The translations under genes and the position numbers were made by a program. The notes beneath the pieces are model-generated. The model worked only from the letters and a program-made list of their open reading frames with translations. It searched no databases and had not been told where the DNA came from. Below are positions 1-64,000 of a stretch of DNA of 64,000 nucleotides, piece after piece; within the stretch, counting starts at the first letter, position 1; each line of letters starts with the position of its first letter. The DNA is from a bacterium (GTDB taxonomy: Bacteria; Chloroflexota; Dormibacteria; Aeolococcales; Bog-877): contig JAKATL010000001.1 of NCBI GenBank assembly GCA_021827985.1, positions 45,108 through 109,107 on the forward strand, in the 5' to 3' direction.

Positions 1-845
1 TCTCCAAAGCCCGGCGCCTTGACAGCGCATGCGCTCACCGTCCCCCGCATCCGGTTGACCACCAGGGTGGCGAGAGCCTCCCCCTCAAGGTCCTCGGCCA
101 CCAGAAGGAGGGGCCGGGCCGCGTTGACCGCCAGCTCCAGGGCGGGAAGCAGATCCTTGACCGCGGAGATCTTCTTGGTGGTGATGAGGACCAAGGAGTT
201 CTCCAGCACCGCCTCCATGCTCTTCTGGTCGGTCACCAGGTAGGGAGACACCCAGCCCCGGTCGAACTGCATGCCCTCCACCACCTCGATCTCCGTCTCC
301 AGGCTGGAGCCTTCCTCCACCGTGATCACGCCATCGGCCGTCACCTTCTCCATGGCCTCGGCGATCATGGCCCCGACCTCGTGGCTGCCACTGGAGACGG
401 TGGCCACCCTCTCGGTGTCCGTGCGCCCCTCAAGCGGCCGGCTCAGGCGGTCGAGCTCGCCAAGTACGGCGCCCACCGCCTGGTCCATCCCCCGCTTCAG
501 AGCCATCGCCGAAGCCCCCGACTGGAGGTTGTGCAAGCCCTCACGAAGCATGGCCTCAGCCAGCACCGCAGCGGTGGTGGTACCGTCGCCGGCTCGGTCG
601 TTGGTGCGCTTGGAGGCCTCCGCCAGCAGCTGCGCTCCCATGTTCTCGAAGTGGTCCGCGAGCTCCAGGTCGCGCAGGATCGTCGCCCCGTCGTTGCTCA
701 CCTGCGGGCTGCCGTACTTGCGGTCCAGGACCGCCGCCCGGCCTCTCGGACCGAGGGTGGGCCGCACCACCTGCGCCGCCTGAGCCGCGCCCCGGAGCAG
801 GGCCTCCCGGGCGGCGTCGTCGAACTTGAGCTGCTTGGCTGTCAA
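1..845 (-). CDS. groEL: Chaperonin GroEL, 5' part only (runs off the window), divergent
   Basis: Translated by hand from TTG at 845 (GGAGG upstream): MTAKQLKFDDAAREALLRG...TLGPRGR...FENMGAQL...AGDGTTTA...EGMQFDRG...AVKAPGFG. Not in the ORF track because it has no stop in the window. Confidence 0.95.
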   Translation of the reverse strand, partial: MTAKQLKFDDAAREALLRGAAQAAQVVRPTLGPRGRAAVLDRKYGSPQVSNDGATILRDLELADHFENMGAQLLAEASKRTNDRAGDGTTTAAVLAEAMLREGLHNLQSGASAMALKRGMDQAVGAVLGELDRLSRPLEGRTDTERVATVSSGSHEVGAMIAEAMEKVTADGVITVEEGSSLETEIEVVEGMQFDRGWVSPYLVTDQKSMEAVLENSLVLITTKKISAVKDLLPALELAVNAARPLLLVAEDLEGEALATLVVNRMRGTVSACAVKAPGFG

Positions 846-875
846 GGGTCACGCCTCCATGCTTAACTCGCGAGG

Positions 876-901
876 GCCGCGGCCCCACCGGGGGCCGCGG
901 C
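876..901. other. Perfect 11-bp stem-loop between groES and groEL (possible mRNA stability element)
   Basis: GCCGCGGCCCC-accg-GGGGCCGCGGC. Confidence 0.55.
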
Positions 902-909
902 GCACGATC

Positions 910-1221
910 TCAGCCCTTGCCGTTGGGCGAGACCACCGCCAGGACGTCACGCTCCGACAGGATGAGGTACTCCTGGTCATCGATCTTGATCTCGGATCCC
1001 GCATACTTCGCGTAGATCACCCGATCCCCAACCTTGACGTCGAGCTCCACCCGCTGCCCGGTCTGCTCGTTGTACTTGCCGTTCCCTACGGCCTCGATCA
1101 GCCCCTCCTGGGGCTTCTCCTTGGCGGTGTCGGGAAGCACGATGCCACTCTTGGTGGTCTCCTCGCGCTCCAGGGGCTTCACCACCACACGGTCGGCCAG
1201 GGGACGAAGCTTGAGGCTCAT
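910..1221 (-). CDS. groES: Co-chaperonin GroES
   Basis: MSLKLRPLADRVVVKP...TKSGIVLPDTAKEKPQEG...VGDRVIYAKYAG; ATG at 1221 follows AGGAGGAG. Confidence 0.98.
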   Translation of the reverse strand: MSLKLRPLADRVVVKPLEREETTKSGIVLPDTAKEKPQEGLIEAVGNGKYNEQTGQRVELDVKVGDRVIYAKYAGSEIKIDDQEYLILSERDVLAVVSPNGKG

Positions 1222-1240
1222 GAGCACTCCTCCTTACCAT

Positions 1241-1267
1241 TTAGCACTCGCTCGGGGCGAGTGCTAA
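1241..1267. promoter_or_regulatory. CIRCE element (HrcA operator)
   Basis: Exact TTAGCACTC-N9-GAGTGCTAA upstream of groES. Confidence 0.97.
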
Positions 1268-1268
1268 C

Positions 1269-1298
1269 AGTCTAGCTCTTGAGCGGGGGACGGTGCAA
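1269..1298 (-). promoter_or_regulatory. Housekeeping-sigma promoter of groESL
   Basis: TTGCAC-N18-TAGACT on minus strand immediately upstream of CIRCE. Confidence 0.65.
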
Positions 1299-1425
1299 GC
1301 CGACCGTTCTGTGCCTGACGGCGCCGCACACCCCGATCTCCGATTGCTGAGGGGCGGAGGTGGGTCAGGGCGCCTGCGTGTCAGCGGCGGATGCGCCCGA
1401 CGGTTGGCGACGGGCGGGTCGGGCC

Positions 1426-2838
1426 TCAGGCGGAGATGGGCTCCATGGCCGGCTCCACAGCGGCTCTCTCCCCCAGACTCGCCTCCTCCAGAGTCCGTCC
1501 ACTCGGCTCTGGCAGCAGGAAGGTTACGAGGAAGCCGAGGCACGCGGTGGACGCGGCGATGAGCATGACCCCAGACAGGCCCAGAACACTGAGCACCAGT
1601 GGAAAGGTGAAGGTCCCTACGAAGGCACCCACCTTGCCCGTGCCGGCCGAGATCCCGTGCGCGGTGGTCCGGGCGGCCACCGGGTACAGCTCCGCCGGCA
1701 GCACGAAGGTGGTGGTGTTGGGGCCGAACTCCGTGAAGAAGTAACTCACTCCGAAGATCACCACAAAGGGCAGAACCTCGTGGGTGATCTTGGGGATCAC
1801 CCCGATCGCCAAGAAGGCCACCGCCATGGCCGCGAAGCCGATGAATTGCAGTCGCCGGTGGCCGATTCGGTCGATGTTGATGAACGCCACCACGTAGCCG
1901 GGAACGGCGAACAGGGAGAAGACCAGCAGGGTGAGTGCGGTGTCCTCGATCAGCCCGGCGTGCGGCGCGAGCGCCTTCAGCACCAGGGGTGACGAGATGC
2001 TATTTCCGTAGAACGTGTAGTCGAGCAGGAACCAGGAGCCGGCGGTGCCCGCCAGGAGCATGAGATACCGCGGGGTCGTGACCAGCTGCCGCAGGCTCAG
2101 CCGTGAGCGGGACCCGCGCGGAGCCCGGGTGGCGGCGGTCAGCTCCTCCCTGGTGTAGGTGCGCAGGGCCGCGGCGGCCTCCGCATCACGCCCCTGCACC
2201 TGGCTCATGTAGCGGGGGGACTCCGGCAGCCGCCGCCGCAGGTAGATGATTGCCAATGCGGGCAGCGCCCCCAGGCCCAGCATCAGCCGCCAGGCAATGT
2301 CGTGGGGCACCCCCACGGCCAGAATGACCAGAGCCACCAGGGGACCAGCCACCAAACCGAGAGCCTGCATGGAGAACACCATGCTCACCAGTCGCCCCCT
2401 GTCCTTGCGGTTCGAGTACTCGCTCATGATCACCGCGCTGACTGGGTAGTCGCCCCCGATACCCACCCCCAGAACGAACCGCCAGGCAATCAGCCAGACC
2501 AGGTTGGGCGAAAGAGCGCTGCCCACCGCGGCGACCGCCATCAGGGTGGCCTCCAGACCGTAAATGGCACGGCGCCCGAAGATGTCCGCGATCCTGCCGA
2601 AGATGGTCGCCCCGACCAGAGCGGCTATCAGGGCGGTGCTCCCCACCAGCCCGATCACGAAGACCGAGGGGTGGTACTCCTCCTTGAGCAGAGCCATCGC
2701 CACCCCGATGATGAACAGGTCGTAGGCGTCGGTGAAGAAGCCGGTCCCCGCCGTCAGCAGGACCCTCAGGTGGAAGCGCCCCAAAGGCGCCTCGTTGAGC
2801 GCCTCAGCCACCCCCTGACCGGCCGCGCCGTTAGCCAT
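1426..2838 (-). CDS. MFS transporter, phosphate:H+ symporter (Pho84/PHT1-like)
   Basis: GTGFFTDAYDLF, GIGGDYPVSAVIMSEY and EFGPNTTTF motifs typical of the PHS family; about 12 hydrophobic segments. Confidence 0.85.
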   Translation of the reverse strand: MANGAAGQGVAEALNEAPLGRFHLRVLLTAGTGFFTDAYDLFIIGVAMALLKEEYHPSVFVIGLVGSTALIAALVGATIFGRIADIFGRRAIYGLEATLMAVAAVGSALSPNLVWLIAWRFVLGVGIGGDYPVSAVIMSEYSNRKDRGRLVSMVFSMQALGLVAGPLVALVILAVGVPHDIAWRLMLGLGALPALAIIYLRRRLPESPRYMSQVQGRDAEAAAALRTYTREELTAATRAPRGSRSRLSLRQLVTTPRYLMLLAGTAGSWFLLDYTFYGNSISSPLVLKALAPHAGLIEDTALTLLVFSLFAVPGYVVAFINIDRIGHRRLQFIGFAAMAVAFLAIGVIPKITHEVLPFVVIFGVSYFFTEFGPNTTTFVLPAELYPVAARTTAHGISAGTGKVGAFVGTFTFPLVLSVLGLSGVMLIAASTACLGFLVTFLLPEPSGRTLEEASLGERAAVEPAMEPISA

Positions 2839-2877
2839 CAGCGCTCGATCCCGATCTCGATATCCACCTCAGACCAT

Positions 2878-2911
2878 TGTTAACGCCCGAATACTAAGGG
2901 GGAGTTAAGGG
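2878..2911 (-). promoter_or_regulatory. Possible response-regulator (PhoP/PhoB-like) box upstream of the phosphate transporter
   Basis: AT-rich patch; minus strand CCTTAAC / CCTTAGT repeated at 11-bp spacing plus a further TTAACA. Confidence 0.3.
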
Positions 2912-2973
2912 CGCGTCACCAGGTCCTGACGCTCAAGTTGGGACGCCAACGCCGGGCCAGGCACAACCTGCGA

Positions 2974-3492
2974 TCAGCCGCATTGAAATTGGGCTCTGCC
3001 CTCATGGAGCGGGCCCGACGGACGTGCGATCACCTCGCCGACGCCGCCCAGCACCCGGACGCTCGCCCCCCCCTGGTGGGCACGAGAGACACAACTCCCG
3101 GTCGCTTCCGGCCACCCCTGGGTCCCCAGAGACCACGGCCACTCGGGAGCGACTTCGTGGGCTGGCAAGGTTCTGTTCCCTCCACCGGCCCGGTGTCGTA
3201 CTTCCCAGGTGCGAGGCGTTCGGCATTCCGCCAAGCCGCCGGCGGCAGGGTAGGCCAGGATCAGGTGCAGCTCCTCCGTGCTCAGCGCCCCTTGGGCCAT
3301 CCGAGCTCCGGCCGGCTGGTCCGGACCGGACCGGCGGGCCAACCGCTGATTTCGGACCGCCCCGATGCTGCGCTCCAAGAGCTTTCTGACGGTCGAGTCC
3401 ACCCTGGGCGCACTGGCTTCGCCGATTTCAGGAGGTGCCAATCCTCCCCGGGCCTTCCCCGCCTCGACCGAGGAGCGGTTGGCGGTCAGCAC
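2974..3492 (-). CDS. Hypothetical ORF, no recognisable family; may be spurious or a remnant
   Basis: Fills the gap between co-oriented genes; first half has coding-like G/C third positions; competing plus-strand ORFs exist. Confidence 0.25.
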   Translation of the reverse strand: MLTANRSSVEAGKARGGLAPPEIGEASAPRVDSTVRKLLERSIGAVRNQRLARRSGPDQPAGARMAQGALSTEELHLILAYPAAGGLAECRTPRTWEVRHRAGGGNRTLPAHEVAPEWPWSLGTQGWPEATGSCVSRAHQGGASVRVLGGVGEVIARPSGPLHEGRAQFQCG

Positions 3493-3614
3493 TCATCCCC
3501 GTCTGCTGACCATCTCCGATGGCCCGGATCGTCGCCTCCCCCAAGTGCTGCCGCGGCGGCAGTGCTCAAGGCGAACTGGTGGTGCAGCGCCTGACCTGTG
3601 TAGCCGCGCCGTGA

Positions 3615-5276
3615 CTAGCCGCTGTGGCGCAGCCGTTCCCTTAGCTCTGTGCGCCGGATCTTGCCGCTCACGGTTTTCGGCAGCTCCGCGACGAAGTGGA
3701 TCTCCCGGGGGTACTTGTAGGGGGCGGTGACCCGCCGCACGTGCTCCTGCAGGTCCCGCGCCAGCTCGTCCGAGGCCTGGTGTCCGGGGACCAGGATCAC
3801 GAAGGCGGTGACGATCTCGGTGCGCATCGGATCCGGCTTGCCCACCACGGCCGCCTCGGCCACCGCTGGGTGCTCGACCAGCGCCGACTCGACCTCGAAG
3901 GGGCCGATCCGGTAGGCGGAGGAGGTGATGACGTCATCGGCCCGGCTCTCGAACCAGAGGTAGCCGTCCTCGTCCCTACGGCCCCGGTCCCCGGTGAGGT
4001 ACCAATCACCGCGGAAGGAGGCAGCCGTGGCCTCGGGATCGCGGTAATACCCAGCGAACAGCCCCAGCGGGCGGCGCGGGGCGGCCCGCACCGCTATGTT
4101 CCCCTCCTCCCCCACCCCGAGCACCTCCCCATGGTCGTCGACCACGTCCACCTGGTACCCGGGAACCGGCTTCCCCATCGAACCGGGCCGGAGAGGGAGG
4201 CACCGGAAGTTGGCCACCACGTTGACCGTCTCGGTCTGGCCGTACCCGTCGTAAATGGGCAAGCCAACCCCCTCCCGCCACTGGCGGATGACCTCGGGGT
4301 TGAGCGGCTCCCCGGCGGCCACGCAATGGCGCAGCCGGGAGAGGTCGGGGCGGGTGAGGTCGGTGAGCACCAGGGAGCGGTAGATGGTGGGTGGGGCACA
4401 GAAGGTGGTGATCCCATAGCGAGCGATGATGTCCAAGAGGAGTTCCGGGTCCGGTTTGCCCATGTTCATCTGGACCACCGCCGCGCCCTCGGCCCACTGT
4501 CCGAACAGCTTTCCCCAGGCTGCCTTGGCCCACCCGGTGTCGGAGATGGTCCAGTGGAGATCGCCCGGACGCAGGTCCTGCCAGTAGCGTGCGGTGGCTC
4601 GATGGCCCAGCCCATAGCTGGCCTGGGTGTGCAGCACCATCTTGGGATGGGCCACGGTCCCCGAGGTGAAGTACAGGAGCATCGGGTCCGATGCCGCCGT
4701 GGGGTCAGTCGAGGTGGGAGCGTCCGCCGCCCGCTCCATGAGCGGCCCCAGCGACAACCAGCCATCTCCCGGGGGCCGACCCACAGCGATCCGGACTCTG
4801 AGCGAGGGCATTAGGTCGGCCACCTCGTCCAGCTTCGGCGCCTGCTGGCTGTCGCAGATCGCCGCCACCGCCTCTGCCCGGCTCACCCGGTAGGCGATGT
4901 CCCGGGCGGTGAGCTGAACCGTGGCCGGCATGGGCACCGCGCCGATCCGGATCGCCCCCAGGACCGCGAAATACCACTCGGGGATGCGGGGCAGGAGCAC
5001 GAACACACGGTCGCCGTGGCCCACCCCCAGAGCCCGCAGGGCATGGGCCACCCGGCGGCTGGCGGATGCCAGGTCCGAGAAGGAGTGCTCACCCATCACC
5101 TCACCGGCCGGCCCCAGGGAGAGAAGCGCCAGCTCGTCGGGCCGAGCGGCAGCCCGGGCCTCCAGGATGTCCAGCACGTAGTTGAAGCGCTCCGGCACCA
5201 GAGGTGGTGGGGCTGCCACCTCCGCTTCGTAGTCGACGAGGTTGGGCGGGCTGCCCCGGTCCGGTCTCTGACTCAC
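3615..5276 (-). CDS. Medium-chain acyl-CoA synthetase (AMP-binding, ACSM-like)
   Basis: YFTSGT..PKMV, YGQTET, TGDRG, RADDVI, GPFEVESAL, PKTVSGKIRR. Confidence 0.9.
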   Translation of the reverse strand: MSQRPDRGSPPNLVDYEAEVAAPPPLVPERFNYVLDILEARAAARPDELALLSLGPAGEVMGEHSFSDLASASRRVAHALRALGVGHGDRVFVLLPRIPEWYFAVLGAIRIGAVPMPATVQLTARDIAYRVSRAEAVAAICDSQQAPKLDEVADLMPSLRVRIAVGRPPGDGWLSLGPLMERAADAPTSTDPTAASDPMLLYFTSGTVAHPKMVLHTQASYGLGHRATARYWQDLRPGDLHWTISDTGWAKAAWGKLFGQWAEGAAVVQMNMGKPDPELLLDIIARYGITTFCAPPTIYRSLVLTDLTRPDLSRLRHCVAAGEPLNPEVIRQWREGVGLPIYDGYGQTETVNVVANFRCLPLRPGSMGKPVPGYQVDVVDDHGEVLGVGEEGNIAVRAAPRRPLGLFAGYYRDPEATAASFRGDWYLTGDRGRRDEDGYLWFESRADDVITSSAYRIGPFEVESALVEHPAVAEAAVVGKPDPMRTEIVTAFVILVPGHQASDELARDLQEHVRRVTAPYKYPREIHFVAELPKTVSGKIRRTELRERLRHSG

Positions 5277-5345
5277 CCTGGCACCTCCGATCGCACGGTC
5301 GCTGGGCCGAGCTTAGGCGGGAACGGACCTCACGTCAATCAGAGA

Positions 5346-6356
5346 TCAGGCTGCGTATGCCCGGAGCGCCGGATCGGCGTCCAACGGCCCCCTGTCGAAG
5401 CCCCGCATTCTGGAGCGGACCAGGCCCGCAGCCCCAATCATGGCGGCGTTGTCGGTGCACAGGGAGGGGGCCGGAATCACCACTCTGGCCACCTTGGCGA
5501 AGCGCTCGCGGACAGTCTCCCGGAGAAGTCCATTGCTGGCCACCCCACCCGCCACCACCACCTGGGAGACACCAGCGCTCTCTGCTGCGGCCTCCAGCTG
5601 GGCGACCAGCGTCTCCACCACGGCAAGCCGGAAACCGGCCGCAACGTCCGCTACCACTTGGGGATCCGTGGGGTCCAGCCCGCGCAGCAGGTACAGCACC
5701 GCCGTCTTCAGGCCGCTGAACGAGAAGTTGAAGTCGGGCAGCAGAGGCCGTGGCAGGCGGTACCGGCCGGGGTTGCCGGAACCGGCCGCCCGGTCGATCT
5801 CCGGCCCACCGGGGTAGGCCAGCCCCAGCATCCTGGCCACCTTGTCGAAGGCCTCGCCAGCCGCATCGTCGCGGGTGGCACCCATGAGCACAACGTCGTC
5901 GTCAGCCCGGTAATGAATGAGGTCCGTGTGCCCCCCGCTGACCACCAGGGCCACGAAGGGTGGCTCCAAGTCGGGCTCCGCGATCTTGGCCGCCAGGACA
6001 TGCCCGGTCATGTGGTTCACACCCACCAGGGGGAGACCGGTGGCCAGCGCCAGCCCCTGGGCGTAACTGACCCCCACAGCCAGGCAGCCGACCAGCCCCG
6101 GCCCCCTGGTGACCGCGATCCCGTCCACCCCGCGCAGGCCCCCTCGGATCGGCTCCAGCGCCTGGTCGACCACCCCCCCGAGCCGCTCGAGGTGCATCCG
6201 GGCAGCCAGCTCCGGCACCACCCCGCCGTAGCGGGCGTGGGCATGAGCCTGTGACGCTACGACTGAAGAGTGGATGGTCCAGTCGGACTCGACTACGGCC
6301 GCGGCGGTCTCGTCGCAGGAGGTCTCAATCGCCAGCAGCCTCACCGGCCGGGCCAC
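5346..6356 (-). CDS. tsaD: t6A synthase TsaD
   Basis: LAIETSCDETAAAV, GGVVPELAARMH, GPGL, HxxxH, SGGHT, FSFSGLKT, CTDNAAMI. Confidence 0.97.
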   Translation of the reverse strand: MARPVRLLAIETSCDETAAAVVESDWTIHSSVVASQAHAHARYGGVVPELAARMHLERLGGVVDQALEPIRGGLRGVDGIAVTRGPGLVGCLAVGVSYAQGLALATGLPLVGVNHMTGHVLAAKIAEPDLEPPFVALVVSGGHTDLIHYRADDDVVLMGATRDDAAGEAFDKVARMLGLAYPGGPEIDRAAGSGNPGRYRLPRPLLPDFNFSFSGLKTAVLYLLRGLDPTDPQVVADVAAGFRLAVVETLVAQLEAAAESAGVSQVVVAGGVASNGLLRETVRERFAKVARVVIPAPSLCTDNAAMIGAAGLVRSRMRGFDRGPLDADPALRAYAA

Positions 6357-6898
6357 CCCGGATCTGGGAGAGGGCCCAGCCCCTCAGCCTCAAGCGCTCC
6401 GGCGACCTCCAGGAAGTGGCCCTTGAAGCGCGGAGCATGGATGAGGTCCGACCACATGACGAGGGCGTCCTCTCCGTTGTCCGTGTAGTACCCGCGGCGT
6501 CGGCCCAGGACCCTGAACCCGAAGCCGTCGTACAGGTGGATAGCCACCTCGTTGCTGGGGCGCACCTCCAGGCTAATGAAGTTGGCACCCAGCTGATAGG
6601 CGCGGTTCACCAGCGCGCAGAACATCGCCCGCCCCACACCTTGCCCCTGTTCTGAGCGGCGCACCCCGATGGTGGTCACATGGGCCTCCTCACCGACCAC
6701 CCAGAGGCCGCCGTAGGCGGCAATCTGGTCATCTCGCCAGAGGCACTGATAATGGGCCGATCGGTTGCCGGTCAGCTCCCGGTGGTAGGCGTTTCCAGGC
6801 CAGGGAGACGGGAAGACATCGATCTCGATCTCCCGGACAGCAGGGATGTCCTGGATCTGCATCGGAGCCAGCCGCAGCCGCTGGGATATGAGGATCAC
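6341..6898 (-). CDS. rimI: Ribosomal-protein-alanine N-acetyltransferase RimI
   Basis: GNAT fold, LEVRPSN..AIHLY..FGF....RR.YY..GEDA; canonical position tsaB-rimI-tsaD. Confidence 0.9.
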   Translation of the reverse strand: MILISQRLRLAPMQIQDIPAVREIEIDVFPSPWPGNAYHRELTGNRSAHYQCLWRDDQIAAYGGLWVVGEEAHVTTIGVRRSEQGQGVGRAMFCALVNRAYQLGANFISLEVRPSNEVAIHLYDGFGFRVLGRRRGYYTDNGEDALVMWSDLIHAPRFKGHFLEVAGALEAEGLGPLPDPGWPGR

Positions 6899-7521
6899 CG
6901 CTCGGCTCCCACTCGGATCGCATAATCGGCGCTGACCTGATCGTACGGCACGCCAGGCCCCTCCGCGGCGACGGCGAGGCGGGCGAGGGCCTGCTCCAGG
7001 CCACGGACCGGGCGCAGTCGCCGGGGCTCGGCATCTGCAGGCACTACCGCATCCGGGTCGATGATCGCCGACGCTCCCAGCCAGGATCTCGACCTCTCCT
7101 GATCTCCGCTGAGCAGCTGGCTGGGGCCGTCCTCCGCCCAGCCCAACCCGGACGGGACGAACGGCTGACCCAGAATCCCACCGCGCCCAGCGCTGCGTAG
7201 GACCAGCACCCGCGCATCAACCGGGTCCACCGTCTCCGCCACCACCCGCAGGCTTCCGACCAGGTGTATGCGGATTCCTCTCCCTTGGGCGAACCCGAGC
7301 CCGGCCGCCAGCCCCGACCGGACGCCGATGTACGAACCGGGGCCGCGGGCCACCAGCACCGAAGACACCCGCGCCGGGGCCGACTTGAGCAGGTCCGCCA
7401 GAGATTCGTGGATGGAGCCGGCACCCCCGGCCACGACCCGGAACCCCACCACCTCACCCCCATCCGAGAGTACGACCAGACCGGCACCTCGGACCGAGGT
7501 GTCCAGCACCAGCTCAGCCAC
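6895..7521 (-). CDS. tsaB: TsaB
   Basis: LVLDTS...VARGPGSYIGVRSG; GTG start overlaps tsaE stop (GTGGCTGA). Confidence 0.88.
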   Translation of the reverse strand: MAELVLDTSVRGAGLVVLSDGGEVVGFRVVAGGAGSIHESLADLLKSAPARVSSVLVARGPGSYIGVRSGLAAGLGFAQGRGIRIHLVGSLRVVAETVDPVDARVLVLRSAGRGGILGQPFVPSGLGWAEDGPSQLLSGDQERSRSWLGASAIIDPDAVVPADAEPRRLRPVRGLEQALARLAVAAEGPGVPYDQVSADYAIRVGAER

Positions 7522-7957
7522 GGCCGAACTCCCGCGCGAGCTCCGCAGGCAGGCGCAGCCTGACGTGGCGGCGCCGCTCGTCCAGAAGCACCAACTCCAC
7601 CTCGCCCGTGTACCAGCCGGGGGTCGCCCGCTCCGCCCACTCCACCACCGCCGCCCCCTCCTCCAGGTGCTCGTCCAGACCAAGGGAGGCGAGGTCGACT
7701 CCGTCGGGCAAGCGGTACAGATCCAGGTGGTGGATGGTCACCCTACCTGGATGGATGGAGTGCAGAAGGAAGGTGGGGCTGCGGACATCCTGGTCTCCCC
7801 CGGCCCCAGCGACGATGCCCTGGACCAGAGTGGTCTTCCCAGCCCCCAGCTCGCCCCTCAGGGCAAGGCAGTCTCCCGGGCGCAGGCAGCGGCCCAGCCG
7901 AGCTCCCAGCGCTCGGGTCTCATCAGGGCCTTCGGAGACCAGCTGGATCTCTTTCAA
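7514..7957 (-). CDS. tsaE: TsaE ATPase
   Basis: GELGAGKTT, VRSPTF, HLDLYRL, VVEWAE; TTG start inferred. Confidence 0.95.
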   Translation of the reverse strand: MKEIQLVSEGPDETRALGARLGRCLRPGDCLALRGELGAGKTTLVQGIVAGAGGDQDVRSPTFLLHSIHPGRVTIHHLDLYRLPDGVDLASLGLDEHLEEGAAVVEWAERATPGWYTGEVELVLLDERRRHVRLRLPAELAREFGRG

Positions 7958-7965
7958 GACTGACC

Positions 7966-8994
7966 CTAGAAGTGCCGGAAGCCCCGGCCCGACAGCGCCA
8001 CCTCGGGCCCATCGGGGTGCTCCAGGAGGCGCACGCCGTCCCCCGGGCACACCGTTCCGACGACCGAGACGCCGGCTCCTCCCGACAGTGAACTGAGGTT
8101 CCGCGCCAGCGGTTCGGGGAGGCAGACGAGAAGCTCGTAGTCCTCTCCCCCCGCAGCACCCAGTTGGAGCAACTCCGCCGGAAAGAAGTGCTCCAACTCG
8201 TGCTCCAGCGGCAGGTGATCGGCCCAAAGCTCCAACTGGCACGAGCTGGCCGCCGCCAGCCGGGCGGCGTCGACCAGAAGTCCGTCACTCAGATCGGTCA
8301 TGGCGTGCGCTCCAGCGGCCCGGAGCCGCTGGCCCTCGGCGAGGCGGGCGACGGGAGCCACCAGGCGACGGCGCCAACTCTCCGGCGGGACCCTCCCAGT
8401 CTCCAGGAGACGGAGGGCAGCGGCAGCCCCACCCAGGCGCCCGGTGACCGCCACCAAGTCGCCGGGCAGGGCACCAGAGAGGCGCACCGCCTCGCCCGGG
8501 GGGCCGCTGCCCAGAACGGTGACGGCGATCGTCAGGGGGCCATCCGTGGAGCTGACGTCGCCCCCGGCCAGCAGCGCCCCGTCCCGGCGGGCTGCCTCCA
8601 CCATCCCCTCCTGAATGCCCAGAATGGTGCCCTCGAAGGTGTCGGGAGAACAGATCAGGCAGGCGACCCCGAGGTCGGCACGAAAACCCATCGCAGCCAG
8701 ATCCGAGGCCGCGGCACTCCAGGCCTTGACTCCCACCTCCCAGGGGCTCTGAAAGGAGCGCAGGAAGTCAACCCTCTCCACCAGCGAGTCCGTGGTGACG
8801 GCCAGCGCCCGTCCATCCAGATCCCAGACGGCAGCGTCATCGCCCGGCCCGACCGCCAGCCTCCCATCGCCGGTGGCCAGCCCCACCAGCGCCGCCAGCA
8901 ACCCCGTCTCACCGACTGCGCTGAGGCGCCGGCCGTGTGGCGGTGCCCAGCCGCGCTGATCCGGACGGGGCTCCGGGATGGCCGGTTCAGCCAA
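7966..8994 (-). CDS. thiL: Thiamine-monophosphate kinase ThiL
   Basis: GPGDDAAV, TTDSLVE.VDF, SDLAAMG, GGD, DLSDGL, GGEDYEL; TTG start overlapping thiG stop inferred. Confidence 0.92.
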   Translation of the reverse strand: MAEPAIPEPRPDQRGWAPPHGRRLSAVGETGLLAALVGLATGDGRLAVGPGDDAAVWDLDGRALAVTTDSLVERVDFLRSFQSPWEVGVKAWSAAASDLAAMGFRADLGVACLICSPDTFEGTILGIQEGMVEAARRDGALLAGGDVSSTDGPLTIAVTVLGSGPPGEAVRLSGALPGDLVAVTGRLGGAAAALRLLETGRVPPESWRRRLVAPVARLAEGQRLRAAGAHAMTDLSDGLLVDAARLAAASSCQLELWADHLPLEHELEHFFPAELLQLGAAGGEDYELLVCLPEPLARNLSSLSGGAGVSVVGTVCPGDGVRLLEHPDGPEVALSGRGFRHF

Positions 8995-9778
8995 CCGGCA
9001 GTCCAGCCGCGGGAGAACTCGCCCCGAAACCGCGCCGCCCCTCGCCAGCCTCCCCAGCCAGGCCGGCCCAATGGGCCCGGCGCCCGGCCTCGACCGCGGC
9101 CGCGAAGGCCCGCGCCATCTCCACGGGATTCCTGGCCCGGGCGATCCCCGTGTTAACCAGGACTCCGGCCGCACCCCATTCCATGACCCGGAGAGCGTCA
9201 GAGGGAGCGCCCAAGCCGGCGTCCACGATCACCGGTACAGGGCATTCCTCGATGATGAGACGGATGTTGTGGGGGTTCAGCACCCCGAGAGTGGAGCCTA
9301 TGGGCGCCGCGCCGGGCATCACCGCGGCCGCCCCCGCCTCAGCCAGCCGCAACGCCAGCGCCACATCGTCACTCGTGTACGGAAGAACTGTATAGCCCTC
9401 GGCCACCAGCCTCGAGGTGGCCTCGAAGGTCGCCAGGGGGTCCGGCAAGAGGCTGGCTTCGTGCCCCACCACCTCCACCTTGATGAAGTCCGAGAGGCCG
9501 GCCGCCCGGGCGAGGTGCGCGAGCCGGATCGCCTCCTCGGCTGAGCCGGCGCCTGCGGTGTTGGGCAGGAGGTGATAGCGGGCGAGGTCCAGCCCCTCAA
9601 GCTCCGACCTGCGATCGCCGTCGAGGTGGAGCCGGCGTACGGCGAGGGTGATCATCTCCGCCCCGGAGGCGGCGATCGATTGGGCCAGCACCTGCGCCGA
9701 CGGGAACTTCCCGGTCCCGTGGATGAGGCGCGAGCCAAGGGTGGCGGCCCCCAGGTGCAGCCTGTCCGCTTCCGTCAT
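8987..9778 (-). CDS. thiG: Thiazole synthase ThiG
   Basis: SRLIHGTGKF, LPNTAG, FIKVEV, LLPDP, VIVDAGLG, VLVNT. Confidence 0.95.
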   Translation of the reverse strand: MTEADRLHLGAATLGSRLIHGTGKFPSAQVLAQSIAASGAEMITLAVRRLHLDGDRRSELEGLDLARYHLLPNTAGAGSAEEAIRLAHLARAAGLSDFIKVEVVGHEASLLPDPLATFEATSRLVAEGYTVLPYTSDDVALALRLAEAGAAAVMPGAAPIGSTLGVLNPHNIRLIIEECPVPVIVDAGLGAPSDALRVMEWGAAGVLVNTGIARARNPVEMARAFAAAVEAGRRAHWAGLAGEAGEGRRGFGASSPAAGLPVG

Positions 9779-9779
9779 C

Positions 9780-10658
9780 TCACCCTCCTCCCACGAAGTG
9801 GACCACCTCGACCACGGCCCCCTCGCGCACCACATCGGTGGCCAGTTGCTCCCCGGGGATGATCCGCCCATCGACCTCCACGGCGACCCCTGAGGGCCCT
9901 ACCCCCAGCCGGGCCAAGAGCTCCATCACCGTCTCACCGGGTGGTGACTTGCGGGGTTCGCCATTCAACTTGATCCAGCGCCATGAGGTGGCCGCCTGGG
10001 CCTCCCGCCGGAGCCTCTGGGCGGCCAGCCTAGGGTCTGGAGCCGAACAGACGGCACGCACTACCGCAACCATGTCTGCCCCGGCCTCGATAGCCGAGGC
10101 ACCCTCGTCGAGTCCCCCTATGGCCACCACCGGGACCCGGGAGACCTGCGCGGCGGCGGTGACCTGCTGGAACCCCACCGCGACGCCCTCTGGCTTGGTC
10201 GGGGTGGCTCGCACTGGTCCGGCGGCGATGTAGTCCAGGGGAAGCAGCTGAGCCTGCAGGGCCTGCTCCGAATTGTGGGTCGAGAGCCCAATCAGCGGCC
10301 GTTCCCCGAGCCGCTCTCTGGCCTCCTGGACGCCGGTGTCATCCTGACCGAGGTGGACGCCATCCGTCCGCGCTGCCAGGGCTAGGTCGATGTGGTCGTT
10401 GACCAGGAAGAGGGCCCCGCCCCGCCGGCAGATCGCCTGGAGGGAACGGGCCAGATCCACCAGATCTGTCCATGATTCGCGCTTGCGACGCAGCTGCACC
10501 AGATCGGCTCCTCCCGCCACCGCCGCCTGGACCAGGCCGGGCAGGCTACCCAAGGGGCTCAAGTCATCAGTGACCACGTAGAGCCGCGAGTCCTGGAGGC
10601 GGGTGCGCAGCTGTTCCGATCCGAGCTCGAAATCCGTGTCCAGCTCGCCCATGGGCAT
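9780..10658 (-). CDS. thiE: ThiE (thiamine-phosphate synthase) fused to C-terminal ThiS sulfur carrier
   Basis: ThiE motifs (QLR, VNDH, GVHLGQDD, IGLSTH, TPTK, VAIGG) continue in frame into IKLNGE...VAVEVDG.II...VEVVHFVGGG-stop. Confidence 0.92.
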   Translation of the reverse strand: MPMGELDTDFELGSEQLRTRLQDSRLYVVTDDLSPLGSLPGLVQAAVAGGADLVQLRRKRESWTDLVDLARSLQAICRRGGALFLVNDHIDLALAARTDGVHLGQDDTGVQEARERLGERPLIGLSTHNSEQALQAQLLPLDYIAAGPVRATPTKPEGVAVGFQQVTAAAQVSRVPVVAIGGLDEGASAIEAGADMVAVVRAVCSAPDPRLAAQRLRREAQAATSWRWIKLNGEPRKSPPGETVMELLARLGVGPSGVAVEVDGRIIPGEQLATDVVREGAVVEVVHFVGGG

Positions 10659-10683
10659 CGCCCCATTCTAGGTGGAGTTGAGA

Positions 10684-13128
10684 TCAGTCCCCCCAGCGCG
10701 GTTCGCGCGGGACCCTGGGAAGGATCTGGGTCACTAGTTCGTAGTTGAGCACCTGCAGTCGGTCGGCAACCTGCTCAACAGTAAGCTCCGCACCCTGCTG
10801 TCTCCCGATCAGCACCACCTCATCGCCCCGAGCCACCTGCGGGTCCCCGGTAACGTCCACCATGGCCATGTCCATGCACACGTCGCCGGCTAGGGGGTGT
10901 TCCTGACCGCGGATGAGTACCGATCCCCAGGTGGTTGGACCTCTTCGGAAGCCGTCACCATATCCCACCGGTATGGTGGCGATCCGCGACCGCCTGGGGG
11001 CGCGGAAGCGGTCCCCGTACCCCACGTACTCCCCCTCGTCCACCCAGCGGACCTGGGCGACAGTGGTCTTGAAGGCCAGCGCCGGCCGTCGGCGACGCCC
11101 GTCCGCAGTCCGCAGCCCCAGAAGCTCACCCCCCAGCCGCACCATCTCGAAGCGGGCATCCGGCCGGGTGACCCAGCCGGAGGAGCTGGCGACGTGGCGG
11201 AGCCGAAACGGCGCGTCACCGACCTCATCCAGGGCCCTGTGGAAGCGCTGCAGCTGGACCCCGGCCGCCGCCGCGTCCTCCCCCTTTCTCAGGTGGGTAT
11301 AGATCCCCTCGAGATCCACCGCGCCCGCCGCGAAGTCCACCAGCTGGCGCACGCCCTCCGGGGGGACCCCCAGCCGGCTCATCCCGGTGTCGACCTTGAG
11401 GTGGGCGATCGCTCGTCTTCCGAACCGCCCCCCGGCGGCGGCGAGCGCCTCGAGCACCTCGCGATCAAACGCGGTGACGGTGAGTCCCATCCGCACCGCG
11501 AGCTCGACCTGGTCGGGCGGGGTGTAGCCGAGCACCAGGCAGGGCGAGGTGATGCCGGACTCCCGCAACTCCGCCGCTTCGGCCAGGGTTGCCGTGGCGA
11601 CCCATGAGGCTCCAGAACCAAGGGCGGCCCGGGCCACCTGGACGGCCCCGTGGCCGTAGGCGTCCGCCTTGACCACGGCCATGAGCTTCACCCCGGCCAG
11701 CTGGTCGAGCACCTCTCTGACGTTCTCGGCCACGGCCGCCAGGTCGACCTCCACCCAGGTTGGCCGCCGGGGTGACCGGAATCGCAGGACCGCCCGACCC
11801 GGCTCCGGGCGCACCATGGGAGTGCCCGGCGGGGCCAGAGCTGTCACCAGCCGCTCCATCCTGGACCCGGAGGTCCCCTTGATCAGCACGCTCCCACCGT
11901 CCTTCAGGATCTGGCGGGCGCGGCCCTGGGCACTGAGGAAGCCGATTCCGCCGTCCCCTCCGGGAGCCGCTGACGGGAGCACGCGGGCCACCTCGGCGTA
12001 TGGCCAGCGGGGAAGCCTTCGGGCCTCCCGGCCGCCGCCGAGCAGCGCTAGGCGGGGCGGGGGCAGGCGGCCGAGAGCCGAGCCGGCCAGGCCCAGCGAC
12101 CCCGGGGACATGTCGAAGGAGTCGTCCAGCAGCCGACCCGTCCCCCGTGTCGGCAGAAGCCGCAGGCGGCCTGGGAGCGGAGCCACCTCCGCCAGACCCT
12201 CAACAGCTCGATCGAGGTCCTCACCGAGGGCGAGTAGGCACCCCACGGCGGCCCCGAACCCAACCTCAGCCAGGCGGGGATGGAGATCTGTCCGCACTGT
12301 CCACGTCCGCTCCCCTGCCCTCACCCGGCAGGGCCACCGTTCGGGCCAGGCCGAGCCCGCACCCTCCGGGCCGACCTCAACGTCAGCTCCGCTTCCCAGC
12401 GGGCCGAACCAAATCGCCGACGACCCCCAGCGTCCGAGCAGCGCAGCCGACTGGAGGGGCGCTACCAGCCTGGGCATCGGGCCCCACATGCGCCAGACCT
12501 GAGCCGCCAGCGCCCGCGACGAGCTCCAGTACAGGCTCCTAGCGTCATGGAGCGAGGTTAGACAGACCAGCTCCGGCTGGATCATCCGCGCGAGCCGCCT
12601 CTCCTCGAGCACCCCATCGGCCACCACCTCCATCACCGCGGGGCCGGTTAGCTGGCCCTTGGCCTCGGAGAGCGCCAGGGGGATCCCCAGCGAGTCGTTG
12701 CGATCCCCATTGGCCACCACCCGCTCCCCGGAGGCCCTCCCCCACGCCGCCACCAGGCAGGCCTGTGCGGTGCTCTTGCCCAGGCTGCCGGCCACCGCCA
12801 CCGTCCTCAGCTGGCGCACCCGCCACTGGCCGAAGACCTCCAGCGCCTCCCGGACGTCGGGAACCAGGATCGCCGTCTGCTCCAGGTCGGGAGGCAAGCC
12901 GAGCTCCTCCTGGGGACGGTCCACGAGGATGCCCAGGGCGCCGCGGCGGAGTGCGTCCCCCACATGGGCATGGCCGTCGCCGGTAGCGCTCCTGAGAGCG
13001 GCAAAGAGCTCCCCACCACTGAGGTTGCGGGTGTCGTGCCCGATGGCTGTGAACGCCCGCGGGCCCCAGGACAGGACCTCGGGCCGGACGCTTGAGAGCG
13101 CCTCCAGGAGCTCGTCCAGCTCCAGCAT
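10684..13128 (-). CDS. alr: MurF-like domain fused to alanine racemase
   Basis: N-terminal Mur ligase-like part (DTR, GELFAAL, DGHAH, GSLGKST); C-terminal Alr (VVKADAYGHG, HLKVDTGMSRLG, VGYG, CMD, NYE). Confidence 0.88.
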   Translation of the reverse strand: MLELDELLEALSSVRPEVLSWGPRAFTAIGHDTRNLSGGELFAALRSATGDGHAHVGDALRRGALGILVDRPQEELGLPPDLEQTAILVPDVREALEVFGQWRVRQLRTVAVAGSLGKSTAQACLVAAWGRASGERVVANGDRNDSLGIPLALSEAKGQLTGPAVMEVVADGVLEERRLARMIQPELVCLTSLHDARSLYWSSSRALAAQVWRMWGPMPRLVAPLQSAALLGRWGSSAIWFGPLGSGADVEVGPEGAGSAWPERWPCRVRAGERTWTVRTDLHPRLAEVGFGAAVGCLLALGEDLDRAVEGLAEVAPLPGRLRLLPTRGTGRLLDDSFDMSPGSLGLAGSALGRLPPPRLALLGGGREARRLPRWPYAEVARVLPSAAPGGDGGIGFLSAQGRARQILKDGGSVLIKGTSGSRMERLVTALAPPGTPMVRPEPGRAVLRFRSPRRPTWVEVDLAAVAENVREVLDQLAGVKLMAVVKADAYGHGAVQVARAALGSGASWVATATLAEAAELRESGITSPCLVLGYTPPDQVELAVRMGLTVTAFDREVLEALAAAGGRFGRRAIAHLKVDTGMSRLGVPPEGVRQLVDFAAGAVDLEGIYTHLRKGEDAAAAGVQLQRFHRALDEVGDAPFRLRHVASSSGWVTRPDARFEMVRLGGELLGLRTADGRRRRPALAFKTTVAQVRWVDEGEYVGYGDRFRAPRRSRIATIPVGYGDGFRRGPTTWGSVLIRGQEHPLAGDVCMDMAMVDVTGDPQVARGDEVVLIGRQQGAELTVEQVADRLQVLNYELVTQILPRVPREPRWGD

Positions 13129-14375
13129 CAGGGGTGGGCCCTTCCCTCCAGCCAGAGCCGGGCCGCCTCCTGGGTCTCCACCAATTCGTCCGCGACCTCG
13201 GAGGCTAGCAGTCCGGCGCGGCCCCTCCGGTCAGCGAGAAGGGTTCCCGCGGCGGCGTGCAGAAAGACTCCGGCCCGGGCCGCGTCTGCGGCGCCATGCC
13301 CCTGGGCCATCAGGGCCCCGATCAATCCCGCCAGGACGTCCCCGGCACCCCCAATGGCCAGGGCGGAGGTGGCGTGGGCGTCGCGCCAAAGTTCGCCCGA
13401 GGGCTCGGCCACCAGGCTCCCGGCACCCTTCAAAACCACCACCGCCGAGAGTCCCGCCGCCAGTTTGCGGGCCGCCGCCTCACGATCCGCCTGGACTGCC
13501 GCGGCGGTCGTCCCCAGAAGCCGGGCGGCCTCCAGGGGGTGGGGGGTGAGCACCGATCCAGGTGGCAACAGGGTGCGCAGGTCAGGGGTGCGGCTCACGG
13601 CGTTGAGGGCATCGGCATCGGCCACCAACCCCGCCCGGGCGGAGCGGAAAACGGTGGCCACCAGTTCGCCCACCCCCGCACTGTCGCCGAGGCCCGGGCC
13701 TGCCACCACCACCTCCCCCTGTACGTCCGCCAAGTGCCGGGCGAGGTCGGAGGCGGAGTAGTGTCCGGACTCCACCGGAAGGGGCACTCGGATCACCTCC
13801 GGCGGCAACCCTGCGCCAGGATGATCAATCGCCACGACACACTTGACCTTTCCCGCCCCCCCGCGGAGTGCCCCCCGGCAGGCGAGTTCCGCCGCCCCGG
13901 GAAATTGAGGGCTCCCCGCCACCACCAGGACCGTACCGAACGTGCCCTTGTGACCCGCCGGTGGCCGCGAGGGCAGGACCACCCGCTCGGGCACCGGCAA
14001 GGGGAGGCTGCTCGCCGTCATCACGGCCACGGCCACCGCGACACCGGCGTCGTGGGTGAGGGAGATCTCCAGCCCGGGAACTGGGCGCCCGAGCACCAGC
14101 GCCTCCGGTGCTCCCCCGCGGCGATGGCGGACCGAGATCTGCGGGTAGAGCGGGAGAGGCAGGCCGAGACTGCCGTGCACCTTCCGCACGGCCTCCTTGG
14201 CTGCCCAACGCACGGCCAAGCGCTCCGGCCGACCTGCGCAGTACTCGACCTCTTCCGGGCTGAACAACTTCTCGGCGAAGCGGGGCCTCCTCGCCAGGAG
14301 CCGGGCGATGCGGGCCACCTCGGCGACGTCAACACCTGTGGCCACGGGCGGGAGCCGGCTCCCTGGCAGGATCAC
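13128..14375 (-). CDS. acpS: Holo-ACP synthase AcpS fused to NAD(P)HX dehydratase NnrD
   Basis: GVDVAEVARI...RWAAKEA...SLTHD followed in frame by HKGTFG.VLVVAGS..FPGAA, DADALN, LTPH..EAARL, VLKG, GGAGDVLAG. Confidence 0.9.
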   Translation of the reverse strand: MILPGSRLPPVATGVDVAEVARIARLLARRPRFAEKLFSPEEVEYCAGRPERLAVRWAAKEAVRKVHGSLGLPLPLYPQISVRHRRGGAPEALVLGRPVPGLEISLTHDAGVAVAVAVMTASSLPLPVPERVVLPSRPPAGHKGTFGTVLVVAGSPQFPGAAELACRGALRGGAGKVKCVVAIDHPGAGLPPEVIRVPLPVESGHYSASDLARHLADVQGEVVVAGPGLGDSAGVGELVATVFRSARAGLVADADALNAVSRTPDLRTLLPPGSVLTPHPLEAARLLGTTAAAVQADREAAARKLAAGLSAVVVLKGAGSLVAEPSGELWRDAHATSALAIGGAGDVLAGLIGALMAQGHGAADAARAGVFLHAAAGTLLADRRGRAGLLASEVADELVETQEAARLWLEGRAHP

Positions 14376-16204
14376 TCCACGGTTACGGACTTGGCCAGGT
14401 TGCGCGGCCGGTCCACATCGAGCCCACGGCTGACGGCGGCGTGGTAGGCGAGCTGCTGCCCCACCAGTACGTCCACCATTGGAGAGACTATCTCAGACAC
14501 CCGGGGAACCTCGACCAGATGGTCCGCGAGGTGGTCCAGACTGTGGTCTCCCTCGCTCACCACCGCCAGCACCGGACTCTGGCGAGCGCGGACTTCCTGC
14601 ACGTTGCTGCGCACCTTCTCCCGGGTCGGGCTCTCGGTGGCAAAGGCCACCACCGGCAGCGAAGGATTGAGCAGCGCTATAGGCCCGTGCTTCAGCTCAC
14701 CCGCCGGGTAAGCCTCCGCGTGCAGGTAGGAGACCTCCTTCAGTTTGAGCGCGGCCTCCAGCGCCACCGGATAGCCGTATCCCCTGCCCATGTAGAGCAC
14801 GCTCCGGTGCTCTGCCAACCAGGCCCCAAGTGGAGCGATCCGCCCCTCCTCGCTCAGAACCCGCTGTTGGGCCTCCGTCACGGAGCGGAGGCCCGAGGCG
14901 AGCCGGCTTCGGTCCCCCGGCCCCAGCGTACCCCGGGCGCTGCCTAGTCGCATCGCCAGCAGCAGCGAGACGGCCACCTGGTTCAGGAAGGTCTTGGTCG
15001 CCACGACACAGATCTCCGGTCCAGCGTGGAGGTTGACCATGGCGTCAGCCTCCAGCGCCAGGGTGCTGCCCAGGACGTTGCTCACCGCGAGCAGGTAGCT
15101 CCCCTGCTCCTTGGCCCGACGGGCCGCCGCCAGGGTGTCGGCGGTCTCCCCGGACTGGGAGATGGCGATCGTCAGCGTGTGGCGGTCCACAGCCTGCGGC
15201 CGATACCTCCACTCGGAGGCCACCTCGACGGCGGCGGGGATGCCGGCTAGCTCCTCGATGGTGTGCTTGGCCAGCAGGCCAGCGTAGAAGGCCGAGCCGG
15301 CCGCCACGATCTGCACCCGGTTGAATGCCCGAAGCGCCTCGTCTCCGACGTCCCAGTCGGCGAACTCGACCCGCCCGTCCGCCAGCAGTCGACCCCGAAG
15401 GGCGTTCTCCAGCGCCGCCGGCTGCTCATGCATCTCCTTGGACATGAAATTGGGGTACCCGCCACGCTCGGCCTGGAGTACGTCCCACTCCACGCGGACC
15501 ACGCGCGGCGCCGTCTCACTCCCGTCCGCGATGGAGGTGACCACCGGCCCCACCGGACTCAACACCACCATGTCACCCTCACCCAGCACCAGCGCCTGCT
15601 TGGTGTAGGGGATGATGGCGGTGAGGTCAGAGCTGAGGAACCACTCGTCCGCCCCGACCCCCACCACCAGCGGGGCGTTGAGACGGGCTCCGATGAGGGT
15701 GTCGGGGTCGGTCGAGCTGAGAACCACCACGGCGTAGGCGCCGCGAAGGCGGCGCAGCGCCCTCCTGGTGGCCGCCACCAGGTCCCCCTCGTAGTAGCTC
15801 TCGATCAGATGGGGCAGCACCTCGGTGTCGGTCTCCGAGCGGAAGACGTGCCCCTGCTCCGCCAGCTCCTGGCGCAGCTCGGAGAAGTTCTCGATGATGC
15901 CGTTGTGGATGACGAAGAACCGGTGGCTGCAATCGGCCTGCGGATGGGCGTTCTCAAAGGTCGGGCCCCCGTGGGTGGCCCACCTGGTGTGGCCCATGCC
16001 CACCTTGCCGGCTATCTCCTCTCCGTCGATACGGTCGAGGAGCGCCTGGACCTTGCCGGCGGCCTTGACCGCCACCGGCACCCCTCCCGTGCCCAGCACC
16101 ACCACGCCGGCCGAGTCATAGCCGCGGTACTCCAGCCGGCGCAGGCTGTCCAGTAGGACCGGGGCCGCCGGGCGCGGTCCGAGGTAGCCGATGATGCCGC
16201 ACAT
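14372..16204 (-). CDS. glmS: Glutamine-fructose-6-phosphate aminotransferase
   Basis: MCGIIG, LEYRGYDSAG, HTRWATHG, SQSGETADT, ELKHGP, PRNLAKSVTVE. Confidence 0.98.
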   Translation of the reverse strand: MCGIIGYLGPRPAAPVLLDSLRRLEYRGYDSAGVVVLGTGGVPVAVKAAGKVQALLDRIDGEEIAGKVGMGHTRWATHGGPTFENAHPQADCSHRFFVIHNGIIENFSELRQELAEQGHVFRSETDTEVLPHLIESYYEGDLVAATRRALRRLRGAYAVVVLSSTDPDTLIGARLNAPLVVGVGADEWFLSSDLTAIIPYTKQALVLGEGDMVVLSPVGPVVTSIADGSETAPRVVRVEWDVLQAERGGYPNFMSKEMHEQPAALENALRGRLLADGRVEFADWDVGDEALRAFNRVQIVAAGSAFYAGLLAKHTIEELAGIPAAVEVASEWRYRPQAVDRHTLTIAISQSGETADTLAAARRAKEQGSYLLAVSNVLGSTLALEADAMVNLHAGPEICVVATKTFLNQVAVSLLLAMRLGSARGTLGPGDRSRLASGLRSVTEAQQRVLSEEGRIAPLGAWLAEHRSVLYMGRGYGYPVALEAALKLKEVSYLHAEAYPAGELKHGPIALLNPSLPVVAFATESPTREKVRSNVQEVRARQSPVLAVVSEGDHSLDHLADHLVEVPRVSEIVSPMVDVLVGQQLAYHAAVSRGLDVDRPRNLAKSVTVE

Positions 16205-16277
16205 TGGACCCGCCTCCCCTTGAGCCTGTACCCGGAAGTTAACGAGGATTACGCCTCAGAGGTTACTGGGAAACCGC

Positions 16278-17279
16278 CTAGGGGGTGGCGCTGGGAGACG
16301 GTGTCGGCGTGGGCGCCGCGATCGGCGCCACGTCCACCACCACCGTGACCGTGGTCGAGGACGAGGTGACCCCCGCCGGCAACACCAGCGGGATCTGGAA
16401 GGTGGTGGTCTTGGTGAGCCCGCCCAGGTTCACCGTCTCGGTATCGATGGCCGTGAGGGCGGTGATGGTGCCCGAGGGGCCGGTCACCACCACCGTGAGC
16501 GGAGTGGACTGAATGCCCACGACCTCGTATCCGGAGGCCGGCTGCCCCGAGGTGACCACATAGACCACGACCCCGCGGTCCGAGGTCTGGGAGGAGATGG
16601 CCGCGTTTACGGTGACCACCTGGGGGGTGAAGCTGATGTAGCTCTTGAGGTCTCCCTCGTGAAGCATGTCAACGGTGGCGCTCTGCGCCACCGAGCTCTT
16701 GGCGTTGGCCAGTGAGATGGTGGCCACCGCCTCCAGCTTGGTGATGATGGTGCTCGGCGCGCGCACCGATACCGTGGCCGGGCTCACAGTGGTCTTGGAG
16801 CTCACCCAGGAGTACCCTGCCGGCGGCAGCTGGCCCGACGCCACCTGGACGTGGACCGGAAGGTCAGCCGTGACCATTCTGTCCACGGTCACCGAGACCT
16901 TGGCCGGGTGAGACCAGAGCTCGATCAGGCTGGGGTCACCGTTGGAGACCCGGAGTGGCACCTGGTACCGCCCTGGGCCCTTCACCGAGGAGAGGTCCAC
17001 GGAGGCGCTGAGCGCGGAGACCACCCGCGGGGAATGAACGTTGGAGCGTATTCCGGCCACCTTGAGGGTCACCTCCCCGAGGCCCTGGGCGCCAGGGAAC
17101 GAGGGCAGGACCACCAGCCCACTGCCAAGCCCGAGAACCTGCACCGGCACCTGGACGCTGGCGAACGCCGGAGGATTGCGGGCGTACACCACCCCCACCC
17201 ACATGCCACAGGCCACCAGCAGCGCCACCGTCTTGAGCCGCCAGTTGCCGCCCAGGAGCCGCCCGAGACCCGCTGCCAT
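16278..17279 (-). CDS. cdaR: CdaR (YbbR-domain) regulator of diadenylate cyclase
   Basis: NWRLKTVALLVACGMWV N-terminal TM, repeated beta-rich YbbR-like units, Pro/Thr tail; ATG overlaps cdaA stop (TGATG). Confidence 0.82.
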   Translation of the reverse strand: MAAGLGRLLGGNWRLKTVALLVACGMWVGVVYARNPPAFASVQVPVQVLGLGSGLVVLPSFPGAQGLGEVTLKVAGIRSNVHSPRVVSALSASVDLSSVKGPGRYQVPLRVSNGDPSLIELWSHPAKVSVTVDRMVTADLPVHVQVASGQLPPAGYSWVSSKTTVSPATVSVRAPSTIITKLEAVATISLANAKSSVAQSATVDMLHEGDLKSYISFTPQVVTVNAAISSQTSDRGVVVYVVTSGQPASGYEVVGIQSTPLTVVVTGPSGTITALTAIDTETVNLGGLTKTTTFQIPLVLPAGVTSSSTTVTVVVDVAPIAAPTPTPSPSATP

Positions 17280-18160
17280 CAGTTCGGCCCCACCACCGAC
17301 GGTTCTTCGCGATGCCCACCCCGGCGCAGGCGCATCGCCCGCCGGTGTCCGTCGAATGTGGCCAGCCCCAGGAAGGTGGCCAGCAGCGTCGCCAGCTGCT
17401 CGGGTCCCAGTCCGGACTCCAGCCGGCCTCCCAGGGCCCAGCTGATCCGCCCAGTCTCCTCCGAGACGACAACCACCCCAGCGTCCGTCTCCCGGCTGAG
17501 ACCCACCGCCGCGAGATGCCGGGTGCCGCTGCCCCGGGTGCGCAGATCCTGCTCGGCCAAGGGCAGAACGCAACCGGCGGCGACCAGGCGGCCCTGGTTG
17601 ATGACCGCCGCCCCGTCGTGGAGAGGGGACTTGTAGGTGAACACGGTCACCAGCGCCTCCGCGCTGAGGATCGCATCCAACCGAACGCCTGTGCTCACCA
17701 CCTCTCCCAGTCCGATCGCTCCCTGCACCACGATCAACGCTCCGGTGGCCGTCTCCCCCAGCCGCACCGCGGCCCGCACCACCTCGTCCACCTCTAGTCG
17801 GAGGGCCGCGGTATCGGGCGCCAGCAGCCCGCGACGCAAGCGCCCGAGGCGACCCATCTGGTCAAGTGCGCGCCTCAGCTCCGGCTGGAACAGAATGATC
17901 ACCCCGATCAGGATCACCTGCCCGCCGTTGGTGTAGATGAACTTGAGGACCGGCAGGTCCAGGATCGAGGCCAACGCTCCCAGGGCCCCGATCAGCAAAA
18001 GGCCGACCAGGATCTGCATGGCCTGGGTACCCCGGATCAGGATCAGGATCCTGTAAATGAGGAAGGTGACGATGGCGATGTCGAGGGCGTCCTGCCAGCC
18101 CACCGTCTGCAGCATGACCCGCAGGGTCTCGCCGAGGTTGAGTCCGGACAGGACCAGCAC
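17279..18160 (-). CDS. cdaA: Diadenylate cyclase CdaA
   Basis: 3 TM segments, FQPELRRAL, SPLHDGA, LPL, GTRH(L)AA, VSEETG.IS; start uncertain. Confidence 0.92.
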   Translation of the reverse strand: MLVLSGLNLGETLRVMLQTVGWQDALDIAIVTFLIYRILILIRGTQAMQILVGLLLIGALGALASILDLPVLKFIYTNGGQVILIGVIILFQPELRRALDQMGRLGRLRRGLLAPDTAALRLEVDEVVRAAVRLGETATGALIVVQGAIGLGEVVSTGVRLDAILSAEALVTVFTYKSPLHDGAAVINQGRLVAAGCVLPLAEQDLRTRGSGTRHLAAVGLSRETDAGVVVVSEETGRISWALGGRLESGLGPEQLATLLATFLGLATFDGHRRAMRLRRGGHREEPSVVGPN

Positions 18161-18186
18161 TAGCTATCCGCCCCCCCGCCCCTGAC

Positions 18187-19122
18187 TCACCCCTCCGCCC
18201 CGGCTGGGCCGAAGACCTCGGCCAGCAGGGCGAGTTGCAACCAATAGCGGTTCTGCGCCTGATCGAAGACGATCGACTGGGGACCGTCGATCACGGCGTC
18301 GGTGATCTCCTCCCCTCGGTGAGCCGGTAGGCAATGCATCACCCGCGCCCCTTCAGGAGCGCGCTCCAAGACCCGCTCGTTGACCTGATACGGCCCGAAG
18401 TCCTGGCGCCGATCCTCGTGCTGCTCCTCCTGGCCCATGCTGGTCCAGACGTCAGTGTAGATGACATCCGTACCTGCCAAGCCCTGGCCCAGGTCGTTGG
18501 TTACCAGCACTCGGCCGCCCACCCCACGCAGCTGACCCGCCGCCTGCAGGACGGCCGGTGCCGGCTCGTAACCGGCGGGGGTCACGACGCGCAGATCGAT
18601 TCCTGCCACCTGAGCGGCCTCGATCCAGGAGTTGCAGACGTTGTTGCCGTCGCCCACGAAGGTGACCCGAGCACCTTCGAGATGGCCCAGCTGTTCGCGC
18701 ACGGTGAGGCAATCGGCGAGGATCTGGCAGGGATGCCCCAGGTCGGTCATGGCGTTGATTACCGGGGACCGCATCGCCCGCGCCAGGCCGCGGAGGTCGC
18801 GCTCAGATGGGATCCTGGCCACCAGGCCATCGACGAAGCCGTCGAGGATGCGCCCCACATCCCCTACCGACTCCCGCCTGCCCATCTCGATTTCCCGATC
18901 GAAGAGTGCGATCGGATGGCCCCCCAGGCGAGCGATGGCCGCCTCGAACGATACCCGGGTGCGATTGCTGGGACGCAGGAAGATGAGCGCGATGGAACGG
19001 CGAGTCAGCGGTGTTCCTGGCTCCGATCCGCGCTTGAACTCCTCCGCCCTCTCCAAGAGTGCCATCAGCTCCTCAGAGCTGAGGTCTCCCACCGCGAGAA
19101 GGTCACGCCCCCTCAGCCCCAT
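18187..19122 (-). CDS. argF: Ornithine carbamoyltransferase
   Basis: S.RTR.SFE, HPCQILAD, GDGNNV, TDVWTSMGQE, MHCLPAHRG. Confidence 0.9.
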   Translation of the reverse strand: MGLRGRDLLAVGDLSSEELMALLERAEEFKRGSEPGTPLTRRSIALIFLRPSNRTRVSFEAAIARLGGHPIALFDREIEMGRRESVGDVGRILDGFVDGLVARIPSERDLRGLARAMRSPVINAMTDLGHPCQILADCLTVREQLGHLEGARVTFVGDGNNVCNSWIEAAQVAGIDLRVVTPAGYEPAPAVLQAAGQLRGVGGRVLVTNDLGQGLAGTDVIYTDVWTSMGQEEQHEDRRQDFGPYQVNERVLERAPEGARVMHCLPAHRGEEITDAVIDGPQSIVFDQAQNRYWLQLALLAEVFGPAGAEG

Positions 19123-19189
19123 GGTCCTGTACCTATGCGACCGACCCTAGCGGACCCGGGGGTGTAAGCCATGGCCCACAGGGAAGCGA

Positions 19190-19594
19190 TCAGCGCTTGG
19201 TGTACTGGGGAGCCTTCCGCGCGCGCTTGAGGCCGGGCTTCTTGCGCTCCTTCATGCGTGGGTCGCGGGTCAGCAGGCCCGCCGCCTTGAGCTGCGGCCG
19301 AAGTTCGGCATCCATCGCCACCAGAGCGCGGGCCAGGCCGTGCGACACCGCCCCGGCCTGACCGGCCACACCGCCGCCCTCGACCTTGACGCTGACCCGG
19401 ACGCGCTCCCCGAGCCCGGTGACGCGCAGGGGACGCAGTGCCATCTCCTCGAGCTCGCGCCGCCCAAAGTGGCGAAGCGGATCGCGCTCGTTCACCACCG
19501 TTGTGCCACCGCCCTGGTACACCCGGACCCGGGCCACCGCCGTCTTGCGCCGGCCGGTGCCGTAGGCGTAGCCCTCGTGCTGGTCGTCGCTCAA
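19190..19594 (-). CDS. rpsI: 30S ribosomal protein S9
   Basis: GTGRRKTAVARV...ERKKPGLKRARKAPQYTKR; TTG start overlaps rplM stop. Confidence 0.97.
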   Translation of the reverse strand: MSDDQHEGYAYGTGRRKTAVARVRVYQGGGTTVVNERDPLRHFGRRELEEMALRPLRVTGLGERVRVSVKVEGGGVAGQAGAVSHGLARALVAMDAELRPQLKAAGLLTRDPRMKERKKPGLKRARKAPQYTKR

Positions 19595-20064
19595 AGTGGC
19601 AGAACCTCCCCACATTCGCCGAAGTGGATCGCCACCGGGCGCTGCGCCTGGTGGGGATGCTCGCCGTCGGCGTAAACCTTCAGCCTCTTGGCCTGCAGCT
19701 CCCCGAGGGTGTTGTGCTGCAGCATGCCTCGGACGGCCAGACGCAGCGGCGCCGTGGCATCGCGATCGACCACCTCGGCGTACGTCCGCTCCCGTCGACC
19801 GCCCGGGTAGCCGGTGTAGCGGTCGTAGATCTTCTCCGTGCGCTTCTTCCCCGTGACCTTGAGGCCTCGGGCGTTGACCACAACGACGTGGTCGGCACCC
19901 AATGCGTGAGGGGTGTAGTCCGGACGGTGCTTGCCCCGCAGGACGCGGGCGATGTTGACCGCCAGTCTTCCCAGGGTCTCTCCCTCGGCGTCCACCAGCC
20001 ACCAGCGCTCATTCCCGGTGCTGACACCGGACGGGCTGAAGGTCGACTGGGCGATGCTGCTCAT
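19591..20064 (-). CDS. rplM: 50S ribosomal protein L13
   Basis: WWLVDAEG.TLGRLA...LRGKHRPDYTPH. Confidence 0.97.
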   Translation of the reverse strand: MSSIAQSTFSPSGVSTGNERWWLVDAEGETLGRLAVNIARVLRGKHRPDYTPHALGADHVVVVNARGLKVTGKKRTEKIYDRYTGYPGGRRERTYAEVVDRDATAPLRLAVRGMLQHNTLGELQAKRLKVYADGEHPHQAQRPVAIHFGECGEVLPL

Positions 20065-20840
20065 GCCGCGACTCCCTTGTGCACAGGCCAACGGTACTCC
20101 ACCTGCCAGAGGTGCAGCCCGTGGGCGGGCGCGGCCCAGGGGCTTGCGGCCCTCGGGAGAGGCCTGTCCAGCCAGTCCTGCAGGGTGGCGCCGGTGATCC
20201 GCCCCGCCCCCACCGCGACCAGGCAACCCGCCAATGAGCGCACCATCCCGCGGAGGAAGGCATCCGCCCGGAACTCCAGCCGCAAGCCGTCCGCGGTCTC
20301 AGCGACCTCGGAGCGGTCCAGAACCCGGACCGTCGAACCACCCGCCACGGGGCTGCTTCCGAAGGCGGCGAAGTCATGCCGACCCAGCAGCCGCCGGGCG
20401 GCCGACCGCATCGGCACCAGCTCGAGGGAACCGGGCCGCTCCCACCAGTACATCCTCCCCACCGGCTGCGGCCGGGCCGCGGTGCGCACCAGGTAGCGAT
20501 AGGTCCTCCGCCAGGCGTCGCGCCGGGGATCGAAGCCGTCGCTCATCCGGGCCACCTCGACCACCCGGATATCAGCTGGCAGGAGCCGGTTACAGGCCGC
20601 CCTCAGAGCCGAGGGGTCCCAGGAGCTCTCCAGCCGGACCCGAGCCACCTGACCGAGGGCGTGGGCGCCGGCATCGGTCCGACCCGCGGCACTCACCATC
20701 ACCGCTTGACCTGTGGACCTCGCCAGGGCCTCCTCCAGCTTCCCAGCAACTGTGGGCACTCCCGGCTGGCGCTGCCACCCGTGGTAGGCGGATCCGTCGT
20801 AGGCCAGCCTGAGGCCATAGGTGAAGCGCTCGGGACTCAA
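20061..20840 (-). CDS. truA: tRNA pseudouridine(38-40) synthase
   Basis: AYDGSAYHGWQRQ, AGRTDAGAHA, HDFAAF, FLRGMVR. Confidence 0.95.
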   Translation of the reverse strand: MSPERFTYGLRLAYDGSAYHGWQRQPGVPTVAGKLEEALARSTGQAVMVSAAGRTDAGAHALGQVARVRLESSWDPSALRAACNRLLPADIRVVEVARMSDGFDPRRDAWRRTYRYLVRTAARPQPVGRMYWWERPGSLELVPMRSAARRLLGRHDFAAFGSSPVAGGSTVRVLDRSEVAETADGLRLEFRADAFLRGMVRSLAGCLVAVGAGRITGATLQDWLDRPLPRAASPWAAPAHGLHLWQVEYRWPVHKGVAA

Positions 20841-21190
20841 TCCACAAGCTCCAGGATCACCACGGGAGCGCCATCGCCCGCGCGCGGGCCCTTGGCCACG
20901 ATCCGCGTGTATCCGCCGGGCCGATCGCGGAACTGATCGGCGTACTGGGTGAAGAGCTTGGCCGCCACCTCCTCCCGGGAGATCTGCCGAGCCACCTGCC
21001 GGCGGTGGTGTACGTCGTCCACCTTGGCGGTGGTGACGAGCTTCTCCGCCCACCGCCGGACCTCCTTGGCCTTAGCCTCGGTGGTCTCGATCCGGCCGTT
21101 CTCGAAGAGCGCCGTGGCCAGGTTGCGCGTCAAGGCTTGCCGGTGGGCCGAGGTGCGGCCCAGCTTCCTGCCGGCCTTGAGGTGACGCAT
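20837..21190 (-). CDS. rplQ: 50S ribosomal protein L17
   Basis: MRHLKAGRKLGRTSAHR...RPGGYTRI. Confidence 0.97.
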   Translation of the reverse strand: MRHLKAGRKLGRTSAHRQALTRNLATALFENGRIETTEAKAKEVRRWAEKLVTTAKVDDVHHRRQVARQISREEVAAKLFTQYADQFRDRPGGYTRIVAKGPRAGDGAPVVILELVD

Positions 21191-21191
21191 C

Positions 21192-22166
21192 CTAGCCGCG
21201 CTCCGCCGGCTGGAAGACGGAGTCGATCTCCGACTCCGGGACGAAACCCTTGGCCACCAACTTCTGCTTGATTTCGTCCAGCGACTTGGTGCCGAAGTTG
21301 CGCAGCGCCATGAGTTCCTCCAGACGCATCGCCAGCAGGTCGCCCAGCTTGGTGATGTCATTCGCCTTGAGGCAGTTGAGGGCGCGCACGCTCAGCTCCA
21401 GCTCCTCGACCGGAACCTCGCTCAGCTTGCTCTTCTGGTCCGCCTCCCGCACCACCGCCTCGGTGGCGGAGCTGAGACTGTCGCCGAAGCTGGTGAAGAG
21501 GCTCAGGTGGCGGCTGTAGTACTGGGCCGCCCGACTGACGGCCTCCACCGGGGTGATGGTCCCATTGGTCCACACCTCCAGGGTCAGCTTCTCCCAGTCC
21601 GTGTCCTGGCCCACCCGGGTCCGCTCCACCAGGAAGTTGGCCTTGTTGACCGGGGTGAAGATGGCGTCCACCGAGATCACCCCGATGGGTTGACCCTCGC
21701 GCTTGTTGCGCTCCGCCGGCGAGTAGCCCCGTCCGAGTTCCACGGTGAGGTCCATGCGCAGGGCCGACTGGGGTCCGTCCAGGGTGCAGATGTACAGGTC
21801 GGGATTGGCGATATCGGCATCGGCGTTGGGGGTGATATCCGACGCCGTGACCCGTCGAGGGCCCTGCACGTCCAGGGTCAGGTGAGCCCCGTCAGGGTTG
21901 TGGCAGGTGAGAGCCAGCTGCTTCAGGTTGAGCAGAATCTCCCCCACGTCCTCCTTCACATGCTTGATGCTGGAGAACTCATGGGCCACCCCCTCGATGG
22001 ACACGGCGGTCACCGCGGCCCCGGTAAGGGATGACAGCAACACCCGCCGGAGGGAGTTGCCCAGGGTGGTGCCGTACCCCGCTTCCAGGGGTTCGATCTC
22101 AAAGCGCCCGTAGTCACGAGCGCTGGAAACTTCGCGGACCGTCGGTTCGATCGCAGTCTCTGGCAT
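21192..22166 (-). CDS. rpoA: RNA polymerase alpha subunit
   Basis: EPLEAGYGTTLGNSLRRVLLSS; LSVRALNCLK. Confidence 0.98.
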   Translation of the reverse strand: MPETAIEPTVREVSSARDYGRFEIEPLEAGYGTTLGNSLRRVLLSSLTGAAVTAVSIEGVAHEFSSIKHVKEDVGEILLNLKQLALTCHNPDGAHLTLDVQGPRRVTASDITPNADADIANPDLYICTLDGPQSALRMDLTVELGRGYSPAERNKREGQPIGVISVDAIFTPVNKANFLVERTRVGQDTDWEKLTLEVWTNGTITPVEAVSRAAQYYSRHLSLFTSFGDSLSSATEAVVREADQKSKLSEVPVEELELSVRALNCLKANDITKLGDLLAMRLEELMALRNFGTKSLDEIKQKLVAKGFVPESEIDSVFQPAERG

Positions 22167-22208
22167 CAGCAGTGCGTTCCTTTCGTCTGGGGGCGCCGCC
22201 GCCCCGGG

Positions 22209-22841
22209 TTAGCGGGAGTAGTACTCGACGATGAGCTGTTCGTCGATGCTGGTCTCCATCTCCCCGCGCTCGGGGAGGCGAACCACATCGACCCGGAGCT
22301 CCTCCGGGTAGAGACTGAGCCAACTGGGAACCGCCTGGCCGGACCTGAAAGCCACCGAACGGGTCACAGGCTCCTTCTCCTGGTGGCCGGGACGCACCCG
22401 CACCACCTGTCCGGGACGGACCTGGTAAGAGGGAATGTTGACCACCTTGCCGTCCACCTGGAAATGCCGGTGGCTGACCAGCTGCCGCGCCTCAGCCCGG
22501 GAGCTGGCGAGGCCGGCGCGGTACACCACGTTGTCCAGTCGCTGCTCCAGCATCTGCAGCAGCGCCGTGCCGGTGACCCCCTTGCTCGCCGAGGCCCGCT
22601 CGAAGTAGTTGCGGAACTGGGTCTCCAAAACGCCGTATACCCGCCGCCCGCGCTGCTTGGCTCGGAGCTGGATCCCATATTCGCTGATCCGGCGCCTGCG
22701 GGCCAGTCCGTGCTGCCCTGGCGGGGTGGCATTGCGCTTGGTGAAGGTGCAGCGGTCGCCCACGCACTTCTCCCCTTTGAGGAAGAGCTTCACACCCTCG
22801 CGCCGGCAGAGCCGGCAGACCGGGTTGTGCGGATTGGCCAT
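22209..22841 (-). CDS. rpsD: 30S ribosomal protein S4 (Zn-binding type)
   Basis: CRLCRREGVKLFLKGEKC...C; LEQRLDNVVYR. Confidence 0.97.
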   Translation of the reverse strand: MANPHNPVCRLCRREGVKLFLKGEKCVGDRCTFTKRNATPPGQHGLARRRRISEYGIQLRAKQRGRRVYGVLETQFRNYFERASASKGVTGTALLQMLEQRLDNVVYRAGLASSRAEARQLVSHRHFQVDGKVVNIPSYQVRPGQVVRVRPGHQEKEPVTRSVAFRSGQAVPSWLSLYPEELRVDVVRLPERGEMETSIDEQLIVEYYSR

Positions 22842-22844
22842 GGC

Positions 22845-23240
22845 TCAGACCCGCCGCCGCTTGGGCGGGCGGCAACCGTTGTGAGGAATGGGGGTGACGT
22901 CGACGATCGCGGTGATCTCCAGCCCAGCGGCCTGCAGGGAGCGGATGGCCGCCTCCCGGCCCGATCCCGGTCCCTTCACCAGCACCTCGACCGACTTCAG
23001 CCCGTGTTCCATGGCCCGCTTGGCCGCAGCCTCGGCGGTCAGGCCCGCCGCGAACGGGGTGCTCTTCCGCGAGCCCTTGAAGCCCGACGACCCGGCGCTC
23101 CCCGAGGCGATGGTGTTGCCCTGGGGATCGGTGAGCGTCACGATGGTGTTGTTGAAGGTGCTGAGTACATGCGCCTGCCCCACGGCGATGTTCTTGCGCT
23201 CTCGCCGTCGAGTCCGGACCACCTTCTTCTTCTTCGCCAA
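22845..23240 (-). CDS. rpsK: 30S ribosomal protein S11
   Basis: [32 protein letters not shown]. Confidence 0.98.
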
Positions 23241-23283
23241 TCAGCCTCCTACTCGGAACCACCGGGGCAGCCCCGGGGAACCG

Positions 23284-23667
23284 CTACTTGCCCTTCTTCC
23301 GCCGTACGCCCACGGTCTTGCGCGGACCCCGTCTAGCCCGGGCGTTGGTCCTGGTCCGCTGCCCCCGAACCGGCAGCCCACGCCGATGCCGGAGCCCGCG
23401 GTAGGTTCCGATCTCCATCAGGCGCTTGATGTTCAGCGCCACCTGCCGGCGCAGGTCACCCTCCACCTTGCCCGGAAGCTCCTTGGCCACCACATCCCGG
23501 AGCCGGCTCACCTGTGCCTCCGAGAGCTGCCCCGACTTGATGTCAGGATCGATCTGGGCTATGCGCAGCACCCGTTGGCTGGTGGTCAGCCCGATCCCGT
23601 AGACGTAGGTGAGAGCTATCTCGATCCGCTTGTCCCGCGGGAGGTCGACTCCGGCGATCCTGGCCAT
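23284..23667 (-). CDS. rpsM: 30S ribosomal protein S13
   Basis: [14 protein letters not shown]...[10 protein letters not shown]. Confidence 0.98.
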
Positions 23668-23673
23668 CTGCGC

Positions 23674-23787
23674 CTACCCCTGCCGCTGCTTGTGCTTGGG
23701 GTTTTCACAGATCACCCTGACCGTGCCGGCACGCCGGATCACCTTGCACTTGGTGCATATCCTCTTCACCGAGGCCCGGACCTTCAC
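23674..23787 (-). CDS. rpmJ: 50S ribosomal protein L36 (Zn-binding type), below ORF-track cutoff
   Basis: Hand translation [37 protein letters not shown]. Confidence 0.96.
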
Positions 23788-23808
23788 TGCCAGCTCCTCA
23801 AATCGCCT

Positions 23809-24021
23809 TCAGACAACCCTGGCCAGGATCCTGCCCCGTCCCGGATCGGTGGCCGACACCTCGATCACCACCCGGTCCCCGGGGAGAAGCCTGACGCTCG
23901 CCAGGCGCGCCCGGCCGGCCGCGTGCGCCACCACCTTGGCCCCACCCGCCAACTCAACCCGGTAGAGCGAGTTGGGCAGCGACTCAAGGACCCGACCCTG
24001 GACCTGTCCGGGGTCAATCAT
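23809..24021 (-). CDS. infA: Translation initiation factor IF-1, divergent
   Basis: G.V.ESLPN..YRVEL..G..V.AH..G..R....RLLPGDRV..E.S..D..RGRI; canonical map-infA-rpmJ position. Confidence 0.85.
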   Translation of the reverse strand: MIDPGQVQGRVLESLPNSLYRVELAGGAKVVAHAAGRARLASVRLLPGDRVVIEVSATDPGRGRILARVV

Positions 24022-24096
24022 GGTGAAGGGCGCACGAAACCAAACCAGGTTCAGCCCGCTGAGAGTATATCCGATCCAGCGCTTTGGCGGGGGTGG

Positions 24097-24858
24097 TCAT
24101 CCTGCGGCCCCCGGCAACTCGGTGAGCACCAGTGGCCCGTCCGCAGTGACCGCCAGGGTGTGCTCGAAGTAGCAGGACCGGCGTCCGTCCGTGGTCACCA
24201 CCGTCCAGCGGTCCGGGCGCACCAGGGTGGCCGCTTGGCCCTCGTTGACGATTGGCTCGATGGCCAGGCACAGCCCCGGCTTGATCTCCAGCCCACGGCC
24301 CGAGCGGCCGAAGTTGGGGACCTCGGGATCCTCGTGCATGTCCCGGCCGATGCCGTGCCCGGTGTACCCCCGGACGATGGAGTAACCGTGAGCCTCGACA
24401 TGCTGCTGGACCGCCGCTCCTATGTCCCCCAGCCGGTTGCCCGGCTGGGCCATCTGGATCCCACGGCCCAGCGCCTCCCGGGTCACCTCGATCAGGCGAG
24501 CCCCTTCGGGGTCCGCCTGCCCGCAGGCGACTGTCAAACCGGCGTCCGCCCACCACCCCTTGTAGATCAGCCCGCAGTCCAGGCTCACCAGGTCCCCGGA
24601 CCGGAGCTCCCGGGATCCGGGGATGCCATGCACCACCTCCTCCTCGACGGAGACGCACAGATGCTTGGGGAATCCGTCGTAGCCGAGGAACCCCGGGAAG
24701 CTCTGCCGGCGGCGGATCTCACGATTGGCGATCCGATCCAGGTCATCCGTGGTCATGCCGGGCTGCACCGCTTCCGCCAGCAGCGCCAGGACCTCGGCCA
24801 GCCGCCACCCTGCCTCGCGCATGAGGGCGATCTCGTCGTTGCGCTTCAGGGTGATCAA
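24097..24858 (-). CDS. map: Methionine aminopeptidase type I
   Basis: VVHGIP, SLDCG, WADAG, GHGIG..MHEDP, AIEP, YFEHT. Confidence 0.96.
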   Translation of the reverse strand: MITLKRNDEIALMREAGWRLAEVLALLAEAVQPGMTTDDLDRIANREIRRRQSFPGFLGYDGFPKHLCVSVEEEVVHGIPGSRELRSGDLVSLDCGLIYKGWWADAGLTVACGQADPEGARLIEVTREALGRGIQMAQPGNRLGDIGAAVQQHVEAHGYSIVRGYTGHGIGRDMHEDPEVPNFGRSGRGLEIKPGLCLAIEPIVNEGQAATLVRPDRWTVVTTDGRRSCYFEHTLAVTADGPLVLTELPGAAG

Positions 24859-25436
24859 CCGATCGCCTGCACCAGAGCCCGGTTGACGTCCTCAACGCTG
24901 GCACAGCCGTCCACCCGGACCGTCGGGACCAGGTTGCTCAGGTACTCCAGCACCGGTTCGGTCTGCTCCCGGTAGACCCGCAGCCGCTCCTTGATGATCT
25001 CCGGAGTGTCGTCCTCGCGCCGTTCCTCGGTGGCCCGCCGGGAAAGCCGGGCGACCAGCTCCTCCTCGGGGACCTCCAGTACCGCTACCAGGTCGATCGG
25101 AGCGTCCATCTTCTCCAGTAGCTCCTGGAGGGCCCGGGCCTGAGCCACGGTTCGAGGGAAGCCGTCCAGGACGAACCCGCGAAGCTCGCCGTTCTCCTCC
25201 AGACGGTGGCGGATCATGTTCACGATCAGCTCGTCAGGGACCAGCTTGCCGGCCGCCATGTAGTCGGAGGCGAGGTGCCCCAGCTCGGTTCCCGCCGCCC
25301 GGTGCTGGCGCAGCATGTCCCCGGGGGCGATGTGGTCTAGGTCGTACTTCTCCCGGAGCAGCTCCGCCTGGGTCCCCTTGCCCGACCCGGGAGCGCCGAA
25401 GATGATCAGCCGCCGCCGCAGTCCCTGCCCTCCCAT
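24855..25436 (-). CDS. adk: Adenylate kinase (short-LID type)
   Basis: GAPGSGKGTQ, GDMLR, LDGFPRT, R.DD.PE. Confidence 0.95.
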   Translation of the reverse strand: MGGQGLRRRLIIFGAPGSGKGTQAELLREKYDLDHIAPGDMLRQHRAAGTELGHLASDYMAAGKLVPDELIVNMIRHRLEENGELRGFVLDGFPRTVAQARALQELLEKMDAPIDLVAVLEVPEEELVARLSRRATEERREDDTPEIIKERLRVYREQTEPVLEYLSNLVPTVRVDGCASVEDVNRALVQAIG

Positions 25437-25445
25437 CAGCACCCC

Positions 25446-26801
25446 TCAGCGAATGAAACCCCGATACTGGCGCATGAGCAGCTGCGTCTCCAGCTGCTTC
25501 ATGGTGTCGAGCGAGACTCCCACCACGATCAGGATAGCGGTGCCCCCCAGGTACAGACCCTGGCTCAACTGCTGTCCGGTCAGGTAGGCCGCCAGCAGCG
25601 GCACCACCACGGTGATGAGGCCGAGGAACACCGCCCCGGCGAGGGTGATCCGGCTCATCACCCGGGCCAAGTAGTCGGCCGTGGCCCGGCCCGGCCGGAT
25701 GCCCGGGATGTAGGTGGCACTCTTCTTCAGGTCATCGGCCGCATCCTCGGGGTCGAAGGTGACGGCGGTGTAGAAGAAGGTGAAGCCCATGATCAGGCCG
25801 AAGTAGAGGACCTGGTAGATGACGTTGAAGAGGACATCAGGGCCGGTCGGCGTCCAGTAGGTGTGGAACCAGGTGGCGATCTGCCCCACCACTCCCCCGG
25901 TCTGACCCGCGGGAGGCAGGAAGAAGTTGCTGAAGATCTGGGGGAAGAACATGATGGAGATGGCGAAGATGATGGGGATGACCCCGGCCTGGTTCACCCG
26001 CAGAGGCAGGAAGCTGCTCCGCCCCTGGTAGACCTGACGCCCGACCACGCGCTGCGAAGACTGGATGGGGATCTTGCGCGTCGCCTGCTGGACGAAGATG
26101 ATCCCCGCCGCCAGCACGATGGCGATCACGGCGAGGGCGAAGATGGTGAAGGTTTGCGCCTGCCCGCCGTTGGTGAAGGAGATCACGGTGTTGGGGATCT
26201 GGGCCAGGATGCCGGCCATGATGATGATCGATACCCCATTCCCCAGGCCGTATTCGGTGATCAGCTCGCCGAACCACATGATGATCACCGTGCCTCCGGT
26301 CAGGATCACGATGATCCCCAGGGTCTCGGCGATGGAGATGTTGGAGGGCAGGATGGAGAGCCCCTGGAAGCTGTAGCTCTCGAATAGGCGGGTGTAGCCA
26401 AACGCCTGGAGCAGGGCCAGAGCGACGGTCAGGTAGCGGGCGTACTGGGTGAGCCGCCTGCGACCCAGGTCCCCCTCCTTGGAAAGCTCCTTGACCCGGG
26501 TCGAGATGACCGTCATCAGCTGCATGATGATGGTGGCGTTGATGTAGGGATTAAGCCCCAGGGCCACGATCGAGATCCCGGCGCTGCTGCCTCCGGTGGA
26601 AACTCCGCTCCCCGAGAAGAGGTTGATCAGGCCGAGCAGGCTGTTGTTCTGATAAAGCTGGCGCAGGGCCACCGTGTTGACCCCGGGGATGGTGATCACC
26701 GCCAGCATGCGGAAGACCACCAGGAGGCCGATGGTGATGAGGAGCTTGCGCCGTAGCTCCGGGACCTGCATGGCGGCGCGCAGCGCCCCGAACAGGTTCA
26801 T
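25446..26801 (-). CDS. secY: Preprotein translocase SecY
   Basis: ALGLNPYINATII, WFGELITEYGLGNG.S, AGVIPIIFA, YIPGIRPG. Confidence 0.97.
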   Translation of the reverse strand: MNLFGALRAAMQVPELRRKLLITIGLLVVFRMLAVITIPGVNTVALRQLYQNNSLLGLINLFSGSGVSTGGSSAGISIVALGLNPYINATIIMQLMTVISTRVKELSKEGDLGRRRLTQYARYLTVALALLQAFGYTRLFESYSFQGLSILPSNISIAETLGIIVILTGGTVIIMWFGELITEYGLGNGVSIIIMAGILAQIPNTVISFTNGGQAQTFTIFALAVIAIVLAAGIIFVQQATRKIPIQSSQRVVGRQVYQGRSSFLPLRVNQAGVIPIIFAISIMFFPQIFSNFFLPPAGQTGGVVGQIATWFHTYWTPTGPDVLFNVIYQVLYFGLIMGFTFFYTAVTFDPEDAADDLKKSATYIPGIRPGRATADYLARVMSRITLAGAVFLGLITVVVPLLAAYLTGQQLSQGLYLGGTAILIVVGVSLDTMKQLETQLLMRQYRGFIR

Positions 26802-27283
26802 GAGTCGGTGTCCGCGGCCTCCTCACCGGCGGCCGGCGCCGGCAGGATCACCTCACCGCCAGCCTTTTGCACCGCCGCGATCGCCGCGCCACTGGCAGCG
26901 TCCACCCTGACCTTGAGCGCCGGTATGGCGGCTGATCCGCCGGCCAGGAGCTTAACCGGGGCACCCAAGCGCCGCACCAGCCCGGCCTTGCGCAGACCCT
27001 CCTGATCGACCTCGGCACCGGCCTCGAAGCGGGCCAGCTTGGCCACGTTGACCACCTGGTACTCCGTGCGGAAGCGGTTGTAGAAGCCGCGTAGCTTGGG
27101 CACCCTCTGGGTGAGCGGCATCTGCCCACCCTCGAATCCCCGGGGAAGGCTCCAGGAACTCCGGGCACCCTGCCCCTTCTGCCCCCGACCGGCGGTCTTG
27201 CCGCCGCCCGCTGAGCTGCCGCGCCCGACTCGCTTGCGCGACTTGCGGCTGCCCCGCGAGGGCTTGAGCTCGTCGATCCTCAC
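26798..27283 (-). CDS. rplO: 50S ribosomal protein L15
   Basis: RVGRG...[12 protein letters not shown]...GFEGGQMPL. Confidence 0.97.
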
Positions 27284-27495
27284 TTGGCCTCCTCCGTCTC
27301 GGCGGCTGCCGCCAGCTCCTCCACCGTCACCAGATGGCGCACCGTGGCCACCATCCCACGCACCGACGGGGTGTCAGGATGCTCCACCACCTGGTGCAGC
27401 CGCCGCAGCCCAAGGGCAGCGATCGTGCGCTTCTGATTGGCGGCGTAACCGATGGCGCTCTTGGTCCAGGTCACGCGCAACATGGGGTCAGCCAA
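27280..27495 (-). CDS. rpmD: 50S ribosomal protein L30
   Basis: VTWTKSAIG....QKRTI.ALGLRRL. Confidence 0.95.
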
Positions 27496-28042
27496 CCTCC
27501 ACCACCGGCGTCGCAGCCGGCTCCACCCGCAATCCCAGCTCCGCCACCGTCTTGCCCCGGAGCCGGGCCACGGTCTCCGCAGTGCGCAGACTCTCCAGGG
27601 CGACGATGGTGGCCCTTACGGTGTTGATGGGGTTATCGCTCCCCAGCGACTTGGTGAGGATGTCTTTGATCCCGGCCAGCTCAACCACGGCCCGCATCGC
27701 CCCGCCGGAGATGACCCCCGTCCCTGGCGAGGCGGGACGGAGCAGCACCCGGGCCGCCCCCTCCTTGTGCAGCACGGCGTGAGGGATGGTCCGACCCACC
27801 ATCGGCACCGAGATCATGTGCTTCTTGGCGTCCTCGACCCCCTTGCGAATCGCCTCGGGCACCTCTCCAGCCTTGCCCAGCCCAGCGCCCACCCGGCCGG
27901 CACCGTCGCCGACCACCACTAGGGCGCTGAAGGAGAAGCGCCGCCCCCCCTTGACCACCTTGGCCACTCGGTTCAGGCTGACCACCCGCTCGGCGAACTC
28001 CCCTCGGGACTCGCGCTCGGACCGGCTCATGTTCATGCTCAC
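27488..28042 (-). CDS. rpsE: 30S ribosomal protein S5
   Basis: [23 protein letters not shown]. Confidence 0.98.
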
Positions 28043-28052
28043 GCTTTTGTCC

Positions 28053-28409
28053 TCAGAATTCCAGCCCGGCCTCGCGGGCAGCCTCGGCCAGAGCCTGAAC
28101 CCGTCCGTGATAGAGGTACCCGCCCCGGTCGAAGACCACCTGGGTCACGCCAGCCGCTCGGGCGCGCTCTCCGATCAGTCGCCCCACGGCCGCCGCCGTC
28201 TGGCGGTTGCAGCCGGAGACTCCCGCGGCCGCCTCAACGCTGCTGGCCGCCACTACGGTGCGTCCCTGGCTGTCGTCCACCACCTGAGCGTACAGGTGGC
28301 GCAGGCTCCGGTGAACGCAGAGCCGGGGACGCGCGCCGGATCCCTCGACCCGTCGCCGAACGCGGCGATGGCGCCGCGCCCTGGCCTGCTCACGCTCCGC
28401 GAAACTCAT
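28053..28409 (-). CDS. rplR: 50S ribosomal protein L18
   Basis: [14 protein letters not shown]...[12 protein letters not shown]. Confidence 0.97.
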
Positions 28410-28410
28410 A

Positions 28411-28959
28411 TCAGCCCTTTGCTCCCTTGCCGCTCTTGCCGGCCTTGCGCCGGACCACCTCGCCCCGGTAGCGGACACCCTTGCCCTTGTAGGGCTCGGG
28501 CCGCCGGGTGGCGCGGATCCGGGCGGCCATCTGGCCGACCGCCTCCTTGTCGTTGCCCAGCACCGCCACCCGCGTGGGCTCAGGCACCTCGATCTTGACC
28601 CCCTCGGGCGGGACGATCCGGATCGGGTGAGAGTATCCCAGAGCAAGCTGCAGGTCGGTCCCCTGGAGGCTGGCCCGGTAGCCAACTCCCACCAGCTCCA
28701 GCTCGCGCCGGAAGCCGGTGGTCACTCCGGCGACCATGTTGGCGATCAGGGTGCGGCTCAGGCCGTGGAGGGAACGGTGCGGCGCCGAGTCCGTCGGCCG
28801 CTCGACCAGAACCGATCCGTCCTCCAGTCGAGCCGAGATCGGATGAGGGAGCACCCGCTCCATCTCACCGCGCGGCCCGACGACCTTCACCCGGTCCCCG
28901 GTGATGGTCACCGAGACCCCCGCCGGAACGGCGATGGGATGCTTGCCAATCCTGGACAC
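28411..28959 (-). CDS. rplF: 50S ribosomal protein L6
   Basis: MSRIGKHPI...[11 protein letters not shown]. Confidence 0.98.
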
Positions 28960-28965
28960 GAGCTT

Positions 28966-29361
28966 CTACCAGACCTCCGCCAGAACCTCGCCGCCAATCC
29001 CCAGCTGGCGGGCGCGCCGGCCCGACATCACCCCCTGAGAGGTGGACACCACCGCCACGCCCATTCCGCCCAGCACCCTCGGTAGTTGATCCCGTCCGCG
29101 GTAGACGCGCAGCCCGGGCCGACTCACCCTGCGGATGCCCTGCAGGACCCGCTGCGACTTGGGTGCAGCCTTCAGCTCCAACCAGAGGATCTGATGAGGG
29201 GCATCACCCTCGACGCCGAAGGCCGCCAGGTAGCCCTCCTCACGGAGCACCCGAGCCACCTCGGCCTTGAGCTTGCTGGCCGGCATCTCCACCCGCCTGT
29301 GCCCGGCGAGGTTGGCGTTCCGCAGCCGGGTGAGCATGTCCGCGATCGGGTCAGTCATCAT
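28966..29361 (-). CDS. rpsH: 30S ribosomal protein S8
   Basis: TDPIADMLTRLRNA...SRPGLRVY. Confidence 0.98.
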   Translation of the reverse strand: MMTDPIADMLTRLRNANLAGHRRVEMPASKLKAEVARVLREEGYLAAFGVEGDAPHQILWLELKAAPKSQRVLQGIRRVSRPGLRVYRGRDQLPRVLGGMGVAVVSTSQGVMSGRRARQLGIGGEVLAEVW

Positions 29362-29367
29362 CGGCGG

Positions 29368-29553
29368 TCACCAACTGGACTTGCGCACCCCGGGGATCTG
29401 CCCCTGGGACGCGTGGATGCGGAAGCAGATGCGGCACAGCCCGAACTTGCGCATGTATCCTCGGGGCCGCCCGCAGAGATTGCAGCGAGACCGGGCCTGC
29501 ACCGGGAAGCGGGGTGCCCGCCGGCTGGCCATGATCTTCGACTTCTTCGCCAA
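29368..29553 (-). CDS. rpsZ: 30S ribosomal protein S14 type Z (Zn-binding)
   Basis: [21 protein letters not shown]. Confidence 0.97.
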
Positions 29554-29567
29554 CTCCGCCTCCTTCG

Positions 29568-30119
29568 CTAGCGCCTGAAGGGCATGCCCAGCCCGGCCAA
29601 AAGGCTGCGCCCCTCGGCGTCGGTGCTGGCGGTGGTAACGATGGTGATCTCCAGCCCGCGCAGCTTGTCGATCTTGTCGTAATCGATCTCCGGAAAGACC
29701 AGCTGCTCCCGCAGCCCCAGGGTGAGGTTGCCGTGACCATCGAAGTGGGTGGTCAGGCCGCGGAAGTCTCGGATCCGCGGCAGCGCGACGCTGATGAGGC
29801 GGTCCAGGAACTCCATCATGCGATCGCCGCGCAGGGTCACCTTCAGCCCGATGGGCATCCCCGCTCGCAGCTTGAAGGCGGCCACCGACTTTCGCGCCTT
29901 GCGCACCGCCGGCTGCTGACCGGTGATCACCCTCAGGTCGTTGGTGGCCGCGTCCAGCGCCTTGGCGTTCTGGACGGCCTCGCCAACCCCGACGTTGACC
30001 ACGATCTTCTCCAGCCGCGGTACCTGCATGACGTTGAGGTAGCCGAACTCGGCGATCAGCGCGGGGACCACCGTCTCCCGGTAGCGCTCGACAAACCTCG
30101 GCCTGGTCGCTGTGCTCAT
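29568..30119 (-). CDS. rplE: 50S ribosomal protein L5
   Basis: [14 protein letters not shown]...[10 protein letters not shown]. Confidence 0.98.
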
Positions 30120-30499
30120 GCTCTCGGCGCCCTCAGGTAGGGCTCGTTGCAGCGCTTGCAGAAGGGCACCATGCGCTCCCCCTCGACCCGGTGTCCCAGG
30201 CGGGTGGGCCGATCACACTTGGGGCACACCAGCTGCACGTTGCTGTACGCCAGCGGCGCCGGGAAGTCGATGATCCCGCCCTGGAGCGCCGTCGTGCCGC
30301 CCCGTTGCTGACCGGACCGCTGGTGGCGCTTGCGGATGTTCACCCCCTCGACCACGATCCGCCGCTCCGCGGACAGGGTGCGCTGCACCACCCCACGCTT
30401 GCCCCGCTCCGAGCCGGCGATCACCACCACGGTGTCCCCTGAGCGGATGTCCAGCGGCCGGGAGGTGCCCACCTCGGCTGCTCTCTGCCGCCTTGGCAT
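30116..30499 (-). CDS. rplX: 50S ribosomal protein L24
   Basis: [14 protein letters not shown]...VVEGVN. Confidence 0.95.
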
Positions 30500-30867
30500 C
30501 AGAGCACCTCCGGAGCGAGGGAGACGATCTTCATGAAGTTGCGCTCCCGCAGCTCCCGGGCCACGGGGCCGAAGATCCTCGTGCCCCGCGGATTGTTCTG
30601 GGGGTTGATGAGCACCGCGGCGTTGTCGTCGAAGCGGATCCGCGTCCCGTCGGGCCGTCGGTACTCCTTCGCCGTCCGGACCACCACAGCCTTCACCACA
30701 TCGCCCTTCTTCACCCCGGAGTTGGGCTGGGCGACCTTGACCGCGGCCACGATGATGTCGCCCAAGGAGGCATAGCGGCGGTAGGACCCGCCCAGCACGC
30801 GGATGCACAGGATCTCCCGGGCACCGCTGTTGTCAGCCACTTTGAGCACCGTCTCCTGCTGAATCAT
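30499..30867 (-). CDS. rplN: 50S ribosomal protein L14
   Basis: [16 protein letters not shown]...[10 protein letters not shown]. Confidence 0.98.
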
Positions 30868-30870
30868 GGG

Positions 30871-31140
30871 TCAGCGCGCGCGCTCCACGATCTCCACCAC
30901 TCGCCACCGCTTGGTGCGGCTGAGGGGGCGGGTTTCCATGATCCGGACTCGGTCCCCGTTGCGGCACTCGTTGACCTCGTCATGGGCTTGGAAGCGCCGC
31001 CGCCTCCTCATCACCTTGCGATACAGGTTGTGGGCGCGCAGATCCTCCACCTGCACCACCACCGTCTTGTCCATCCGGTCGCTGACCACCACGCCGACGC
31101 GGAGCTTGCGACGTGCTCGGGCTTCGGCTTCTTCGACCAT
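30871..31140 (-). CDS. rpsQ: 30S ribosomal protein S17
   Basis: [14 protein letters not shown]...[11 protein letters not shown]. Confidence 0.97.
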
Positions 31141-31364
31141 CAGCCCTCCTCCGCCAGGTCGGTGAGCCGGCGGGCCCGAAGAAGCGTCTCCACCCGAGCG
31201 ATCCCCCGCCGGACCTCCCGGATCCGGCGGTGCTGCTCCAGCTGACCGGTGGCCCGCTGCAGGCGCAGCTGCAGAAGCTCCTGGCGACGCTCGCCCACCA
31301 GCTGCTCCAGGCCCAGGTCATCCTGCTCCCGGAGAAGCTGCAGCTCTTCCTGATGCTTGCTCAC
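31140..31364 (-). CDS. rpmC: 50S ribosomal protein L29
   Basis: [15 protein letters not shown]...[13 protein letters not shown]. Confidence 0.93.
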
Positions 31365-31795
31365 GCTCCCACCTCCGCCGCTTCCGATCCCTCACGGACC
31401 ACGAAGCGGGTCTTGACCGGCAGCTTGTGAGCGGCCAGCCGCATCGCCTCCCGAGCCACCTCGGCGTCCACCCCATCCATCTCGAACAGGATCCTGCCGG
31501 GACGTACCACCGACACCCACCCCTCGGGACTACCCTTGCCGGAGCCCATCCGGGTCTCGGCCGGCTTCTTGGTGATCGGCTTGTCAGGGAAGACGCGAAT
31601 CCAGATCTTGCCGCCCCGGCGCACGTGGCGGGTCATGGCCCGCCGGGCAGCTTCGATCTGCCGGTTGCTCATCCAGCAGGCCTCCAAGGCCTGAAGACCG
31701 TACGGGCCGAACGCCAGCGTAGCGCCCCGGTAGGCGGTTCCCGCGCGCCGTCCGCGGTGCACCTTGCGGTGGCGAGGTCGGCGTGGAATCAGCAT
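31361..31795 (-). CDS. rplP: 50S ribosomal protein L16
   Basis: MLIPRR...[23 protein letters not shown]. Confidence 0.97.
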
Positions 31796-31796
31796 C

Positions 31797-32762
31797 TCAG
31801 CCGTCCGCCCCGTCGGCGGGAGCGTCCGCCTTCCGCGTGGTCCTCTTAGCCTTGGGGGCCGTCTCAGCGGCGGCCGGTGTCGGTTCAGCCGCCTTGCGCG
31901 CCGCCCGTCGCTTGGTCGGCGCAGCAGCTTCGGCTTCCACCACCGGCGGCTGGACCTCGGCGGCGGGCTCAGCAGCCACCGCCACGGCGGGCTCGGACAC
32001 GGCCTCAGGGTCCGGCGGCCCGGCCTCAGCCCCGGCCACCGCCGCCGAATCCACCGCGGGCTCGGCCTCCACCACCGCGGCCACGCGCGCAGCGGGACGG
32101 GCTGCCGAGGTCGCCGCCTCGGCGGCGACGTTCTCCGTGGGGAAGTCGCCGCGGTAGATCCAGACGCTGACCCCGATCTGCCCCGAGGTGGTCTTGGCCT
32201 CGGCCTGGCCGAACTCCACATCGGCGCGCAGCGTGTGCAGGGGTACCCGGCCATCGCGGTCCCACTCGCGCCGGCTCATGTCACCACCCCCGAGCCGGCC
32301 GGAGACCTGGATCTTCACCCCCTTGGCACCGGCTCGCATCGAGCGCATCACCGACTGCTTCACCGCCCGCCGGAAGGCGATCCGCTTCTCCAGCTGCCCG
32401 GCGACGTTCTCCGCCAGGAGCCGGGCGTCCAGCTCGGGGGTCTTGATCTCCTGAATGGTCACCCGCACCTTCTTGCCGGAGATGCGCTCCAGGTTGTCCC
32501 GCAGCGCATCCACGGCGGCCCCGCTGCGACCGATCACGATCCCGGGCTTGGCGGTGTGGATGACGACCGTCAGCTGGTTGGCCGACCTCTCCGTCTCAAT
32601 CCGGGCCACGCTGGCGTTCTTCAGCCGGCCCATGATCAGCTGGCGCATGGCCAGGTCTTCCTGGAGGAGCTTGGTGTACTCGGGTCCGCTGGCGTACCAG
32701 CGCGCGTCCCAGTTGCGATAGACGCCCAGGCGGAAGCCGTTGGGATGGACCTTCTGTCCCAC
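31797..32762 (-). CDS. rpsC: 30S ribosomal protein S3 with long low-complexity C-terminal tail
   Basis: [13 protein letters not shown]...[12 protein letters not shown]. Confidence 0.97.
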
Positions 32763-32770
32763 TTCCCTAC

Positions 32771-33184
32771 CTACTCCTCCTCGGCCTCATTGCTGGCACT
32801 CTCCACGGACGCTGCCCGCGCCGGCCGGACCCGGGACCGCGAGGTCCGCTCGAGGCTGTCCTCGACGGTCGCCCGGAGATGGCACGTCCTCTTGAAGATC
32901 GAAAACGACGAACCGCGCGCCCGGGGCCGGAAGCGCTTGATGATGGGGCCCCCATCGACCTCCAGCCGAACCAGCCGCAGACGGTCGCGGTCCAAGCTGA
33001 AGTTGTTCTCGGCGTTGGCGGCGGCCGAACGCACCACCTTGCCCACGTCCTGGGCGGCCGCCTGAGGCATGAAGGATAACACGGTGAGGGCCTCGTCCAC
33101 CGCCATGCCCTGGACGACGTCAGCCACCAACCGGGCCTTCCGAGCCGGCACCCTGACCCACTTGGCGGTCGCTGTCACCTGCAT
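32771..33184 (-). CDS. rplV: 50S ribosomal protein L22
   Basis: [17 protein letters not shown]...KRFRPRARG. Confidence 0.97.
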
Positions 33185-33195
33185 TCCCGACCCGC

Positions 33196-33480
33196 CTACT
33201 TGAGCGCCGAGCTGCGCTCGGTGTGATGGCCGTGGCCCCGGAAGCGGCGGGTGGGCACGAACTCTCCCAGCTTGTGACCGACCATGGCCTCGGTGACCAG
33301 GACCGGAACGTGCTTGCGCCCGTCATGAACGGCCAGGGTGTGGCCCAGCATCTCCGGGAAGATGTCGCTGCGGCGCGACCAGGTGCGAATCACCCGCCGC
33401 TCCTTGGAGCGGTTCATCTCAATGACCTTCTTCAGCAGCGAGGGGTCGCAGAAGGGCCCCTTCTTGACGGATCTGCTCAT
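33196..33480 (-). CDS. rpsS: 30S ribosomal protein S19
   Basis: [10 protein letters not shown]...MVGHKLGEF. Confidence 0.98.
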
Positions 33481-33484
33481 CCTG

Positions 33485-34309
33485 CTACTTGCGTCTCCTT
33501 CGCACGATCATGGCGTCCGTCGCCTTGTTGTTGCGGGTCCGGTGCCCCAGCGCAGGCTTGCCCCAGGGCGTCTGGGGGTGCCCCCCCGGTCCGGAGCGGC
33601 CCTCGCCGCCTCCGTGGGGGTGGTCGAAGGGATTCATCGTCGAACCCCTGACCGACGGGCGCACCCCGCGCCAGCGGCTCTTGCCCGCCTTGCCCACGAC
33701 CTCATTGGAGTGATCCGAGTTGCCCACCTGCCCGATGGTGGCCCGGCAGCGGACGTCGATCAGGCGCACCTCCCCGGAGGGCATCCGCAGCTGAGCGTAC
33801 TTGCCCTCCTTGGCGACCAGCTGGGCTCCCACCCCGGCGCTCCGCACCAGCTGCCCGCCCCGGCCCACCTGCACCTCCAGGTTGTGGAGGGTGGTGCCGA
33901 GCGGGATTCGGGCCAGCGGAAGCGAGTGCCCCGGGCGGATCTCGGCCTTCTCCCCGGCCATGATCGAGTCGCCCACGGAGAGCCCGTCTGGCGCCAGGAT
34001 GTACCGCTTCTCCCCGTCCCGGTAGTTGACCAGGGCGATCCGGGCGCTCCGGTTGGGGTCGTATTCGATGGCCGCCACCCGCCCCGGGACGTCCAGCTTG
34101 TCGCGCCGGAAGTCGATGATCCGATACATCCGCCGGTGGCCCCCGCCTCTGTGGCGCACGGTGACCCGGCCGCTGGCATTGCGGCCGGAATGCTTCTTCA
34201 GAGACACGGTCAGGGAGCGCTCGGGCCCCTTCCGCGTCACCTCCTCGAAGGAGCTGACGCTCATGAACCGGCGCCCCGGGGAGGTGGGATCGTATCGCTT
34301 CACCGGCAT
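33485..34309 (-). CDS. rplB: 50S ribosomal protein L2
   Basis: [26 protein letters not shown]. Confidence 0.98.
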
Positions 34310-34310
34310 C

Positions 34311-34613
34311 TCACACCCCCTCGAAAAGGTTGGCGATGGTCTCGCCGGGGGCCAGCGTGACCACGGCCTTCTTCCAGTCCCGACTGCGACCGACCACCCG
34401 GCCGCCCCGCCGCATCCTGGTCCTCACCTTCCCCTTCACCACCATCACGTTGACGGTGGCGGCGCGCACCTTGAAGGCCTGCTCCACCGCCTGCTTGACC
34501 TCGATCTTGTTGGCGCTGCTGGCCACCTTGAACACATAGCGGCGCTGGGCCATTCCGGCGTACGACTTCTCGCTGATCACCGGGCGCAGGATGATCTCCG
34601 CTGGCTGCTTCAT
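34311..34613 (-). CDS. rplW: 50S ribosomal protein L23
   Basis: PVISEKS...[11 protein letters not shown]...WKKAVVTL. Confidence 0.97.
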
Positions 34614-35233
34614 CCGAGATGCTCCACCACGAGGTCCAGGGCCGCCCGGCGGAAGATCAGGGTGTCCGCCACCATGACGTCGCGGACCCCGAGGTTGCTC
34701 GCATGGATCACCTTCAGCTGAGGGATGTTGCGGGCCGAGAGCTCCAGGTTGGGGTCCCGCCCCTCCACCACCAGGAGCACCCTCCGCCCGGCCCCGGCCT
34801 GATCCAGGAAGGCGGCCATCTGCCGGGTGCGGGGAGCGTCGAAGTGTAGTTCGTCGGCCACCTGTATCGCTCCGTCGCTGGCCTTCGCCGAGAGGGCCGC
34901 GCGCAGCGCCAGGCGCCGCTGCTTGCGAGGCATGGCCAGGGCGTAGCTGCGGGGAGTGGGCCCGAAGACGGTGCCGCCCCCGCGATAGTGGGGAGCCCTG
35001 ATGGACCCCTGGCGGGCGCGCCCGGTGCCCTTCTGGCGGTACGGCTTCCTGCCTCCACCGCTCACCTCGCCCCGGGTCCTGGTGTCATGGGTGCCCTGGC
35101 GGGCACCGGCCATCTGGCGCACGACGGCCTGGTGCAGCACTCCCTGGTTGACCTCCTGACCGAAGACCGCCGAGGGCAGCTCGTAGTCTCCCTTGGCGTC
35201 CCCTTCCGGCCCGCGCACGACGGCGGTGGCCAT
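34610..35233 (-). CDS. rplD: 50S ribosomal protein L4
   Basis: [19 protein letters not shown]. Confidence 0.98.
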
Positions 35234-35877
35234 CAGCGCTGCCCCCGGGGCTTGCGGATCCGCGGCCTGGAGCTGCGCACCATGAGGAGCCCGCCGTCGG
35301 CACCGGGGACCGCCCCCTTGACCAGCAGCAGGTTGCGCTCGGTGTCGACCCTGAAGACCTCTAACCGCTGCACCGTGGTGCGCCGGTCCCCGAGGTGCCC
35401 GGCCATCTTGAGCCCAGGCAGGGTGCGGGCGGCATCCACCGATCCAACCGAACCGGGCTGCCGGATGTTGTGGCTCCCGTGGGTCACCGGGCCGCGCCCA
35501 AAGTTGTGCCGCTTGTGCTGGCCGGCAAACCCCTTGCCCTTGCTTACCCCGGTGACGTCCACCTCCGCCCCCACCTCGAAGGCGGCGACGGTGAGGACCT
35601 CGCCGGCCTCCGCGGCCGTGGCCCCGCGGACCTCCCGGAGGTGGCGCTTGGGCTCGACCCCGGCCGCCTCGAAGTGCCCTGCCTGCGCCCGGTTCACGGA
35701 GCGACGCCGGAGGGGACCGAACCCGATCTGGACCGCATCGTAGCCGTCCGCGGCCGCCGTCTTCACCTGGACCACCGGGCAGGGCCCGGCCTCCAGCACG
35801 GTGACCCCGAAGCAGCGCCCATCGTCCCCGAAGACCTGGGCCATACCCAACTTGCGGGCCAGCAGGGCGGTCGTCAT
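35233..35877 (-). CDS. rplC: 50S ribosomal protein L3
   Basis: KLGMAQVF...SKGKGFAG...MAGHLG. Confidence 0.97.
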   Translation of the reverse strand: MTTALLARKLGMAQVFGDDGRCFGVTVLEAGPCPVVQVKTAAADGYDAVQIGFGPLRRRSVNRAQAGHFEAAGVEPKRHLREVRGATAAEAGEVLTVAAFEVGAEVDVTGVSKGKGFAGQHKRHNFGRGPVTHGSHNIRQPGSVGSVDAARTLPGLKMAGHLGDRRTTVQRLEVFRVDTERNLLLVKGAVPGADGGLLMVRSSRPRIRKPRGQR

Positions 35878-36182
35878 CAGAGCTTGATCTCGATGTTGAC
35901 GCCGCTGGGCAGGTTTAGGTGCATCAAGGCGTCGACCACCTTGGGATTGGGATCCAGGATGTCCAGGATCCGCTTGTGGGTCCGCATCTCGAACTGCTCT
36001 CTCGAGTCCTTGTCGATGAACGGGCCCCGGATCACCGTGTACTTGTTGATCTCCGTCGGCAGCGGCACCGGACCCATCACCTCGGCCTGGTTCCGAGCCG
36101 CGGTCTCCACGATGCGAGCCGCCGCCTGGTCCAGGACCCGGTGGTCATAGGCCTTGAGCCGGATCCGAATGCGCTGTGCCAT
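35877..36182 (-). CDS. rpsJ: 30S ribosomal protein S10
   Basis: [13 protein letters not shown]...[11 protein letters not shown]. Confidence 0.98.
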
Positions 36183-36210
36183 TTCTGCTCTCTAACCGAT
36201 TCCCTGCGGC

Positions 36211-37395
<1,185 letters not shown>

Positions 37396-37447
37396 TCTCT
37401 CTATCTGCCCTTGCTTGGTGGATCCGTCCGCAGCCGACTGCCGGTGC

Positions 37448-39565
37448 TCAACTCTTGCGCTTCGCCGTGACCTCCTCAGCCAGCGACTGGGGAAGCTCCT
37501 GATAGTGGTCGAACTCCATTGTGTAGCTGGCCCGCCCCTGGGTCATGCTCCGCAGCTGGGTCGCGTACCCGAACATGTTGGCCAAGGGCACCTGAGCATG
37601 CACGGTCTGCATCCCCCGCCGGCTCTCCATTCCCAGGGTATGCCCGCGGCGGGAGGCCAGGTCACCGATGACGTCGCCCAGGTTGGCCTCGGGACAGGTG
37701 ACGTCCACCTTCATTATCGGCTCCAGCAGGATGGGACTGGCCTTGCGCATCCCGTCCTTCATAGCCATCGAGCCGGCGATTTGGAAGGCCTGCTCCGAAG
37801 AGTCGACGTCGTGGTAGGAGCCGTCATAGACCGTGGCCTTCACGTCCACCACCGGGTACCCCGCCACCACCCCCGCCTGCAGGGCGTCGATGCATCCCTT
37901 CTCGATGGCGGGGATGTACTCCCGGGGGATGACCCCGCCCACAATCTTGTTGATGAACTCGAAGCCCTTGCCGGTTTCGTTGGGCTCGACCACCAGCTCC
38001 GCATGGCCGTACTGGCCGTGGCCGCCGGTCTGGCGCACGAATCGTCCGGTGCCCTTGGCCTCATGGCGGATGGTCTCCCGGTACGCCACCTGGGGCTTGC
38101 CGACGTTGGCGTCCACCTTGAACTCACGCAGCAGCCGGTCGACGATGACCTCGAGGTGAAGCTCCCCCATCCCCGATATGAGGTTCTGCCCGGTCTCGGG
38201 CTCGGTCCGCACCTGGAAGGTCGGATCCTCCTCGGCTAGCTTCTGGAGAGCCACCGCCAGCTTGTCCTGGTCGGCCTTGGTCTTGGGCTCGATCGCCACC
38301 GAGATAACCGGCTCGGGGAAGACGATCGACTCCAGGACGATGGGTTGGGACTCGTCGGCCAGGGTGTCGCCGGTGGAGGTGTGTCTCAGCCCGATGGCGG
38401 CGGCGATGTCCCCGGTGAGGACCTGCTCCACCTCCTCACGGCGGTTGGCGTGCATCTTGAGGATCCGGCCCACGCGCTCTCGCTCGCCCTTGCTGGCGTT
38501 GTAGACATAGCTTCCCGAACGAAGCACCCCGCTGTACACCCGGAAGAAGGTGAGCTTGCCCACGAAGGGGTCGGTCATGATCTTGAAGGCCAGCCCGGCG
38601 AAGGGGGCGTCGTCGGCCACCTCGCGCACCACCTCGGCCCCCGTTCTGGGATCCTCCCCGCGCACCGCGGGGCGATCCAGTGGTGACGGCAGGAACTCGA
38701 CCACCGCGTCCAGCATCGGCTGGACCCCCCGGTTGCGCAGCGCCGCCCCACAGAGAACCGGGAAGAGCTCGGCGGTGACCACCCCGCGGCGCAGCGCCGC
38801 GCTCAACTTCTCCGGGGCCACCGGCTTGTCGTCCAGGTAGGCCTGCATCAGCTCGTCATCAAACTCCGCGGCGGCCTCTACCAGCTCCTGGCGCGCAGCC
38901 CGCACCGCCTCCGCCATCTCGGTGGGGATGGTGGTCTCCTCCAGGGCGGTGCCCAGGTCATCGGTGTACACGATCGCCTGCTCGCGGATCAGGTCCACCA
39001 CCCCCTGAAAGCCATCCTCGGCGCCAATGGGCAGCTGCACAGGCACCGCCCGGGCGCCCAGTCGCTCGGTGATCGACTGCACCGCCGCGGCGAAGTCGGC
39101 GCCCACCCGGTCCATCTTGTTGATGAAGCAGATCCGCGGTACGTCGTAGCGGTCGGCCTGACGCCACACCGTCTCCGACTGGGGCTCGACACCGCTCACG
39201 GCGTCAAAGACCGCGATCGCCCCGTCCAGAACCCGCAGGCTGCGCTCCACCTCCACAGTGAAGTCGACGTGCCCCGGGGTGTCGATGATGTTGATCTGGT
39301 GGTCGTGCCAGGATGCCGCGGTGGCCGCGGAGGTGATGGTGATGCCCCGCTCCTGCTCCTGCACCATCCAGTCCATGGTCGCCGCGCCCTCGTGGACCTC
39401 GCCCATCTTGTGGATGCGGCCGGTGTAGAAGAGGACTCGCTCAGTTGTGGTGGTCTTGCCCGCATCGATGTGGGCCATGATCCCGATGTTGCGCACCCTC
39501 TCCAGGGGCACCTTGCGCCCATGCGCCAGGGACGCGCCGCCGGAAAGGGTGGTCTGAGTAGTCAC
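37448..39565 (-). CDS. fusA: Elongation factor G
   Basis: [34 protein letters not shown]. Confidence 0.99.
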
Positions 39566-39571
39566 GGCGGC

Positions 39572-40042
39572 TCAGTACCTGAAGTGGGAGAACGCGCGGT
39601 TGGACTCCGCCATCTTGTGGGTGTCCTCCTTCCGCTTGACCGCCTGCCCCATGCCGTTGCTGGCGTCCATCAGCTCGGCCGCCAGCCGGTCGGCCATGCT
39701 CTTGCCATGACGGGTCCGGGCGCTGCGGATGATCCACCGCCTGGCCAGCGCCAGACGGCGGTCGTGGCGGATCTCCACCGGCACCTGGTAGGTGGCGCCA
39801 CCCACTCGCTTGGGCTTCACCTCCAGGATGGGGGTGGCGTTGCGCACGGCGGTCTCGAAGACCTCCAGCGGCTCACGCCGCTGGCTCTTGGCGATGCGAG
39901 TCAGCGAGGAGTAGACGATCCGCTCGGCAGTGCTCCGCTTGCCATTGAGCATGAGGCAGTTGATGAACTTGGCCAGAGCCTCGCTGTGGTAGACCGGATC
40001 GGCCACCACCACCCGTCGGGAGACGCGTTGACGCCTTGGCAT
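39572..40042 (-). CDS. rpsG: 30S ribosomal protein S7
   Basis: MPRR...RVGGATYQVP...HKMAESNRAFSHFR. Confidence 0.98.
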   Translation of the reverse strand: MPRRQRVSRRVVVADPVYHSEALAKFINCLMLNGKRSTAERIVYSSLTRIAKSQRREPLEVFETAVRNATPILEVKPKRVGGATYQVPVEIRHDRRLALARRWIIRSARTRHGKSMADRLAAELMDASNGMGQAVKRKEDTHKMAESNRAFSHFRY

Positions 40043-40043
40043 C

Positions 40044-40427
40044 TCAGGCCTTGGCCGGCTTCTCGCGCTTGGCCCCGTACTTGCTCCGGGCCTGCTTGCG
40101 AGCCCTGGTCCCCGCCGTGTCCAGCGTGCCGCGCACGATGTGGTAGCGCACGCCGGGCAGGTCCTTGACCCTCCCTCCCCGCACCAGCACCACGGAGTGC
40201 TCCTGCAGGTTGTGGCCGATGCCGGGGATGTAGGCCGTGACCTCGATCTTGCTGGTCAGGCGCACGCGCGCCACCTTTCTGAGGGCCGAGTTCGGCTTCT
40301 TGGGAGTCGTGGTGAACACCCGCACGCACACCCCCCGCCGCTGGGGCGAACCCTTCAGCGCCGGCGACTTGGTCTTCTTGGTGACCGGAGCGCGGCCCTG
40401 GCGGACCAGCTGTTGGATGGTGGGCAA
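40044..40427 (-). CDS. rpsL: 30S ribosomal protein S12
   Basis: TTG-start MPTIQQLVR...[11 protein letters not shown]...GGRVKDLPG. Confidence 0.98.
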
Positions 40428-40513
40428 ACTGAACTTGTCCTTGGAGAACGCTGGCCGCTCCGGGGTGACGGCCACACATGGAAACAAGCGCCCCTCCGGA
40501 GGCGCGGAAGCCC

Positions 40514-40542
40514 ATTCTATCGCTCCGGGGATGGGGTGTCAA
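40514..40542 (-). promoter_or_regulatory. Strong housekeeping-sigma promoter of the str/S10 superoperon
   Basis: TTGACA-N17-TAGAAT on minus strand upstream of rpsL. Confidence 0.9.
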
Positions 40543-40636
40543 ACTTCCGCATGCCCGGGTGCCCGTTCGGGAACGAAGCCGGAGCAGATGGGCCCCGGAG
40601 CCGCGGCCGGGCTCTCACCGGAGCCGGCCGGGGGCG

Positions 40637-40834
40637 CTACCCGGCGCTGGTGCCGGCAGATCTCCGCTGGGCCAGGAGGCGGGAGTGAACGGTGACCATC
40701 GCTCGGTAGAGGGCGGGGCAGGTGGGACAGTTGGCCACGTGGTGCTCCACGGCGGCGGCCAGATCGGCACTCAGCTCCCCGTCAATCAGGTCAGAGGCCA
40801 GGTCCCGGGCCTCAGCGCATCCCAACTCTCTCAC
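40637..40834 (-). CDS. Small zinc-binding anti-sigma factor (ZAS, zf-HC2)
   Basis: C...SDLIDGEL......VEHHVANCPTC (HxxxCxxC); GTGA-coupled to the ECF sigma. Confidence 0.85.
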   Translation of the reverse strand: MRELGCAEARDLASDLIDGELSADLAAAVEHHVANCPTCPALYRAMVTVHSRLLAQRRSAGTSAG

Positions 40835-41382
40835 CCGAACTCCTCCGCCAAGATCGATACCAGATTCTGCCTACCCCGACGCAGGTGGGACTTCACCGTG
40901 CCCAGCGGCCAGCCGGTGGCGTCGGCGATCTCCGCACCCGTCCAGCCCTCCAGATCGTGGAGGACCACGGCCTGCTTCTGGTCGGCCGTGAGCCTCGCGA
41001 GGGCCAACCACAGAGTGCGCCGGCTCTCGGCCGCGACCGCGACCCCTTCCGGGTCCACGGTGTAGGCGGAGTCCTGCCAGAGCGCCTCCCGGCGCACCGC
41101 GGCCTCCAGGCTCTCTCGCGACTGGCGCCGGCGCAAGAGGTCCCGGCAGGTGTTGACCACAATCCGTTGTACCCAGGTGCACACCGCGGACTCGGAGCGA
41201 AAGCCTCCCGCGGACCGCACCGCTTTCATGCTGGCGTCCTGGACGGCGTCCTCCGCCTGCTCCGCGTCCGAAAGCAAAGAGGTGGCCAGGCGGACGAAGC
41301 GTGGCCGCTGGGCCTCGAGGCAGCCGAGCAGCTCGTCGCGGGATAGCTCCACACCCCAAAGGGTAGGGCGGGCGGGCGGCAC
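40831..41382 (-). CDS. ECF sigma factor
   Basis: AEDAVQDA, TWVQRIVVNTCRD.LRR, VVLHDLEG....EIA......GTVKSHLRRGR. Confidence 0.92.
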   Translation of the reverse strand: MPPARPTLWGVELSRDELLGCLEAQRPRFVRLATSLLSDAEQAEDAVQDASMKAVRSAGGFRSESAVCTWVQRIVVNTCRDLLRRRQSRESLEAAVRREALWQDSAYTVDPEGVAVAAESRRTLWLALARLTADQKQAVVLHDLEGWTGAEIADATGWPLGTVKSHLRRGRQNLVSILAEEFG

Positions 41383-41406
41383 CGTGGCCCACCCGCCCCA
41401 TCCATC

Positions 41407-41625
41407 TCAGGCCCCGCGAACCCGGCTGCCCCGGAACGGAGCGCGAACCACCGGGGCGATCAGGCAGACATTGGTCACCCCTGCCAGAAGAGGTACCAGG
41501 CCGACTATGGCCACGATGACCCCGGCCACCCCACCAAGGGCCAGACCGACTCCGATCAGCACCAAGCCGGCCAGCACCCGCAGGCCCCGTCCACTCGCCG
41601 TCGCCATCCAAGCTGCCAACTTCAT
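41407..41625 (-). CDS. Small membrane protein, DUF2892/YgaP-like
   Basis: R.LR.L.GL.L..., GLVPLLAG..N.C; two hydrophobic segments; GGAGGTGA RBS. Confidence 0.75.
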   Translation of the reverse strand: MKLAAWMATASGRGLRVLAGLVLIGVGLALGGVAGVIVAIVGLVPLLAGVTNVCLIAPVVRAPFRGSRVRGA

Positions 41626-41665
41626 CGCCTCACCTCCTTGGTGAACTCTTTCCATCTGCCTCCTT

Positions 41666-41693
41666 AGACGGATGCCGGGCTCCATTGGATGCA
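41666..41693 (-). promoter_or_regulatory. Putative ECF-type promoter for the DUF2892-ECF-ZAS operon
   Basis: TGCATCC-N16-CGTCT on minus strand (7-N16-CGTC layout typical of ECF autoregulatory promoters). Confidence 0.4.
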
Positions 41694-41712
41694 TGCCTCG
41701 GCCGGATATAAT
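41685..41712 (+). promoter_or_regulatory. Housekeeping-sigma promoter of dps-furA
   Basis: TTGGAT-N16-TATAAT. Confidence 0.7.
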
Positions 41713-41727
41713 TCGGACTGAGTCCGA
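41713..41727. promoter_or_regulatory. Fur-family (FurA-like) 7-1-7 operator
   Basis: Perfect TCGGACT-G-AGTCCGA between -10 box and AGGAGG RBS of dps. Confidence 0.75.
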
Positions 41728-41742
41728 TTAGGAGGCAAGAGC

Positions 41743-42213
41743 ATGATCACCATCGAGAGCGCGCTGGCCCCGGCCGCGGCCCGCCAACTGGGGGAGCGGA
41801 TGCAAGAGCTGCTCACCGAGTTCACCGACCTGGCCCTGCAGGCCAAGCAGGTTCACTGGCACGTCACCGGGCCCAACTTCGAGTCCATCCACCTCCAGAT
41901 GGACCGGCTGGTGGACGACGCCAGGGTCTGGGCCGACACCGTGGCCGAGCGCTCGGTGACGCTGGGGGTCCCGGTGGACGGCAATGCCGTCACGGTCGCC
42001 GATGGCTCCGGGCTGGCCTCCATGCGACTCGGGTACCTATCCGGGCCGGACGCCGTCGCTGAGATCACCGGCCGGGTGCGCCAGGTGGCAACCGACGTCC
42101 GGAGGGCCATAGCCGAGATTGGCGAGCTGGACCCGGTGAGCCAGGACCTGGTGATAACGATCGCTGAAGCTCTGGACAAGCACCTCTGGATGCTACAGGC
42201 GCAGCTCGGCTGA
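41743..42213 (+). CDS. dps: Dps / DNA starvation-stationary phase protection protein
   Basis: KQVHWHVTGPNF..IH..MD......R..AD.VAER; DPVSQD; KHLWML. Confidence 0.95.
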   Translation: MITIESALAPAAARQLGERMQELLTEFTDLALQAKQVHWHVTGPNFESIHLQMDRLVDDARVWADTVAERSVTLGVPVDGNAVTVADGSGLASMRLGYLSGPDAVAEITGRVRQVATDVRRAIAEIGELDPVSQDLVITIAEALDKHLWMLQAQLG

Positions 42214-42638
42214 CCAGCTCAAGGGCTGAGAAGGAGGCGCTCCGGCTCGCCGGCCTGCGGGCTACCCGTCCCCGTTTACGGCTGCGCCTGGCGCTGCGGG
42301 AGATGGCGGGGCACCGCGCCGCGGATGAGGTGCACGCCTGGCTCCGGGGCCAGGGAACCTCGGTGGCCCGCTCCACCGTGTTCCGCGGGTTGGAGGAGCT
42401 GGCCCGGGCGGGTTTGGTGATGCGGGCCGACCCGGGGGCGGGGCCGGCCCGCTACGAGTTCGCCCGGGAGTGGCACCACCACTTCGTCTGCCGCCGCTGC
42501 TCCGTGGTGGTGGACGTACCCTGCGTCCGTGGAGAGGCTCCGTGCCTTGATCCCCAGCTGGCCACGCCGGCCCTGGTCGACGAGGCCCAGGTGACCTTCC
42601 GAGGGCTCTGTCCCGCCTGCTCGGCCCGGCCTGGATGA
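42210..42638 (+). CDS. furA: Fur-family regulator, FurA/FurS (peroxide-sensing) type; start probably CTG 42210
   Basis: In-frame ALRLAGLRATRPR upstream of first ATG (42303); HHHFVCRRC..DVPCVRGEAPCL..DEAQV..GLCPAC. Confidence 0.85.
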   Translation: MTSSRAEKEALRLAGLRATRPRLRLRLALREMAGHRAADEVHAWLRGQGTSVARSTVFRGLEELARAGLVMRADPGAGPARYEFAREWHHHFVCRRCSVVVDVPCVRGEAPCLDPQLATPALVDEAQVTFRGLCPACSARPG

Positions 42639-42645
42639 GCTCCGC

Positions 42646-44091
42646 TCAGTCCAGCGACACCATCACGTGCTTGATCTGGGTGTACTCCTCGATGGAGTAG
42701 GACGAGAGGTCCTTCCCGTACCCGCTCTGCTTGAATCCCCCATGCGGCATCTCGCTGACCAGGATGATGTGGGTGTTGACCCAGACGGTGCCGAACTTGA
42801 GCCGCTTGGCCATGCGCATGGCTCGTCCCACATCCCGGGTCCACACCGAAGCCGCCAGCCCGTAGTCGACATCATTGGCCCAGGCTGCCGCGTCCTCCTC
42901 GTCTGAGAAGCGCTGCACCGTGATCACCGGGCCGAAGACCTCGCGCTGGACGATCTCAGAGCGCTGGTCGGGAGGGACCACCACGGTGGGGGTGTACCAG
43001 AAACCGTCCCGCTCCATGGGGGCGCCGCCGGTGAGCACCTCGCCCCCGCCGGCGACCGCGCGCTCCACGAAACCGGTGACCCGCTGGAGCTGCTGGGACG
43101 AGACTACAGGGCCCATCTCGGTGCCGGGGTCGGAGGGGTCCCCGACGCGGAGGCCCTCCACCGCGTTGACCAGACTGCTGACAAAGTTGTCGAAGTGTCG
43201 GTCGGCCACCAGTAGGCGAGTCGCCGCAGTGCAGTCCTGGCCGGAGTTGAAGAAGGCTCCGACCTTAATCCCCTCCACCGTGGCCTCCAGGTCGCAGTCG
43301 TCGAACACCACCACCGGCGCCTTGCCCCCGAGCTCCAGGTGGACCTTCTTCAGGGACGCGGACGCGGCCCGGGCTATCTCCTTCCCGGTTCCCACGTCGC
43401 CCGTTAGGGAGACCATGCCCACCCCTGGGTGGCGGACAATGCCTGCGCCCACCGATTCCCCGTCGCCGGTGATCACGTTCAGCACCCCCGGGGGCAGCGC
43501 CTCAGCGGCCAGCTCCGCGAAGCGCAGCGCGGAAAGGGGGGTCCACTCCGACGGCTTGAGGACGACGGTGTTGCCGGCGGCCAGTGCCGGCCCCAGCTTC
43601 CAGACGGCCATCTGCAGGGGGTAGTTCCAGGGCGCGATCGAGCCCACCACCCCCACGGGCTCCCGGCGGATCATGCTGGTGAATCCCCGCAGGTACTCCA
43701 TCGTGGCCTTGCCCTCCAGGCAGCGCGCCCCGGCAGCGAAGAAGCGAAGGGCGTCCACGGTGGGAGGCATCTCCTCGGAGATGGTCGTGGTGATCGGCTT
43801 GCCCACGTTCTGGGACTCGATGCGGGCCAGCTCCTCGCTGTGCTCCTCCACCAGGCCGGCGAGCTTGAGCAGGGCCTCACTGCGCTCCTTGGGCGTGCTG
43901 TCACCCCAGCCACCGTCGAAGGCCCGCCTGGCGGCCTCGACCGCCCGCTGGACATCCGCCTCCGAACCCCTGGGTGCCCGGGCGATCACCTCGCCGGTCG
44001 CCGGGTTGAAGATCTCCTGGACCCCCGAGCTCTCGCTCTCCACCCATTCCCCACCGATGAAGATCCGCCGCGTGGTCCCGGGATCGATCAT
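42646..44091 (-). CDS. patD: Aldehyde dehydrogenase, gamma-aminobutyraldehyde dehydrogenase (PatD/YdcW-like)
   Basis: [66 protein letters not shown]; ATGA-coupled to gabT. Confidence 0.85.
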
Positions 44092-45479
44092 CTGGAACTC
44101 GCCTCCTTCGCATGACCGGGCTCTCCAAAAGCCCGCTCCTCCGCCCTCCGCAGCTGGCCCTCCAGGACATCCAAGCCCCGCAGCAACGGTTCCTCCTCGA
44201 TCGTTAAGGGCATGAGGGCCCTCAGCACGTTGTGCGCTGGTCCGGCCCGCAGGACCAGGAGACCCTCCTCCCGGCAGCCGGCGAGGATCTCCGCTGTCTG
44301 GTCGACGGCGGGTTCCTTGCTCTCCCGGTCGAGCACCAGCTCCACTCCGGCCATGGCCCCCAGCTGGCGGACGTCTCCCACCAGCCGGTACCGACGCCCC
44401 CACTCTCCGAGGCGCTCCTCCAGAATCGAGGCCAGCACACCCGCCCGCTCCAGCAGCGAGCCGTCCTCCACCAGATCGAGGACGGCCAGCGCCGCGGCAC
44501 AGGCGACCGGGTTGCCGCCGAAGGTACCACCCAGGCTGCCGGGGCCAGGGGCGTCCATGATCTCCGCCCTCCCCACCACCGCCGAGAGCGGTAGGCCCCC
44601 GGCCAGGCTCTTGGCCACGGTCATGAGATCCGGCTCCACGCCGGAGTGTTCGATGGCAAAGAGCTTTCCCGTCCGGCCCATGCCGCTCTGGACCTCGTCG
44701 ACCACCAGAACGATCCCGTATCGGTCGCAGATCACCCGCAAACCCTGGAGGAACTCGGGAGGCGCCGGAACGAACCCACCCTCTCCCAAAACCGGCTCGA
44801 TCACCACCGCCGCCACCGTTTCCGGCGCCACCTGCCCAGCCAAGAGTGCCTCCAGTGCGGCCAGGGCGCGGGCGCTGTCCCAACCCCGGTACTCGTAGGG
44901 ATAGGGAGAGCGGTGGACCTCGCCGACAAAGGGCCCGAAGCCCTCCTTGTATGGGCGCTCGGTCCCGGTGAGGCTCATGGTGAGGAGGGTGCGACCGTGG
45001 AAGGCCCCGGAGAAGGCGACCACGGCGGGCCTACCGGTGTAGAGACGGGCAATCTTGACCGCGTTCTCCACCGCCTCGGCGCCGGAGTTGAGCAGCAGGG
45101 CCTTCTTGGGGTGGGGGCCGGGTGCGAGCCGGCACAGCCTCTCCACCACATCCAGGTAGGGGCGGTAGGCCGCCACCTGGAACGAGGTGTGGATCAAGAG
45201 GTCCAGCTGGCGGTGGGCGGCCGCCACCACCGCCGGATGCCCATGGCCGACGTTCAGAACGCCGATCCCGCCGGTGAAGTCGATGAACTCCCGCCCGGCC
45301 CCGTCCCACAGCGTGGACCCCTTGGCCCGCGCCACCAAAAGGGGGTGGGCGGGGACCATCGCCCGGGGCAGGAAGGGGGAGAGGTGGTCGCCGTCCAGGG
45401 CGGCTCCGGCTACGGTCGGCTCCAGCACCAGCCTGACGATAGCGGCCGTCCGCTCGAGCGGATATGTTGGCGCACCCAA
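44088..45479 (-). CDS. gabT: 4-aminobutyrate aminotransferase (class III PLP); start uncertain
   Basis: [68 protein letters not shown]. Confidence 0.88.
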
Positions 45480-45483
45480 GAAA

Positions 45484-47127
45484 TCAGGCCCGGGATTTGT
45501 CGCCGAGTGACATGATCCGGGCCGCCAGCTGGAGCTGGAAGCGCACTTCGGGGTCGGTCAGATCCACCTTCAGGAGGTCCTGGGAGCGGTCCAGCCGATA
45601 GCGCAGGGTGTTGGGATGGATGTGGAGCCGGGTGGAGGTCCGTCGCTGGTGGAACCCCTCTCGGGCCAGAGCCACCAGGCTGGAGACCAGGACATCGCCG
45701 CCACGAACCCGCTGGAGCGGGCCGAAGAGCTGCTCCAAGAAAGCGGGGCGAGCGTCGGCGTCTCCGGCCAGAACCCGCGGGATGAGCATCTCCTCGTAGC
45801 GCCGCACCTGGCCCACCGGCACCTGGTCGACGATCGCCTCCGCCTCCCGGTAGCTGCGGCGCACCCCCTCAGTGCCCACCAACTCGCGACCCAGCGCCAG
45901 CGAGCATTCCGAGAGGTGGGCCATCAGGCGGGCCACCTCCTGCCGGCCCGGGAGCAGGAAGACCACCCGGTTGAGCCGGGCGGAGGTGACCGTCACCCCA
46001 CCTCCCAGGGAGAGCCCCTGGCGGATGCGATCCGCGAGACGGTCGCGCCGCACCACGTCGTCGCGGCTGAGCGGCAGCTTGACCGGCATGGAAGCCACCC
46101 CCACTCGGTAGCTGGCCTCCGGGTCGAAGCCGAGCAGCCGTGCCCGCTCCTGGCTGGATGCCCCCGCCTCCAGACGGCCCTCCAGGAGTGCGTCCAGAAA
46201 GGTGGCCCCCAGGCGCAGTTCAACCATCGCCACCTGACGCTGACTGGCTATGTGCAGGGCGGCCACGGTGGCGGCGTGCTCGGCGGCCCGCAGGTGGAGA
46301 TCGCTCAGCTCGCTCTCCCCCTCCACGATCCACACGGTCCCCACCAGCTCGCCGCGCAACCAAATTGGGCATACCACCCGGGCACTCAGCGAGAGAGCCG
46401 GGTGCGCCGGGATGCGCACCGGGCCTCGGCTGCGCCGGACCCGCTCCAGGTAGCCGCCGCGCTCCAGGTGGGCCAGCACCTCATTGGGCGTGGCCCCGTC
46501 GGCGAGAGTCGCCCGCCGGACCGCGTCCGGCTGGCGGGTGGCACTCCAACTGGCCAGCAACTTGCCCTCGGGATCCTCAAGGGTGATGTCACGGTCGATG
46601 AGGCGCCCCAGAGTGTCGACCAGATCCTGCAGGCTCCCCGCCGTCACCGCGGCCTGGGTGAGCTCCTGGTGGATCAGCGCCGCCAGCTCGATCACCTTGA
46701 GCTGCTCCATCATGATGGCCGAGTTGACGGCCCTGGTCACCGTGTTGAAGGGCACCTCCCAGGGCAGCTCCACCAACGGGAGCGCCAGCAGCTCCGCCGC
46801 CTGGCGGGCCGCCTCGGGAAAGTGAGGCAGGTACCTGGGAACCGCCAGCACCACGCCGGCCAGGCCCCGTTGCGCCAGCTCTTGGAGCAGCCCCCGCTGG
46901 TCCGCCTCGCCAGCCGGCCAGCTGATTCCGGTGGTGAGCAGCAGCTGACCCGCTCCCACCCAGGGGAGCGGGTCAGGGATGTCAACCACATCCGCCCAGC
47001 GCACCTCGCGGCCCAGCCCGCCCCCGCCGGCGACAACCACCGCCGCCGCCAGCGGCTCGAGAAGGAGCGCCTGGGACACCGTCATGGCGCCGGACGCAGC
47101 GGTGCGCCGCAGCGGGCTGTCGATCAC
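45484..47127 (-). CDS. PucR-family transcriptional regulator (start 47127 or 47085)
   Basis: N-terminal PucR domain (GLGREVRWADVVD, W...GQLLLTTG), central GAF-like region, C-terminal LHIHPNTLRYRL HTH. Confidence 0.92.
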   Translation of the reverse strand: MIDSPLRRTAASGAMTVSQALLLEPLAAAVVVAGGGGLGREVRWADVVDIPDPLPWVGAGQLLLTTGISWPAGEADQRGLLQELAQRGLAGVVLAVPRYLPHFPEAARQAAELLALPLVELPWEVPFNTVTRAVNSAIMMEQLKVIELAALIHQELTQAAVTAGSLQDLVDTLGRLIDRDITLEDPEGKLLASWSATRQPDAVRRATLADGATPNEVLAHLERGGYLERVRRSRGPVRIPAHPALSLSARVVCPIWLRGELVGTVWIVEGESELSDLHLRAAEHAATVAALHIASQRQVAMVELRLGATFLDALLEGRLEAGASSQERARLLGFDPEASYRVGVASMPVKLPLSRDDVVRRDRLADRIRQGLSLGGGVTVTSARLNRVVFLLPGRQEVARLMAHLSECSLALGRELVGTEGVRRSYREAEAIVDQVPVGQVRRYEEMLIPRVLAGDADARPAFLEQLFGPLQRVRGGDVLVSSLVALAREGFHQRRTSTRLHIHPNTLRYRLDRSQDLLKVDLTDPEVRFQLQLAARIMSLGDKSRA

Positions 47128-47228
47128 CGGCCGGGCCCTGCCCCCGGTGGGCCACCACTTCGCCCCGGAAGCTTCTCCACGGCCTGATGATGCACCAGTC
47201 GCTGGCCTGCGTTGCCGACCGGCGGCCG

Positions 47229-48599
47229 TCAGGCGCGCAGTGCCCTCGCCATCTCCTCGAAATTGTCCACGTAGCGCCGGACGTCGTCCTCGGAGTGCTG
47301 GACCGAGAGGGTCCAGTTCTCCTCCGCTCCAGGTGCCATGAGCACGCCCCGGTTCGACTGGTAGAGCCAGGAGAGGTAGGCGTAGCTCTTGTCGATCTCG
47401 AGGTAGTCACGGTAGTTCCGGACCGGGTCCTGGCGGTAGGTGACGCATCCCCGGGCCCCCACGGCCACGACGTGGAAGGGCAGTTCATAGTCTCGAATGA
47501 CCCGCTCCAACCCCCCGCGCAGCACCTCGTGGAGCGCATCGAAGTGGGAATAGGCCATGGGGGTGAGGACCTCCAAGAGGGTGGCCTTGGAGGCCGCCAT
47601 GGTGAGGGCGTTGCCGTTGAAGGTACCCATTTGGCTGATGCGGCCTGACGCCACCATCTCCATGATCTCCGCCGTGGCCCCGACCGCACCGCAGGGCAGC
47701 CCGCCGCCGATCGCCTTGGCCAGACACACAATGTCCGGAGTGAGACCGAAGGCCTCGGTAGCCCCGCCGGGGGCCAGCGTCACCCCGGTCTTGACTTCGT
47801 CGAAGATCAGGACGGCACCGTGCCGGTGGGCGATCTGCTTCAGGCCGGCAAGGTACCCGGGCTGGGGAAGCACCATGCCGATGTTCATCATCGCCGGCTC
47901 GACGATGATCGCCGCCACCTCCCCCGGGTGGCTGACCAGAGCGTGCTCCGCGGCGGCCAGATCGTTGAAGGGAACCACAGTCACGAGCTCCACCACCGCA
48001 CGGGGAATGCCCGCCGACTGGGGCACCGAGTTGGGGGCATCGGCCGGACCCATGAGCTCCGGCTTAGGCTCCACGGACACCATCAGGGAGTCGTGGTGGC
48101 CATGGTAGGTCGCTTCGATCTTCACCAGCCGCTCCCGGCCGGTGAACCCGCGAGCCAGCCTCACCGCGTCCAGGGTCGACTCGGTGCCGCTGTTGGTGAA
48201 CCGCCACTGCGGCAGCTGAAATCGCCGGGCCAGCTCGGCGGCAACCACCACGAAGTCCTCGCCGGGTTGGGCGAAGTGGGTACCCCGCCCCGCCCGCTCG
48301 GCGATCGCAGCAACCACCAGAGGGTGGGCGTGGCCGACCACGTTGACCCCGAAGCCGTTGTGAAAGTCCACGTACTCGTTGCCATCGGCGTCCCAGACTC
48401 GGCTGCCGGCCCCGCGGTCCACGAAGATGGGGAACGGGGGACTGTCCTGGAACGAAGACGGGACCCCCCCGGGGCTGTGTTCGCGGGCTCGCTGCACCAG
48501 TTCCCTGGAGCGCGGCCGACGGCGCTCGAACTCAAGCTCCTCACGCTCGGTGAGCTCGGCGATCCGATCAGTGGCCGGGCTCGGTCTCTCGCTGCTCAT
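47229..48599 (-). CDS. Class III aminotransferase, HemL/GSA-aminomutase-like paralog
   Basis: PGGV, WDADGNEYVD, NSGTE, YHGH.D, FDEVKTG, AKAIGGGLP, GTFNGN; lacks HemL NSPVR motif. Confidence 0.8.
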   Translation of the reverse strand: MSSERPSPATDRIAELTEREELEFERRRPRSRELVQRAREHSPGGVPSSFQDSPPFPIFVDRGAGSRVWDADGNEYVDFHNGFGVNVVGHAHPLVVAAIAERAGRGTHFAQPGEDFVVVAAELARRFQLPQWRFTNSGTESTLDAVRLARGFTGRERLVKIEATYHGHHDSLMVSVEPKPELMGPADAPNSVPQSAGIPRAVVELVTVVPFNDLAAAEHALVSHPGEVAAIIVEPAMMNIGMVLPQPGYLAGLKQIAHRHGAVLIFDEVKTGVTLAPGGATEAFGLTPDIVCLAKAIGGGLPCGAVGATAEIMEMVASGRISQMGTFNGNALTMAASKATLLEVLTPMAYSHFDALHEVLRGGLERVIRDYELPFHVVAVGARGCVTYRQDPVRNYRDYLEIDKSYAYLSWLYQSNRGVLMAPGAEENWTLSVQHSEDDVRRYVDNFEEMARALRA

Positions 48600-48680
48600 A
48601 TCCCATCTCCTTTACACAACACGCCCCCAACCTGGAAGGACACCCTGAGGGGCACGCTCGGCCCCTTGCAGAAGGAGGTG

Positions 48681-48731
48681 TCAGGTAGGAGCCAGGGCCC
48701 GGGTGCGCCGGGAGAAGGGCTGTAGCTGCAT
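48681..48731 (-). other. Possible 16-aa leader peptide MQLQPFSRRTRALAPT in the long 5' leader of the aminotransferase operon
   Basis: ATG at 48731 preceded by GGAGAGG; embedded in GGGAGAGGGT...GCCCTTCTCCC stem. Confidence 0.3.
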
Positions 48732-48824
48732 GGCCACCCTCTCCCTACGGAGCGCGCGGGAGCGGCTGGGGCAGCCCCGTGCGCCGCGCGGGACCGCCAG
48801 CGAATCGGTGGGCATCGCGAACCA

Positions 48825-48932
48825 ACTCTATCTCCCCTCCCGGGTCTCGGGACATGTGGACCCGATCCAGAGTTGCCCCGACATTTTGTGAACCGGGTCC
48901 AATGCCAGTAACTACGGGGGCGAACCTATGAT
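48825..48932. promoter_or_regulatory. Symmetric bidirectional promoter with two imperfect 17-bp PucR-type sites
   Basis: -10 TAGAGT (minus, 48825-48830), sites 48854-48870 and 48886-48902, -10 TATGAT (plus, 48927-48932). Confidence 0.6.
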
Positions 48933-48939
48933 CAATGCC

Positions 48940-50325
48940 GTGACCGACGTTCCACCTCAGCTCGCCCCCGGTTTTTGGATCGCAGACAGCCATCCCGGGG
49001 CGCCACGCCCCCCGCTGCTGGGGAGCCGGCGGGCGGATGTGGCGGTGGTGGGTGGTGGCTTCACCGGTCTCTGGACGGCATACCACCTCCTGCGGATCGA
49101 ACCTTCCACGAAAGTGGTGGTGCTGGAGAGTCAGCGGGTGGGGTTCGGGGCCTCGGGGCGGAACGGGAGCTGGTGCGTCCCCGAGCTCAATGCCGGGCCG
49201 GCACTTTTGGCCAAGCGCTTCGGAGCCTCCAGGGTCGCGGAGCTGCACAGCGCGATGCGGGCCACGGTTGACGAGATTGGGCGGTTCTGTTCCGAGCAGG
49301 GAGTCGGGGGGTTTGAGAAGGCTGGGGTTCTGCTGGTGGCCCGGGGAAGCGGGCAGCTTCCGGCCCTGGAGGATACCCAATTGGAGTGGGAGCGGGTCGG
49401 CCTCAGCAGTCCTTACCAGCGCATCAGCGCTGCGGAGGCGGAGGGGAAGCTGGCCGTCCACCAGCTGGAGGGTGCGCTGTACTCGCCGGAGGGGGCGTCG
49501 GTTCATCCGGGGAAGCTGGTCAAGGGGCTTGCCACCGCCGTGGAGCGAATGGGTGGCGAGATCTACGAAGGGAGCACCGTCACGGGCATCAAGGAGGGTC
49601 GACCGCCGAGCGCCCGGACCGAGCTGGGCGAGGTGACCGCCGATCTGGTCGTGCTGGCCCTGGAGGCGTACCTCACAGGGTTTCCCGGCTGGCACCGGGC
49701 GATCCTTCCCGTCTACTCCCTCATCGAGTTGACCGAGCCGCTCACGGAAGCTCAGCTGGCCTCGGTGAACTGGCGGTCGCGGATGTGCGTCTCGTCGATG
49801 CGGCTCACGGTGGACTACCTGGCCCTCACCCCGGACCGGCGGATCCTGGTGGGAGGCCGTGGGGCCCCCTATCGGTACGGCTCCACGCTCTCCCCCGATC
49901 TGGAACGCCATCGGGCGACCCACGAGGGTCTGAGGGCCATGTTCCGGGAGTGGTTTCCCGCCCTGGCGGGGGTTCGATTCACCCATTCCTGGGGAGGGGT
50001 GTTGGGGATGCCTCGGGATTGGATACCCCAGGCAAGGCTGGACCGAGGTCGGGGACTCGGCGTCGCCTACGGGTACACCGGGCATGGAGTTGCCACCACC
50101 CATCTGCTCGGCCGCGCCATGGCCGAGATGATCACCGGACAGGATTCAGAGCGCACCCAGCTTCCGCTGGTGGGACACGAATCCCCGCTCTGGGAACCAG
50201 AGCCACTCCGCTGGATGGCCGTCCGGTACGTTCAGCGGCAGCTGTCAGGGCTGGACTCGCGAGTGGCCCGCGGCGGCCGCCCGCCCTCCGGCCGGACTAT
50301 CGCGGAGAGGCTGGCGGCGCATTGA
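48940..50325 (+). CDS. FAD-dependent oxidoreductase, PuuB/OrdL (DAO family); start GTG 48940 (possibly leaderless) or ATG 48928
   Basis: ADVAVVGGGFTGLW.AY, GFGASGRNG, HPGKLVKGL, THSWGG.LG, GYTGHGV. Confidence 0.85.
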   Translation: MTDVPPQLAPGFWIADSHPGAPRPPLLGSRRADVAVVGGGFTGLWTAYHLLRIEPSTKVVVLESQRVGFGASGRNGSWCVPELNAGPALLAKRFGASRVAELHSAMRATVDEIGRFCSEQGVGGFEKAGVLLVARGSGQLPALEDTQLEWERVGLSSPYQRISAAEAEGKLAVHQLEGALYSPEGASVHPGKLVKGLATAVERMGGEIYEGSTVTGIKEGRPPSARTELGEVTADLVVLALEAYLTGFPGWHRAILPVYSLIELTEPLTEAQLASVNWRSRMCVSSMRLTVDYLALTPDRRILVGGRGAPYRYGSTLSPDLERHRATHEGLRAMFREWFPALAGVRFTHSWGGVLGMPRDWIPQARLDRGRGLGVAYGYTGHGVATTHLLGRAMAEMITGQDSERTQLPLVGHESPLWEPEPLRWMAVRYVQRQLSGLDSRVARGGRPPSGRTIAERLAAH

Positions 50326-50347
50326 GCCCGGCCAAACAGTGGACGGA

Positions 50348-50425
50348 TTGTGGCCCGACCACAAATTGCCTGGCTCAGATTTGATGATCGGCCCCATGGC
50401 CGCGACCTGAACCTCGGCCTAAAGT
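50348..50425 (+). promoter_or_regulatory. PucR-type activator site plus weak promoter upstream of the ABC operon
   Basis: Perfect TTGTGG-N5-CCACAA (50348-50364), degenerate second site 50381-50397, TGGCCG-N17-TAAAGT. Confidence 0.7.
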
Positions 50426-50579
50426 CGGAGGTTGCCGTTAGTGCCAGGTGGCTCGCGGGAGGGACCGCAGCTGTTTCGGACCGGAGGGCAGGCAGAGGTT
50501 TGGCAAGCTCGGCCCGCCGGGGCGGGCAGTGGCCCAAGGCCGTCCGAGCCGGGATCGCCAGGGAGAGGAGTTGAGAAGG

Positions 50580-52481
50580 ATGAGAATGGCCAAGTTCCGT
50601 GGTGATGGCGCCCCCGCTGGGGGCACGGGCCCAAAGAGAGGGCGCCGGACGGCCCTCGGCGCGGGCCTGCTGGCCGGGCTGGGGCTGCTGGTGGCGGCCT
50701 GCGGTGGGGCCACCACCACGTCTCCCACGGTCCCGACAAACATCGCTCAGACTCCTCCGACCGGGGGGACTCCCGTCGCCGGGGGCACCGCCAGTTACGC
50801 ACTTCCCATCGGGGAGGATTTCTCCTGGATGTTCCCCATCGAGAACCAGGCCAACTACGAGGACTGGAACTCCAACATCGAAGGGGGGATGTGGCGGCCC
50901 CTGTACTTCGCCGGCGGCCCGGGGCAGACCGGCATCAACGACCAGCTCTCCATTGCCAATCCTCCCGTCTACTCCAATGGCAACCGCACGGTGACCGTGA
51001 CCATGAAGCAGGGCTACACCTGGTCTGACGGCACCCCGGTGACCACCGCCGACGTGCAGTTTTTCTTCCAGCTCCTGAGCGCCGGCAAGAACAAGGATGG
51101 CGCCTACATCCCCGGGGAGATGCCCGACGACATCAGCTCTCTCGTCATCAACAGCCCCTACCAGTTCACGCTCAACCTCAATCAGGCCTACAACCCCACC
51201 TGGTTCACCAACAACCAGCTCACATGGATCTACCCCCTGCCGCAGCAGGCGTGGGACAAGACCTGCCTCACCTGCCAGGTGGGCAACAACGCCGCGACCA
51301 GCTCGGGTGCCAAGAGTGTCTTCAACTTCCTCTACGGCCAGTCGGAGAAGCTGAGCACCTATTCCAGCAATCCTCTCTGGAAGGTGGTGGACGGCCCCTG
51401 GGTCATCAAGTCCTTCGATCCCACCACCTACACCGCCCAGTTCGCCGCCAACACCCACTACACCGGCGCCGGCAAGCCTCAGCTCAGCGGCTACTCGGTG
51501 TACAGCTTCCAGTCGGACACGGCTGAGGTGGACGCACTGCGCTCGGGGGCCATCGACTTCGGATTCCTGCCCTTCACCGACCTCACTCTGGCGACCTACT
51601 TCCACCAGCACGGTTTCACCACCGCTCCCTGGCCGGTCTTCTACAACGAGACCGTTGAGCTGGGGTTCACCAGCAAGACCTGGGGGCCGCTGGTGAAGCA
51701 GCTCTACATCCGCCAGGCGCTGCAGCACCTCATCAACGAGTCGCTCTACCTGCAGAAGACGCTCCACGGCTTCGGGCTTCCTGACTATGGCCCAGCCCCA
51801 GTCTACCCCAGCTCCTCGTACGTCAGCCCCCAGACCACGTCGGATCCCTACCCGTACAGCGTCAGCGCCGCCAAGCAGCTGCTGGCCAGCCACGGATGGA
51901 CCCAGGGATCGGGCGGGGTGGATGTCTGCTCCCGGCCGGGAACCGCCAGCAATGAGTGCGGAGCCGGCATCCCCAAGGGCAAGCAGCTCAGCTTCCTCTT
52001 CATGTACTCCACCGGCACCCCCAGCTTCCTCGCCCAGGTCGAGGCCTTCGCCACCGCAGCCAAGTCGGCGGGGGTCGGGATCAACCTGGACGGGCAGACC
52101 GAGACCACCATGTTCTCGATTGGTGGGGTCTGCCCCTCCTCCCCCCCCTGCAACTGGGGGCTGCTGGCCTACAGCGGCTTCATGTGGGACTTCGGCCAGT
52201 ACGAGATCCTTCCGGTGGGCGGCAACCAGTTCGGTCAGGGCAACTACTGGGCCGGCGGCTACAACTCCTCTCAGGCGCAGCAGCTGATCAACGCCGCCCA
52301 CACACAGTCTGGCCTCACCCCCCTCTACAACGTGGAGAACTATCTCTCCTCCAACGAGGCCTCGCTCTGGTGGCCGCTGGCGGACTACGAAATCGTGGTG
52401 GCCAAGAACAACCTGCGCGGCTGGTACCCGCTCAACCCCTATGCCAACTACCACCCCTCCAGCTGGTACTTCGTGAACTGA
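50580..52481 (+). CDS. ABC transporter substrate-binding lipoprotein, family 5 (peptide/nickel type)
   Basis: Lipobox LVAAC, basic/hydrophobic signal, WSDGTPVTTADV, VDGPW, IRQALQHLIN; ATG 50580 after GAGGAG. Confidence 0.9.
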   Translation: MRMAKFRGDGAPAGGTGPKRGRRTALGAGLLAGLGLLVAACGGATTTSPTVPTNIAQTPPTGGTPVAGGTASYALPIGEDFSWMFPIENQANYEDWNSNIEGGMWRPLYFAGGPGQTGINDQLSIANPPVYSNGNRTVTVTMKQGYTWSDGTPVTTADVQFFFQLLSAGKNKDGAYIPGEMPDDISSLVINSPYQFTLNLNQAYNPTWFTNNQLTWIYPLPQQAWDKTCLTCQVGNNAATSSGAKSVFNFLYGQSEKLSTYSSNPLWKVVDGPWVIKSFDPTTYTAQFAANTHYTGAGKPQLSGYSVYSFQSDTAEVDALRSGAIDFGFLPFTDLTLATYFHQHGFTTAPWPVFYNETVELGFTSKTWGPLVKQLYIRQALQHLINESLYLQKTLHGFGLPDYGPAPVYPSSSYVSPQTTSDPYPYSVSAAKQLLASHGWTQGSGGVDVCSRPGTASNECGAGIPKGKQLSFLFMYSTGTPSFLAQVEAFATAAKSAGVGINLDGQTETTMFSIGGVCPSSPPCNWGLLAYSGFMWDFGQYEILPVGGNQFGQGNYWAGGYNSSQAQQLINAAHTQSGLTPLYNVENYLSSNEASLWWPLADYEIVVAKNNLRGWYPLNPYANYHPSSWYFVN

Positions 52482-52496
52482 CTCTGGACGCCGCTG

Positions 52497-54149
52497 TTGC
52501 AGCCCCGAACCGATCTGCTGATCACCGGCGGCCCGATCTGGACCGGCCGGTCCGACCAGCCGTGGGTTGAGGCCCTGGCGGTCCGCGACGGCAAGGTCGC
52601 GGCCGCCGGGCCACTGGCCGAGGTAAGACAGGTCTCGGCCCCTTGGGCCGAGACCCTCGAGCTGAGCGGGAGAGCTGTCATTCCGGCGTTCCACGACGCC
52701 CACTGCCATCCCCTGGGCGGAGGGCTGCAGCAGCGCAGCTGCAACCTCGAGGGCGCCAGGTCCCCCGGTGAGTGTCAGGAGAGAATCCGAGCCTACCTCG
52801 CCTCGCATCCGGATGTGGAATGGGTCGTCGGCAAGGGATGGTCAATGGAGCTGTTCCCCCGAGGAACCCCGGGGCGACAGCTGCTGGACCAGGTGACCGG
52901 TGAGCGACCGGCCTACCTCACCAACCGCGACGGCCACAGCGCCTGGGTGAACTCGGCCGCCCTGCGGCTGGCCGGGATTGACGCCGCGACCCCCGATCCT
53001 CCACACGGCAGGATCGAGCGGATGGAGGCCGGCGAGCCCCAGGGCACCCTGCACGAGGGCGCCATGGAACTGGTCGAGCACTGGGCTCCACCAGCCACCG
53101 ACGCGGAGAGGGTCGCCGCGCTGCGTCAGGCCCAGTCCCATCTGCACAGCCTGGGCATCGCCGGCTGGCAGGACGCCATGGTCGACCCGGAGACCGAGAC
53201 GGCCTACGCGGCTCTGGCGGGGGCCGGGGAGCTCTCCGCCAGGGTGCGCCTCGCCCTCTGGTGGGAGCGGGAGGGGGGCCTCGAGCAGGTCGAGCAGCTG
53301 GCCCTTCGACGGCAGCAGCTCGCCGACTCCGGACTCGATGCCGGAAGCGTCAAGATCATGCTGGACGGCGTGATGGAAACCTTCACTGCCGCACTGCTCG
53401 AACCGTATCTCACGCTCCCGGGAGGGCCGCCTGATGGCCAGCGGGGCCACCTCTTCCTGGACCCCGAAGTGGCGGCCGCCGCCACTTCGGCGCTGCACCG
53501 GCGCGGCTTCCAGGTTCACTTCCACGCGATCGGGGACCGGGCGGTGAGGGTGGCCCTGGATGCGGTGGAGAGCGCATCCAGGGAGGGTGGGCAGGACCTA
53601 CGCCATCACATCGCTCACATCCAACTGGTGGACCCCGCCGACCTGCACCGTTTCCACCGACTCAAGGTGGTGGCCAACATGCAGCCTTTCTGGGCCTGCC
53701 ACGAGCCCCAGATGGACGAACTCACCATCCCCTTCCTGGGCGCGGAGCGGTCCCGGCATCAGTATCCGTTCCGGGGCCTCGCCGATTCCGGCGCGGTCCT
53801 CGCCGGAGGCTCAGACTGGCCGGTCTCCACGGCCAACCCACTCGAGGAGGTCGCGGTGGCGGTGACTCGCCGGGTCCCCTCGGACGGGGCCGGAGAAAAT
53901 CCCGCCCTCCCCCCCTTCCTGCCCGAGCAGGGACTGCCCCTGGCCGTGGCCCTTTCGGCCTTCACCGCCGGCTCAGCGTTCGTCAACCACCTGGAGCACG
54001 TCACCGGCACCCTGGAGGTCGGCAAGGCGGCCGATCTGGTGGTACTTGCCCAGGATCCGTTTGCCGTTGACGCCGAGCGGCTTCCCGAGGCGCAGGTGGA
54101 GAGCACCATGGTCGACGGCCGGCTGGTGTTTCACCGGGACGGTGGCTGA
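52497..54149 (+). CDS. Amidohydrolase_3 (YtcJ / NfdA-like metal-dependent hydrolase)
   Basis: FHDAHCH, DGHSAWVNS.AL, FHAIGDRA, IAHIQ, GSDWPVS, GTLEVGKAADLVVL. Confidence 0.9.
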   Translation: MQPRTDLLITGGPIWTGRSDQPWVEALAVRDGKVAAAGPLAEVRQVSAPWAETLELSGRAVIPAFHDAHCHPLGGGLQQRSCNLEGARSPGECQERIRAYLASHPDVEWVVGKGWSMELFPRGTPGRQLLDQVTGERPAYLTNRDGHSAWVNSAALRLAGIDAATPDPPHGRIERMEAGEPQGTLHEGAMELVEHWAPPATDAERVAALRQAQSHLHSLGIAGWQDAMVDPETETAYAALAGAGELSARVRLALWWEREGGLEQVEQLALRRQQLADSGLDAGSVKIMLDGVMETFTAALLEPYLTLPGGPPDGQRGHLFLDPEVAAAATSALHRRGFQVHFHAIGDRAVRVALDAVESASREGGQDLRHHIAHIQLVDPADLHRFHRLKVVANMQPFWACHEPQMDELTIPFLGAERSRHQYPFRGLADSGAVLAGGSDWPVSTANPLEEVAVAVTRRVPSDGAGENPALPPFLPEQGLPLAVALSAFTAGSAFVNHLEHVTGTLEVGKAADLVVLAQDPFAVDAERLPEAQVESTMVDGRLVFHRDGG

Positions 54150-54188
54150 GCGTGTGAGAATGCTGCAAATGTCGAGCCCAGGGCGGCC

Positions 54189-55130
54189 GTGACCCGTTAC
54201 CTGCTGCGGCGCCTGGGGCAGGCTCTCCTCGTCCTGCTGCTCGTCTCAGTTCTGGTCTTCTCGCTTCTCCACCTCCTTCCGGGTGGGTTGGTCCGGGCCC
54301 AGCTCGGGCCCAAGGCCAGCCCCCATGAGGTGGCCCAGCTGGCCATCCAGGAGGGGTTGAACAAGCCGATCTTCGTCCAGTACGCGATCTGGCTGGGCAA
54401 CGCCCTCCATGGCAACCTGGGGTACTCGTACAAGCTCAATTCTCCGGTGGCAACGCTGCTCGCGGAATACTTCCCCCGCGACCTTTTACTGGTTGGGATC
54501 GCCCTCTTCCTGGCGATCGCAATCTCCATCCCCCTGGGGCTCCTCCAGGGCGTGCGGCGCAACCGGGACGTCGACTACGGGCTCTCCTTCGTCCTGCTGG
54601 CGCTGTACTCCATGCCCAGCTTCCTCCTCGGGGTCATCGGGATCATCCTCTTCAACATCGAATTCAACGTCTTCCCCCCCACGGCCATCCACTTCGGCAC
54701 CTCATTCGGCGCCGATGTCTCGGCGCTGGTGCTGCCGGTGGGCACCCTCATGCTGGGAAACGTCGCCTATTACAGCCGCTACATGCGGTCCGCGGTGATC
54801 GACAACCTGCTGGAGGACTACGTCCGCACCGCCAAGGCGAAGGGTTCCAGCTGGCGAAGGATCCTCTCGCGCCACGTGTTGCGCAACTCGCTGCTTCCCA
54901 CCGTCAGCCTGGTAGGCATCAGCTTCCCCTACGTGATCAGCGGATCCCTGATCGTGGAGGCGCTCTTCGACTATCCGGGGATGGGCCTCCTCTTCTGGAA
55001 CGCCTCCCAGGATCGTGACTACCCCGTCCTGCTGGGCGTCATCCTCCTGATCAGCACCGCAGTAGTCGTGGGCAACCTGGTGGCTGACATCCTCTACATG
55101 GTGCTCGACCCGAGGATCCGCTATGGCTGA
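54189..55130 (+). CDS. ABC permease (OppB/DppB-like)
   Basis: MTRYLLRRL, GNLGYS, EDYVRTAKAKG, RDYPVLLG. Confidence 0.93.
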   Translation: MTRYLLRRLGQALLVLLLVSVLVFSLLHLLPGGLVRAQLGPKASPHEVAQLAIQEGLNKPIFVQYAIWLGNALHGNLGYSYKLNSPVATLLAEYFPRDLLLVGIALFLAIAISIPLGLLQGVRRNRDVDYGLSFVLLALYSMPSFLLGVIGIILFNIEFNVFPPTAIHFGTSFGADVSALVLPVGTLMLGNVAYYSRYMRSAVIDNLLEDYVRTAKAKGSSWRRILSRHVLRNSLLPTVSLVGISFPYVISGSLIVEALFDYPGMGLLFWNASQDRDYPVLLGVILLISTAVVVGNLVADILYMVLDPRIRYG

Positions 55131-56085
55131 CGCTCTGGACGAGCAACTCGCCGCCGCGCCCGCAGTGCCCGATGCCACGCCGGCCACCCTTGGCGCCGGG
55201 GAGGCGGCCGAGCTGGCCTGGGAGGAAGCTTGGACCCCACCCAACCACCTCCTGGAGAACCTCAGGGTCTACGCCAAGAACCGGATCGCCCTCGGGGGCG
55301 CGGTCTTCCTCGCCCTGGTGGTCCTCTTCTCCTTCGTGGGCCCGCTCATCTACCAGACCGACCAGGTCTCCACCAACCTGCTCAACGGGAACCTCACCCC
55401 CTCAGCGGCCCACCTTCTGGGCACCAGTCCCGAGGGTCGCGACATCCTCGGGCGACTCATGGTCGGTGGCCAAGCGACGATCGAAGTGGCGCTGGCGGTG
55501 GCGGCGATCGCGACCGCCTTCGGCACCCTCTGGGGCGCCCTGGCCGGGTTCCTGGGTGGGTTCGCCGACGCCTTCATGATGCGGGTGGTGGACGCCATGC
55601 TGTCCATCCCCTTCCTGTTCTTCGTAGTCCTGCTGGCCGCCCTGATTCAGCCGTCGCTCCCCATCATCATCCTGGCCATCGCCTCGGTCAGCTGGCTCTC
55701 CACCGCCAGGTTGGTACGGGGCGAGGTGCTCAGTCTGCGCACCCGAGACTATGTGTCAGCGGCGCGGTGTTTCGGGAGCGGACCCTGGCAGATCATCTTC
55801 CGACATCTGCTCCCGAACTCCCTGGGCGTGGTGGTGGTGAACGCCACCCTCAAGGTGGCCGACGCCATCCTCACCTTTGCCTCGATCAGCTTCCTGGGGC
55901 TCGGGGTGCCGCCGCCGGCCACCAGCTGGGGACAGATGCTGACCACCGGCATCAGCAACCTCTTCAACGGGTACTGGTGGGAGCTCTGGCCGGCCGCCTT
56001 CTTCATCGTGGGCACGGTGATCGCCATCAATGTCATGGGCGATGGTCTCCGCGACGTGGTGGAAAAGCGGCTGCAGCAGCGTTGA
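55123..56085 (+). CDS. ABC permease (OppC/DppC-like)
   Basis: HLLGT..GRDILGRL, ARLVRGEVLSLR.RDYV.AAR, FLGLGVPPP..SWG.ML. Confidence 0.93.
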   Translation: MADALDEQLAAAPAVPDATPATLGAGEAAELAWEEAWTPPNHLLENLRVYAKNRIALGGAVFLALVVLFSFVGPLIYQTDQVSTNLLNGNLTPSAAHLLGTSPEGRDILGRLMVGGQATIEVALAVAAIATAFGTLWGALAGFLGGFADAFMMRVVDAMLSIPFLFFVVLLAALIQPSLPIIILAIASVSWLSTARLVRGEVLSLRTRDYVSAARCFGSGPWQIIFRHLLPNSLGVVVVNATLKVADAILTFASISFLGLGVPPPATSWGQMLTTGISNLFNGYWWELWPAAFFIVGTVIAINVMGDGLRDVVEKRLQQR

Positions 56086-56131
56086 CAGCCGGTCCGAGCC
56101 GAGGGCCGGACCTAAATGAGAGGAGACACCG

Positions 56132-57610
56132 ATGACGCTAACTCTGGCCGCCCAGGCCCGCTCCGCCCTCGGCCCCGAGCCGCTCCCCCTTCGCCTCTAC
56201 CTTGGGGGTGCCAGCGAGGACACCAGGGAGCATCTGCCGTTGGTGAGCCCGGTGACTGGAGATGTGATCGCGGCAGTGCCCGTCCCGGAGCGCGAACACA
56301 TCGCCAGGGCGGTGCGGCTGGCGCGCGACGCTCAGACGGCATGGGCTGAGGTGGGGGCGTTCCAGCGGGCCGAGGTGTGTCACCGGATCGGGGATGCGCT
56401 CCTAACGCGCCGAGACGACCTGGCCCGGCTCCAGACGCTGGAACAGGGCAAGCCCCTTACGGAGTCAGTGGCGGATATCGAGGAGGCGGCCCAGCTCTTC
56501 CACCTCCATGCTGAAGACATGGTTCGCCTGAACGGGGAGACCTTGCCCGTGCGCGACCCCCACAAGCGCATGGTCACCTTCCGGAGGCCAGTGGGCACCT
56601 GGGCCATCATCACCCCGTGGAACTTCCCGGTGCTGATGATGGCCGAGTTCACCGCCCCGGGACTCGCCACCGGCAACGCTCTGGTGATCAAGCCGCCCGC
56701 TCACACCTGCGCCGCGGTGCTGGCCGCGACGCAGGCCTTTGAGGAGGCCGGACTGCCCCCGGGCCTGGTGAGCGTCCTCCCCGGGGCCGGGCAGGTCGGC
56801 GAGATGATGCTTGAGGAGCCAGGGTTCGACGCCATCGGCTTCATCGGCTCATCGGCCACCGGTGCGCGCATCCAGGCTCTGGCCGGACTCCGCCGGACCA
56901 TCATGGAGTGCTCAGGGAACGGCCCCATCGTGGTCTGCGCCGACGCCGACGTGGAGCGGGCAGCGAGAGCGGCGGTGTACGGTGCCTACCTTTGCTCCGG
57001 GCAGGTCTGCTGTGCTACCGAGCGCGCCCTGGTGCACCGCCGGGTTCACCAGGACTTCCTCGATGCTTGCACCGCGGAGGCCCAGCGGGTCCGACTGGGT
57101 GATCCCTTCGACCCCGAGGTCAACCTCGGACCATTGAACAATGCTGCGGTGGCGACCAAGATGGACCATCACATCCAGGACGGACGCCAGCAGGGGGCCC
57201 GGGTGCTCACCGGGGGAGCCCGCCGAGCCGGGATGCCCACTGACCTCTACTACGAGTTCACCATCATGGACCAGGTGACGCCGGGGATGGCAGCATTCCG
57301 GGAGGAGTCTTTTGGGCCCCTGCTCCCGGTCACGGTGGCGGGGGATGACGACGAGCTTCTGCGCCTGGCCAACGAGGACGCCCTGGGCCTCCAGGCGGCG
57401 GTCTTCACCCGCGATCTGGCTCGGGCGTTCCACTTCTCCGAGCACCTTCAGGTGGGGCAGGTGGTGGTCAACGACACCACCGACTACTGGGATATCAATA
57501 TGCCCTTCGGGGGTGCGGGTGGGAAGCACAGCGGCTGGGGACGCATCGGGGGGAAGTGGACCCTGATGGATATGTCAGATGTCAGGACGGCGATCTTCGA
57601 CCTCTCCTGA
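56132..57610 (+). CDS. Aldehyde dehydrogenase (second; SSADH-like possible)
   Basis: EQGKPL.E, TPWNFP, VIKP, GQVCC, EESFGP, PFGG; atypical ECSGNGP. Confidence 0.88.
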   Translation: MTLTLAAQARSALGPEPLPLRLYLGGASEDTREHLPLVSPVTGDVIAAVPVPEREHIARAVRLARDAQTAWAEVGAFQRAEVCHRIGDALLTRRDDLARLQTLEQGKPLTESVADIEEAAQLFHLHAEDMVRLNGETLPVRDPHKRMVTFRRPVGTWAIITPWNFPVLMMAEFTAPGLATGNALVIKPPAHTCAAVLAATQAFEEAGLPPGLVSVLPGAGQVGEMMLEEPGFDAIGFIGSSATGARIQALAGLRRTIMECSGNGPIVVCADADVERAARAAVYGAYLCSGQVCCATERALVHRRVHQDFLDACTAEAQRVRLGDPFDPEVNLGPLNNAAVATKMDHHIQDGRQQGARVLTGGARRAGMPTDLYYEFTIMDQVTPGMAAFREESFGPLLPVTVAGDDDELLRLANEDALGLQAAVFTRDLARAFHFSEHLQVGQVVVNDTTDYWDINMPFGGAGGKHSGWGRIGGKWTLMDMSDVRTAIFDLS

Positions 57611-57627
57611 GGGATATCGGGAGCCGC

Positions 57628-58029
57628 CTACCGGCTCTCCCGGCAGACACAGAACTCGTTGCCCTCCGGGTCGGCCATCACCTGCCACTCCCACGGCCGG
57701 CCCCCGAATGGAGCTCCGACCAGGGTGGCGCCAGCTTTCAACAGGTCGGCCACCAGTCCCTCCGGATCGGCGGTGTAGAGGTCGAGGTGTACCCGGTTCT
57801 TGACCACCTTGGTCTCCCCCACCCGCTGGAGGAAAACCGGAACCCCACCGGGAGGGGGCAGTAGGTCAATGTATGGGTCCCCGAGCCCAGTGGTCGCCGT
57901 GTAGCCGAGGGCGTGCAGCCAGAAGGGGGCCAGCCCGACAGGGTCTCGGCAATCGATCCCCACCTCGATCCTGGGGCGGGGGAGGTCCCCCGGGGCCCGG
58001 CTCCGGCCGGACCCCAGGGGCTCACTCAA
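57628..58029 (-). CDS. VOC / glyoxalase-like domain protein
   Basis: [33 protein letters not shown]; TTG start overlaps rpoC stop. Confidence 0.85.
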
Positions 58030-61000
58030 CGGCCTGATCCAGCACCGGCACCTCGGTCGGCTCCTCGAACTGGTTGAGGTCCTCGCCCTCTAGTACGGCG
58101 GGCTCCACTAGGGCCTCGGACTCCGCCAGGTAGCGCGCCGCCTCCTCTCGCAGCTTGCGGTAGTAGTCGAGCCCGGTCCCGGCCGGGATCAGCTTGCCGA
58201 TGATCACGTTCTCCTTGAGCCCGGCCAGCCGGTCGACCTTGCCGGAGATGGCCGCCTCCGTGAGGACCCTGGTGGTCTCCTGGAAGGAGGCCGCCGAGAG
58301 CCAACTGGCGGTGTTGAGCGCCGCCTTGATCAGCCCCAGAAGGACCGTCGAGGCGATCGCCGGTTCGCCGCCCTCGGCCAGGATCTCGGCGTTGGCTTGG
58401 TCGTACTCCCACTGGGAGACGATCTCCCCGGGAAGTAGCTCCGTGTCCCCGCCGGATTCGATGCGCACCTTGCGCATCATCTGGCGGACGATCACCTCGA
58501 TGTGCTTGTCGTTGATGTCCACCCCCTGGGAGCGGTACACCTTCTGCACCTCGCGGACCAGGTACTCCTGGACGGCCTCACGCCCGCTGATGTAGAGCAG
58601 CTCCTGGGGGCTCACCGACCCCGCCGTCAGGGCGTCGCCCGCCCTCACTTGGTCTCCATCGGCCACGCGCAGCTGGGCCCCATGGGGGATGGGGTACTCC
58701 TTGACCTCCTCCTCCAGGGCGCGGATCCGAACCTCGGTCCCAGCCTTGGCGCGCCGCACCTCGGCCACCCGCCCCCCGATCCTGGCCTGCAGCGACACCG
58801 GCTTGCCGTCCCTGGTCCCGGCCGCCAGCAGCTGGCCCTCGCCGACCACTGCGCCCTCGGCGATCTCCGGAAGCAGCTCCAGTCCCGCCTCGACGGTGTG
58901 AGCGGCGTCGAACTCCTCGCGGCTCGCCACCCGCACCTTGCGACCGGCGTCGGTCCTCAGGATTTCGACCATCCCGCCCGCCTCCGCCAGGACCGCCTTG
59001 CCCTTGGGGATGCGGGCCTCGAAGAGCTCCTCGACCCGGGGCAGCCCCTGGGTGATGTCCAATCCGGCGACCCCACCGGTGTGGAAGGTCCGCATGGTGA
59101 GCTGAGTTCCCGGCTCACCGATCGACTGGGCCGCGATGATTCCCACCGCCTCACCGATCTCCACCAGCTTGCCGGTGGCGAGGTTGCGACCGTAGCAGCG
59201 GCGGCACACCCCACGGGTGGCCCCACAGGTGAGGACGCTGCGAACGCGCACCCGCTCCAGGCCAAGAGCGGATATCTCCGCCGCCAGCGGGTCGGAGATC
59301 TCCTCCCCCGCCGACACCAGGACTCTCCCGTCCGGCGCGATGACGTCGGCCGCCGCCACCCGGCCGGCGATCCGCTCCTCGAAGGGCTCGCCCTCCTGGC
59401 TGAGGTCGCTGACCCAGATGCCATTGCTGGTGCCGCAATCCTCCTCACGGACGATGACGTCCTGGGCCACGTCCACCAGCCTCCGGGTCAGGTACCCGGA
59501 GTCGGCGGTGCGCAGGGCGGTGTCCGCCAGCCCCTTGCGAGCCCCGTGGGTGGAGATGAAGTACTCCAGCACCTGGAGTCCCTCGGAGAAGTTGGCCTTG
59601 ATGGGCATGTCGATGATCCGGCCGGTGGGATCGGCCATGAGCCCGCGCATCCCCGCCAGCTGGCGGATCTGCTGGACCGTGCCCCGAGCCCCGGACTCCG
59701 ACATCATCATCACCGACGAGAAGGGATCGAAATGGGCCACGGTGGCCTGGGTCACCGCCTCGGTGGCCTGGGTCCAGATCTCCACCGTCTTCCCATAGCG
59801 CTCGTCCTCGGTGATCAAGCCCCGCCGGTGCTGAAGGGTCACCTCGTCGACGGCGTTCTCAGACTTGGCGATGATCTCCGCCTTCTCCGGCGGCGTCTTG
59901 ATGTCCATGGCCGAGATCGTGGTCCCCGACTTGGTGGCGTAGCCGAAGCCCAGCCGTTTGATGTCGTTCACCACCTCGGCCGTGACCTCGTTGCCGTACA
60001 GCCGGTAGCAGATGGCGACCAGCGCCCGGAGCTCCTTGCGGTCGAAGACCCGGTTCTGGAAGACCATGGGAGAAGCGTCCGAGCCCTCGCGCACCGGGCG
60101 CCCCAGGGGCAGGACCTCGTTGAAGATCACCCGCCCTGGGGTGGTGAGCACATTGGCCCAATCTCCTTCTGCCGTCCACCCCAGCTCCACCCGATTGCGC
60201 GGCATCCGGACTCGGATCGGCTCGTGCAGGCCCACCGCCTTGGTGTCGTACGCCAGGGCCACCTCAGCAGGAGAGCTGTACCGGTGCACCCTCTCCGGGT
60301 CTGCCTTCGCCAGGGGAACCTTGAGGGCGGTGAGCCAGTAGGCACCCAGAACCATGTCCTGGGTGGGAGCCACCACCGGGTTCCCATCACTGGCCGAGAG
60401 GATGTTGTTGGACGACATCATGAGGTTCTTGGCCTCGGCGATGGCGCCGCTGAACAGCGGCACGTGGACCGCCATCTGATCACCGTCGAAGTCGGCGTTG
60501 AATGCCGTGCAGACCAGTGGGTGGATCTGGATCGCGGATCCCTCCACCAGGATCGGCATGAAGGCCTGGATGCCCAGCCGGTGCAGGGTGGGCGCGCGGT
60601 TGAGCAGCACCGGGTGGTCCTGGATCACCTGGTCAAGGACGTCCCAGACTTCGGGCCGAGCCCGCTCGACCATGCGCTTGGCGCTCTTGATGTTCTGGGT
60701 GAACCCCTGGCTCACCAGCTCCCGCATCACGAAGGGCTTGAACAGCTCCAGCGCCATCCGCTTGGGCAGACCGCACTGGTTGAGCTTCATCTCCGGCCCG
60801 ACCACGATCACCGAGCGACCGCTGTAGTCCACCCGCTTGCCCAGCAGGTTCTGGCGGAAGCGCCCCTGCTTCCCCTTGAGCATGTCCGAGAGGGACTTCA
60901 ACTTCCGGTTCCCGGTTCCGGTGATGGCCCGGCCGCGCCGGCCGTTGTCGATGAGGGCGTCCACCGCCTCCTGGAGCATCCGCTTCTCGTTGCGCACGAT

Positions 61001-62377
61001 GATCTCGGGCGCGCCCAGCTCCAGCAGCCTCTTGAGGCGGTTGTTGCGGTTGATGACCCTCCGGTAGAGATCGTTGAGGTCCGAGGTGGCGAACCGTCCC
61101 CCGTCCAGCTGCACCATCGGCCGCAACTCCGGGGGAATGACCGGCAGCACCTCGAGGATCATCCAGGTGGGGCGGGTGTCACTCTTGCGGAAGGCCTCCA
61201 CCACCCGCAGCCGCTTCACCGCCTTCTGGCGCCGCTGACCGCTGGTGGAGGTCAGCTCCTCCCTGAGGTGGGCCGACTCGGCGGCCAGGTCGAGCTGCTC
61301 CAGCATCTCCTTGATGGCGGCAGCCCCCATGGCGGCCCGGAACACGGAACCGAACTTCTCGGTGTACTCCCGGTACTCGGCGTCACTGAGCAGCTGGTGG
61401 GGAGCCAGCTGGCGAAGCTTCTCCCCCGCCTCCTCCAGCTCCGACCGGACGCGAGCCATCTCCTCGTCGCCAACCGCGGCCCCGGCCGCCTGGCGCTCCT
61501 CCGCCTCCTGGCGCAGAGTAGCGGCCTGAGCGGCTGCCTCCGAGCGGATCTTCTCAGCCTCGGCGGACGCGCTCCGGCTGACCTGGGCAATCAGCTCGGC
61601 GACCGCCGCGGAGATCTCCTCCAGGTGGGACTCCGCCAGCTGGGTCCCCTTCTTGAGCACCACCCTCCGATCCTCTCCGGCCTTGAGCACGAAGTCGGAG
61701 GGGGCCTTCTTGCCCAGACCGGCCTCGGCCCTCCGGGTCAACTGCTCGGCCTGCTCCTCAAGCTCCTCGCGTTGGGTCTCCGCCGCGGCCAGCAGAGACT
61801 CGGCGCCCTGGCCGGCCTCCGCCTCCACCTCTGCCGCACGGGTGGTCCGCTCGGCGACAAAAGTTGTGGCCTCCTGCTCCGCGGCCTGCTCCAGCTCGGT
61901 GATCTTCTGGCTGTTGTGGGGATCGAACTGGGCCAGCAGCTCCTCGCGCTTCGCCTCGTCCACCTTGGTCACGATGTAGTTGGCGAAGTAGAGCACCTTC
62001 TCCAGGTTGCGCGGCGACATGTCCAGGAGCAGCCCCAGTCGGCTGGGGATCCCCTTGAAGTACCAGACATGCGACACCGGGCTCGCCAGCCGGATGTGCC
62101 CCATGCGCTCCCGGCGCACCTTGCTGCGGGTGACCTCGACCCCGCACTTGTCGCAGATGATGCCCTTGTAGCGGTAGCGCTTGTACTTGCCGCAGTGGCA
62201 CTCCCAGTCCTTGGTGGGGCCGAAGATCTTCTCGCAGAAGAGCCCGTCCCGCTCCGGACGCAGGGTCCGGTAGTTGATGGTTTCCGGCTTGGTCACCTCC
62301 CCGTGGGACCACGAGAGGATCATCTCGGGGCTGGCGAGGGACAGCTTCAGGGCGTCGAAATTCTCAAGCTTGAGCAA
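58022..62377 (-). CDS. rpoC: RNA polymerase beta' subunit
   Basis: [12 protein letters not shown], Zn-finger, [33 protein letters not shown]. Confidence 0.99.
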
Positions 62378-62473
62378 GGCTTGTCCGCCTCCTGGCGAAT
62401 GGGTGGATGAGGTCGCAGCGCGGTCGAGCGGCGGGCGCTAGGATCGATCGGGGAAGTCGGCGGCAGAGCACCC

Positions 62474-64000
62474 TCAGCGCCCGAGGTCCTCGGCGTCGTC
62501 CCGCTCGTCCCGTTCGAGGTTGATCCCCAGACCGAGGGGCATGTCGGGCATGTCGTCCTCCGTGAACACGATCTGCTCCTCGTTCTCAGACATGATCTCC
62601 ACCCCCAGGGCCAACCCCTCAAGCTCCTTGACCAGGACCCGGAAGGACTCCGGGACGCCGGCGTCGAGGGTGTTGTCGCCCTTGACAATCGCTTCGTAAG
62701 CCTTGACCCGGCCCACGATGTCGTCCGACTTGATGGTCAGGATCTCCTGGAGGATGTGGCTGGCGCCGTACGCTTCCAGCGCCCACACCTCCATCTCGCC
62801 GAAGCGCTGGCCACCGAACTGGGCCTTGCCCCCCAGGGGCTGCTGGGTGACGAGGCTGTAGGGCCCGGTGCTCCTGGCGTGGATCTTGTCCTCCACCAGG
62901 TGGGCCAGCTTCAGCATGTAGATCACGCCGACGGTGATCGGCTTCTCGAACGGCTCCCCGGTGCGCCCGTCCCTCAGGATGGTCTTGCCGTCCCGGGGCA
63001 AACCGGCCCGCTCCAGCTCGTCCTCGATCTGGGATTCTGAGGCGCCGTCGAAGACCGGGGTCGCAACCTTAATTCCCAGGGCCGCCGCCGCCCAGCCAAG
63101 GTGGGTCTCCAGCACCTGGCCGAGGTTCATCCGGCTGGGCACTCCGAGGGGGTTGAGCACGATCTCCACCGGGGTGCCATCGGGCAGGAAGGGCAGGTCC
63201 TCGATCGGAAGGATCCGGGCGATTACCCCCTTGTTGCCATGCCGCCCGGCCATCTTGTCGCCCTGGGCGATCTTCCGCTTCTGGGCGACATAGATCCGGA
63301 TCAGTTCGTTCACGCCGGCGGGCAGCTCGTCCTTACCGGCCCGGCTGAAGTGCTTGATGTCCACCACCACCCCGCGCTCCCCATGGGGGACCCGCAGGGA
63401 GCTGTCGCGCACCTCCTTGGCCTTCTCGCCGAAGATGGCCCGCAAGAGACGCTCCTCGGCAGAGAGCTCCGACTCCCCCTTGGGAGTGGTCTTGCCCACC
63501 AGGATGTCCCCCTGCTGGACCTCGGCGCCCACGTAGACGATGCCCCGCTCGTCCAGGTTCCGCAGGCTCTCCTCGGAGACGTTGGGCAGGTCGCGGGTGA
63601 CCTCCTCCGGTCCGAGCTTGGTGTCCCTCACCTCGACCTCGAACTCCTCGATGTGGATGGAGGTGTACTTGTCCTCCCGCACTACAGACTCGGAGATGAG
63701 GATGGCGTCCTCGTAGTTGTATCCCTCCCAGGGCATGAAGGCCACCAGCACGTTCTTGCCCAGGGCCAGCTCGCCCAGGTTCGTGGAGGGGCCGTCCGCG
63801 AGGATCGTGCCCTTCTCCACCCGGTCGCCGGGGTTCACCACGATGCGCTGGGAAAGGCAGGTGCCCTGGTTGCTGCGCACGAACTTGTGGACCCCGTACC
63901 AGACGTCCGGGCCGCCATCGTCGGGGCGGAAGAGGATCCCTAGACCGCTGTCCTGCCCGCTGCGGACGATCTTGGTGAGGTCCGAGCGGACCTCCGCCAG
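62474..64000 (-). CDS. rpoB: RNA polymerase beta subunit, 3' part
   Basis: [50 protein letters not shown]; frame open to window edge. Confidence 0.99.

Follow-up and report, generated by a model that had tools for sequence, protein, structure and literature searches.

Results

The fused reading frame and its neighbours

At this locus a domain of thiamine-phosphate synthase (ThiE), which carries out the final step in building vitamin B1, and a sulfur-carrier domain (ThiS) are encoded in a single reading frame, which is followed by the genes for thiazole synthase (thiG) and thiamine-phosphate kinase (thiL). All lie on the minus strand of the 64-kb window, by which we mean the whole stretch of DNA analysed. 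Fusions are written here with a tilde, in the order of the domains. The features are as follows:

10659..10683, minus strand: spacer of 25 nt between the murF-like/alr gene and thiE~thiS
9780..10658, minus strand: thiE~thiS fused ORF, 292 aa, stop codon TGA at 9780-9782; junction reproduced by independent assemblies
9993..10583, minus strand: ThiE TIM-barrel domain, aa 26-222, including the C-terminal helix 209-222 (Pfam PF02581, TIGR00693, PDB sequence matches, Foldseek)
9981..9992, minus strand: junction of four residues, A223-T-S-W226, with the Trp226 codon at 9981-9983
9783..9980, minus strand: ThiS β-grasp sulfur-carrier domain, aa 227-292, with a free C-terminal Gly-Gly-Gly (PF02597, TIGR01683, PDB ThiS matches, AlphaFold2 secondary structure)
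9783..9791, minus strand: Gly290-292 codons GGA GGA GGG, doubling as a Shine-Dalgarno sequence (read from the sequence)
8987..9778, minus strand: thiG, thiazole synthase, 263 aa (PF05690, E 8.5e-91)
7966..8916, minus strand: thiL, thiamine-phosphate kinase (TIGR01379, 227.5 bits; equivalent position in relatives)

The fused ORF is uninterrupted, with no stop in its 292 codons, and its product ends in ...VVHFVGGG immediately before the TGA; a single base separates this TGA from the ATG of thiG at 9778. The preliminary description of this DNA had placed both domains in one stop-free ORF without an internal start, with a free C-terminal Gly-Gly and with thiG 1 nt after the stop. ORF, Pfam and NCBIfam analysis confirmed the first of these points, and the two at the C-terminal end hold as just described. 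As to internal starts, a scan of codons 200-240 found no in-frame ATG or GTG, the sole in-frame alternative being TTG231, which lies immediately 5′ of the invariant Asn-Gly. Initiation at TTG231 would delete strand β1 of ThiS, and a separate internal start for ThiS was judged unlikely on both counts. Close homologues of 290 aa begin at the second ATG (10652), so the real start of the fused protein may be Met3.

The three terminal glycine codons contain a GGAGG Shine-Dalgarno sequence 5 nt 5′ of the thiG ATG, so that translation of thiG is coupled to the end of the fusion, and the layout of glycine codons and Shine-Dalgarno sequence before thiG is identical at two related loci (L086 and L004). 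A ThiG of 263 aa occupies the equivalent position in loci L001 and L002, and the association with thiG is conserved in loci L001-L004, L051 and L086. The start codon of thiL is uncertain and may be the GTG at 8916 or lie slightly downstream.

The thi genes of the window (the fusion, thiG and thiL) sit within a cluster of housekeeping genes. When all ORFs of the 64-kb window were searched by phmmer with Paenibacillus queries, ThiG was the only match, and no ThiC, ThiF, ThiO or ThiD was found. An Rfam scan of the whole window for a riboswitch (TPP, HMP-PP) returned no family at the gathering threshold, and the 25-nt spacer upstream of thiE~thiS leaves no room for one.

The N-terminal domain is a complete ThiE

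The Pfam family TMP-TENI (PF02581) matched residues 26-203 with an E-value of 1.6e-53 (181.2 bits; cutoff 27), and the NCBIfam thiE model TIGR00693 scored 172.9 bits against a cutoff of 145.1. The best PDB sequence matches were the ThiE proteins of Mycobacterium tuberculosis (3o63) and Bacillus subtilis (1g4t), both at about 1e-32. A Foldseek search with the AlphaFold2 model gave 2tps, 1xi3 and 3o63 as top matches, with target-normalised TM scores of 0.81-0.91. In B. subtilis ThiE the residues that bind substrate and Mg are Q57, R59, K61, N92/D93, D112, S130, T156, T158, K159 and G188; these numbers were matched to the aligned sequences by shifting them by 8. Their equivalents in the window protein are Q55, R57, K59, N87/D88, D107, S126, T152, T154, K155 and G181. 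Among 62 aligned fused proteins, Q55, R57, K59, D88, D107 and K155 are invariant, and S126, T152 and T154 are invariant or nearly so. The complete ThiE domain of the preliminary description is thus upheld by scores above the cutoffs and by intact active-site residues, and the domain is most likely a catalytically competent thiamine-phosphate synthase.

TenI was considered as an alternative identity for this domain and rejected. TenI of B. subtilis (1YAD/3QH2) belongs to the same TMP-TENI fold family, but the window protein matches ThiE much better: the TenI model NF005819 scored 79.4 bits, far under its cutoff of 251, and the PDB entry 1yad was matched with an E-value of 4.5e-15 as against about 1e-32 for ThiE. 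Stand-alone ThiE proteins (B. subtilis 2TPS/1G4T, M. tuberculosis 3O63, Pyrococcus furiosus 1XI3) share the fold and the active-site residues, but none of the solved ThiE structures has a ThiS domain attached.

The C-terminal domain is a ThiS with a conserved Gly-Gly end

The Pfam family ThiS (PF02597) matched residues 229-292 (E 1.5e-11; 45.1 bits, cutoff 22.5), and the NCBIfam thiS model TIGR01683 was covered from position 1 to 64 of 64 with 60.4 bits (cutoff 37.45). ThiS entries 2cu3, 1f0z, 2k5p and 1tyg were matched in the PDB. Stand-alone ThiS proteins (Thermus thermophilus 2CU3/2HTM, Escherichia coli 1F0Z/1ZUD, B. subtilis 1TYG) are about 65 aa long, end in Gly-Gly and align with the domain from end to end, whereas in the window protein the N-terminus of ThiS continues straight from the last ThiE helix. 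With the free-standing ThiS found in the relative L086 it shares 52% identity. In the alignment of 62 fusions N232, G233, E261 and E284 are invariant, as is the final Gly-Gly (62/62), which indicates that the ThiS domain is not decaying.

The window protein ends at its glycines. In 31 of the 53 Dormibacterota fusion clusters, a tail of one to five residues follows the Gly-Gly, so the ThiS of these tailed relatives could not act without trimming. At the other end of the domain, an N-terminally extended ThiS is compatible with docking on ThiG, since in the crystal structure with ThiG the ThiS chain of B. subtilis (1tyg_B) is itself 23 residues longer at its N-terminus.

The junction is reproduced in independent assemblies

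The exact sequence is present in metagenome runs from mine drainage and sediment. Logan contigs from four runs of three studies (X1, X4, X5 and X9; word depths from about 5 to about 125) read through the junction between the domains with neither a stop nor an indel. Within the ORF these contigs differ from the window at one position only, a substitution at 10235 in one run. The missed stop or frameshift between the domains for which the preliminary description had proposed a check was thus found in none of the four assemblies.

The fusion recurs in Dormibacterota and in other lineages

In a search of 5.8 billion proteins, about 60 clusters with 47-100% identity to the window protein combined the two Pfam domains in a single chain 290-299 aa long. 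The fused clusters that bear names are "thiamine phosphate synthase" from metagenome-assembled genomes (MAGs) of Candidatus Dormibacterota/Dormibacteria. The relatives share with the window a neighbourhood of glmS, acpS/nnrD, (murF-like)alr, thiE~thiS, thiG, thiL, tsaE, tsaB, rimI and tsaD, which assigns the window to a Dormibacterota genome. Judged from these sequences, the ThiE~ThiS fusion is a lineage-wide trait of Dormibacterota.

Other arrangements occur in the same kind of neighbourhood. At locus L086 thiE, thiS and thiG are separate genes, the first two overlapping in the sequence GTGA. In loci L040 and L043, from "Chloroflexi bacterium" MAGs CF_121 and CF_12, thiE is separate and thiS is fused in frame to thiG (...VYFVGGGAADGSDPFVVGG...RLIHGTGKF). 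The Dormibacterota-type neighbourhood thus shows three states, namely all genes separate, thiE~thiS and thiS~thiG. It follows from the unfused and thiS~thiG loci that the thiE~thiS fusion is not required for the pathway.

Gene order was scanned in one genome per GTDB species, domain HMMs then being run on the loci; this yielded 80 loci among at least 600 stretches and records the occurrence of the fusion and of thiE-thiS adjacency rather than their frequency. Among the matches listed, thiE is directly followed by thiS in the cyanobacteria Cyanothece, Nostoc, Microcoleus, Nodosilinea, Vulcanococcus and others, and in the Bacillota Marinicrinis, Paenibacillus senegalensis and Shouchella. Adjacency of thiE and thiS is therefore a widespread gene order. 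The two genes often share a reading frame and are parted by one stop codon (L006, L008, L009, L011 and L013), and other adjacent pairs overlap by a few bases. With boundaries so tight or overlapping, it takes no more than a lost stop codon or a short insertion or deletion to make or move a fusion.

ThiE~ThiS fusions were also found in Paenibacillus (P. humicola, P. xanthanilyticus, P. agaridevorans and others), in the cyanobacterium-like protein P0128 and in several low-GC metagenomic proteins. In a neighbour-joining tree of the ThiE domain, built without support values, the fused forms are scattered among unfused relatives, and this interspersion suggests at least five separate origins of the fusion, a count that is approximate.

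The junction is short and invariant in Dormibacterota

The AlphaFold2 model, built from the 62-sequence alignment of fusions, has a mean pLDDT of 91.9 and a pTM of 0.88, and its pLDDT is about 96 across the junction between the two domains. In the model the barrel is followed by the helix 209-222, which leads directly into a β-β-α-β-β ThiS fold; only the first nine residues and the last three glycines are predicted to be disordered. The query-normalised TM score in Foldseek reached at most 0.65 and no solved chain spans both domains, so that solved structures cover the ThiE domain only.

Trp226 is present in 53 of 53 Dormibacterota fusions as against none of nine fusions from other lineages, and the unfused ThiS of L086 has no Trp at the corresponding place. 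The segment 200-235 has a fixed length in all 53 Dormibacterota fusion clusters and corresponds to 27 to 59 residues in the nine fusions from elsewhere. The fixed short junction, the invariant Trp226 and the high pTM together suggest that in Dormibacterota the two domains form one rigidly packed body, not beads on a string, in so far as the model is a guide, and that the junction exceeds what a neutral tether needs.

The architecture has been catalogued and is rare

The preliminary description knew of no account of a ThiE-ThiS fusion. Such an account exists: a supplementary table of Henry et al. (2016; BMC Genomics 17:473, PMC4921024, Table S3A) lists "ThiE/ThiS" in 1 of 983 prokaryote genomes, with fig|717606.6.peg.1174 as the example, and taxid 717606 is Paenibacillus curdlanolyticus YK9. 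The same table gives ThiS/ThiG in 23/983 and ThiS/ThiF in 20/983 genomes, and Table S3B lists 16 fusion architectures that involve ThiE (Henry et al., 2016; PMC4921024). This table was the only literature record of ThiE/ThiS that we found; full-text searching found no ThiE-ThiS fusion in the main text of any paper and no functional study of one, and a literature search on thiamin in Dormibacter gave nothing relevant. The architecture is thus already known, being catalogued and uncharacterised, and the Dormibacterota protein adds a lineage-wide member to it.

Database entries exist as well, and dozens of fused proteins in NCBI, JGI and UniProt are named "thiamine phosphate synthase". The preliminary description had also held its proposal to be at risk if the architecture were common and annotated in databases; annotated it is, but it is not common. 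Among 10,197 matches (E <= 1e-10) in 1.84 billion representatives at 50% identity, about 8 of the best 150 were ThiE~ThiS fusions. The architecture is therefore rare yet recurrent.

Discussion

In this study, we analysed a ThiE~ThiS protein of Dormibacterota, and we consider it likely that it is a genuine bifunctional polypeptide that arose by loss of the thiE/thiS gene boundary, that both of its domains work and that its ThiS domain docks on ThiG. The fusion would have formed when the overlapping stop and start between adjacent, translationally coupled thiE and thiS genes were lost. The N-terminal domain would act as thiamine-phosphate synthase, and at the other end a ThiF/MoeB-type enzyme, whose gene would lie beyond the window, would adenylate and thiocarboxylate the free Gly-Gly. 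Once charged, the ThiS domain would dock on ThiG, the product of the next gene, and ThiE would thereby be held beside the thiazole synthase, the source of its thiazole substrate. ThiE would come to lie next to ThiG because ThiS must dock there to deliver sulfur, and the fusion would yield ThiE and ThiS at 1:1. We infer that ThiS can be charged while fused, that it forms a complex with ThiG and that this may bring a kinetic benefit; tethering of ThiE to ThiG by the fusion is plausible. The existence of relatives with unfused genes or with ThiS~ThiG argues that any benefit of the fusion is modest.

It is also possible, though clearly less probable, that the fusion is neutral, a tolerated accident of stop and start that brings no gain and persists since the N-terminus of ThiS can carry cargo. 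The three states found at one locus in related genomes are what such an accident would leave behind; one mutation would be enough in the many genomes where thiE and thiS share a frame with a single stop between them, and the low counts in the catalogue of 983 genomes and among the best 150 clusters agree with it. However, the fusion has been kept across Dormibacterota down to 47% identity, and the fixed length of the junction together with a Trp226 that is specific to the fusion indicates that selection has acted on the junction since the fusion arose.

The preliminary description had proposed that tethering may channel the unstable thiazole tautomer and possibly remove the need for TenI. In that proposal ThiE, ThiS and ThiG form a metabolon that passes the labile thiazole tautomer/carboxy-thiazole phosphate into ThiE and makes TenI unnecessary. 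The geometry is plausible, given that ThiS docks on ThiG and that ThiE uses carboxylated thiazole phosphate (title of PDB 3o15); the predicted architecture, with its fixed junction, invariant Trp226 and pTM of 0.88, appears well defined, and the fusion has arisen repeatedly. Nevertheless, we think this unlikely. Relatives with the same neighbourhood run on unfused genes or on ThiS~ThiG, and the long and variable linkers of other lineages fit tolerance better than a precise arrangement. In addition, ThiS is spent once for each thiazole made while ThiE is catalytic, so that a 1:1 ratio offers no obvious advantage. Most bacteria with ThiG are not known to have TenI; that a genome should lack it calls for no particular reason, and the idea of a replacement for TenI is therefore unnecessary.

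A bolder combination seems to us more doubtful still. Here the rigid ThiE-ThiS module predicted by the model would seed a ThiE-ThiS-ThiG assembly that passes the thiazole intermediate directly, and the lineage would in addition make ThiS as precursors whose Gly-Gly is exposed by a C-terminal peptidase in the manner of ubiquitin. The part concerning precursors and a peptidase comes from the frequent tails of one to five residues and from the ThiS~ThiG fusion at the same locus.

Still less credible is the view that the ThiS domain is not made or used in its fused form, owing to an internal start, to cleavage, or to its having decayed or turned regulatory while a separate ThiS does the work. The in-frame TTG at codon 231 could be cited for it, proteases process other ThiS/MoaD-like proteins, and the tails beyond Gly-Gly in relatives imply some processing activity. 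Yet the ThiS domain is preceded by no ATG or GTG and by no well-spaced Shine-Dalgarno sequence, a start at TTG231 would cost strand β1, and across 53 homologues the junction shows no conserved Met. The core residues and final Gly-Gly of ThiS are invariant, and the junction is predicted to be ordered and not a cleavable loop. Finally, that the fusion is an artefact of assembly or sequencing, a thought prompted solely by the unfused relatives, is refuted by the unchanged junction in contigs from four runs of three studies and by about 60 independent fused clusters from NCBI, JGI, ENA and Logan.

Gene fusions serve to infer which proteins cooperate, and a sulfur carrier joined to an enzyme two steps downstream hints that the late thiamin enzymes ThiG and ThiE may belong to one assembly organised by ThiS. 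With its predicted rigid junction, the Dormibacterota fusion would be a good natural construct for structural study of such a complex; what most deserves further work is this junction, together with the signs that relatives process their C-terminus. The locus also illustrates that fusions readily arise and change where neighbouring genes overlap, there being three states in one conserved neighbourhood, and it cautions against assigning a function to every fusion. In practical terms, the database name "thiamine phosphate synthase" hides the ThiS domain, and reconstructions of the pathway in Dormibacterota may as a result wrongly score thiS as missing.

The closest known counterparts are the Paenibacillus fusions (P. 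curdlanolyticus; P0068 of P. humicola; P0272/WP_187101200.1 and P0273/WP_108995706.1 of P. agaridevorans), which likewise carry ThiE ahead of ThiS, end in a free Gly-Gly and are followed directly by thiG. They are about 40% identical to the window protein and have a separate origin in the ThiE tree. Their linker is long and variable, whereas the Dormibacterota junction is fixed at four residues with an invariant Trp, and they lie within a full thiC-thiF-thiE~S-thiG-thiO-thiD operon, in contrast to the window fusion, which lies among housekeeping genes, has no thi genes beside it other than thiG and thiL, and lacks a riboswitch. ThiS/ThiG and ThiS/ThiF fusions likewise join ThiS covalently to a protein of the thiamin pathway, but in these ThiS is N-terminal, its direct partner is attached and the Gly-Gly is internal; in the window protein ThiS is C-terminal, its Gly-Gly is free and the protein to which it is joined is not a direct partner. 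ThiE is a frequent fusion partner in the thiamin pathway, as in yeast THI6 (ThiE-ThiM, 3NL2) and other ThiE fusions, where the partner is an enzyme and not, as here, a protein sulfur carrier. One further protein, P0199, has the two domains in the reversed order, ThiS then ThiE.

Fusion states of thiE, thiS and thiG

In two MAGs labelled Chloroflexi bacterium CF_12 and CF_121, whose gene neighbourhood is that of the window, thiS is joined in frame to thiG (locus L043, 6597-7649; locus L040, 6390-7079), thiE is a separate gene, and the Gly-Gly of ThiS lies within the fusion protein. At a further locus with this neighbourhood, L086, thiE, thiS and thiG are three separate genes. Taken together with the ThiE~ThiS protein of the window, these loci demonstrate three fusion states at one conserved locus.

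The C-terminus of ThiS and the start of thiG

The Gly-Gly-Gly at the end of ThiS is encoded by GGA GGA GGG (window 9783-9791, minus strand), and these codons double as the Shine-Dalgarno sequence of thiG, with a spacing of 5 nt to the thiG ATG. The same arrangement precedes thiG in L086 and in L004, the locus of a relative. A tail of one to five residues beyond Gly-Gly-Gly (xDHG, HG, SGD, MARG and others) was found in 31 of the 53 Dormibacterota ThiE~ThiS clusters (relatives P0018-P0058; not the window protein). L004 is a tailed example (1190-1214), in which the ThiE~ThiS stop codon is displaced downstream and an overlapping GTG serves as the thiG start codon. Judging from these sequences, exposure of the Gly-Gly in the tailed proteins would require C-terminal trimming. 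The C-terminus of the Cyanothece ThiS (L006) is likewise extended, ending in GGGNGQ.

Gene order and domain architectures in other bacteria

A single stop codon separates same-frame thiE and thiS in several cyanobacteria and in Marinicrinis (L006, L008, L009, L011 and L013), where a ThiE~ThiS protein would result from one point mutation or from readthrough of the stop codon. The reverse order also occurs: in the metagenomic protein P0199 (275 aa) ThiS is fused ahead of ThiE and the Gly-Gly is internal, and in an Eremiobacteraceae MAG (L019, 337-1247) thiS lies immediately upstream of thiE as a separate gene. A 583-aa ORF in a Solirubrobacterales MAG (L060, 3600-5348, minus strand) encodes ThiS (aa 244-327) followed by ThiG (aa 332-580), with approximately 240 residues ahead of ThiS, and may be a three-part fusion. 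Two other unusual proteins were among the ThiE-containing hits, P0067 (440 aa), recorded with Pfam hits to ThiG and TMP-TENI, which on visual inspection resembles a tandem pair of TMP-TENI domains, and P0065 (464 aa), recorded as NMO (PF03060) plus TMP-TENI.

Neighbouring fusion proteins in the window

10684-13128, minus strand: 814-aa MurF-like and alanine racemase protein, with a complete, C-terminal alanine racemase
13128-14375, minus strand: 415-aa AcpS-NnrD fusion, with holo-ACP synthase (AcpS, aa 11-120) and NAD(P)HX dehydratase (NnrD/YjeF C-terminal domain, aa 132-399)

Within the N-terminal ~445 aa of the 814-aa protein, the MurF match is confined to the first ~196 residues. The protein scored 102.6 bits against TIGR01143 (MurF), below the cutoff of 288.6, and matched the NCBIfam bifunctional MurF/alanine racemase model NF008897 weakly (41 bits). 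From its sequence, the ligase part may be degenerate. The long form is kept in L001, L002 and L086, and the alanine racemase of L003, L040 and L043 has no MurF-like part. The AcpS-NnrD fusion, in which AcpS occupies the usual place of the NnrE epimerase domain, is common to all relatives examined.

Follow-up and report, generated by a model that had tools for sequence, protein, structure and literature searches.

AcpS is a trimer with its active sites at the subunit interfaces (PDB 1F7L/1F80), and the NAD(P)HX dehydratase NnrD is a tetramer (3RPH/2AX3). Clustering of acpS with yjeF has been recorded in seven phyla, with the comment that its "significance is unclear", and such neighborhood links could not be assigned to the epimerase (NnrE) as against the dehydratase (Niehaus et al. 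2018, PMC5938422). According to the same study the dehydratase occurs without the epimerase in 168 genomes, repair in E. coli can largely do without the epimerase activity (NAD(P)HX levels are normal in a K192A mutant), and spontaneous epimerization has a t1/2 of 40 min (PMC5938422). On this basis, loss of NnrE is not unusual.

The locus studied here, within a 64-kb window (the whole stretch of DNA analysed, 64,000 nucleotides), has AcpS and NnrD in one reading frame. The fused gene occupies 13128..14375 on the minus strand, as do all features given below, with 415 codons plus a TGA stop (13128-13130) and a GTG start (14373-14375). The 415-aa product consists of AcpS (residues ~11-119), a 12-residue linker and NnrD (residues ~132-415). 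Pfam finds ACPS at residues 14-102 (E 9.9e-12, 45.3 bits versus a cutoff of 25) and Carb_kinase/NAD(P)H-hydrate dehydratase at residues 149-398 (E 6.5e-46, 157.2 bits versus 27); the latter match covers positions 1-240 of the 242 in the PF01256 profile. The NCBIfam models agree, with NF000832 (holo-ACP synthase) matching residues 11-119 over profile positions 3-114 of 116, and yjeF_cterm (TIGR00196) matching residues 132-399 over positions 10-272 of 277 at 178.4 bits (cutoff 129.85). YjeF_N (PF03853) has no Pfam match in the 415 aa, and the model for bifunctional NnrE/NnrD (NF007856, PRK10565) is matched by its C-terminal half only (profile 242-495 of 510, 150.5 bits versus 703). ACPS and Carb_kinase are the only domains detected by Pfam and NCBIfam; there is no carrier-protein-containing synthase, unlike in an integrated type III PPTase. 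The AlphaFold model of the fusion has a pLDDT of 92.4. The profile coverage thus bears out the first-pass annotation, which had described about 118 aa of AcpS fused in frame to a full NnrD with no NnrE domain. The AcpS-NnrD fusion, presumably bifunctional, is genuine.

The N-terminal part (residues 11-119, 14019..14345) is identified as an AcpS-type (group I) 4'-phosphopantetheinyl transferase domain by Pfam, NCBIfam, alignment and Foldseek. Its residues D16 (14328-14330), E61 (14193-14195), K65 (14181-14183) and H108 (14052-14054; the His of the xTH motif) align with D8, E58, K62 and H105 of B. subtilis AcpS. Among 86 fusion proteins, ranging down to 45% identity, three of these (E61, K65 and H108) never vary, and D16 is kept in 90% or more. 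The model has the ~120-aa alpha/beta AcpS fold, with pLDDT of 90-98 across residues 11-120; it can be superposed on AcpS structures from S. coelicolor and B. subtilis as well as on the fungal FAS PPT domain, with Foldseek TM scores (target) of 0.72-0.78 to 2JBZ, 1F7L, 1F7T, 2WAT and 5XUH. The domain model TIGR00556 is hit above its cutoff (48.4 versus 45.35); the equivalog cutoffs of TIGR00516 (42.6 versus 59.8) and NF000832 (55.6 versus 107) are missed.

The C-terminal part (residues 132-415, 13131..13982) is assigned to NAD(P)HX dehydratase (NnrD, YjeF_C/Carb_kinase) by Pfam, NCBIfam, alignments and fold. It carries the motifs HKGTFG (142-147), GPGLG (226-230), DADAL (253-257), TPHPxE (277-282), LKG (315-317) and GGxGDVLxG (342-350), the last including D346 (13338-13340). 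All of these align to T. maritima Tm0922 and B. subtilis YxkO, and in the same 86 fusion proteins most motif residues are invariant, with a few positions at 90% or more. The domain model has a ribokinase-like fold and superposes on Tm0922 and YxkO (best TM 0.82, to 3RPH).

It could be argued that one domain has lost its catalytic activity and serves as a scaffold, or has taken up a new function, for example that the ribokinase-fold domain acts on a CoA- or pantetheine-related ligand instead of NAD(P)HX. The missed equivalog cutoffs of the AcpS part would be in keeping with this, as would an NnrD site that may accept ADP-containing ligands; B. subtilis YxkO was reportedly crystallized with CoA soaked in (PDB 3RQ5). 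In the YxkO paper (PMC4231035), neither oligomers nor CoA nor the epimerase is mentioned. Against such a change of function, the AcpS Mg-binding and catalytic residues and the NnrD motifs shared with Tm0922 and YxkO are kept at 90% or more throughout the 86 fusions, and the TIGR00196 score is 178 against a cutoff of 130; we consider it very unlikely.

One might also object that the fusion is an artefact of assembly, binning or frameshift that unites two neighboring genes. A related long-read contig (L009) does have the two halves in different frames, but its break is a 1-base deletion within the codon of the invariant His108, away from the domain boundary. The junction is intact in contigs from independent metagenome runs, with no indels. 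In run X1 a 2528-base contig spans 12900-14600 with 0 differences, and in runs X2 and X5 (a different study) a 472-base unitig (13852-14323) crosses the junction, again with 0 differences; the identical junction sequence is found in independent runs from several studies. A variant strain in run X9 crosses the junction with 22 substitutions and no indel, and 17 of the 20 between-strain substitutions listed at 13902-14112 are at third codon positions of the fusion frame. The metatranscriptomes of the same study contain almost none of the sequence; two contigs of a related strain, at a depth of 2-3, do cross the junction, a weak observation. Together with the same architecture in more than 200 proteins from independent assemblies, the independent runs and the indel-free variant strain rule out an assembly error at the junction, which the first-pass annotation had raised as a danger to its reading, and leave an artefact of any of these kinds a negligible chance.

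The interdomain linker (residues 120-131, TASSLPLPVPER, 13983..14018) is modeled with pLDDT of about 75. Among relatives it varies in both length and sequence, from about 10 to 45 aa, with one Firmicute-type cluster reaching 97 aa, and the frame stays open across it in 239 fusion proteins. The domains might nevertheless be joined at the DNA level only, a start in the linker region giving free NnrD besides or instead of the fusion. An in-frame ATG (Met119, 14019..14021) indeed lies exactly where the AcpS domain ends, a product begun there would hold the entire NnrD domain, and several in-frame GTG codons precede it. This ATG had been suggested as a possible start for a separate NnrD. The alignment places L, F or H at the Met119 position in other fusion members, however, and the preceding ...GCGGTGGCCGTGGCCGTG contains no Shine-Dalgarno-like (GGAGG-like) site, which together lead us to reject Met119 as a conserved internal start. 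Furthermore, separate synthesis of the halves would make an open linker frame needless, so the open frame in those 239 proteins counts against internal initiation at this ATG or at a nearby GTG. Free NnrD from such a start therefore seems to us a distinctly improbable product.

The neighborhood is that of a conserved operon-like run. Loci of Dormibacterota share the order argF-cdaA-cdaR-glmS-[acpS~nnrD]-alr-thiE-thiG. The upstream neighbor in the window is glmS (14372..16204; a GATase and two SIS domains), whose TGA stop overlaps the GTG start of the fusion as GTGA (14372..14375), implying translational coupling. Downstream, the fusion stop and the ATG of the next gene overlap as TGATG (13126..13130), with one base shared; that gene (10684..13128) encodes 814 aa with a MurF-like N-terminal half and an alanine racemase (residues 455-808). 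From the usual order glmS-acpS-nnrE/nnrD-alr-tsaE invoked earlier, glmS-[fusion]-alr is present, but tsaE was not seen beside alr in this neighborhood, where thiE-thiS comes next instead.

The architecture is fixed across Dormibacterota and is no recent accident. All 120 of the best database relatives, mostly from metagenome-assembled genomes of this uncultured candidate phylum, combine PF01648 with PF01256 in 403-440 aa, at identities from 93% down to 46%. The fusion also accounts for 44 of the top 150 representatives of 50%-identity clusters, and is found in Firmicutes, cultured ones included (Levyella massiliensis, Gallicola, Peptoniphilaceae, Clostridia); the taxonomic spread from our genome-contig scan, with at least 600 matches listed, is a lower bound. 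Conservation across Dormibacterota and occurrence in some Firmicutes mark the fusion as genuine and not a one-off oddity. The Firmicute fusions probably arose separately. In a neighbor-joining tree of NnrD domains (without bootstrap support) the Firmicute and Dormibacterota fusions do not group together as nearest neighbors, and the same unsupported tree does not recover the Dormibacterota fusions as one clade. The first-pass annotation, borne out on the fusion and its neighborhood and in keeping with synteny on the origin by nnrE loss, went astray on the internal start and overstated the rarity of the architecture. The architecture is widespread, one half of what that annotation had named as counting against its reading; as to the other half, our literature search found no published description of an AcpS-NnrD fusion. 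It is catalogued but uncharacterized.

As to origin, the most likely starting point is an acpS|nnrE-nnrD arrangement that lost nnrE in frame, together with the acpS stop codon. We compared 80 related loci, 52 with nnrE-nnrD and 20 with a stand-alone nnrD. In other phyla, a separate acpS lies directly upstream in 13 of the 52 nnrE-nnrD loci (from Chloroflexota, Clostridia, Thermodesulfobacteriota, Myxococcota and others) versus 0 of the 20 stand-alone loci (Fisher p = 0.014), which supports this route and fits the earlier proposal that deletion of nnrE joined its neighbors. A search for YjeF_N remnants (85-sequence HMM, --max, E<=10) found none in the linkers, even those of 86-97 aa, and gave chance matches within NnrD only; with no detectable remnant, it is synteny that backs the deletion route. 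We identified no Dormibacterota genome that keeps acpS|nnrE-nnrD, and the nearest named non-fusion relatives of the NnrD domain are from Dehalococcoidia, Limnochordia/Bacillota and Clostridiales. A YjeF_N HMM (E<=10) detected no nnrE in the 64-kb window or in eight Dormibacterota loci of ~13 kb each, and was positive in 52 of the 80 control loci.

Taking these results together, we put at roughly 0.8 the probability that the fusion is a single polypeptide with two housekeeping activities, derived by in-frame loss of nnrE and kept under purifying selection. Against it stand the equivalog cutoffs missed by the AcpS domain and the trimeric and tetrameric states of the two families, which are hard to reconcile in one chain with a 12-residue linker. 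In many phyla acpS and nnr genes are neighbors between glmS and alr, and the fusion would be their ortholog in Dormibacterota. An ancestral acpS|nnrE-nnrD would have lost, in frame, the stop codon of acpS along with the YjeF_N-coding nnrE segment, and purifying selection would since have held the product as one ORF, coupled in translation to both glmS (upstream) and alr (downstream). As predicted from sequence and fold, the N-terminal AcpS domain would move 4'-phosphopantetheine from CoA onto apo-ACP, and the C-terminal NnrD domain would use ADP to restore NAD(P)H by dehydrating (S)-NAD(P)HX. (R)-NAD(P)HX would presumably be left to spontaneous epimerization or to an unlinked gene. A single chain would ensure equal, co-regulated synthesis of AcpS and NnrD, and a functional coupling beyond co-expression may be envisaged.

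One form of such coupling follows from the oligomeric states of the two families. With an AcpS trimer and an NnrD tetramer joined by a linker of ~12 residues, a small closed oligomer cannot meet both symmetries, so the fusion might conceivably build a cage-like body of 12 or 24 subunits, or else an open network, co-localizing ACP activation and NAD(P)H repair beside the NADPH-consuming enzymes of fatty-acid synthesis. We regard such an assembly as improbable. If it did exist, it would provide a physical basis for acpS-yjeF clustering (PMC5938422), and selection for assembly, and not for co-expression alone, would account for a fusion that recurs in at least two phyla. With its trimer/tetramer mismatch, the protein is an interesting structural target.

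The finding bears on annotation and on the NAD(P)HX repair pathway. One UniRef member is named "Multifunctional fusion protein", NCBI uses "NAD(P)H-hydrate dehydratase" only, and JGI has "yjeF"-like. Under names of the latter kinds holo-ACP synthase may look missing though it is perhaps within the fused gene, and metabolic reconstructions of Dormibacterota, Levyella, Gallicola and other Peptoniphilaceae may call it so. A recurrent fusion that keeps the dehydratase and drops the epimerase would assign the AcpS link to NnrD. If nnrE is absent genome-wide, a whole phylum would be added to the evidence that NnrE is dispensable in NAD(P)HX repair.

Among known systems, the Nnr enzymes (E. coli YjeF, T. 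maritima Tm0922) are alike in that their NnrD is homologous to ours over its full length, with 35% identity to Tm0922 residues 230-490 and the same motifs and fold, and in their genomic position beside acpS and alr; they differ in that the N-terminal partner is a YjeF_N epimerase of about 215 aa, where the fusion has AcpS of about 120 aa. B. subtilis YxkO (PDB 1KYH/3RPH) and AcpS (1F7L/1F80) each align end to end with one half, catalytic residues included, and YxkO is likewise a dehydratase without an epimerase partner domain. Here, however, the two make one polypeptide, whereas acpS was adjacent in none of the 20 stand-alone nnrD loci. The PPT domain of fungal type I FAS alpha (PDB 2UV8, 2WAS/2WAT) matches our N-terminal domain in sequence and fold, and shows that a PPTase of AcpS fold can be part of a larger enzyme with a symmetry unlike that of the AcpS trimer; that PPT is joined to a synthase with its own ACP, whereas the partner here is an unrelated cofactor-repair enzyme, with no ACP domain. 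Finally, the plant NnrE-PPOX protein (Arabidopsis At5g49970), which has been taken for a "Rosetta stone" hint (PMC5938422), likewise unites one member of the NAD(P)HX repair pair with an enzyme of another cofactor pathway, but there it is the epimerase that is joined to vitamin B6 salvage, and here the dehydratase that is joined to the CoA/ACP pathway.

The gene under study is a minus-strand ORF at 13128..14375 that reads from a GTG start into a protein of 415 aa, two complete domains joined by a 12-residue linker (TASSLPLPVPER). Pfam places ACPS at residues 14-102 (E 9.9e-12) and Carb_kinase/NAD(P)H-hydrate dehydratase at residues 149-398 (E 6.5e-46), with no YjeF_N match in the protein. Among NCBIfam models, NF000832 (holo-ACP synthase) aligns its positions 3-114 of 116 to residues 11-119, TIGR00196 (yjeF_cterm) matches residues 132-399 at 178.4 bits against a cutoff of 129.85, and the bifunctional NnrE/NnrD model matches through its C-terminal half alone. 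The first-pass annotation, which described AcpS fused in frame to a full NnrD without NnrE, was thus accurate. The AcpS half lies above the Pfam and TIGR00556 cutoffs and below the NCBIfam equivalog cutoffs; judging from sequence, we read it as a divergent but functional AcpS.

By alignment, D16, E61, K65 and H108 of the fusion correspond to D8, E58, K62 and H105 of Bacillus subtilis AcpS (PDB 1F80/1F7L), whose Mg2+/CoA binding roles are established from that structure. The dehydratase motifs HKGTFG, GPGLG, DADAL, TPHPxE, LKG and GGxGDVLxG all match the characterised dehydratases Tm0922 and YxkO. Among 86 fusion proteins with identities as low as 45%, E61, K65 and H108 never vary, nor do most NnrD motif residues, and D16 and a few motif positions are at least 90% conserved. 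An AlphaFold model of the fusion (pLDDT 92.4, pTM 0.78) matches Tm0922/YxkO in its C-domain (TM up to 0.82) and AcpS structures and the fungal FAS PPT domain in its N-domain (TM 0.72-0.78); comparison with the PDB found no entry covering both domains.

A possible objection is that the junction is an assembly error, which the first-pass annotation had itself raised. Metagenomes of mine drainage and of sediment, sequenced in several studies, contain the fusion region. In one run a single contig spans 12900-14600 with 0 differences, and in two others, from different studies, a unitig (13852-14323) crosses the domain boundary, again with 0 differences. In a fourth, a variant strain crosses the boundary with 22 substitutions and 0 indels. 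This identity between independent runs, together with a variant strain free of indels, excludes the error. Of 20 listed substitutions within 13902-14112, 17 fall at positions divisible by three, the third codon positions of the fusion frame, a sign of purifying selection that extends through the linker. As weak further evidence, the boundary is also crossed by two metatranscriptome contigs of low depth from a related strain. At 6300-6320 of L009, a 2.17-Mb long-read Dormibacterota contig, a 1-base deletion splits the fusion into two frames; the lost base belongs to the codon for the invariant His108 (SLT-HD motif), and the split is probably an assembly indel error rather than real.

An internal start at the ATG at 14021 had also been suggested. 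This codon (14019-14021) encodes Met119, which is L, F or H in other fusions, and no Shine-Dalgarno-like sequence precedes it. A second, free NnrD product may occur in this strain but is not a family feature.

The fusion lies within a single-strand run, argF-cdaA-cdaR(YbbR)-glmS-[fusion]-alr-thiE(S)-thiG, overlapping the glmS stop at its start (GTGA) and the start of the next gene at its end (TGATG). Among Dormibacterota loci, L001, L002 and L005 keep this order, and L003-L007 and L009 keep part of it. Judging by this synteny, by the best relatives of the fusion and by the metagenomes in which the sequence occurs, the window most likely derives from a Dormibacterota genome of a mine-drainage community. 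Upstream of glmS lie the ORFs for cdaA (DAC domain) and cdaR (16278-18160, minus strand), as in Firmicutes, except that no glmM lies between in the window; as listed, the YbbR ORF shares ~295 bases with cdaA, so it probably starts further downstream. The next gene (10684-13128, minus strand) encodes 814 aa, with Alr at residues 455-808 behind an N-terminal MurF-like half in which only the Mur ligase N-domain and the first ~90 middle-domain positions, with a P-loop (GSLGKST), are detectable; residues ~200-455 gave no match, and NF008897 ('bifunctional MurF/alanine racemase') scores 283, far below its cutoff of 804. Since L001, L002 and L005 carry the Alr half alone (residues ~440-809), the MurF-like extension is lineage-specific and possibly degenerate. 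A second fusion of the same run, ThiE-ThiS (9780-10658, minus strand; TMP-TENI at residues 26-203, ThiS at 229-292 ending in GG), lies directly upstream of thiG; its match is contiguous in L001 and split in two in L002 and L005. Counted from its first start codon, a thiL-like ORF (AIRS/AIRS_C; 7966-9174, minus strand) overlaps thiG (8987-9871, minus strand) by ~190 bases; because its AIRS domain begins only at residue 111, its true start is probably further downstream.

For the origin of the fusion, we classified 80 related loci among the matches listed from a species-representative genome set. These comprise seven single-ORF fusions, one frameshifted fusion, 38 nnrE-nnrD loci without acpS in the flank, one with acpS 3.3 kb upstream, 20 stand-alone nnrD genes, none with acpS beside it, and 13 loci where a separate acpS ends 6-138 bases before nnrE-nnrD (Dehalococcoidia and other Chloroflexota, Clostridia, Thermodesulfobacteriota, Myxococcota and others). 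Among these listed loci, acpS thus adjoins 13/52 nnrE-nnrD versus 0/20 stand-alone nnrD genes (Fisher p = 0.014). Clustering of acpS with yjeF is known from seven phyla, and of yjeF with alr from six (Niehaus et al. 2018, PMC5938422). The simplest history is the nnrE deletion already proposed, in which acpS|nnrE-nnrD lost its nnrE segment in frame; no linker of the fusions searched holds a YjeF_N remnant, so the argument for it is purely one of synteny. No YjeF_N is encoded within the 64-kb window or the Dormibacterota flanks. Loss of NnrE is not exceptional: 168 genomes are dehydratase-only, NAD(P)HX epimerises spontaneously with a t1/2 of 40 min, and NAD(P)HX pools are normal in an E. coli mutant whose epimerase is inactive (Niehaus et al. 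2018, PMC5938422).

Domain searches find the architecture abundant in public data, in Dormibacterota and Firmicutes. PF01648 and PF01256 occur together in all 120 best relatives from a 5.8-billion-protein collection (93% to 46% identity, 403 to 440 aa), the named ones being nearly all Candidatus Dormibacterota (Dormibacteraeota) MAGs, and in 44 of the best 150 when 1.84 billion cluster representatives (50% identity) were searched with a profile; 239 of 361 proteins fetched have it. Cluster look-ups added Ca. Dormibacter spiritus, Ca. Dormiibacter inghamiae and, in Firmicutes, Gallicola sp., Peptoniphilaceae, Clostridia MAGs and the cultured Levyella massiliensis (WP_019189571.1, 445 aa); by Pfam the Firmicute and other looked-up fusions are ACPS+Carb_kinase without YjeF_N. 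A crude NJ tree built from NnrD domains, without bootstrap support, groups 26 Firmicute fusion representatives in one clade, not sister to the Dormibacterota fusions, and pairs four other fusions with NnrE-NnrD proteins; from this tree we infer at least two independent origins. Three Firmicute-type fusions (P0137, P0310, P0311) have linkers of 86-97 aa, versus ~10-45 aa elsewhere, with no similarity to YjeF_N or another detected domain. P0247 (645 aa) has AcpS, only the first ~90 NnrD residues and then ~430 residues without Pfam match; it may represent either a frameshift in the gene call or another kind of fusion. The MAGs of L002, L005 and L006 are labelled Candidatus Angelobacter, Acidoferrum or Acidiferrales (Acidobacteriota names) and carry a Dormibacterota-type fusion with the same argF-cdaA-cdaR-glmS synteny; these labels look doubtful, as do those of certain proteins among the best 120 relatives labelled Verrucomicrobiae or Nanopelagicaceae. 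NCBI names all looked-up fusions 'NAD(P)H-hydrate dehydratase', and UniRef names the D. inghamiae protein 'Multifunctional fusion protein'. Our literature search found no paper describing the architecture and no characterised member; it is undescribed in papers, yet abundant in public data and auto-annotated by UniProt, and its parts are two textbook domains already known as neighbours.

To explain why acpS and nnr genes associate, a single suggestion has been published, a link to NADPH-consuming fatty-acid synthesis (PMC5938422). The fusion protein is predicted to combine holo-ACP synthase and ADP-dependent NAD(P)HX dehydratase activities, and the selective gain of fusing would be at least stoichiometric co-expression. 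The working form of AcpS is a trimer whose active sites lie at the subunit interfaces, and that of NnrD is a tetramer. Joining them by a short linker implies, by analogy with these enzymes, that the fusion would form a large 12- or 24-mer or a network, or that one domain would have an altered oligomerisation. Compared from sequence and model, the PPT domain of fungal FAS offers a precedent, an AcpS fold fused into an assembly with a symmetry unlike its own.

Follow-up and report, generated by a model that had tools for sequence, protein, structure and literature searches.

Several described systems come close to the locus analysed here. The Puu pathway of Escherichia coli comprises the ligase PuuA, the hydrolase PuuD, the permease PuuP and PuuR besides PuuB, PuuC and PuuE, and it proceeds to GABA and then to succinate semialdehyde as end product. 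The E. coli PatA/PatD and GabT/GabD pathway, which is equivalent to SpuC/KauB of P. aeruginosa, follows a logic independent of glutamylation (PMC9397018). In Corynebacterium glutamicum, the PucR-type activator GabR adjoins gabT in an operon of gabT, gabD and gabP only and binds inverted repeats in the promoter, such that PucR-family control of GABA genes via 17-24-bp inverted-repeat sites has precedent (PMC7652997). In the reactions known for the acylases SmELA and SgELA and for the N-substituted formamide deformylase NfdA, an N-acyl or N-formyl group is removed to yield a primary amine. Epsilon-lysine acylase removes the N-acyl group and thereby frees the omega-amine, and the YtcJ-like family includes such enzymes (PMC10699109). 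This family is very large and diverse, with deaminases, aminoacylases and bile-salt hydrolases among its members (PMC13081902).

Here we describe a conserved 15-kb gene island with two divergent arms in the genome of an uncultured soil bacterium of the Dormibacteria. Its most likely role is the uptake of an amine-containing compound and the breakdown of this compound, by way of GABA, to succinate. The substrate would be an amine, most likely a diamine or polyamine. In its details this route is plausibly new; the enzyme families from which it is built are already well known.

Like the Puu pathway, the island clusters homologs of PuuB (35% identity), PuuC (ALDH1 41%, ALDH2 34%) and PuuE/GabT (47.5%), and it would likewise lead through GABA to succinate semialdehyde. 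Unlike that pathway, it lacks the ligase PuuA, the hydrolase PuuD, the permease PuuP and also PuuR, which are absent both from the 64-kb window (the whole stretch of DNA analysed) and from related loci. Instead, it carries genes for family-5 ABC uptake, for an amidohydrolase of the YtcJ-like kind and for a regulator of the PucR family. With the PatA/PatD pathway it shares a PatD-type aldehyde dehydrogenase and a GabT, both over curated cut-offs, and 4-aminobutanal could come from its class-III aminotransferase. However, this aminotransferase is HemL-like (130 versus 612 bits for the PatA type), an extra FAD oxidoreductase is present, and transporter and regulator differ. As in C. glutamicum, a PucR-family regulator, here a putative activator, adjoins gabT, but the island regulator has a GGDEF-like domain that GabR lacks (PMC7652997). 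The amidohydrolase shares Pfam domain PF07969 with SmELA, SgELA and NfdA, the last being likened by family only, and is only distantly related to YtcJ-like enzymes of known activity. Finally, an SBP_bac_5 lipoprotein and OppB- and OppC-type permeases resemble the Opp/Dpp/Nik importers, whereas OppD/OppF ATPase genes are absent from the island, the solute-binding protein (SBP) is very divergent (about 15% identity to solved structures) and its genomic partners are amine-oxidising enzymes, not peptidases.

Gene content of the island

The initial annotation was confirmed as to which genes are present, their order and strands, and their end coordinates (Table 1). Genes were identified with Pfam and NCBIfam profiles and with blast against the E. 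coli Puu proteins.

Table 1. Features of the Dormibacteria island, in window coordinates.
Feature	Position	Strand	Evidence
ALDH1, PatD-type aminobutyraldehyde dehydrogenase, 481 aa	42646..44091	-	Aldedh 577 bits; NF010000 724 bits
GabT, 4-aminobutyrate:2-oxoglutarate transaminase	44088..45479 (start codon approximate)	-	TIGR00700 522.5 bits
PucR-family transcriptional regulator	45484..47127	-	PF07905, PF17853, PF13556 over cut-offs
HemL-like (GSA-aminomutase-like) class-III aminotransferase	47229..48599	-	Aminotran_3 214 bits
Divergent intergenic region, 328 bp	48600..48927	.	Alignment of six orthologous regions; pattern search
PuuB-like FAD-dependent (DAO family) amine oxidoreductase	48928..50325	+	PF01266 195 bits; 34.8% to PuuB
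Intergenic region with own promoter and putative operator region, 19-bp inverted repeat	50326..50579	.	Ortholog alignment, pattern search
Family-5 solute-binding lipoprotein (SBP)	50580..52481	+	PF00496 133 bits; lipobox LVAAC, Cys41
YtcJ-like (Amidohydro_3) metal-dependent amidohydrolase	52497..54149	+	PF07969 314 bits
OppB/DppB-type ABC permease	54189..55130	+	PF00528, PF19300
OppC/DppC-type ABC permease	55123..56085	+	PF00528, PF12911
ALDH2, second aldehyde dehydrogenase	56132..57610	+	PF00171 464 bits

ALDH1 exceeded the cut-off of the aminobutyraldehyde-dehydrogenase subfamily NF010000 (615 bits) and is thus of the PatD type; its ATG start at 44091, preceded by the ribosome-binding site GAAGGAGG, shares bases with the stop codon of gabT. 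GabT was likewise above the TIGR00700 cut-off of 506.65 bits, as expected of a GABA transaminase. ALDH2 reached no NCBIfam cut-off (323 versus 646 bits for the succinate-semialdehyde dehydrogenase (SSADH) profile TIGR01780, 345 versus 593 bits for BADH). SSADHs and BADHs are its best solved relatives (E about 1e-85), and a succinate-semialdehyde or aminoaldehyde dehydrogenase is its likeliest identity. The class-III aminotransferase may use diamines; it was rejected as a true HemL (TIGR00713, 353 bits against a cut-off of 527) and as a PatA/SpuC-type enzyme (NF008570, 130 bits against 612).

Along 397 aa the oxidoreductase is 34.8% identical to PuuB of E. coli (E 2e-54), and it scored 251 bits on TIGR03329, under the cut-off of 632. 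Identity of 35% to PuuB does not fix the substrate specificity of the enzyme. PbfB, one of the Pbf oxidoreductases of phosphonate clusters, is 31% identical to PuuB, and such PbfB enzymes, about as far from PuuB, are found in phosphonate-catabolism clusters (PMC10590968).

The amidohydrolase was called YtcJ-like from the beginning, and this assignment was sustained: besides its PF07969 domain it has the HxH...H...H...D ligands and is 30% identical to the epsilon-lysine acylase SgELA (E 2e-35), with which all five metal ligands (H69, H71, H343, H374 and D440) align and are conserved. K286 is a possible carboxylated lysine. Since signal peptides are absent from both the amidohydrolase and the oxidoreductase, both are read as cytoplasmic. 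Every inspected amidohydrolase homolog of at least 59% identity sits between SBP and permease genes, while homologs at 53-54% occur in unrelated contexts; one 53%-identical homolog bears the name NfdA in automatic annotation.

Transporter

The SBP_bac_5 protein and two BPD_transp_1 permeases with OppB and OppC N-terminal domains, the second overlapping the first permease gene by 8 nt, identify a family-5 importer. This much of the ABC importer named in the initial annotation is present, but ATPase genes were found neither in the island nor elsewhere in the window, nor in the Dormibacteria loci examined (nine retrieved via the SBP plus L090 and L091), in tblastn searches with E. coli SapD and SapF; the operon itself encodes no cognate ATPases of the OppD/OppF type. 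Since they are missing, transport would rest on genes that were not seen. About half of the non-Dormibacteria relatives with permeases do have ATPases.

According to the homolog list, the SBP belongs to a divergent clade with members in Dormibacteria, Acidimicrobiia and other Actinomycetota. Its best solved relatives reached a sequence E-value of only 1e-6. The structure model is poor (pLDDT 65), and the proteins found in a fold search were cluster-C SBPs of a generic kind, about 15% identical, with Nik, App and Dpp proteins as neighbours. Given this model and such generic neighbours, ordinary peptides or metal chelates could also be ligands. Free amines may be bound by the clade as well, because three clusters (L007, L020, L021) combine the SBP with oxidation genes and have no amidohydrolase.

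Regulator and promoter motif

The regulator combines the PucR N-terminal domain (PF07905, 106 bits) with a C-terminal HTH_30 (PF13556, 64 bits), which places it in the PucR family, and has a GGDEF-like domain (PF17853, 46 bits). Only the island versions of Dormibacteria have its gene. A 19-bp inverted repeat, ATTGTGGcccgaCCACAAAT, precedes the SBP gene at about 50346-50366. The oxidase gene is preceded, 42 nt before its start, by a conserved site of half similarity to this repeat, TTGTGAACCGGGTCCAAT (48886-48903). Drawn up after the sites had been seen, the pattern TTGTGN{7,10}CAAW has four matches at three places in the 64 kb versus 0.65 expected. In four orthologous loci (L010, L011, L013, L059) it is confined to the places upstream of the oxidase and of the SBP. 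Shared promoter motifs had been proposed to tie the two arms together. The motif is real, but it joins the oxidase and SBP promoters, which both belong to the plus arm; the sole link between the arms is the one divergent intergenic region they have in common. The region 50326..50579 matched nothing in Rfam, and its RNA was not more structured than expected (fold z-score +1.0). We infer that the PucR protein would exert control through the conserved inverted repeat.

The island consists of two separable modules

All Dormibacteria loci that were examined (nine found via the SBP, plus L001/L002, L090 and L091) have the complete island, and it is kept even where the positions of the oxidase and HemL-like genes are swapped. 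In Acidimicrobiia, SBP homologs of 63-76% identity adjoin PatD-type ALDH (55-57%) and ALDH2 (68-72%) genes as well as PuuB-like oxidases and class-III aminotransferases. Both findings support the earlier proposal of a conserved amine catabolic unit over chance adjacency. Close Acidimicrobiia SBP clusters retain oxidase, ALDH and aminotransferase genes; the amidohydrolase is often missing. Among 12 non-Dormibacteria loci with good flanks and an SBP of at least 60% identity, a PuuB-like oxidase was present in 58% and a PatD-type ALDH in 50%.

Two loci (L093, L094) contain a compact operon of module A orthologs (oxidase 52-55%, GabT 52-54%, HemL-like aminotransferase 71%, PatD-type ALDH 56-57%) that includes an APC permease gene and encodes neither an SBP nor an amidohydrolase, nor PuuA or PuuD; fragments of this operon type occur in L095, L098, L127 and L148, so that the sample comprises two full and four partial operons. 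Across the APC-permease operons, the HemL-like orthologs are 71-73% identical. Conversely, SBP, amidohydrolase and two permeases occur as a block alone in L092. Comparative genomics thus shows that the island is composed of two separable modules. Since the APC-permease operon of other lineages lacks the amidohydrolase, the module A core (oxidase, HemL-like aminotransferase, GabT and PatD-type ALDH) probably works on a free amine.

Other C-N hydrolases adjoin SBP homologs in single loci, namely an amidase-signature enzyme (L034) and a CN_hydrolase (L007), and in L006 an arginase-family gene accompanies an amidohydrolase beside the SBP homolog.

Glutamylation

Tblastn of the window with E. coli PuuA, PuuD, PuuR, PuuP, SapD and SapF gave no match, such that the reported absence of puuA and puuD holds locally. 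Neither a PuuA- nor a PuuD-like gene was detected among 78 SBP-centred loci or L090-L094 (tblastn/blastx), and PuuA, PuuD, PuuP and Pot genes were absent from the window and about 90 related loci. The loci searched thus encode no glutamine synthetase (GS)-like ligase of the PuuA, PauA or GlnA3 kind, and neither they nor the window encode a class I amidotransferase-like gamma-glutamyl-GABA hydrolase of the PuuD kind. Among 80 further loci there was a single GS-like match (28%), separated by 6 kb from a remote HemL-like homolog (54%). The glutamylation-independent route put forward for this locus is plausible on these grounds, although a glutamylating ligase may be encoded elsewhere in the genome.

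Proposed route and alternatives

Our preferred but tentative reading is a two-module unit for diamine or polyamine catabolism in which hydrolysis comes first and 4-aminobutanal/GABA is fed to the TCA cycle without gamma-glutamylation. Module B (50580-57610: lipoprotein SBP, two permeases, cytoplasmic amidohydrolase and ALDH2) would bring in a conjugated, amide-linked amine, with ATPases supplied from elsewhere in the genome. The amidohydrolase would first cleave the conjugate in the cytoplasm, and the free amine would pass to module A (42646-50325: PuuB-like oxidoreductase, HemL-like aminotransferase, PatD-type ALDH, GabT and PucR-type regulator), where it would be converted to the aminoaldehyde, the omega-amino acid (GABA) and succinate semialdehyde. 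ALDH2 probably closes the route by forming succinate from succinate semialdehyde, or oxidises a second aminoaldehyde. That the SBP is a lipoprotein while amidohydrolase and oxidase have no signal peptides counts in favour of this scheme.

The reverse order, as initially proposed, is unlikely. Here an N-acyl, N-formyl or N-carbamoyl diamine would be imported, oxidised by the PuuB-like enzyme and an ALDH while still N-blocked, and only then deacylated to GABA. The known substrate of PuuB is indeed an N-acylated (gamma-glutamyl) diamine, two PuuC-related ALDHs are at hand, the amidohydrolase is embedded within the transporter operon, and YtcJ-like enzymes deacylate omega-N-acyl amines (PMC10699109). 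However, oxidase orthologs reside in APC-permease operons without amidohydrolase, the SBP clusters L007, L020 and L021 carry oxidase and ALDHs but not the amidohydrolase, and in L092 the amidohydrolase accompanies transporter genes rather than those for oxidase and ALDH. The same loci speak against the need for an N-blocked substrate, and hydrolysis before oxidation fits better.

The separability of the modules could also mean that they are functionally unrelated neighbours, with a GabR-like PucR controlling module A as an ordinary transaminase pathway for putrescine/GABA, and module B serving uptake and hydrolysis of peptides or amides. Each module does occur without the other (L092, APC-type operons), no non-Dormibacteria version has PucR, in structure the SBP comes nearest to binders of peptides and nickel, and the SBP operon has a separate promoter region. 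Yet Acidimicrobiia interleave SBP and permease genes with those for PatD-type ALDH, ALDH2, PuuB-like oxidases and aminotransferases, adjacency in Dormibacteria survives internal rearrangement, and a conserved motif is common to the oxidase and SBP promoters, which makes a chance neighbourhood quite improbable.

A gamma-glutamyl pathway in disguise is very unlikely. In that case a GlnA3/PuuA-like ligase would be encoded elsewhere, or the SBP would import gamma-glutamyl amines, and the amidohydrolase would replace PuuD. Homologs of PuuB, PuuC and PuuE are all in the island, and the glutathione binder GsiB is a family-5 SBP. Besides the missing PuuA and PuuD homologs described above, the compact APC-type operons have neither ligase nor hydrolase. 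A Streptomyces family-2 amidohydrolase has been proposed as a PuuD substitute, but this protein, SCO6961, is an Amidohydro_2 member and thus of another family, which leaves the precedent an analogy only (PMC5403932).

Import of a free polyamine such as spermidine, whose secondary amine the FAD enzyme would cleave into a diamine and an aminoaldehyde for the HemL-like aminotransferase, both ALDHs and GabT, would leave none of the oxidase, the two aminotransferases and the two ALDHs redundant and agrees with the clusters that have no amidohydrolase and with a PuuR-like XRE-cupin regulator next to SBP and oxidase in L008, L028 and L078, but it leaves the amidohydrolase a side role although the gene is strictly retained between SBP and permeases in all Dormibacteria loci and in L017, L023 and L092, and we know of no family-5 SBP that binds free polyamines, so that we consider it highly doubtful.

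Gene content of the island

The window has a G+C content of ~69%, and its nearest relatives come from MAGs that carry the label Candidatus Dormibacteria or Dormibacterota. Using an ORF listing together with Pfam and NCBIfam scans, we recovered every gene that the initial annotation had listed for the island at 42646-57610, each at its expected position.

Genes of the island, with model scores and distinguishing features
Gene product	Coordinates	Strand	Remarks
PatD-type aldehyde dehydrogenase (ALDH1)	42646-44091	-	NF010000 passed, 724 bits (cut-off 615)
GabT	44088-45479	-	TIGR00700 passed, 522.5 bits (cut-off 506.65)
PucR-family regulator	45484-47127	-
HemL-like class-III aminotransferase	47229-48599	-	under the cut-offs of true HemL and PatA
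DAO-family FAD oxidoreductase (oxidase)	48928-50325	+
SBP_bac_5 lipoprotein (SBP)	50580-52481	+	lipobox LVAAC, Cys41
Amidohydro_3 protein (amidohydrolase)	52497-54149	+
OppB-type permease (PermB)	54189-55130	+
OppC-type permease (PermC)	55123-56085	+
Second aldehyde dehydrogenase (ALDH2)	56132-57610	+

The true ATG of ALDH1 lies at 44091, where the start overlaps the gabT stop and is preceded by the ribosome-binding site GAAGGAGG. Island proteins were compared directly with those of the E. coli puu and sap operons. The oxidase was 34.8% identical to PuuB (E 2e-54), so that its earlier designation as PuuB-like is fair. GabT shared 47.5% identity with PuuE, while ALDH1 and ALDH2 shared 41% and 34%, respectively, with PuuC. 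The nearest solved relatives of ALDH2, which stays below every curated cut-off, are SSADHs and BADHs; it could be the missing succinate-semialdehyde dehydrogenase.

A tblastn search of the entire 64-kb window gave no match to PuuA, PuuD, PuuR, PuuP, SapD or SapF; the proposed lack of a glutamylating ligase and hydrolase thus holds locally. The proposed family-5 ABC importer was borne out in its SBP and two permeases. Its ATPase genes, whose absence had gone unflagged, are missing from the window and from all Dormibacteria loci examined, which implies shared or orphan ATPases encoded elsewhere. Outside the Dormibacteria, DppD/DppF-type ATPases lie downstream in about half of the permease-containing loci.

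Two other readings of the oxidase were disfavoured. A D-amino-acid or peptide enzyme fits poorly (29 bits to the D-amino-acid dehydrogenase model versus 179 bits to PuuB), and so does a phosphonate (AEP) enzyme, with TIGR03329 far under its cut-off and PhnW, PhnX and PhnA genes absent. Distance from PuuB does not itself fix specificity: phosphonate-catabolism clusters encode PbfB, which shares 31% identity with PuuB (PMC10590968).

Two separable modules

We compared the island with related loci from other genomes (L-numbers; roughly 170 sampled for module associations). Oxidase homologs of 52-55% identity belong to a compact operon in L093 (9001-13052) and L094 (4180-13066), from lineages labelled Chloroflexota or unclassified. 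It comprises, in order, a PatD-type ALDH (56-57%), an APC-family permease (PF00324, 24-25% identical to PuuP), the oxidase, GabT (52-54%) and a HemL-like aminotransferase (71%); SBP, amidohydrolase, ALDH2, PuuA and PuuD are absent from it. It appears to be a separate amine/GABA operon, so far undescribed and devoid of glutamylation genes. Further pieces of this arrangement, at 71-73% identity, came from metagenomes scanned with the HemL-like aminotransferase as query: aminotransferase, PatD-type ALDH and APC permease in L095; aminotransferase with a PatD-type ALDH (71%) and GabT (64%) nearby in L098; oxidase, GabT and aminotransferase in L127; aminotransferase and APC permease in L148. None of these four loci contained the SBP or the amidohydrolase. 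Conversely, the SBP-amidohydrolase-PermB-PermC block stands by itself in L092. The island therefore divides into an oxidation core (module A, 42646-50325) and a transport/hydrolysis module with its own promoter region (module B, 50580-57610), each found without the other, and not, as had been assumed, into its two strands.

Conservation and the SBP clade

The whole island recurs in Dormibacteria loci, including L001 and L015, where the oxidase and the HemL-like gene are swapped in position and strand, and L090, where it lies away from rpoC. The clade of the SBP is a restricted one (the homolog search gave 943 proteins at E 1e-5 or better), with relatives of 60-76% identity in Acidimicrobiia and other Actinomycetota. 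We took 78 SBP-centred loci from species-representative genomes and screened them by blastx with a panel made up of the window's proteins and the Puu and Sap proteins of E. coli. In 9 of the 9 Dormibacteria loci, SBP, amidohydrolase, PermB and PermC followed one another in this order. Among 12 loci outside the Dormibacteria whose flanks were good and whose SBP had 60% identity or more, permeases were found in 92%, a PuuB-like oxidase in 58%, a PatD-type ALDH (55-57% identical) in 50%, ALDH2 (68-72% identical) in 33% and the amidohydrolase in 25%. The association of this transporter clade with amine-oxidising enzymes is therefore real and extends over two phyla.

The amidohydrolase is an optional partner of the clade. 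L007, L020 and L021 (SBP 68-70% identical) lack it; they encode ALDH1, SBP, PermB, PermC, ALDH2 and an oxidase, accompanied by a divergent oxidase, aminotransferase and AsnC. All inspected amidohydrolase homologs of 59-90% identity sit between SBP and permease genes; those of 53-54% identity, from Actinomycetota, have unrelated neighbourhoods, so that only a subclade is tied to the transporter. Other C-N hydrolases adjoin SBP homologs elsewhere: L034 has an enzyme with the amidase signature, L007 a CN_hydrolase together with alanine dehydrogenase, and Aciditerrimonas ferrireducens an amidohydrolase along with a gene of the arginase family. Regulators vary too, with AsnC/Lrp in L006, L007 and L023 and a PuuR-like XRE-cupin protein in L008, L028 and L078; within the SBP-centred set, PucR was confined to Dormibacteria.

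SBP, permeases and ALDH2 of the Actinomycetes/Acidimicrobiales MAGs L006, L007, L017, L020, L021 and L023 are 63-76% identical to those of the island, compared with 75-82% for the more distant Dormibacteria locus L001. These values suggest that the transport module may have been transferred laterally between phyla. The SBP clade is multi-copy in single Acidimicrobiia MAGs (L034, L040, L047, L057, L062, L084, L085 and others), with up to five loci per bin, many copies lacking adjoining permeases. In L025, L045, L054, L055 and L068, an SBP copy directly follows a HemL-like aminotransferase.

Promoter regions and candidate PucR sites

An unbiased comparison of the two intergenic regions gave a marginal result (4-5 shared k-mer windows versus 0.9-1.7 expected from shuffling). 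The motif described here comes instead from an alignment of the orthologous intergenic regions of five related loci. A 19-bp inverted repeat, ATTGTGGcccgaCCACAAAT, is conserved ~230 nt upstream of the SBP start (~50346-50366), and a half-similar conserved site, TTGTGAACCGGGTCCAAT, lies 42 nt upstream of the oxidase start (at 48886). Across the 64 kb, 0.65 matches to the pattern TTGTGN{7,10}CAAW were expected and 4 were found, at 3 places; as the pattern was drawn post hoc, its weight rests on conservation, and in L010, L011, L013 and L059 it occurs solely at the same two positions. A shared promoter motif, as claimed initially, thus exists, linking the oxidase and SBP promoters; both belong to the plus arm, and the motif does not join the two divergent arms. 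The minus arm is tied to the plus arm through the common 328-bp divergent region only.

The PucR-family regulators GabR, AdeR and PutR are known to use inverted repeats of 17-24 bp as their sites (PMC7652997), which makes the island's PucR a reasonable candidate binder. A CRP/GlxR-type site (TGTGA-N6-TCACA) was not adopted because the TGTG-to-CACA half spacing is one base short. Scans for sigma-70 promoters and terminators returned nothing above chance. A riboswitch or leader in the 254-nt oxidase-SBP gap was likewise rejected (no relevant Rfam match; fold energy not better than for shuffled sequences, z = +1.0).

Proposed route and alternatives

In other loci module A is accompanied by a simple secondary permease and lacks a hydrolase, so a free amine is the most likely substrate of its oxidase. 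PatD and GabT would make 4-aminobutanal and GABA intermediates of the route. The amidohydrolase has no signal peptide and is thus read as cytoplasmic. It is 30% identical to SgELA, a YtcJ-like epsilon-lysine acylase (PMC10699109), all five metal ligands of which are kept (H69, H71, H343, H374, D440); functions within its family, PF07969, cover a very wide range (PMC13081902). Given that the amidohydrolase accompanies the transporter, the most economical role for it would be to hydrolyse the imported compound first, releasing the amine for module A; the N-block would then be a property of module B only. We tentatively prefer this two-module route for a conjugated amine, with hydrolysis first, oxidation of the free amine and no glutamylation, at somewhat less than even confidence. 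It retains the conjugated amine and the lack of glutamylation from the initial annotation, and reverses the order of the steps.

Rather doubtful is the wider claim that the SBP clade of Dormibacteria and Actinomycetota is a hitherto unrecognised group dedicated to conjugated di-/polyamines (N-acyl, N-carbamoyl or phenolamide-type), from which a paired YtcJ-like amidohydrolase frees the amine in the cytoplasm for entry into an undescribed, glutamylation-free, PuuB-like FAD route to GABA. Structure gave no clue to the ligand of the SBP, which limits confidence in the preferred route: an AlphaFold model built on 24 homologs was poor (pLDDT 65, pTM 0.55), and the Foldseek matches were all generic cluster-C SBPs (AppA, NikA, NikZ, EppA, DppA) at ~15% identity.

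The originally proposed order, in which the blocked amine is oxidised before it is deacylated, is unlikely given the company that each module keeps. Still less probable are two unrelated neighbouring systems; the modules do occur apart, and the island recurs as a whole in Dormibacteria. A hidden gamma-glutamyl pathway, relying on a ligase encoded elsewhere or on imported gamma-glutamyl amines, has a slim chance: homologs of PuuB, PuuC and PuuE are common to the island and the Puu pathway, but the two defining features of the latter, PuuA and PuuD, are lacking from the window, and blastx matched PuuA, PuuD or PuuP in 0 of the 78 SBP-centred loci. Import of a free polyamine followed by FAD-dependent cleavage of a secondary amine would suit the loci lacking the amidohydrolase and is very improbable for the island, where that gene lies within the transport block.

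Relation to known systems

PatD and GabT are shared with the transaminase pathway, whose PatA-type enzyme the island lacks, and the PucR regulator adjoining gabT recalls GabR of C. glutamicum (PMC7652997). Known bacterial acetylpolyamine deacetylases are reportedly HDAC-like and do not belong to the amidohydrolase superfamily (PMC4784309). The Streptomyces 'amidohydrolase' SCO6961 was dropped as a direct precedent, since its family, Amidohydro_2, is a different one. Our literature search found no paper describing the cluster or polyamine use in Dormibacteria. The island is best classed with the polyamine/GABA catabolic clusters already known, as a variant of them; potentially new are the family-5 SBP clade tied to amine catabolism and the transporter-linked YtcJ subclade. 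Since every part comes from a familiar family of enzymes, the advance would be incremental, not conceptual, and the high interest initially assigned to the island overstates what the sequence supports.

The YtcJ/Amidohydro_3 family is very large and mostly uncharacterised. If correct, the proposed route would give one of its subclades a first physiological role, explain what a divergent clade of 'peptide/nickel' binding proteins is for, and bypass ATP-costly gamma-glutamylation in the assimilation of polyamines or amine conjugates. It would also offer concrete insight into nitrogen and carbon scavenging by Dormibacteria, which to our knowledge are widespread in soil and have no cultured members.

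Genomic surroundings

The 15-kb island sits between rpoB-rpoC and the rpsL-rpsG-fusA-tuf operon (window 36211-64000). Placement beside rpoC is common to several of the Dormibacteria loci L001, L011, L013, L016 and L090, L090 excepted. The flanking genes are an ECF sigma factor, a Dps and a Fur-like gene at one end of the island and a glyoxalase-like gene at the opposite end. The Fur-family ORF (42303-42638, +; 111 aa), immediately beside the island, covers the central part of the FUR model only and is adjoined by the Dps/ferritin-like gene (41743-42213, +). Two frames further away may be gene fusions or simply over-extended ORFs: one of 848 aa (10684-13230, -) combines weak Mur-ligase matches with a full alanine racemase, and one of 295 aa (9780-10667, -) combines ThiE (TMP-TENI) with ThiS. 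The RpoC ORF (58022-62377, -; 1451 aa) carries a long Glu/Ala-rich, coiled-coil-like insertion at residues ~140-340.
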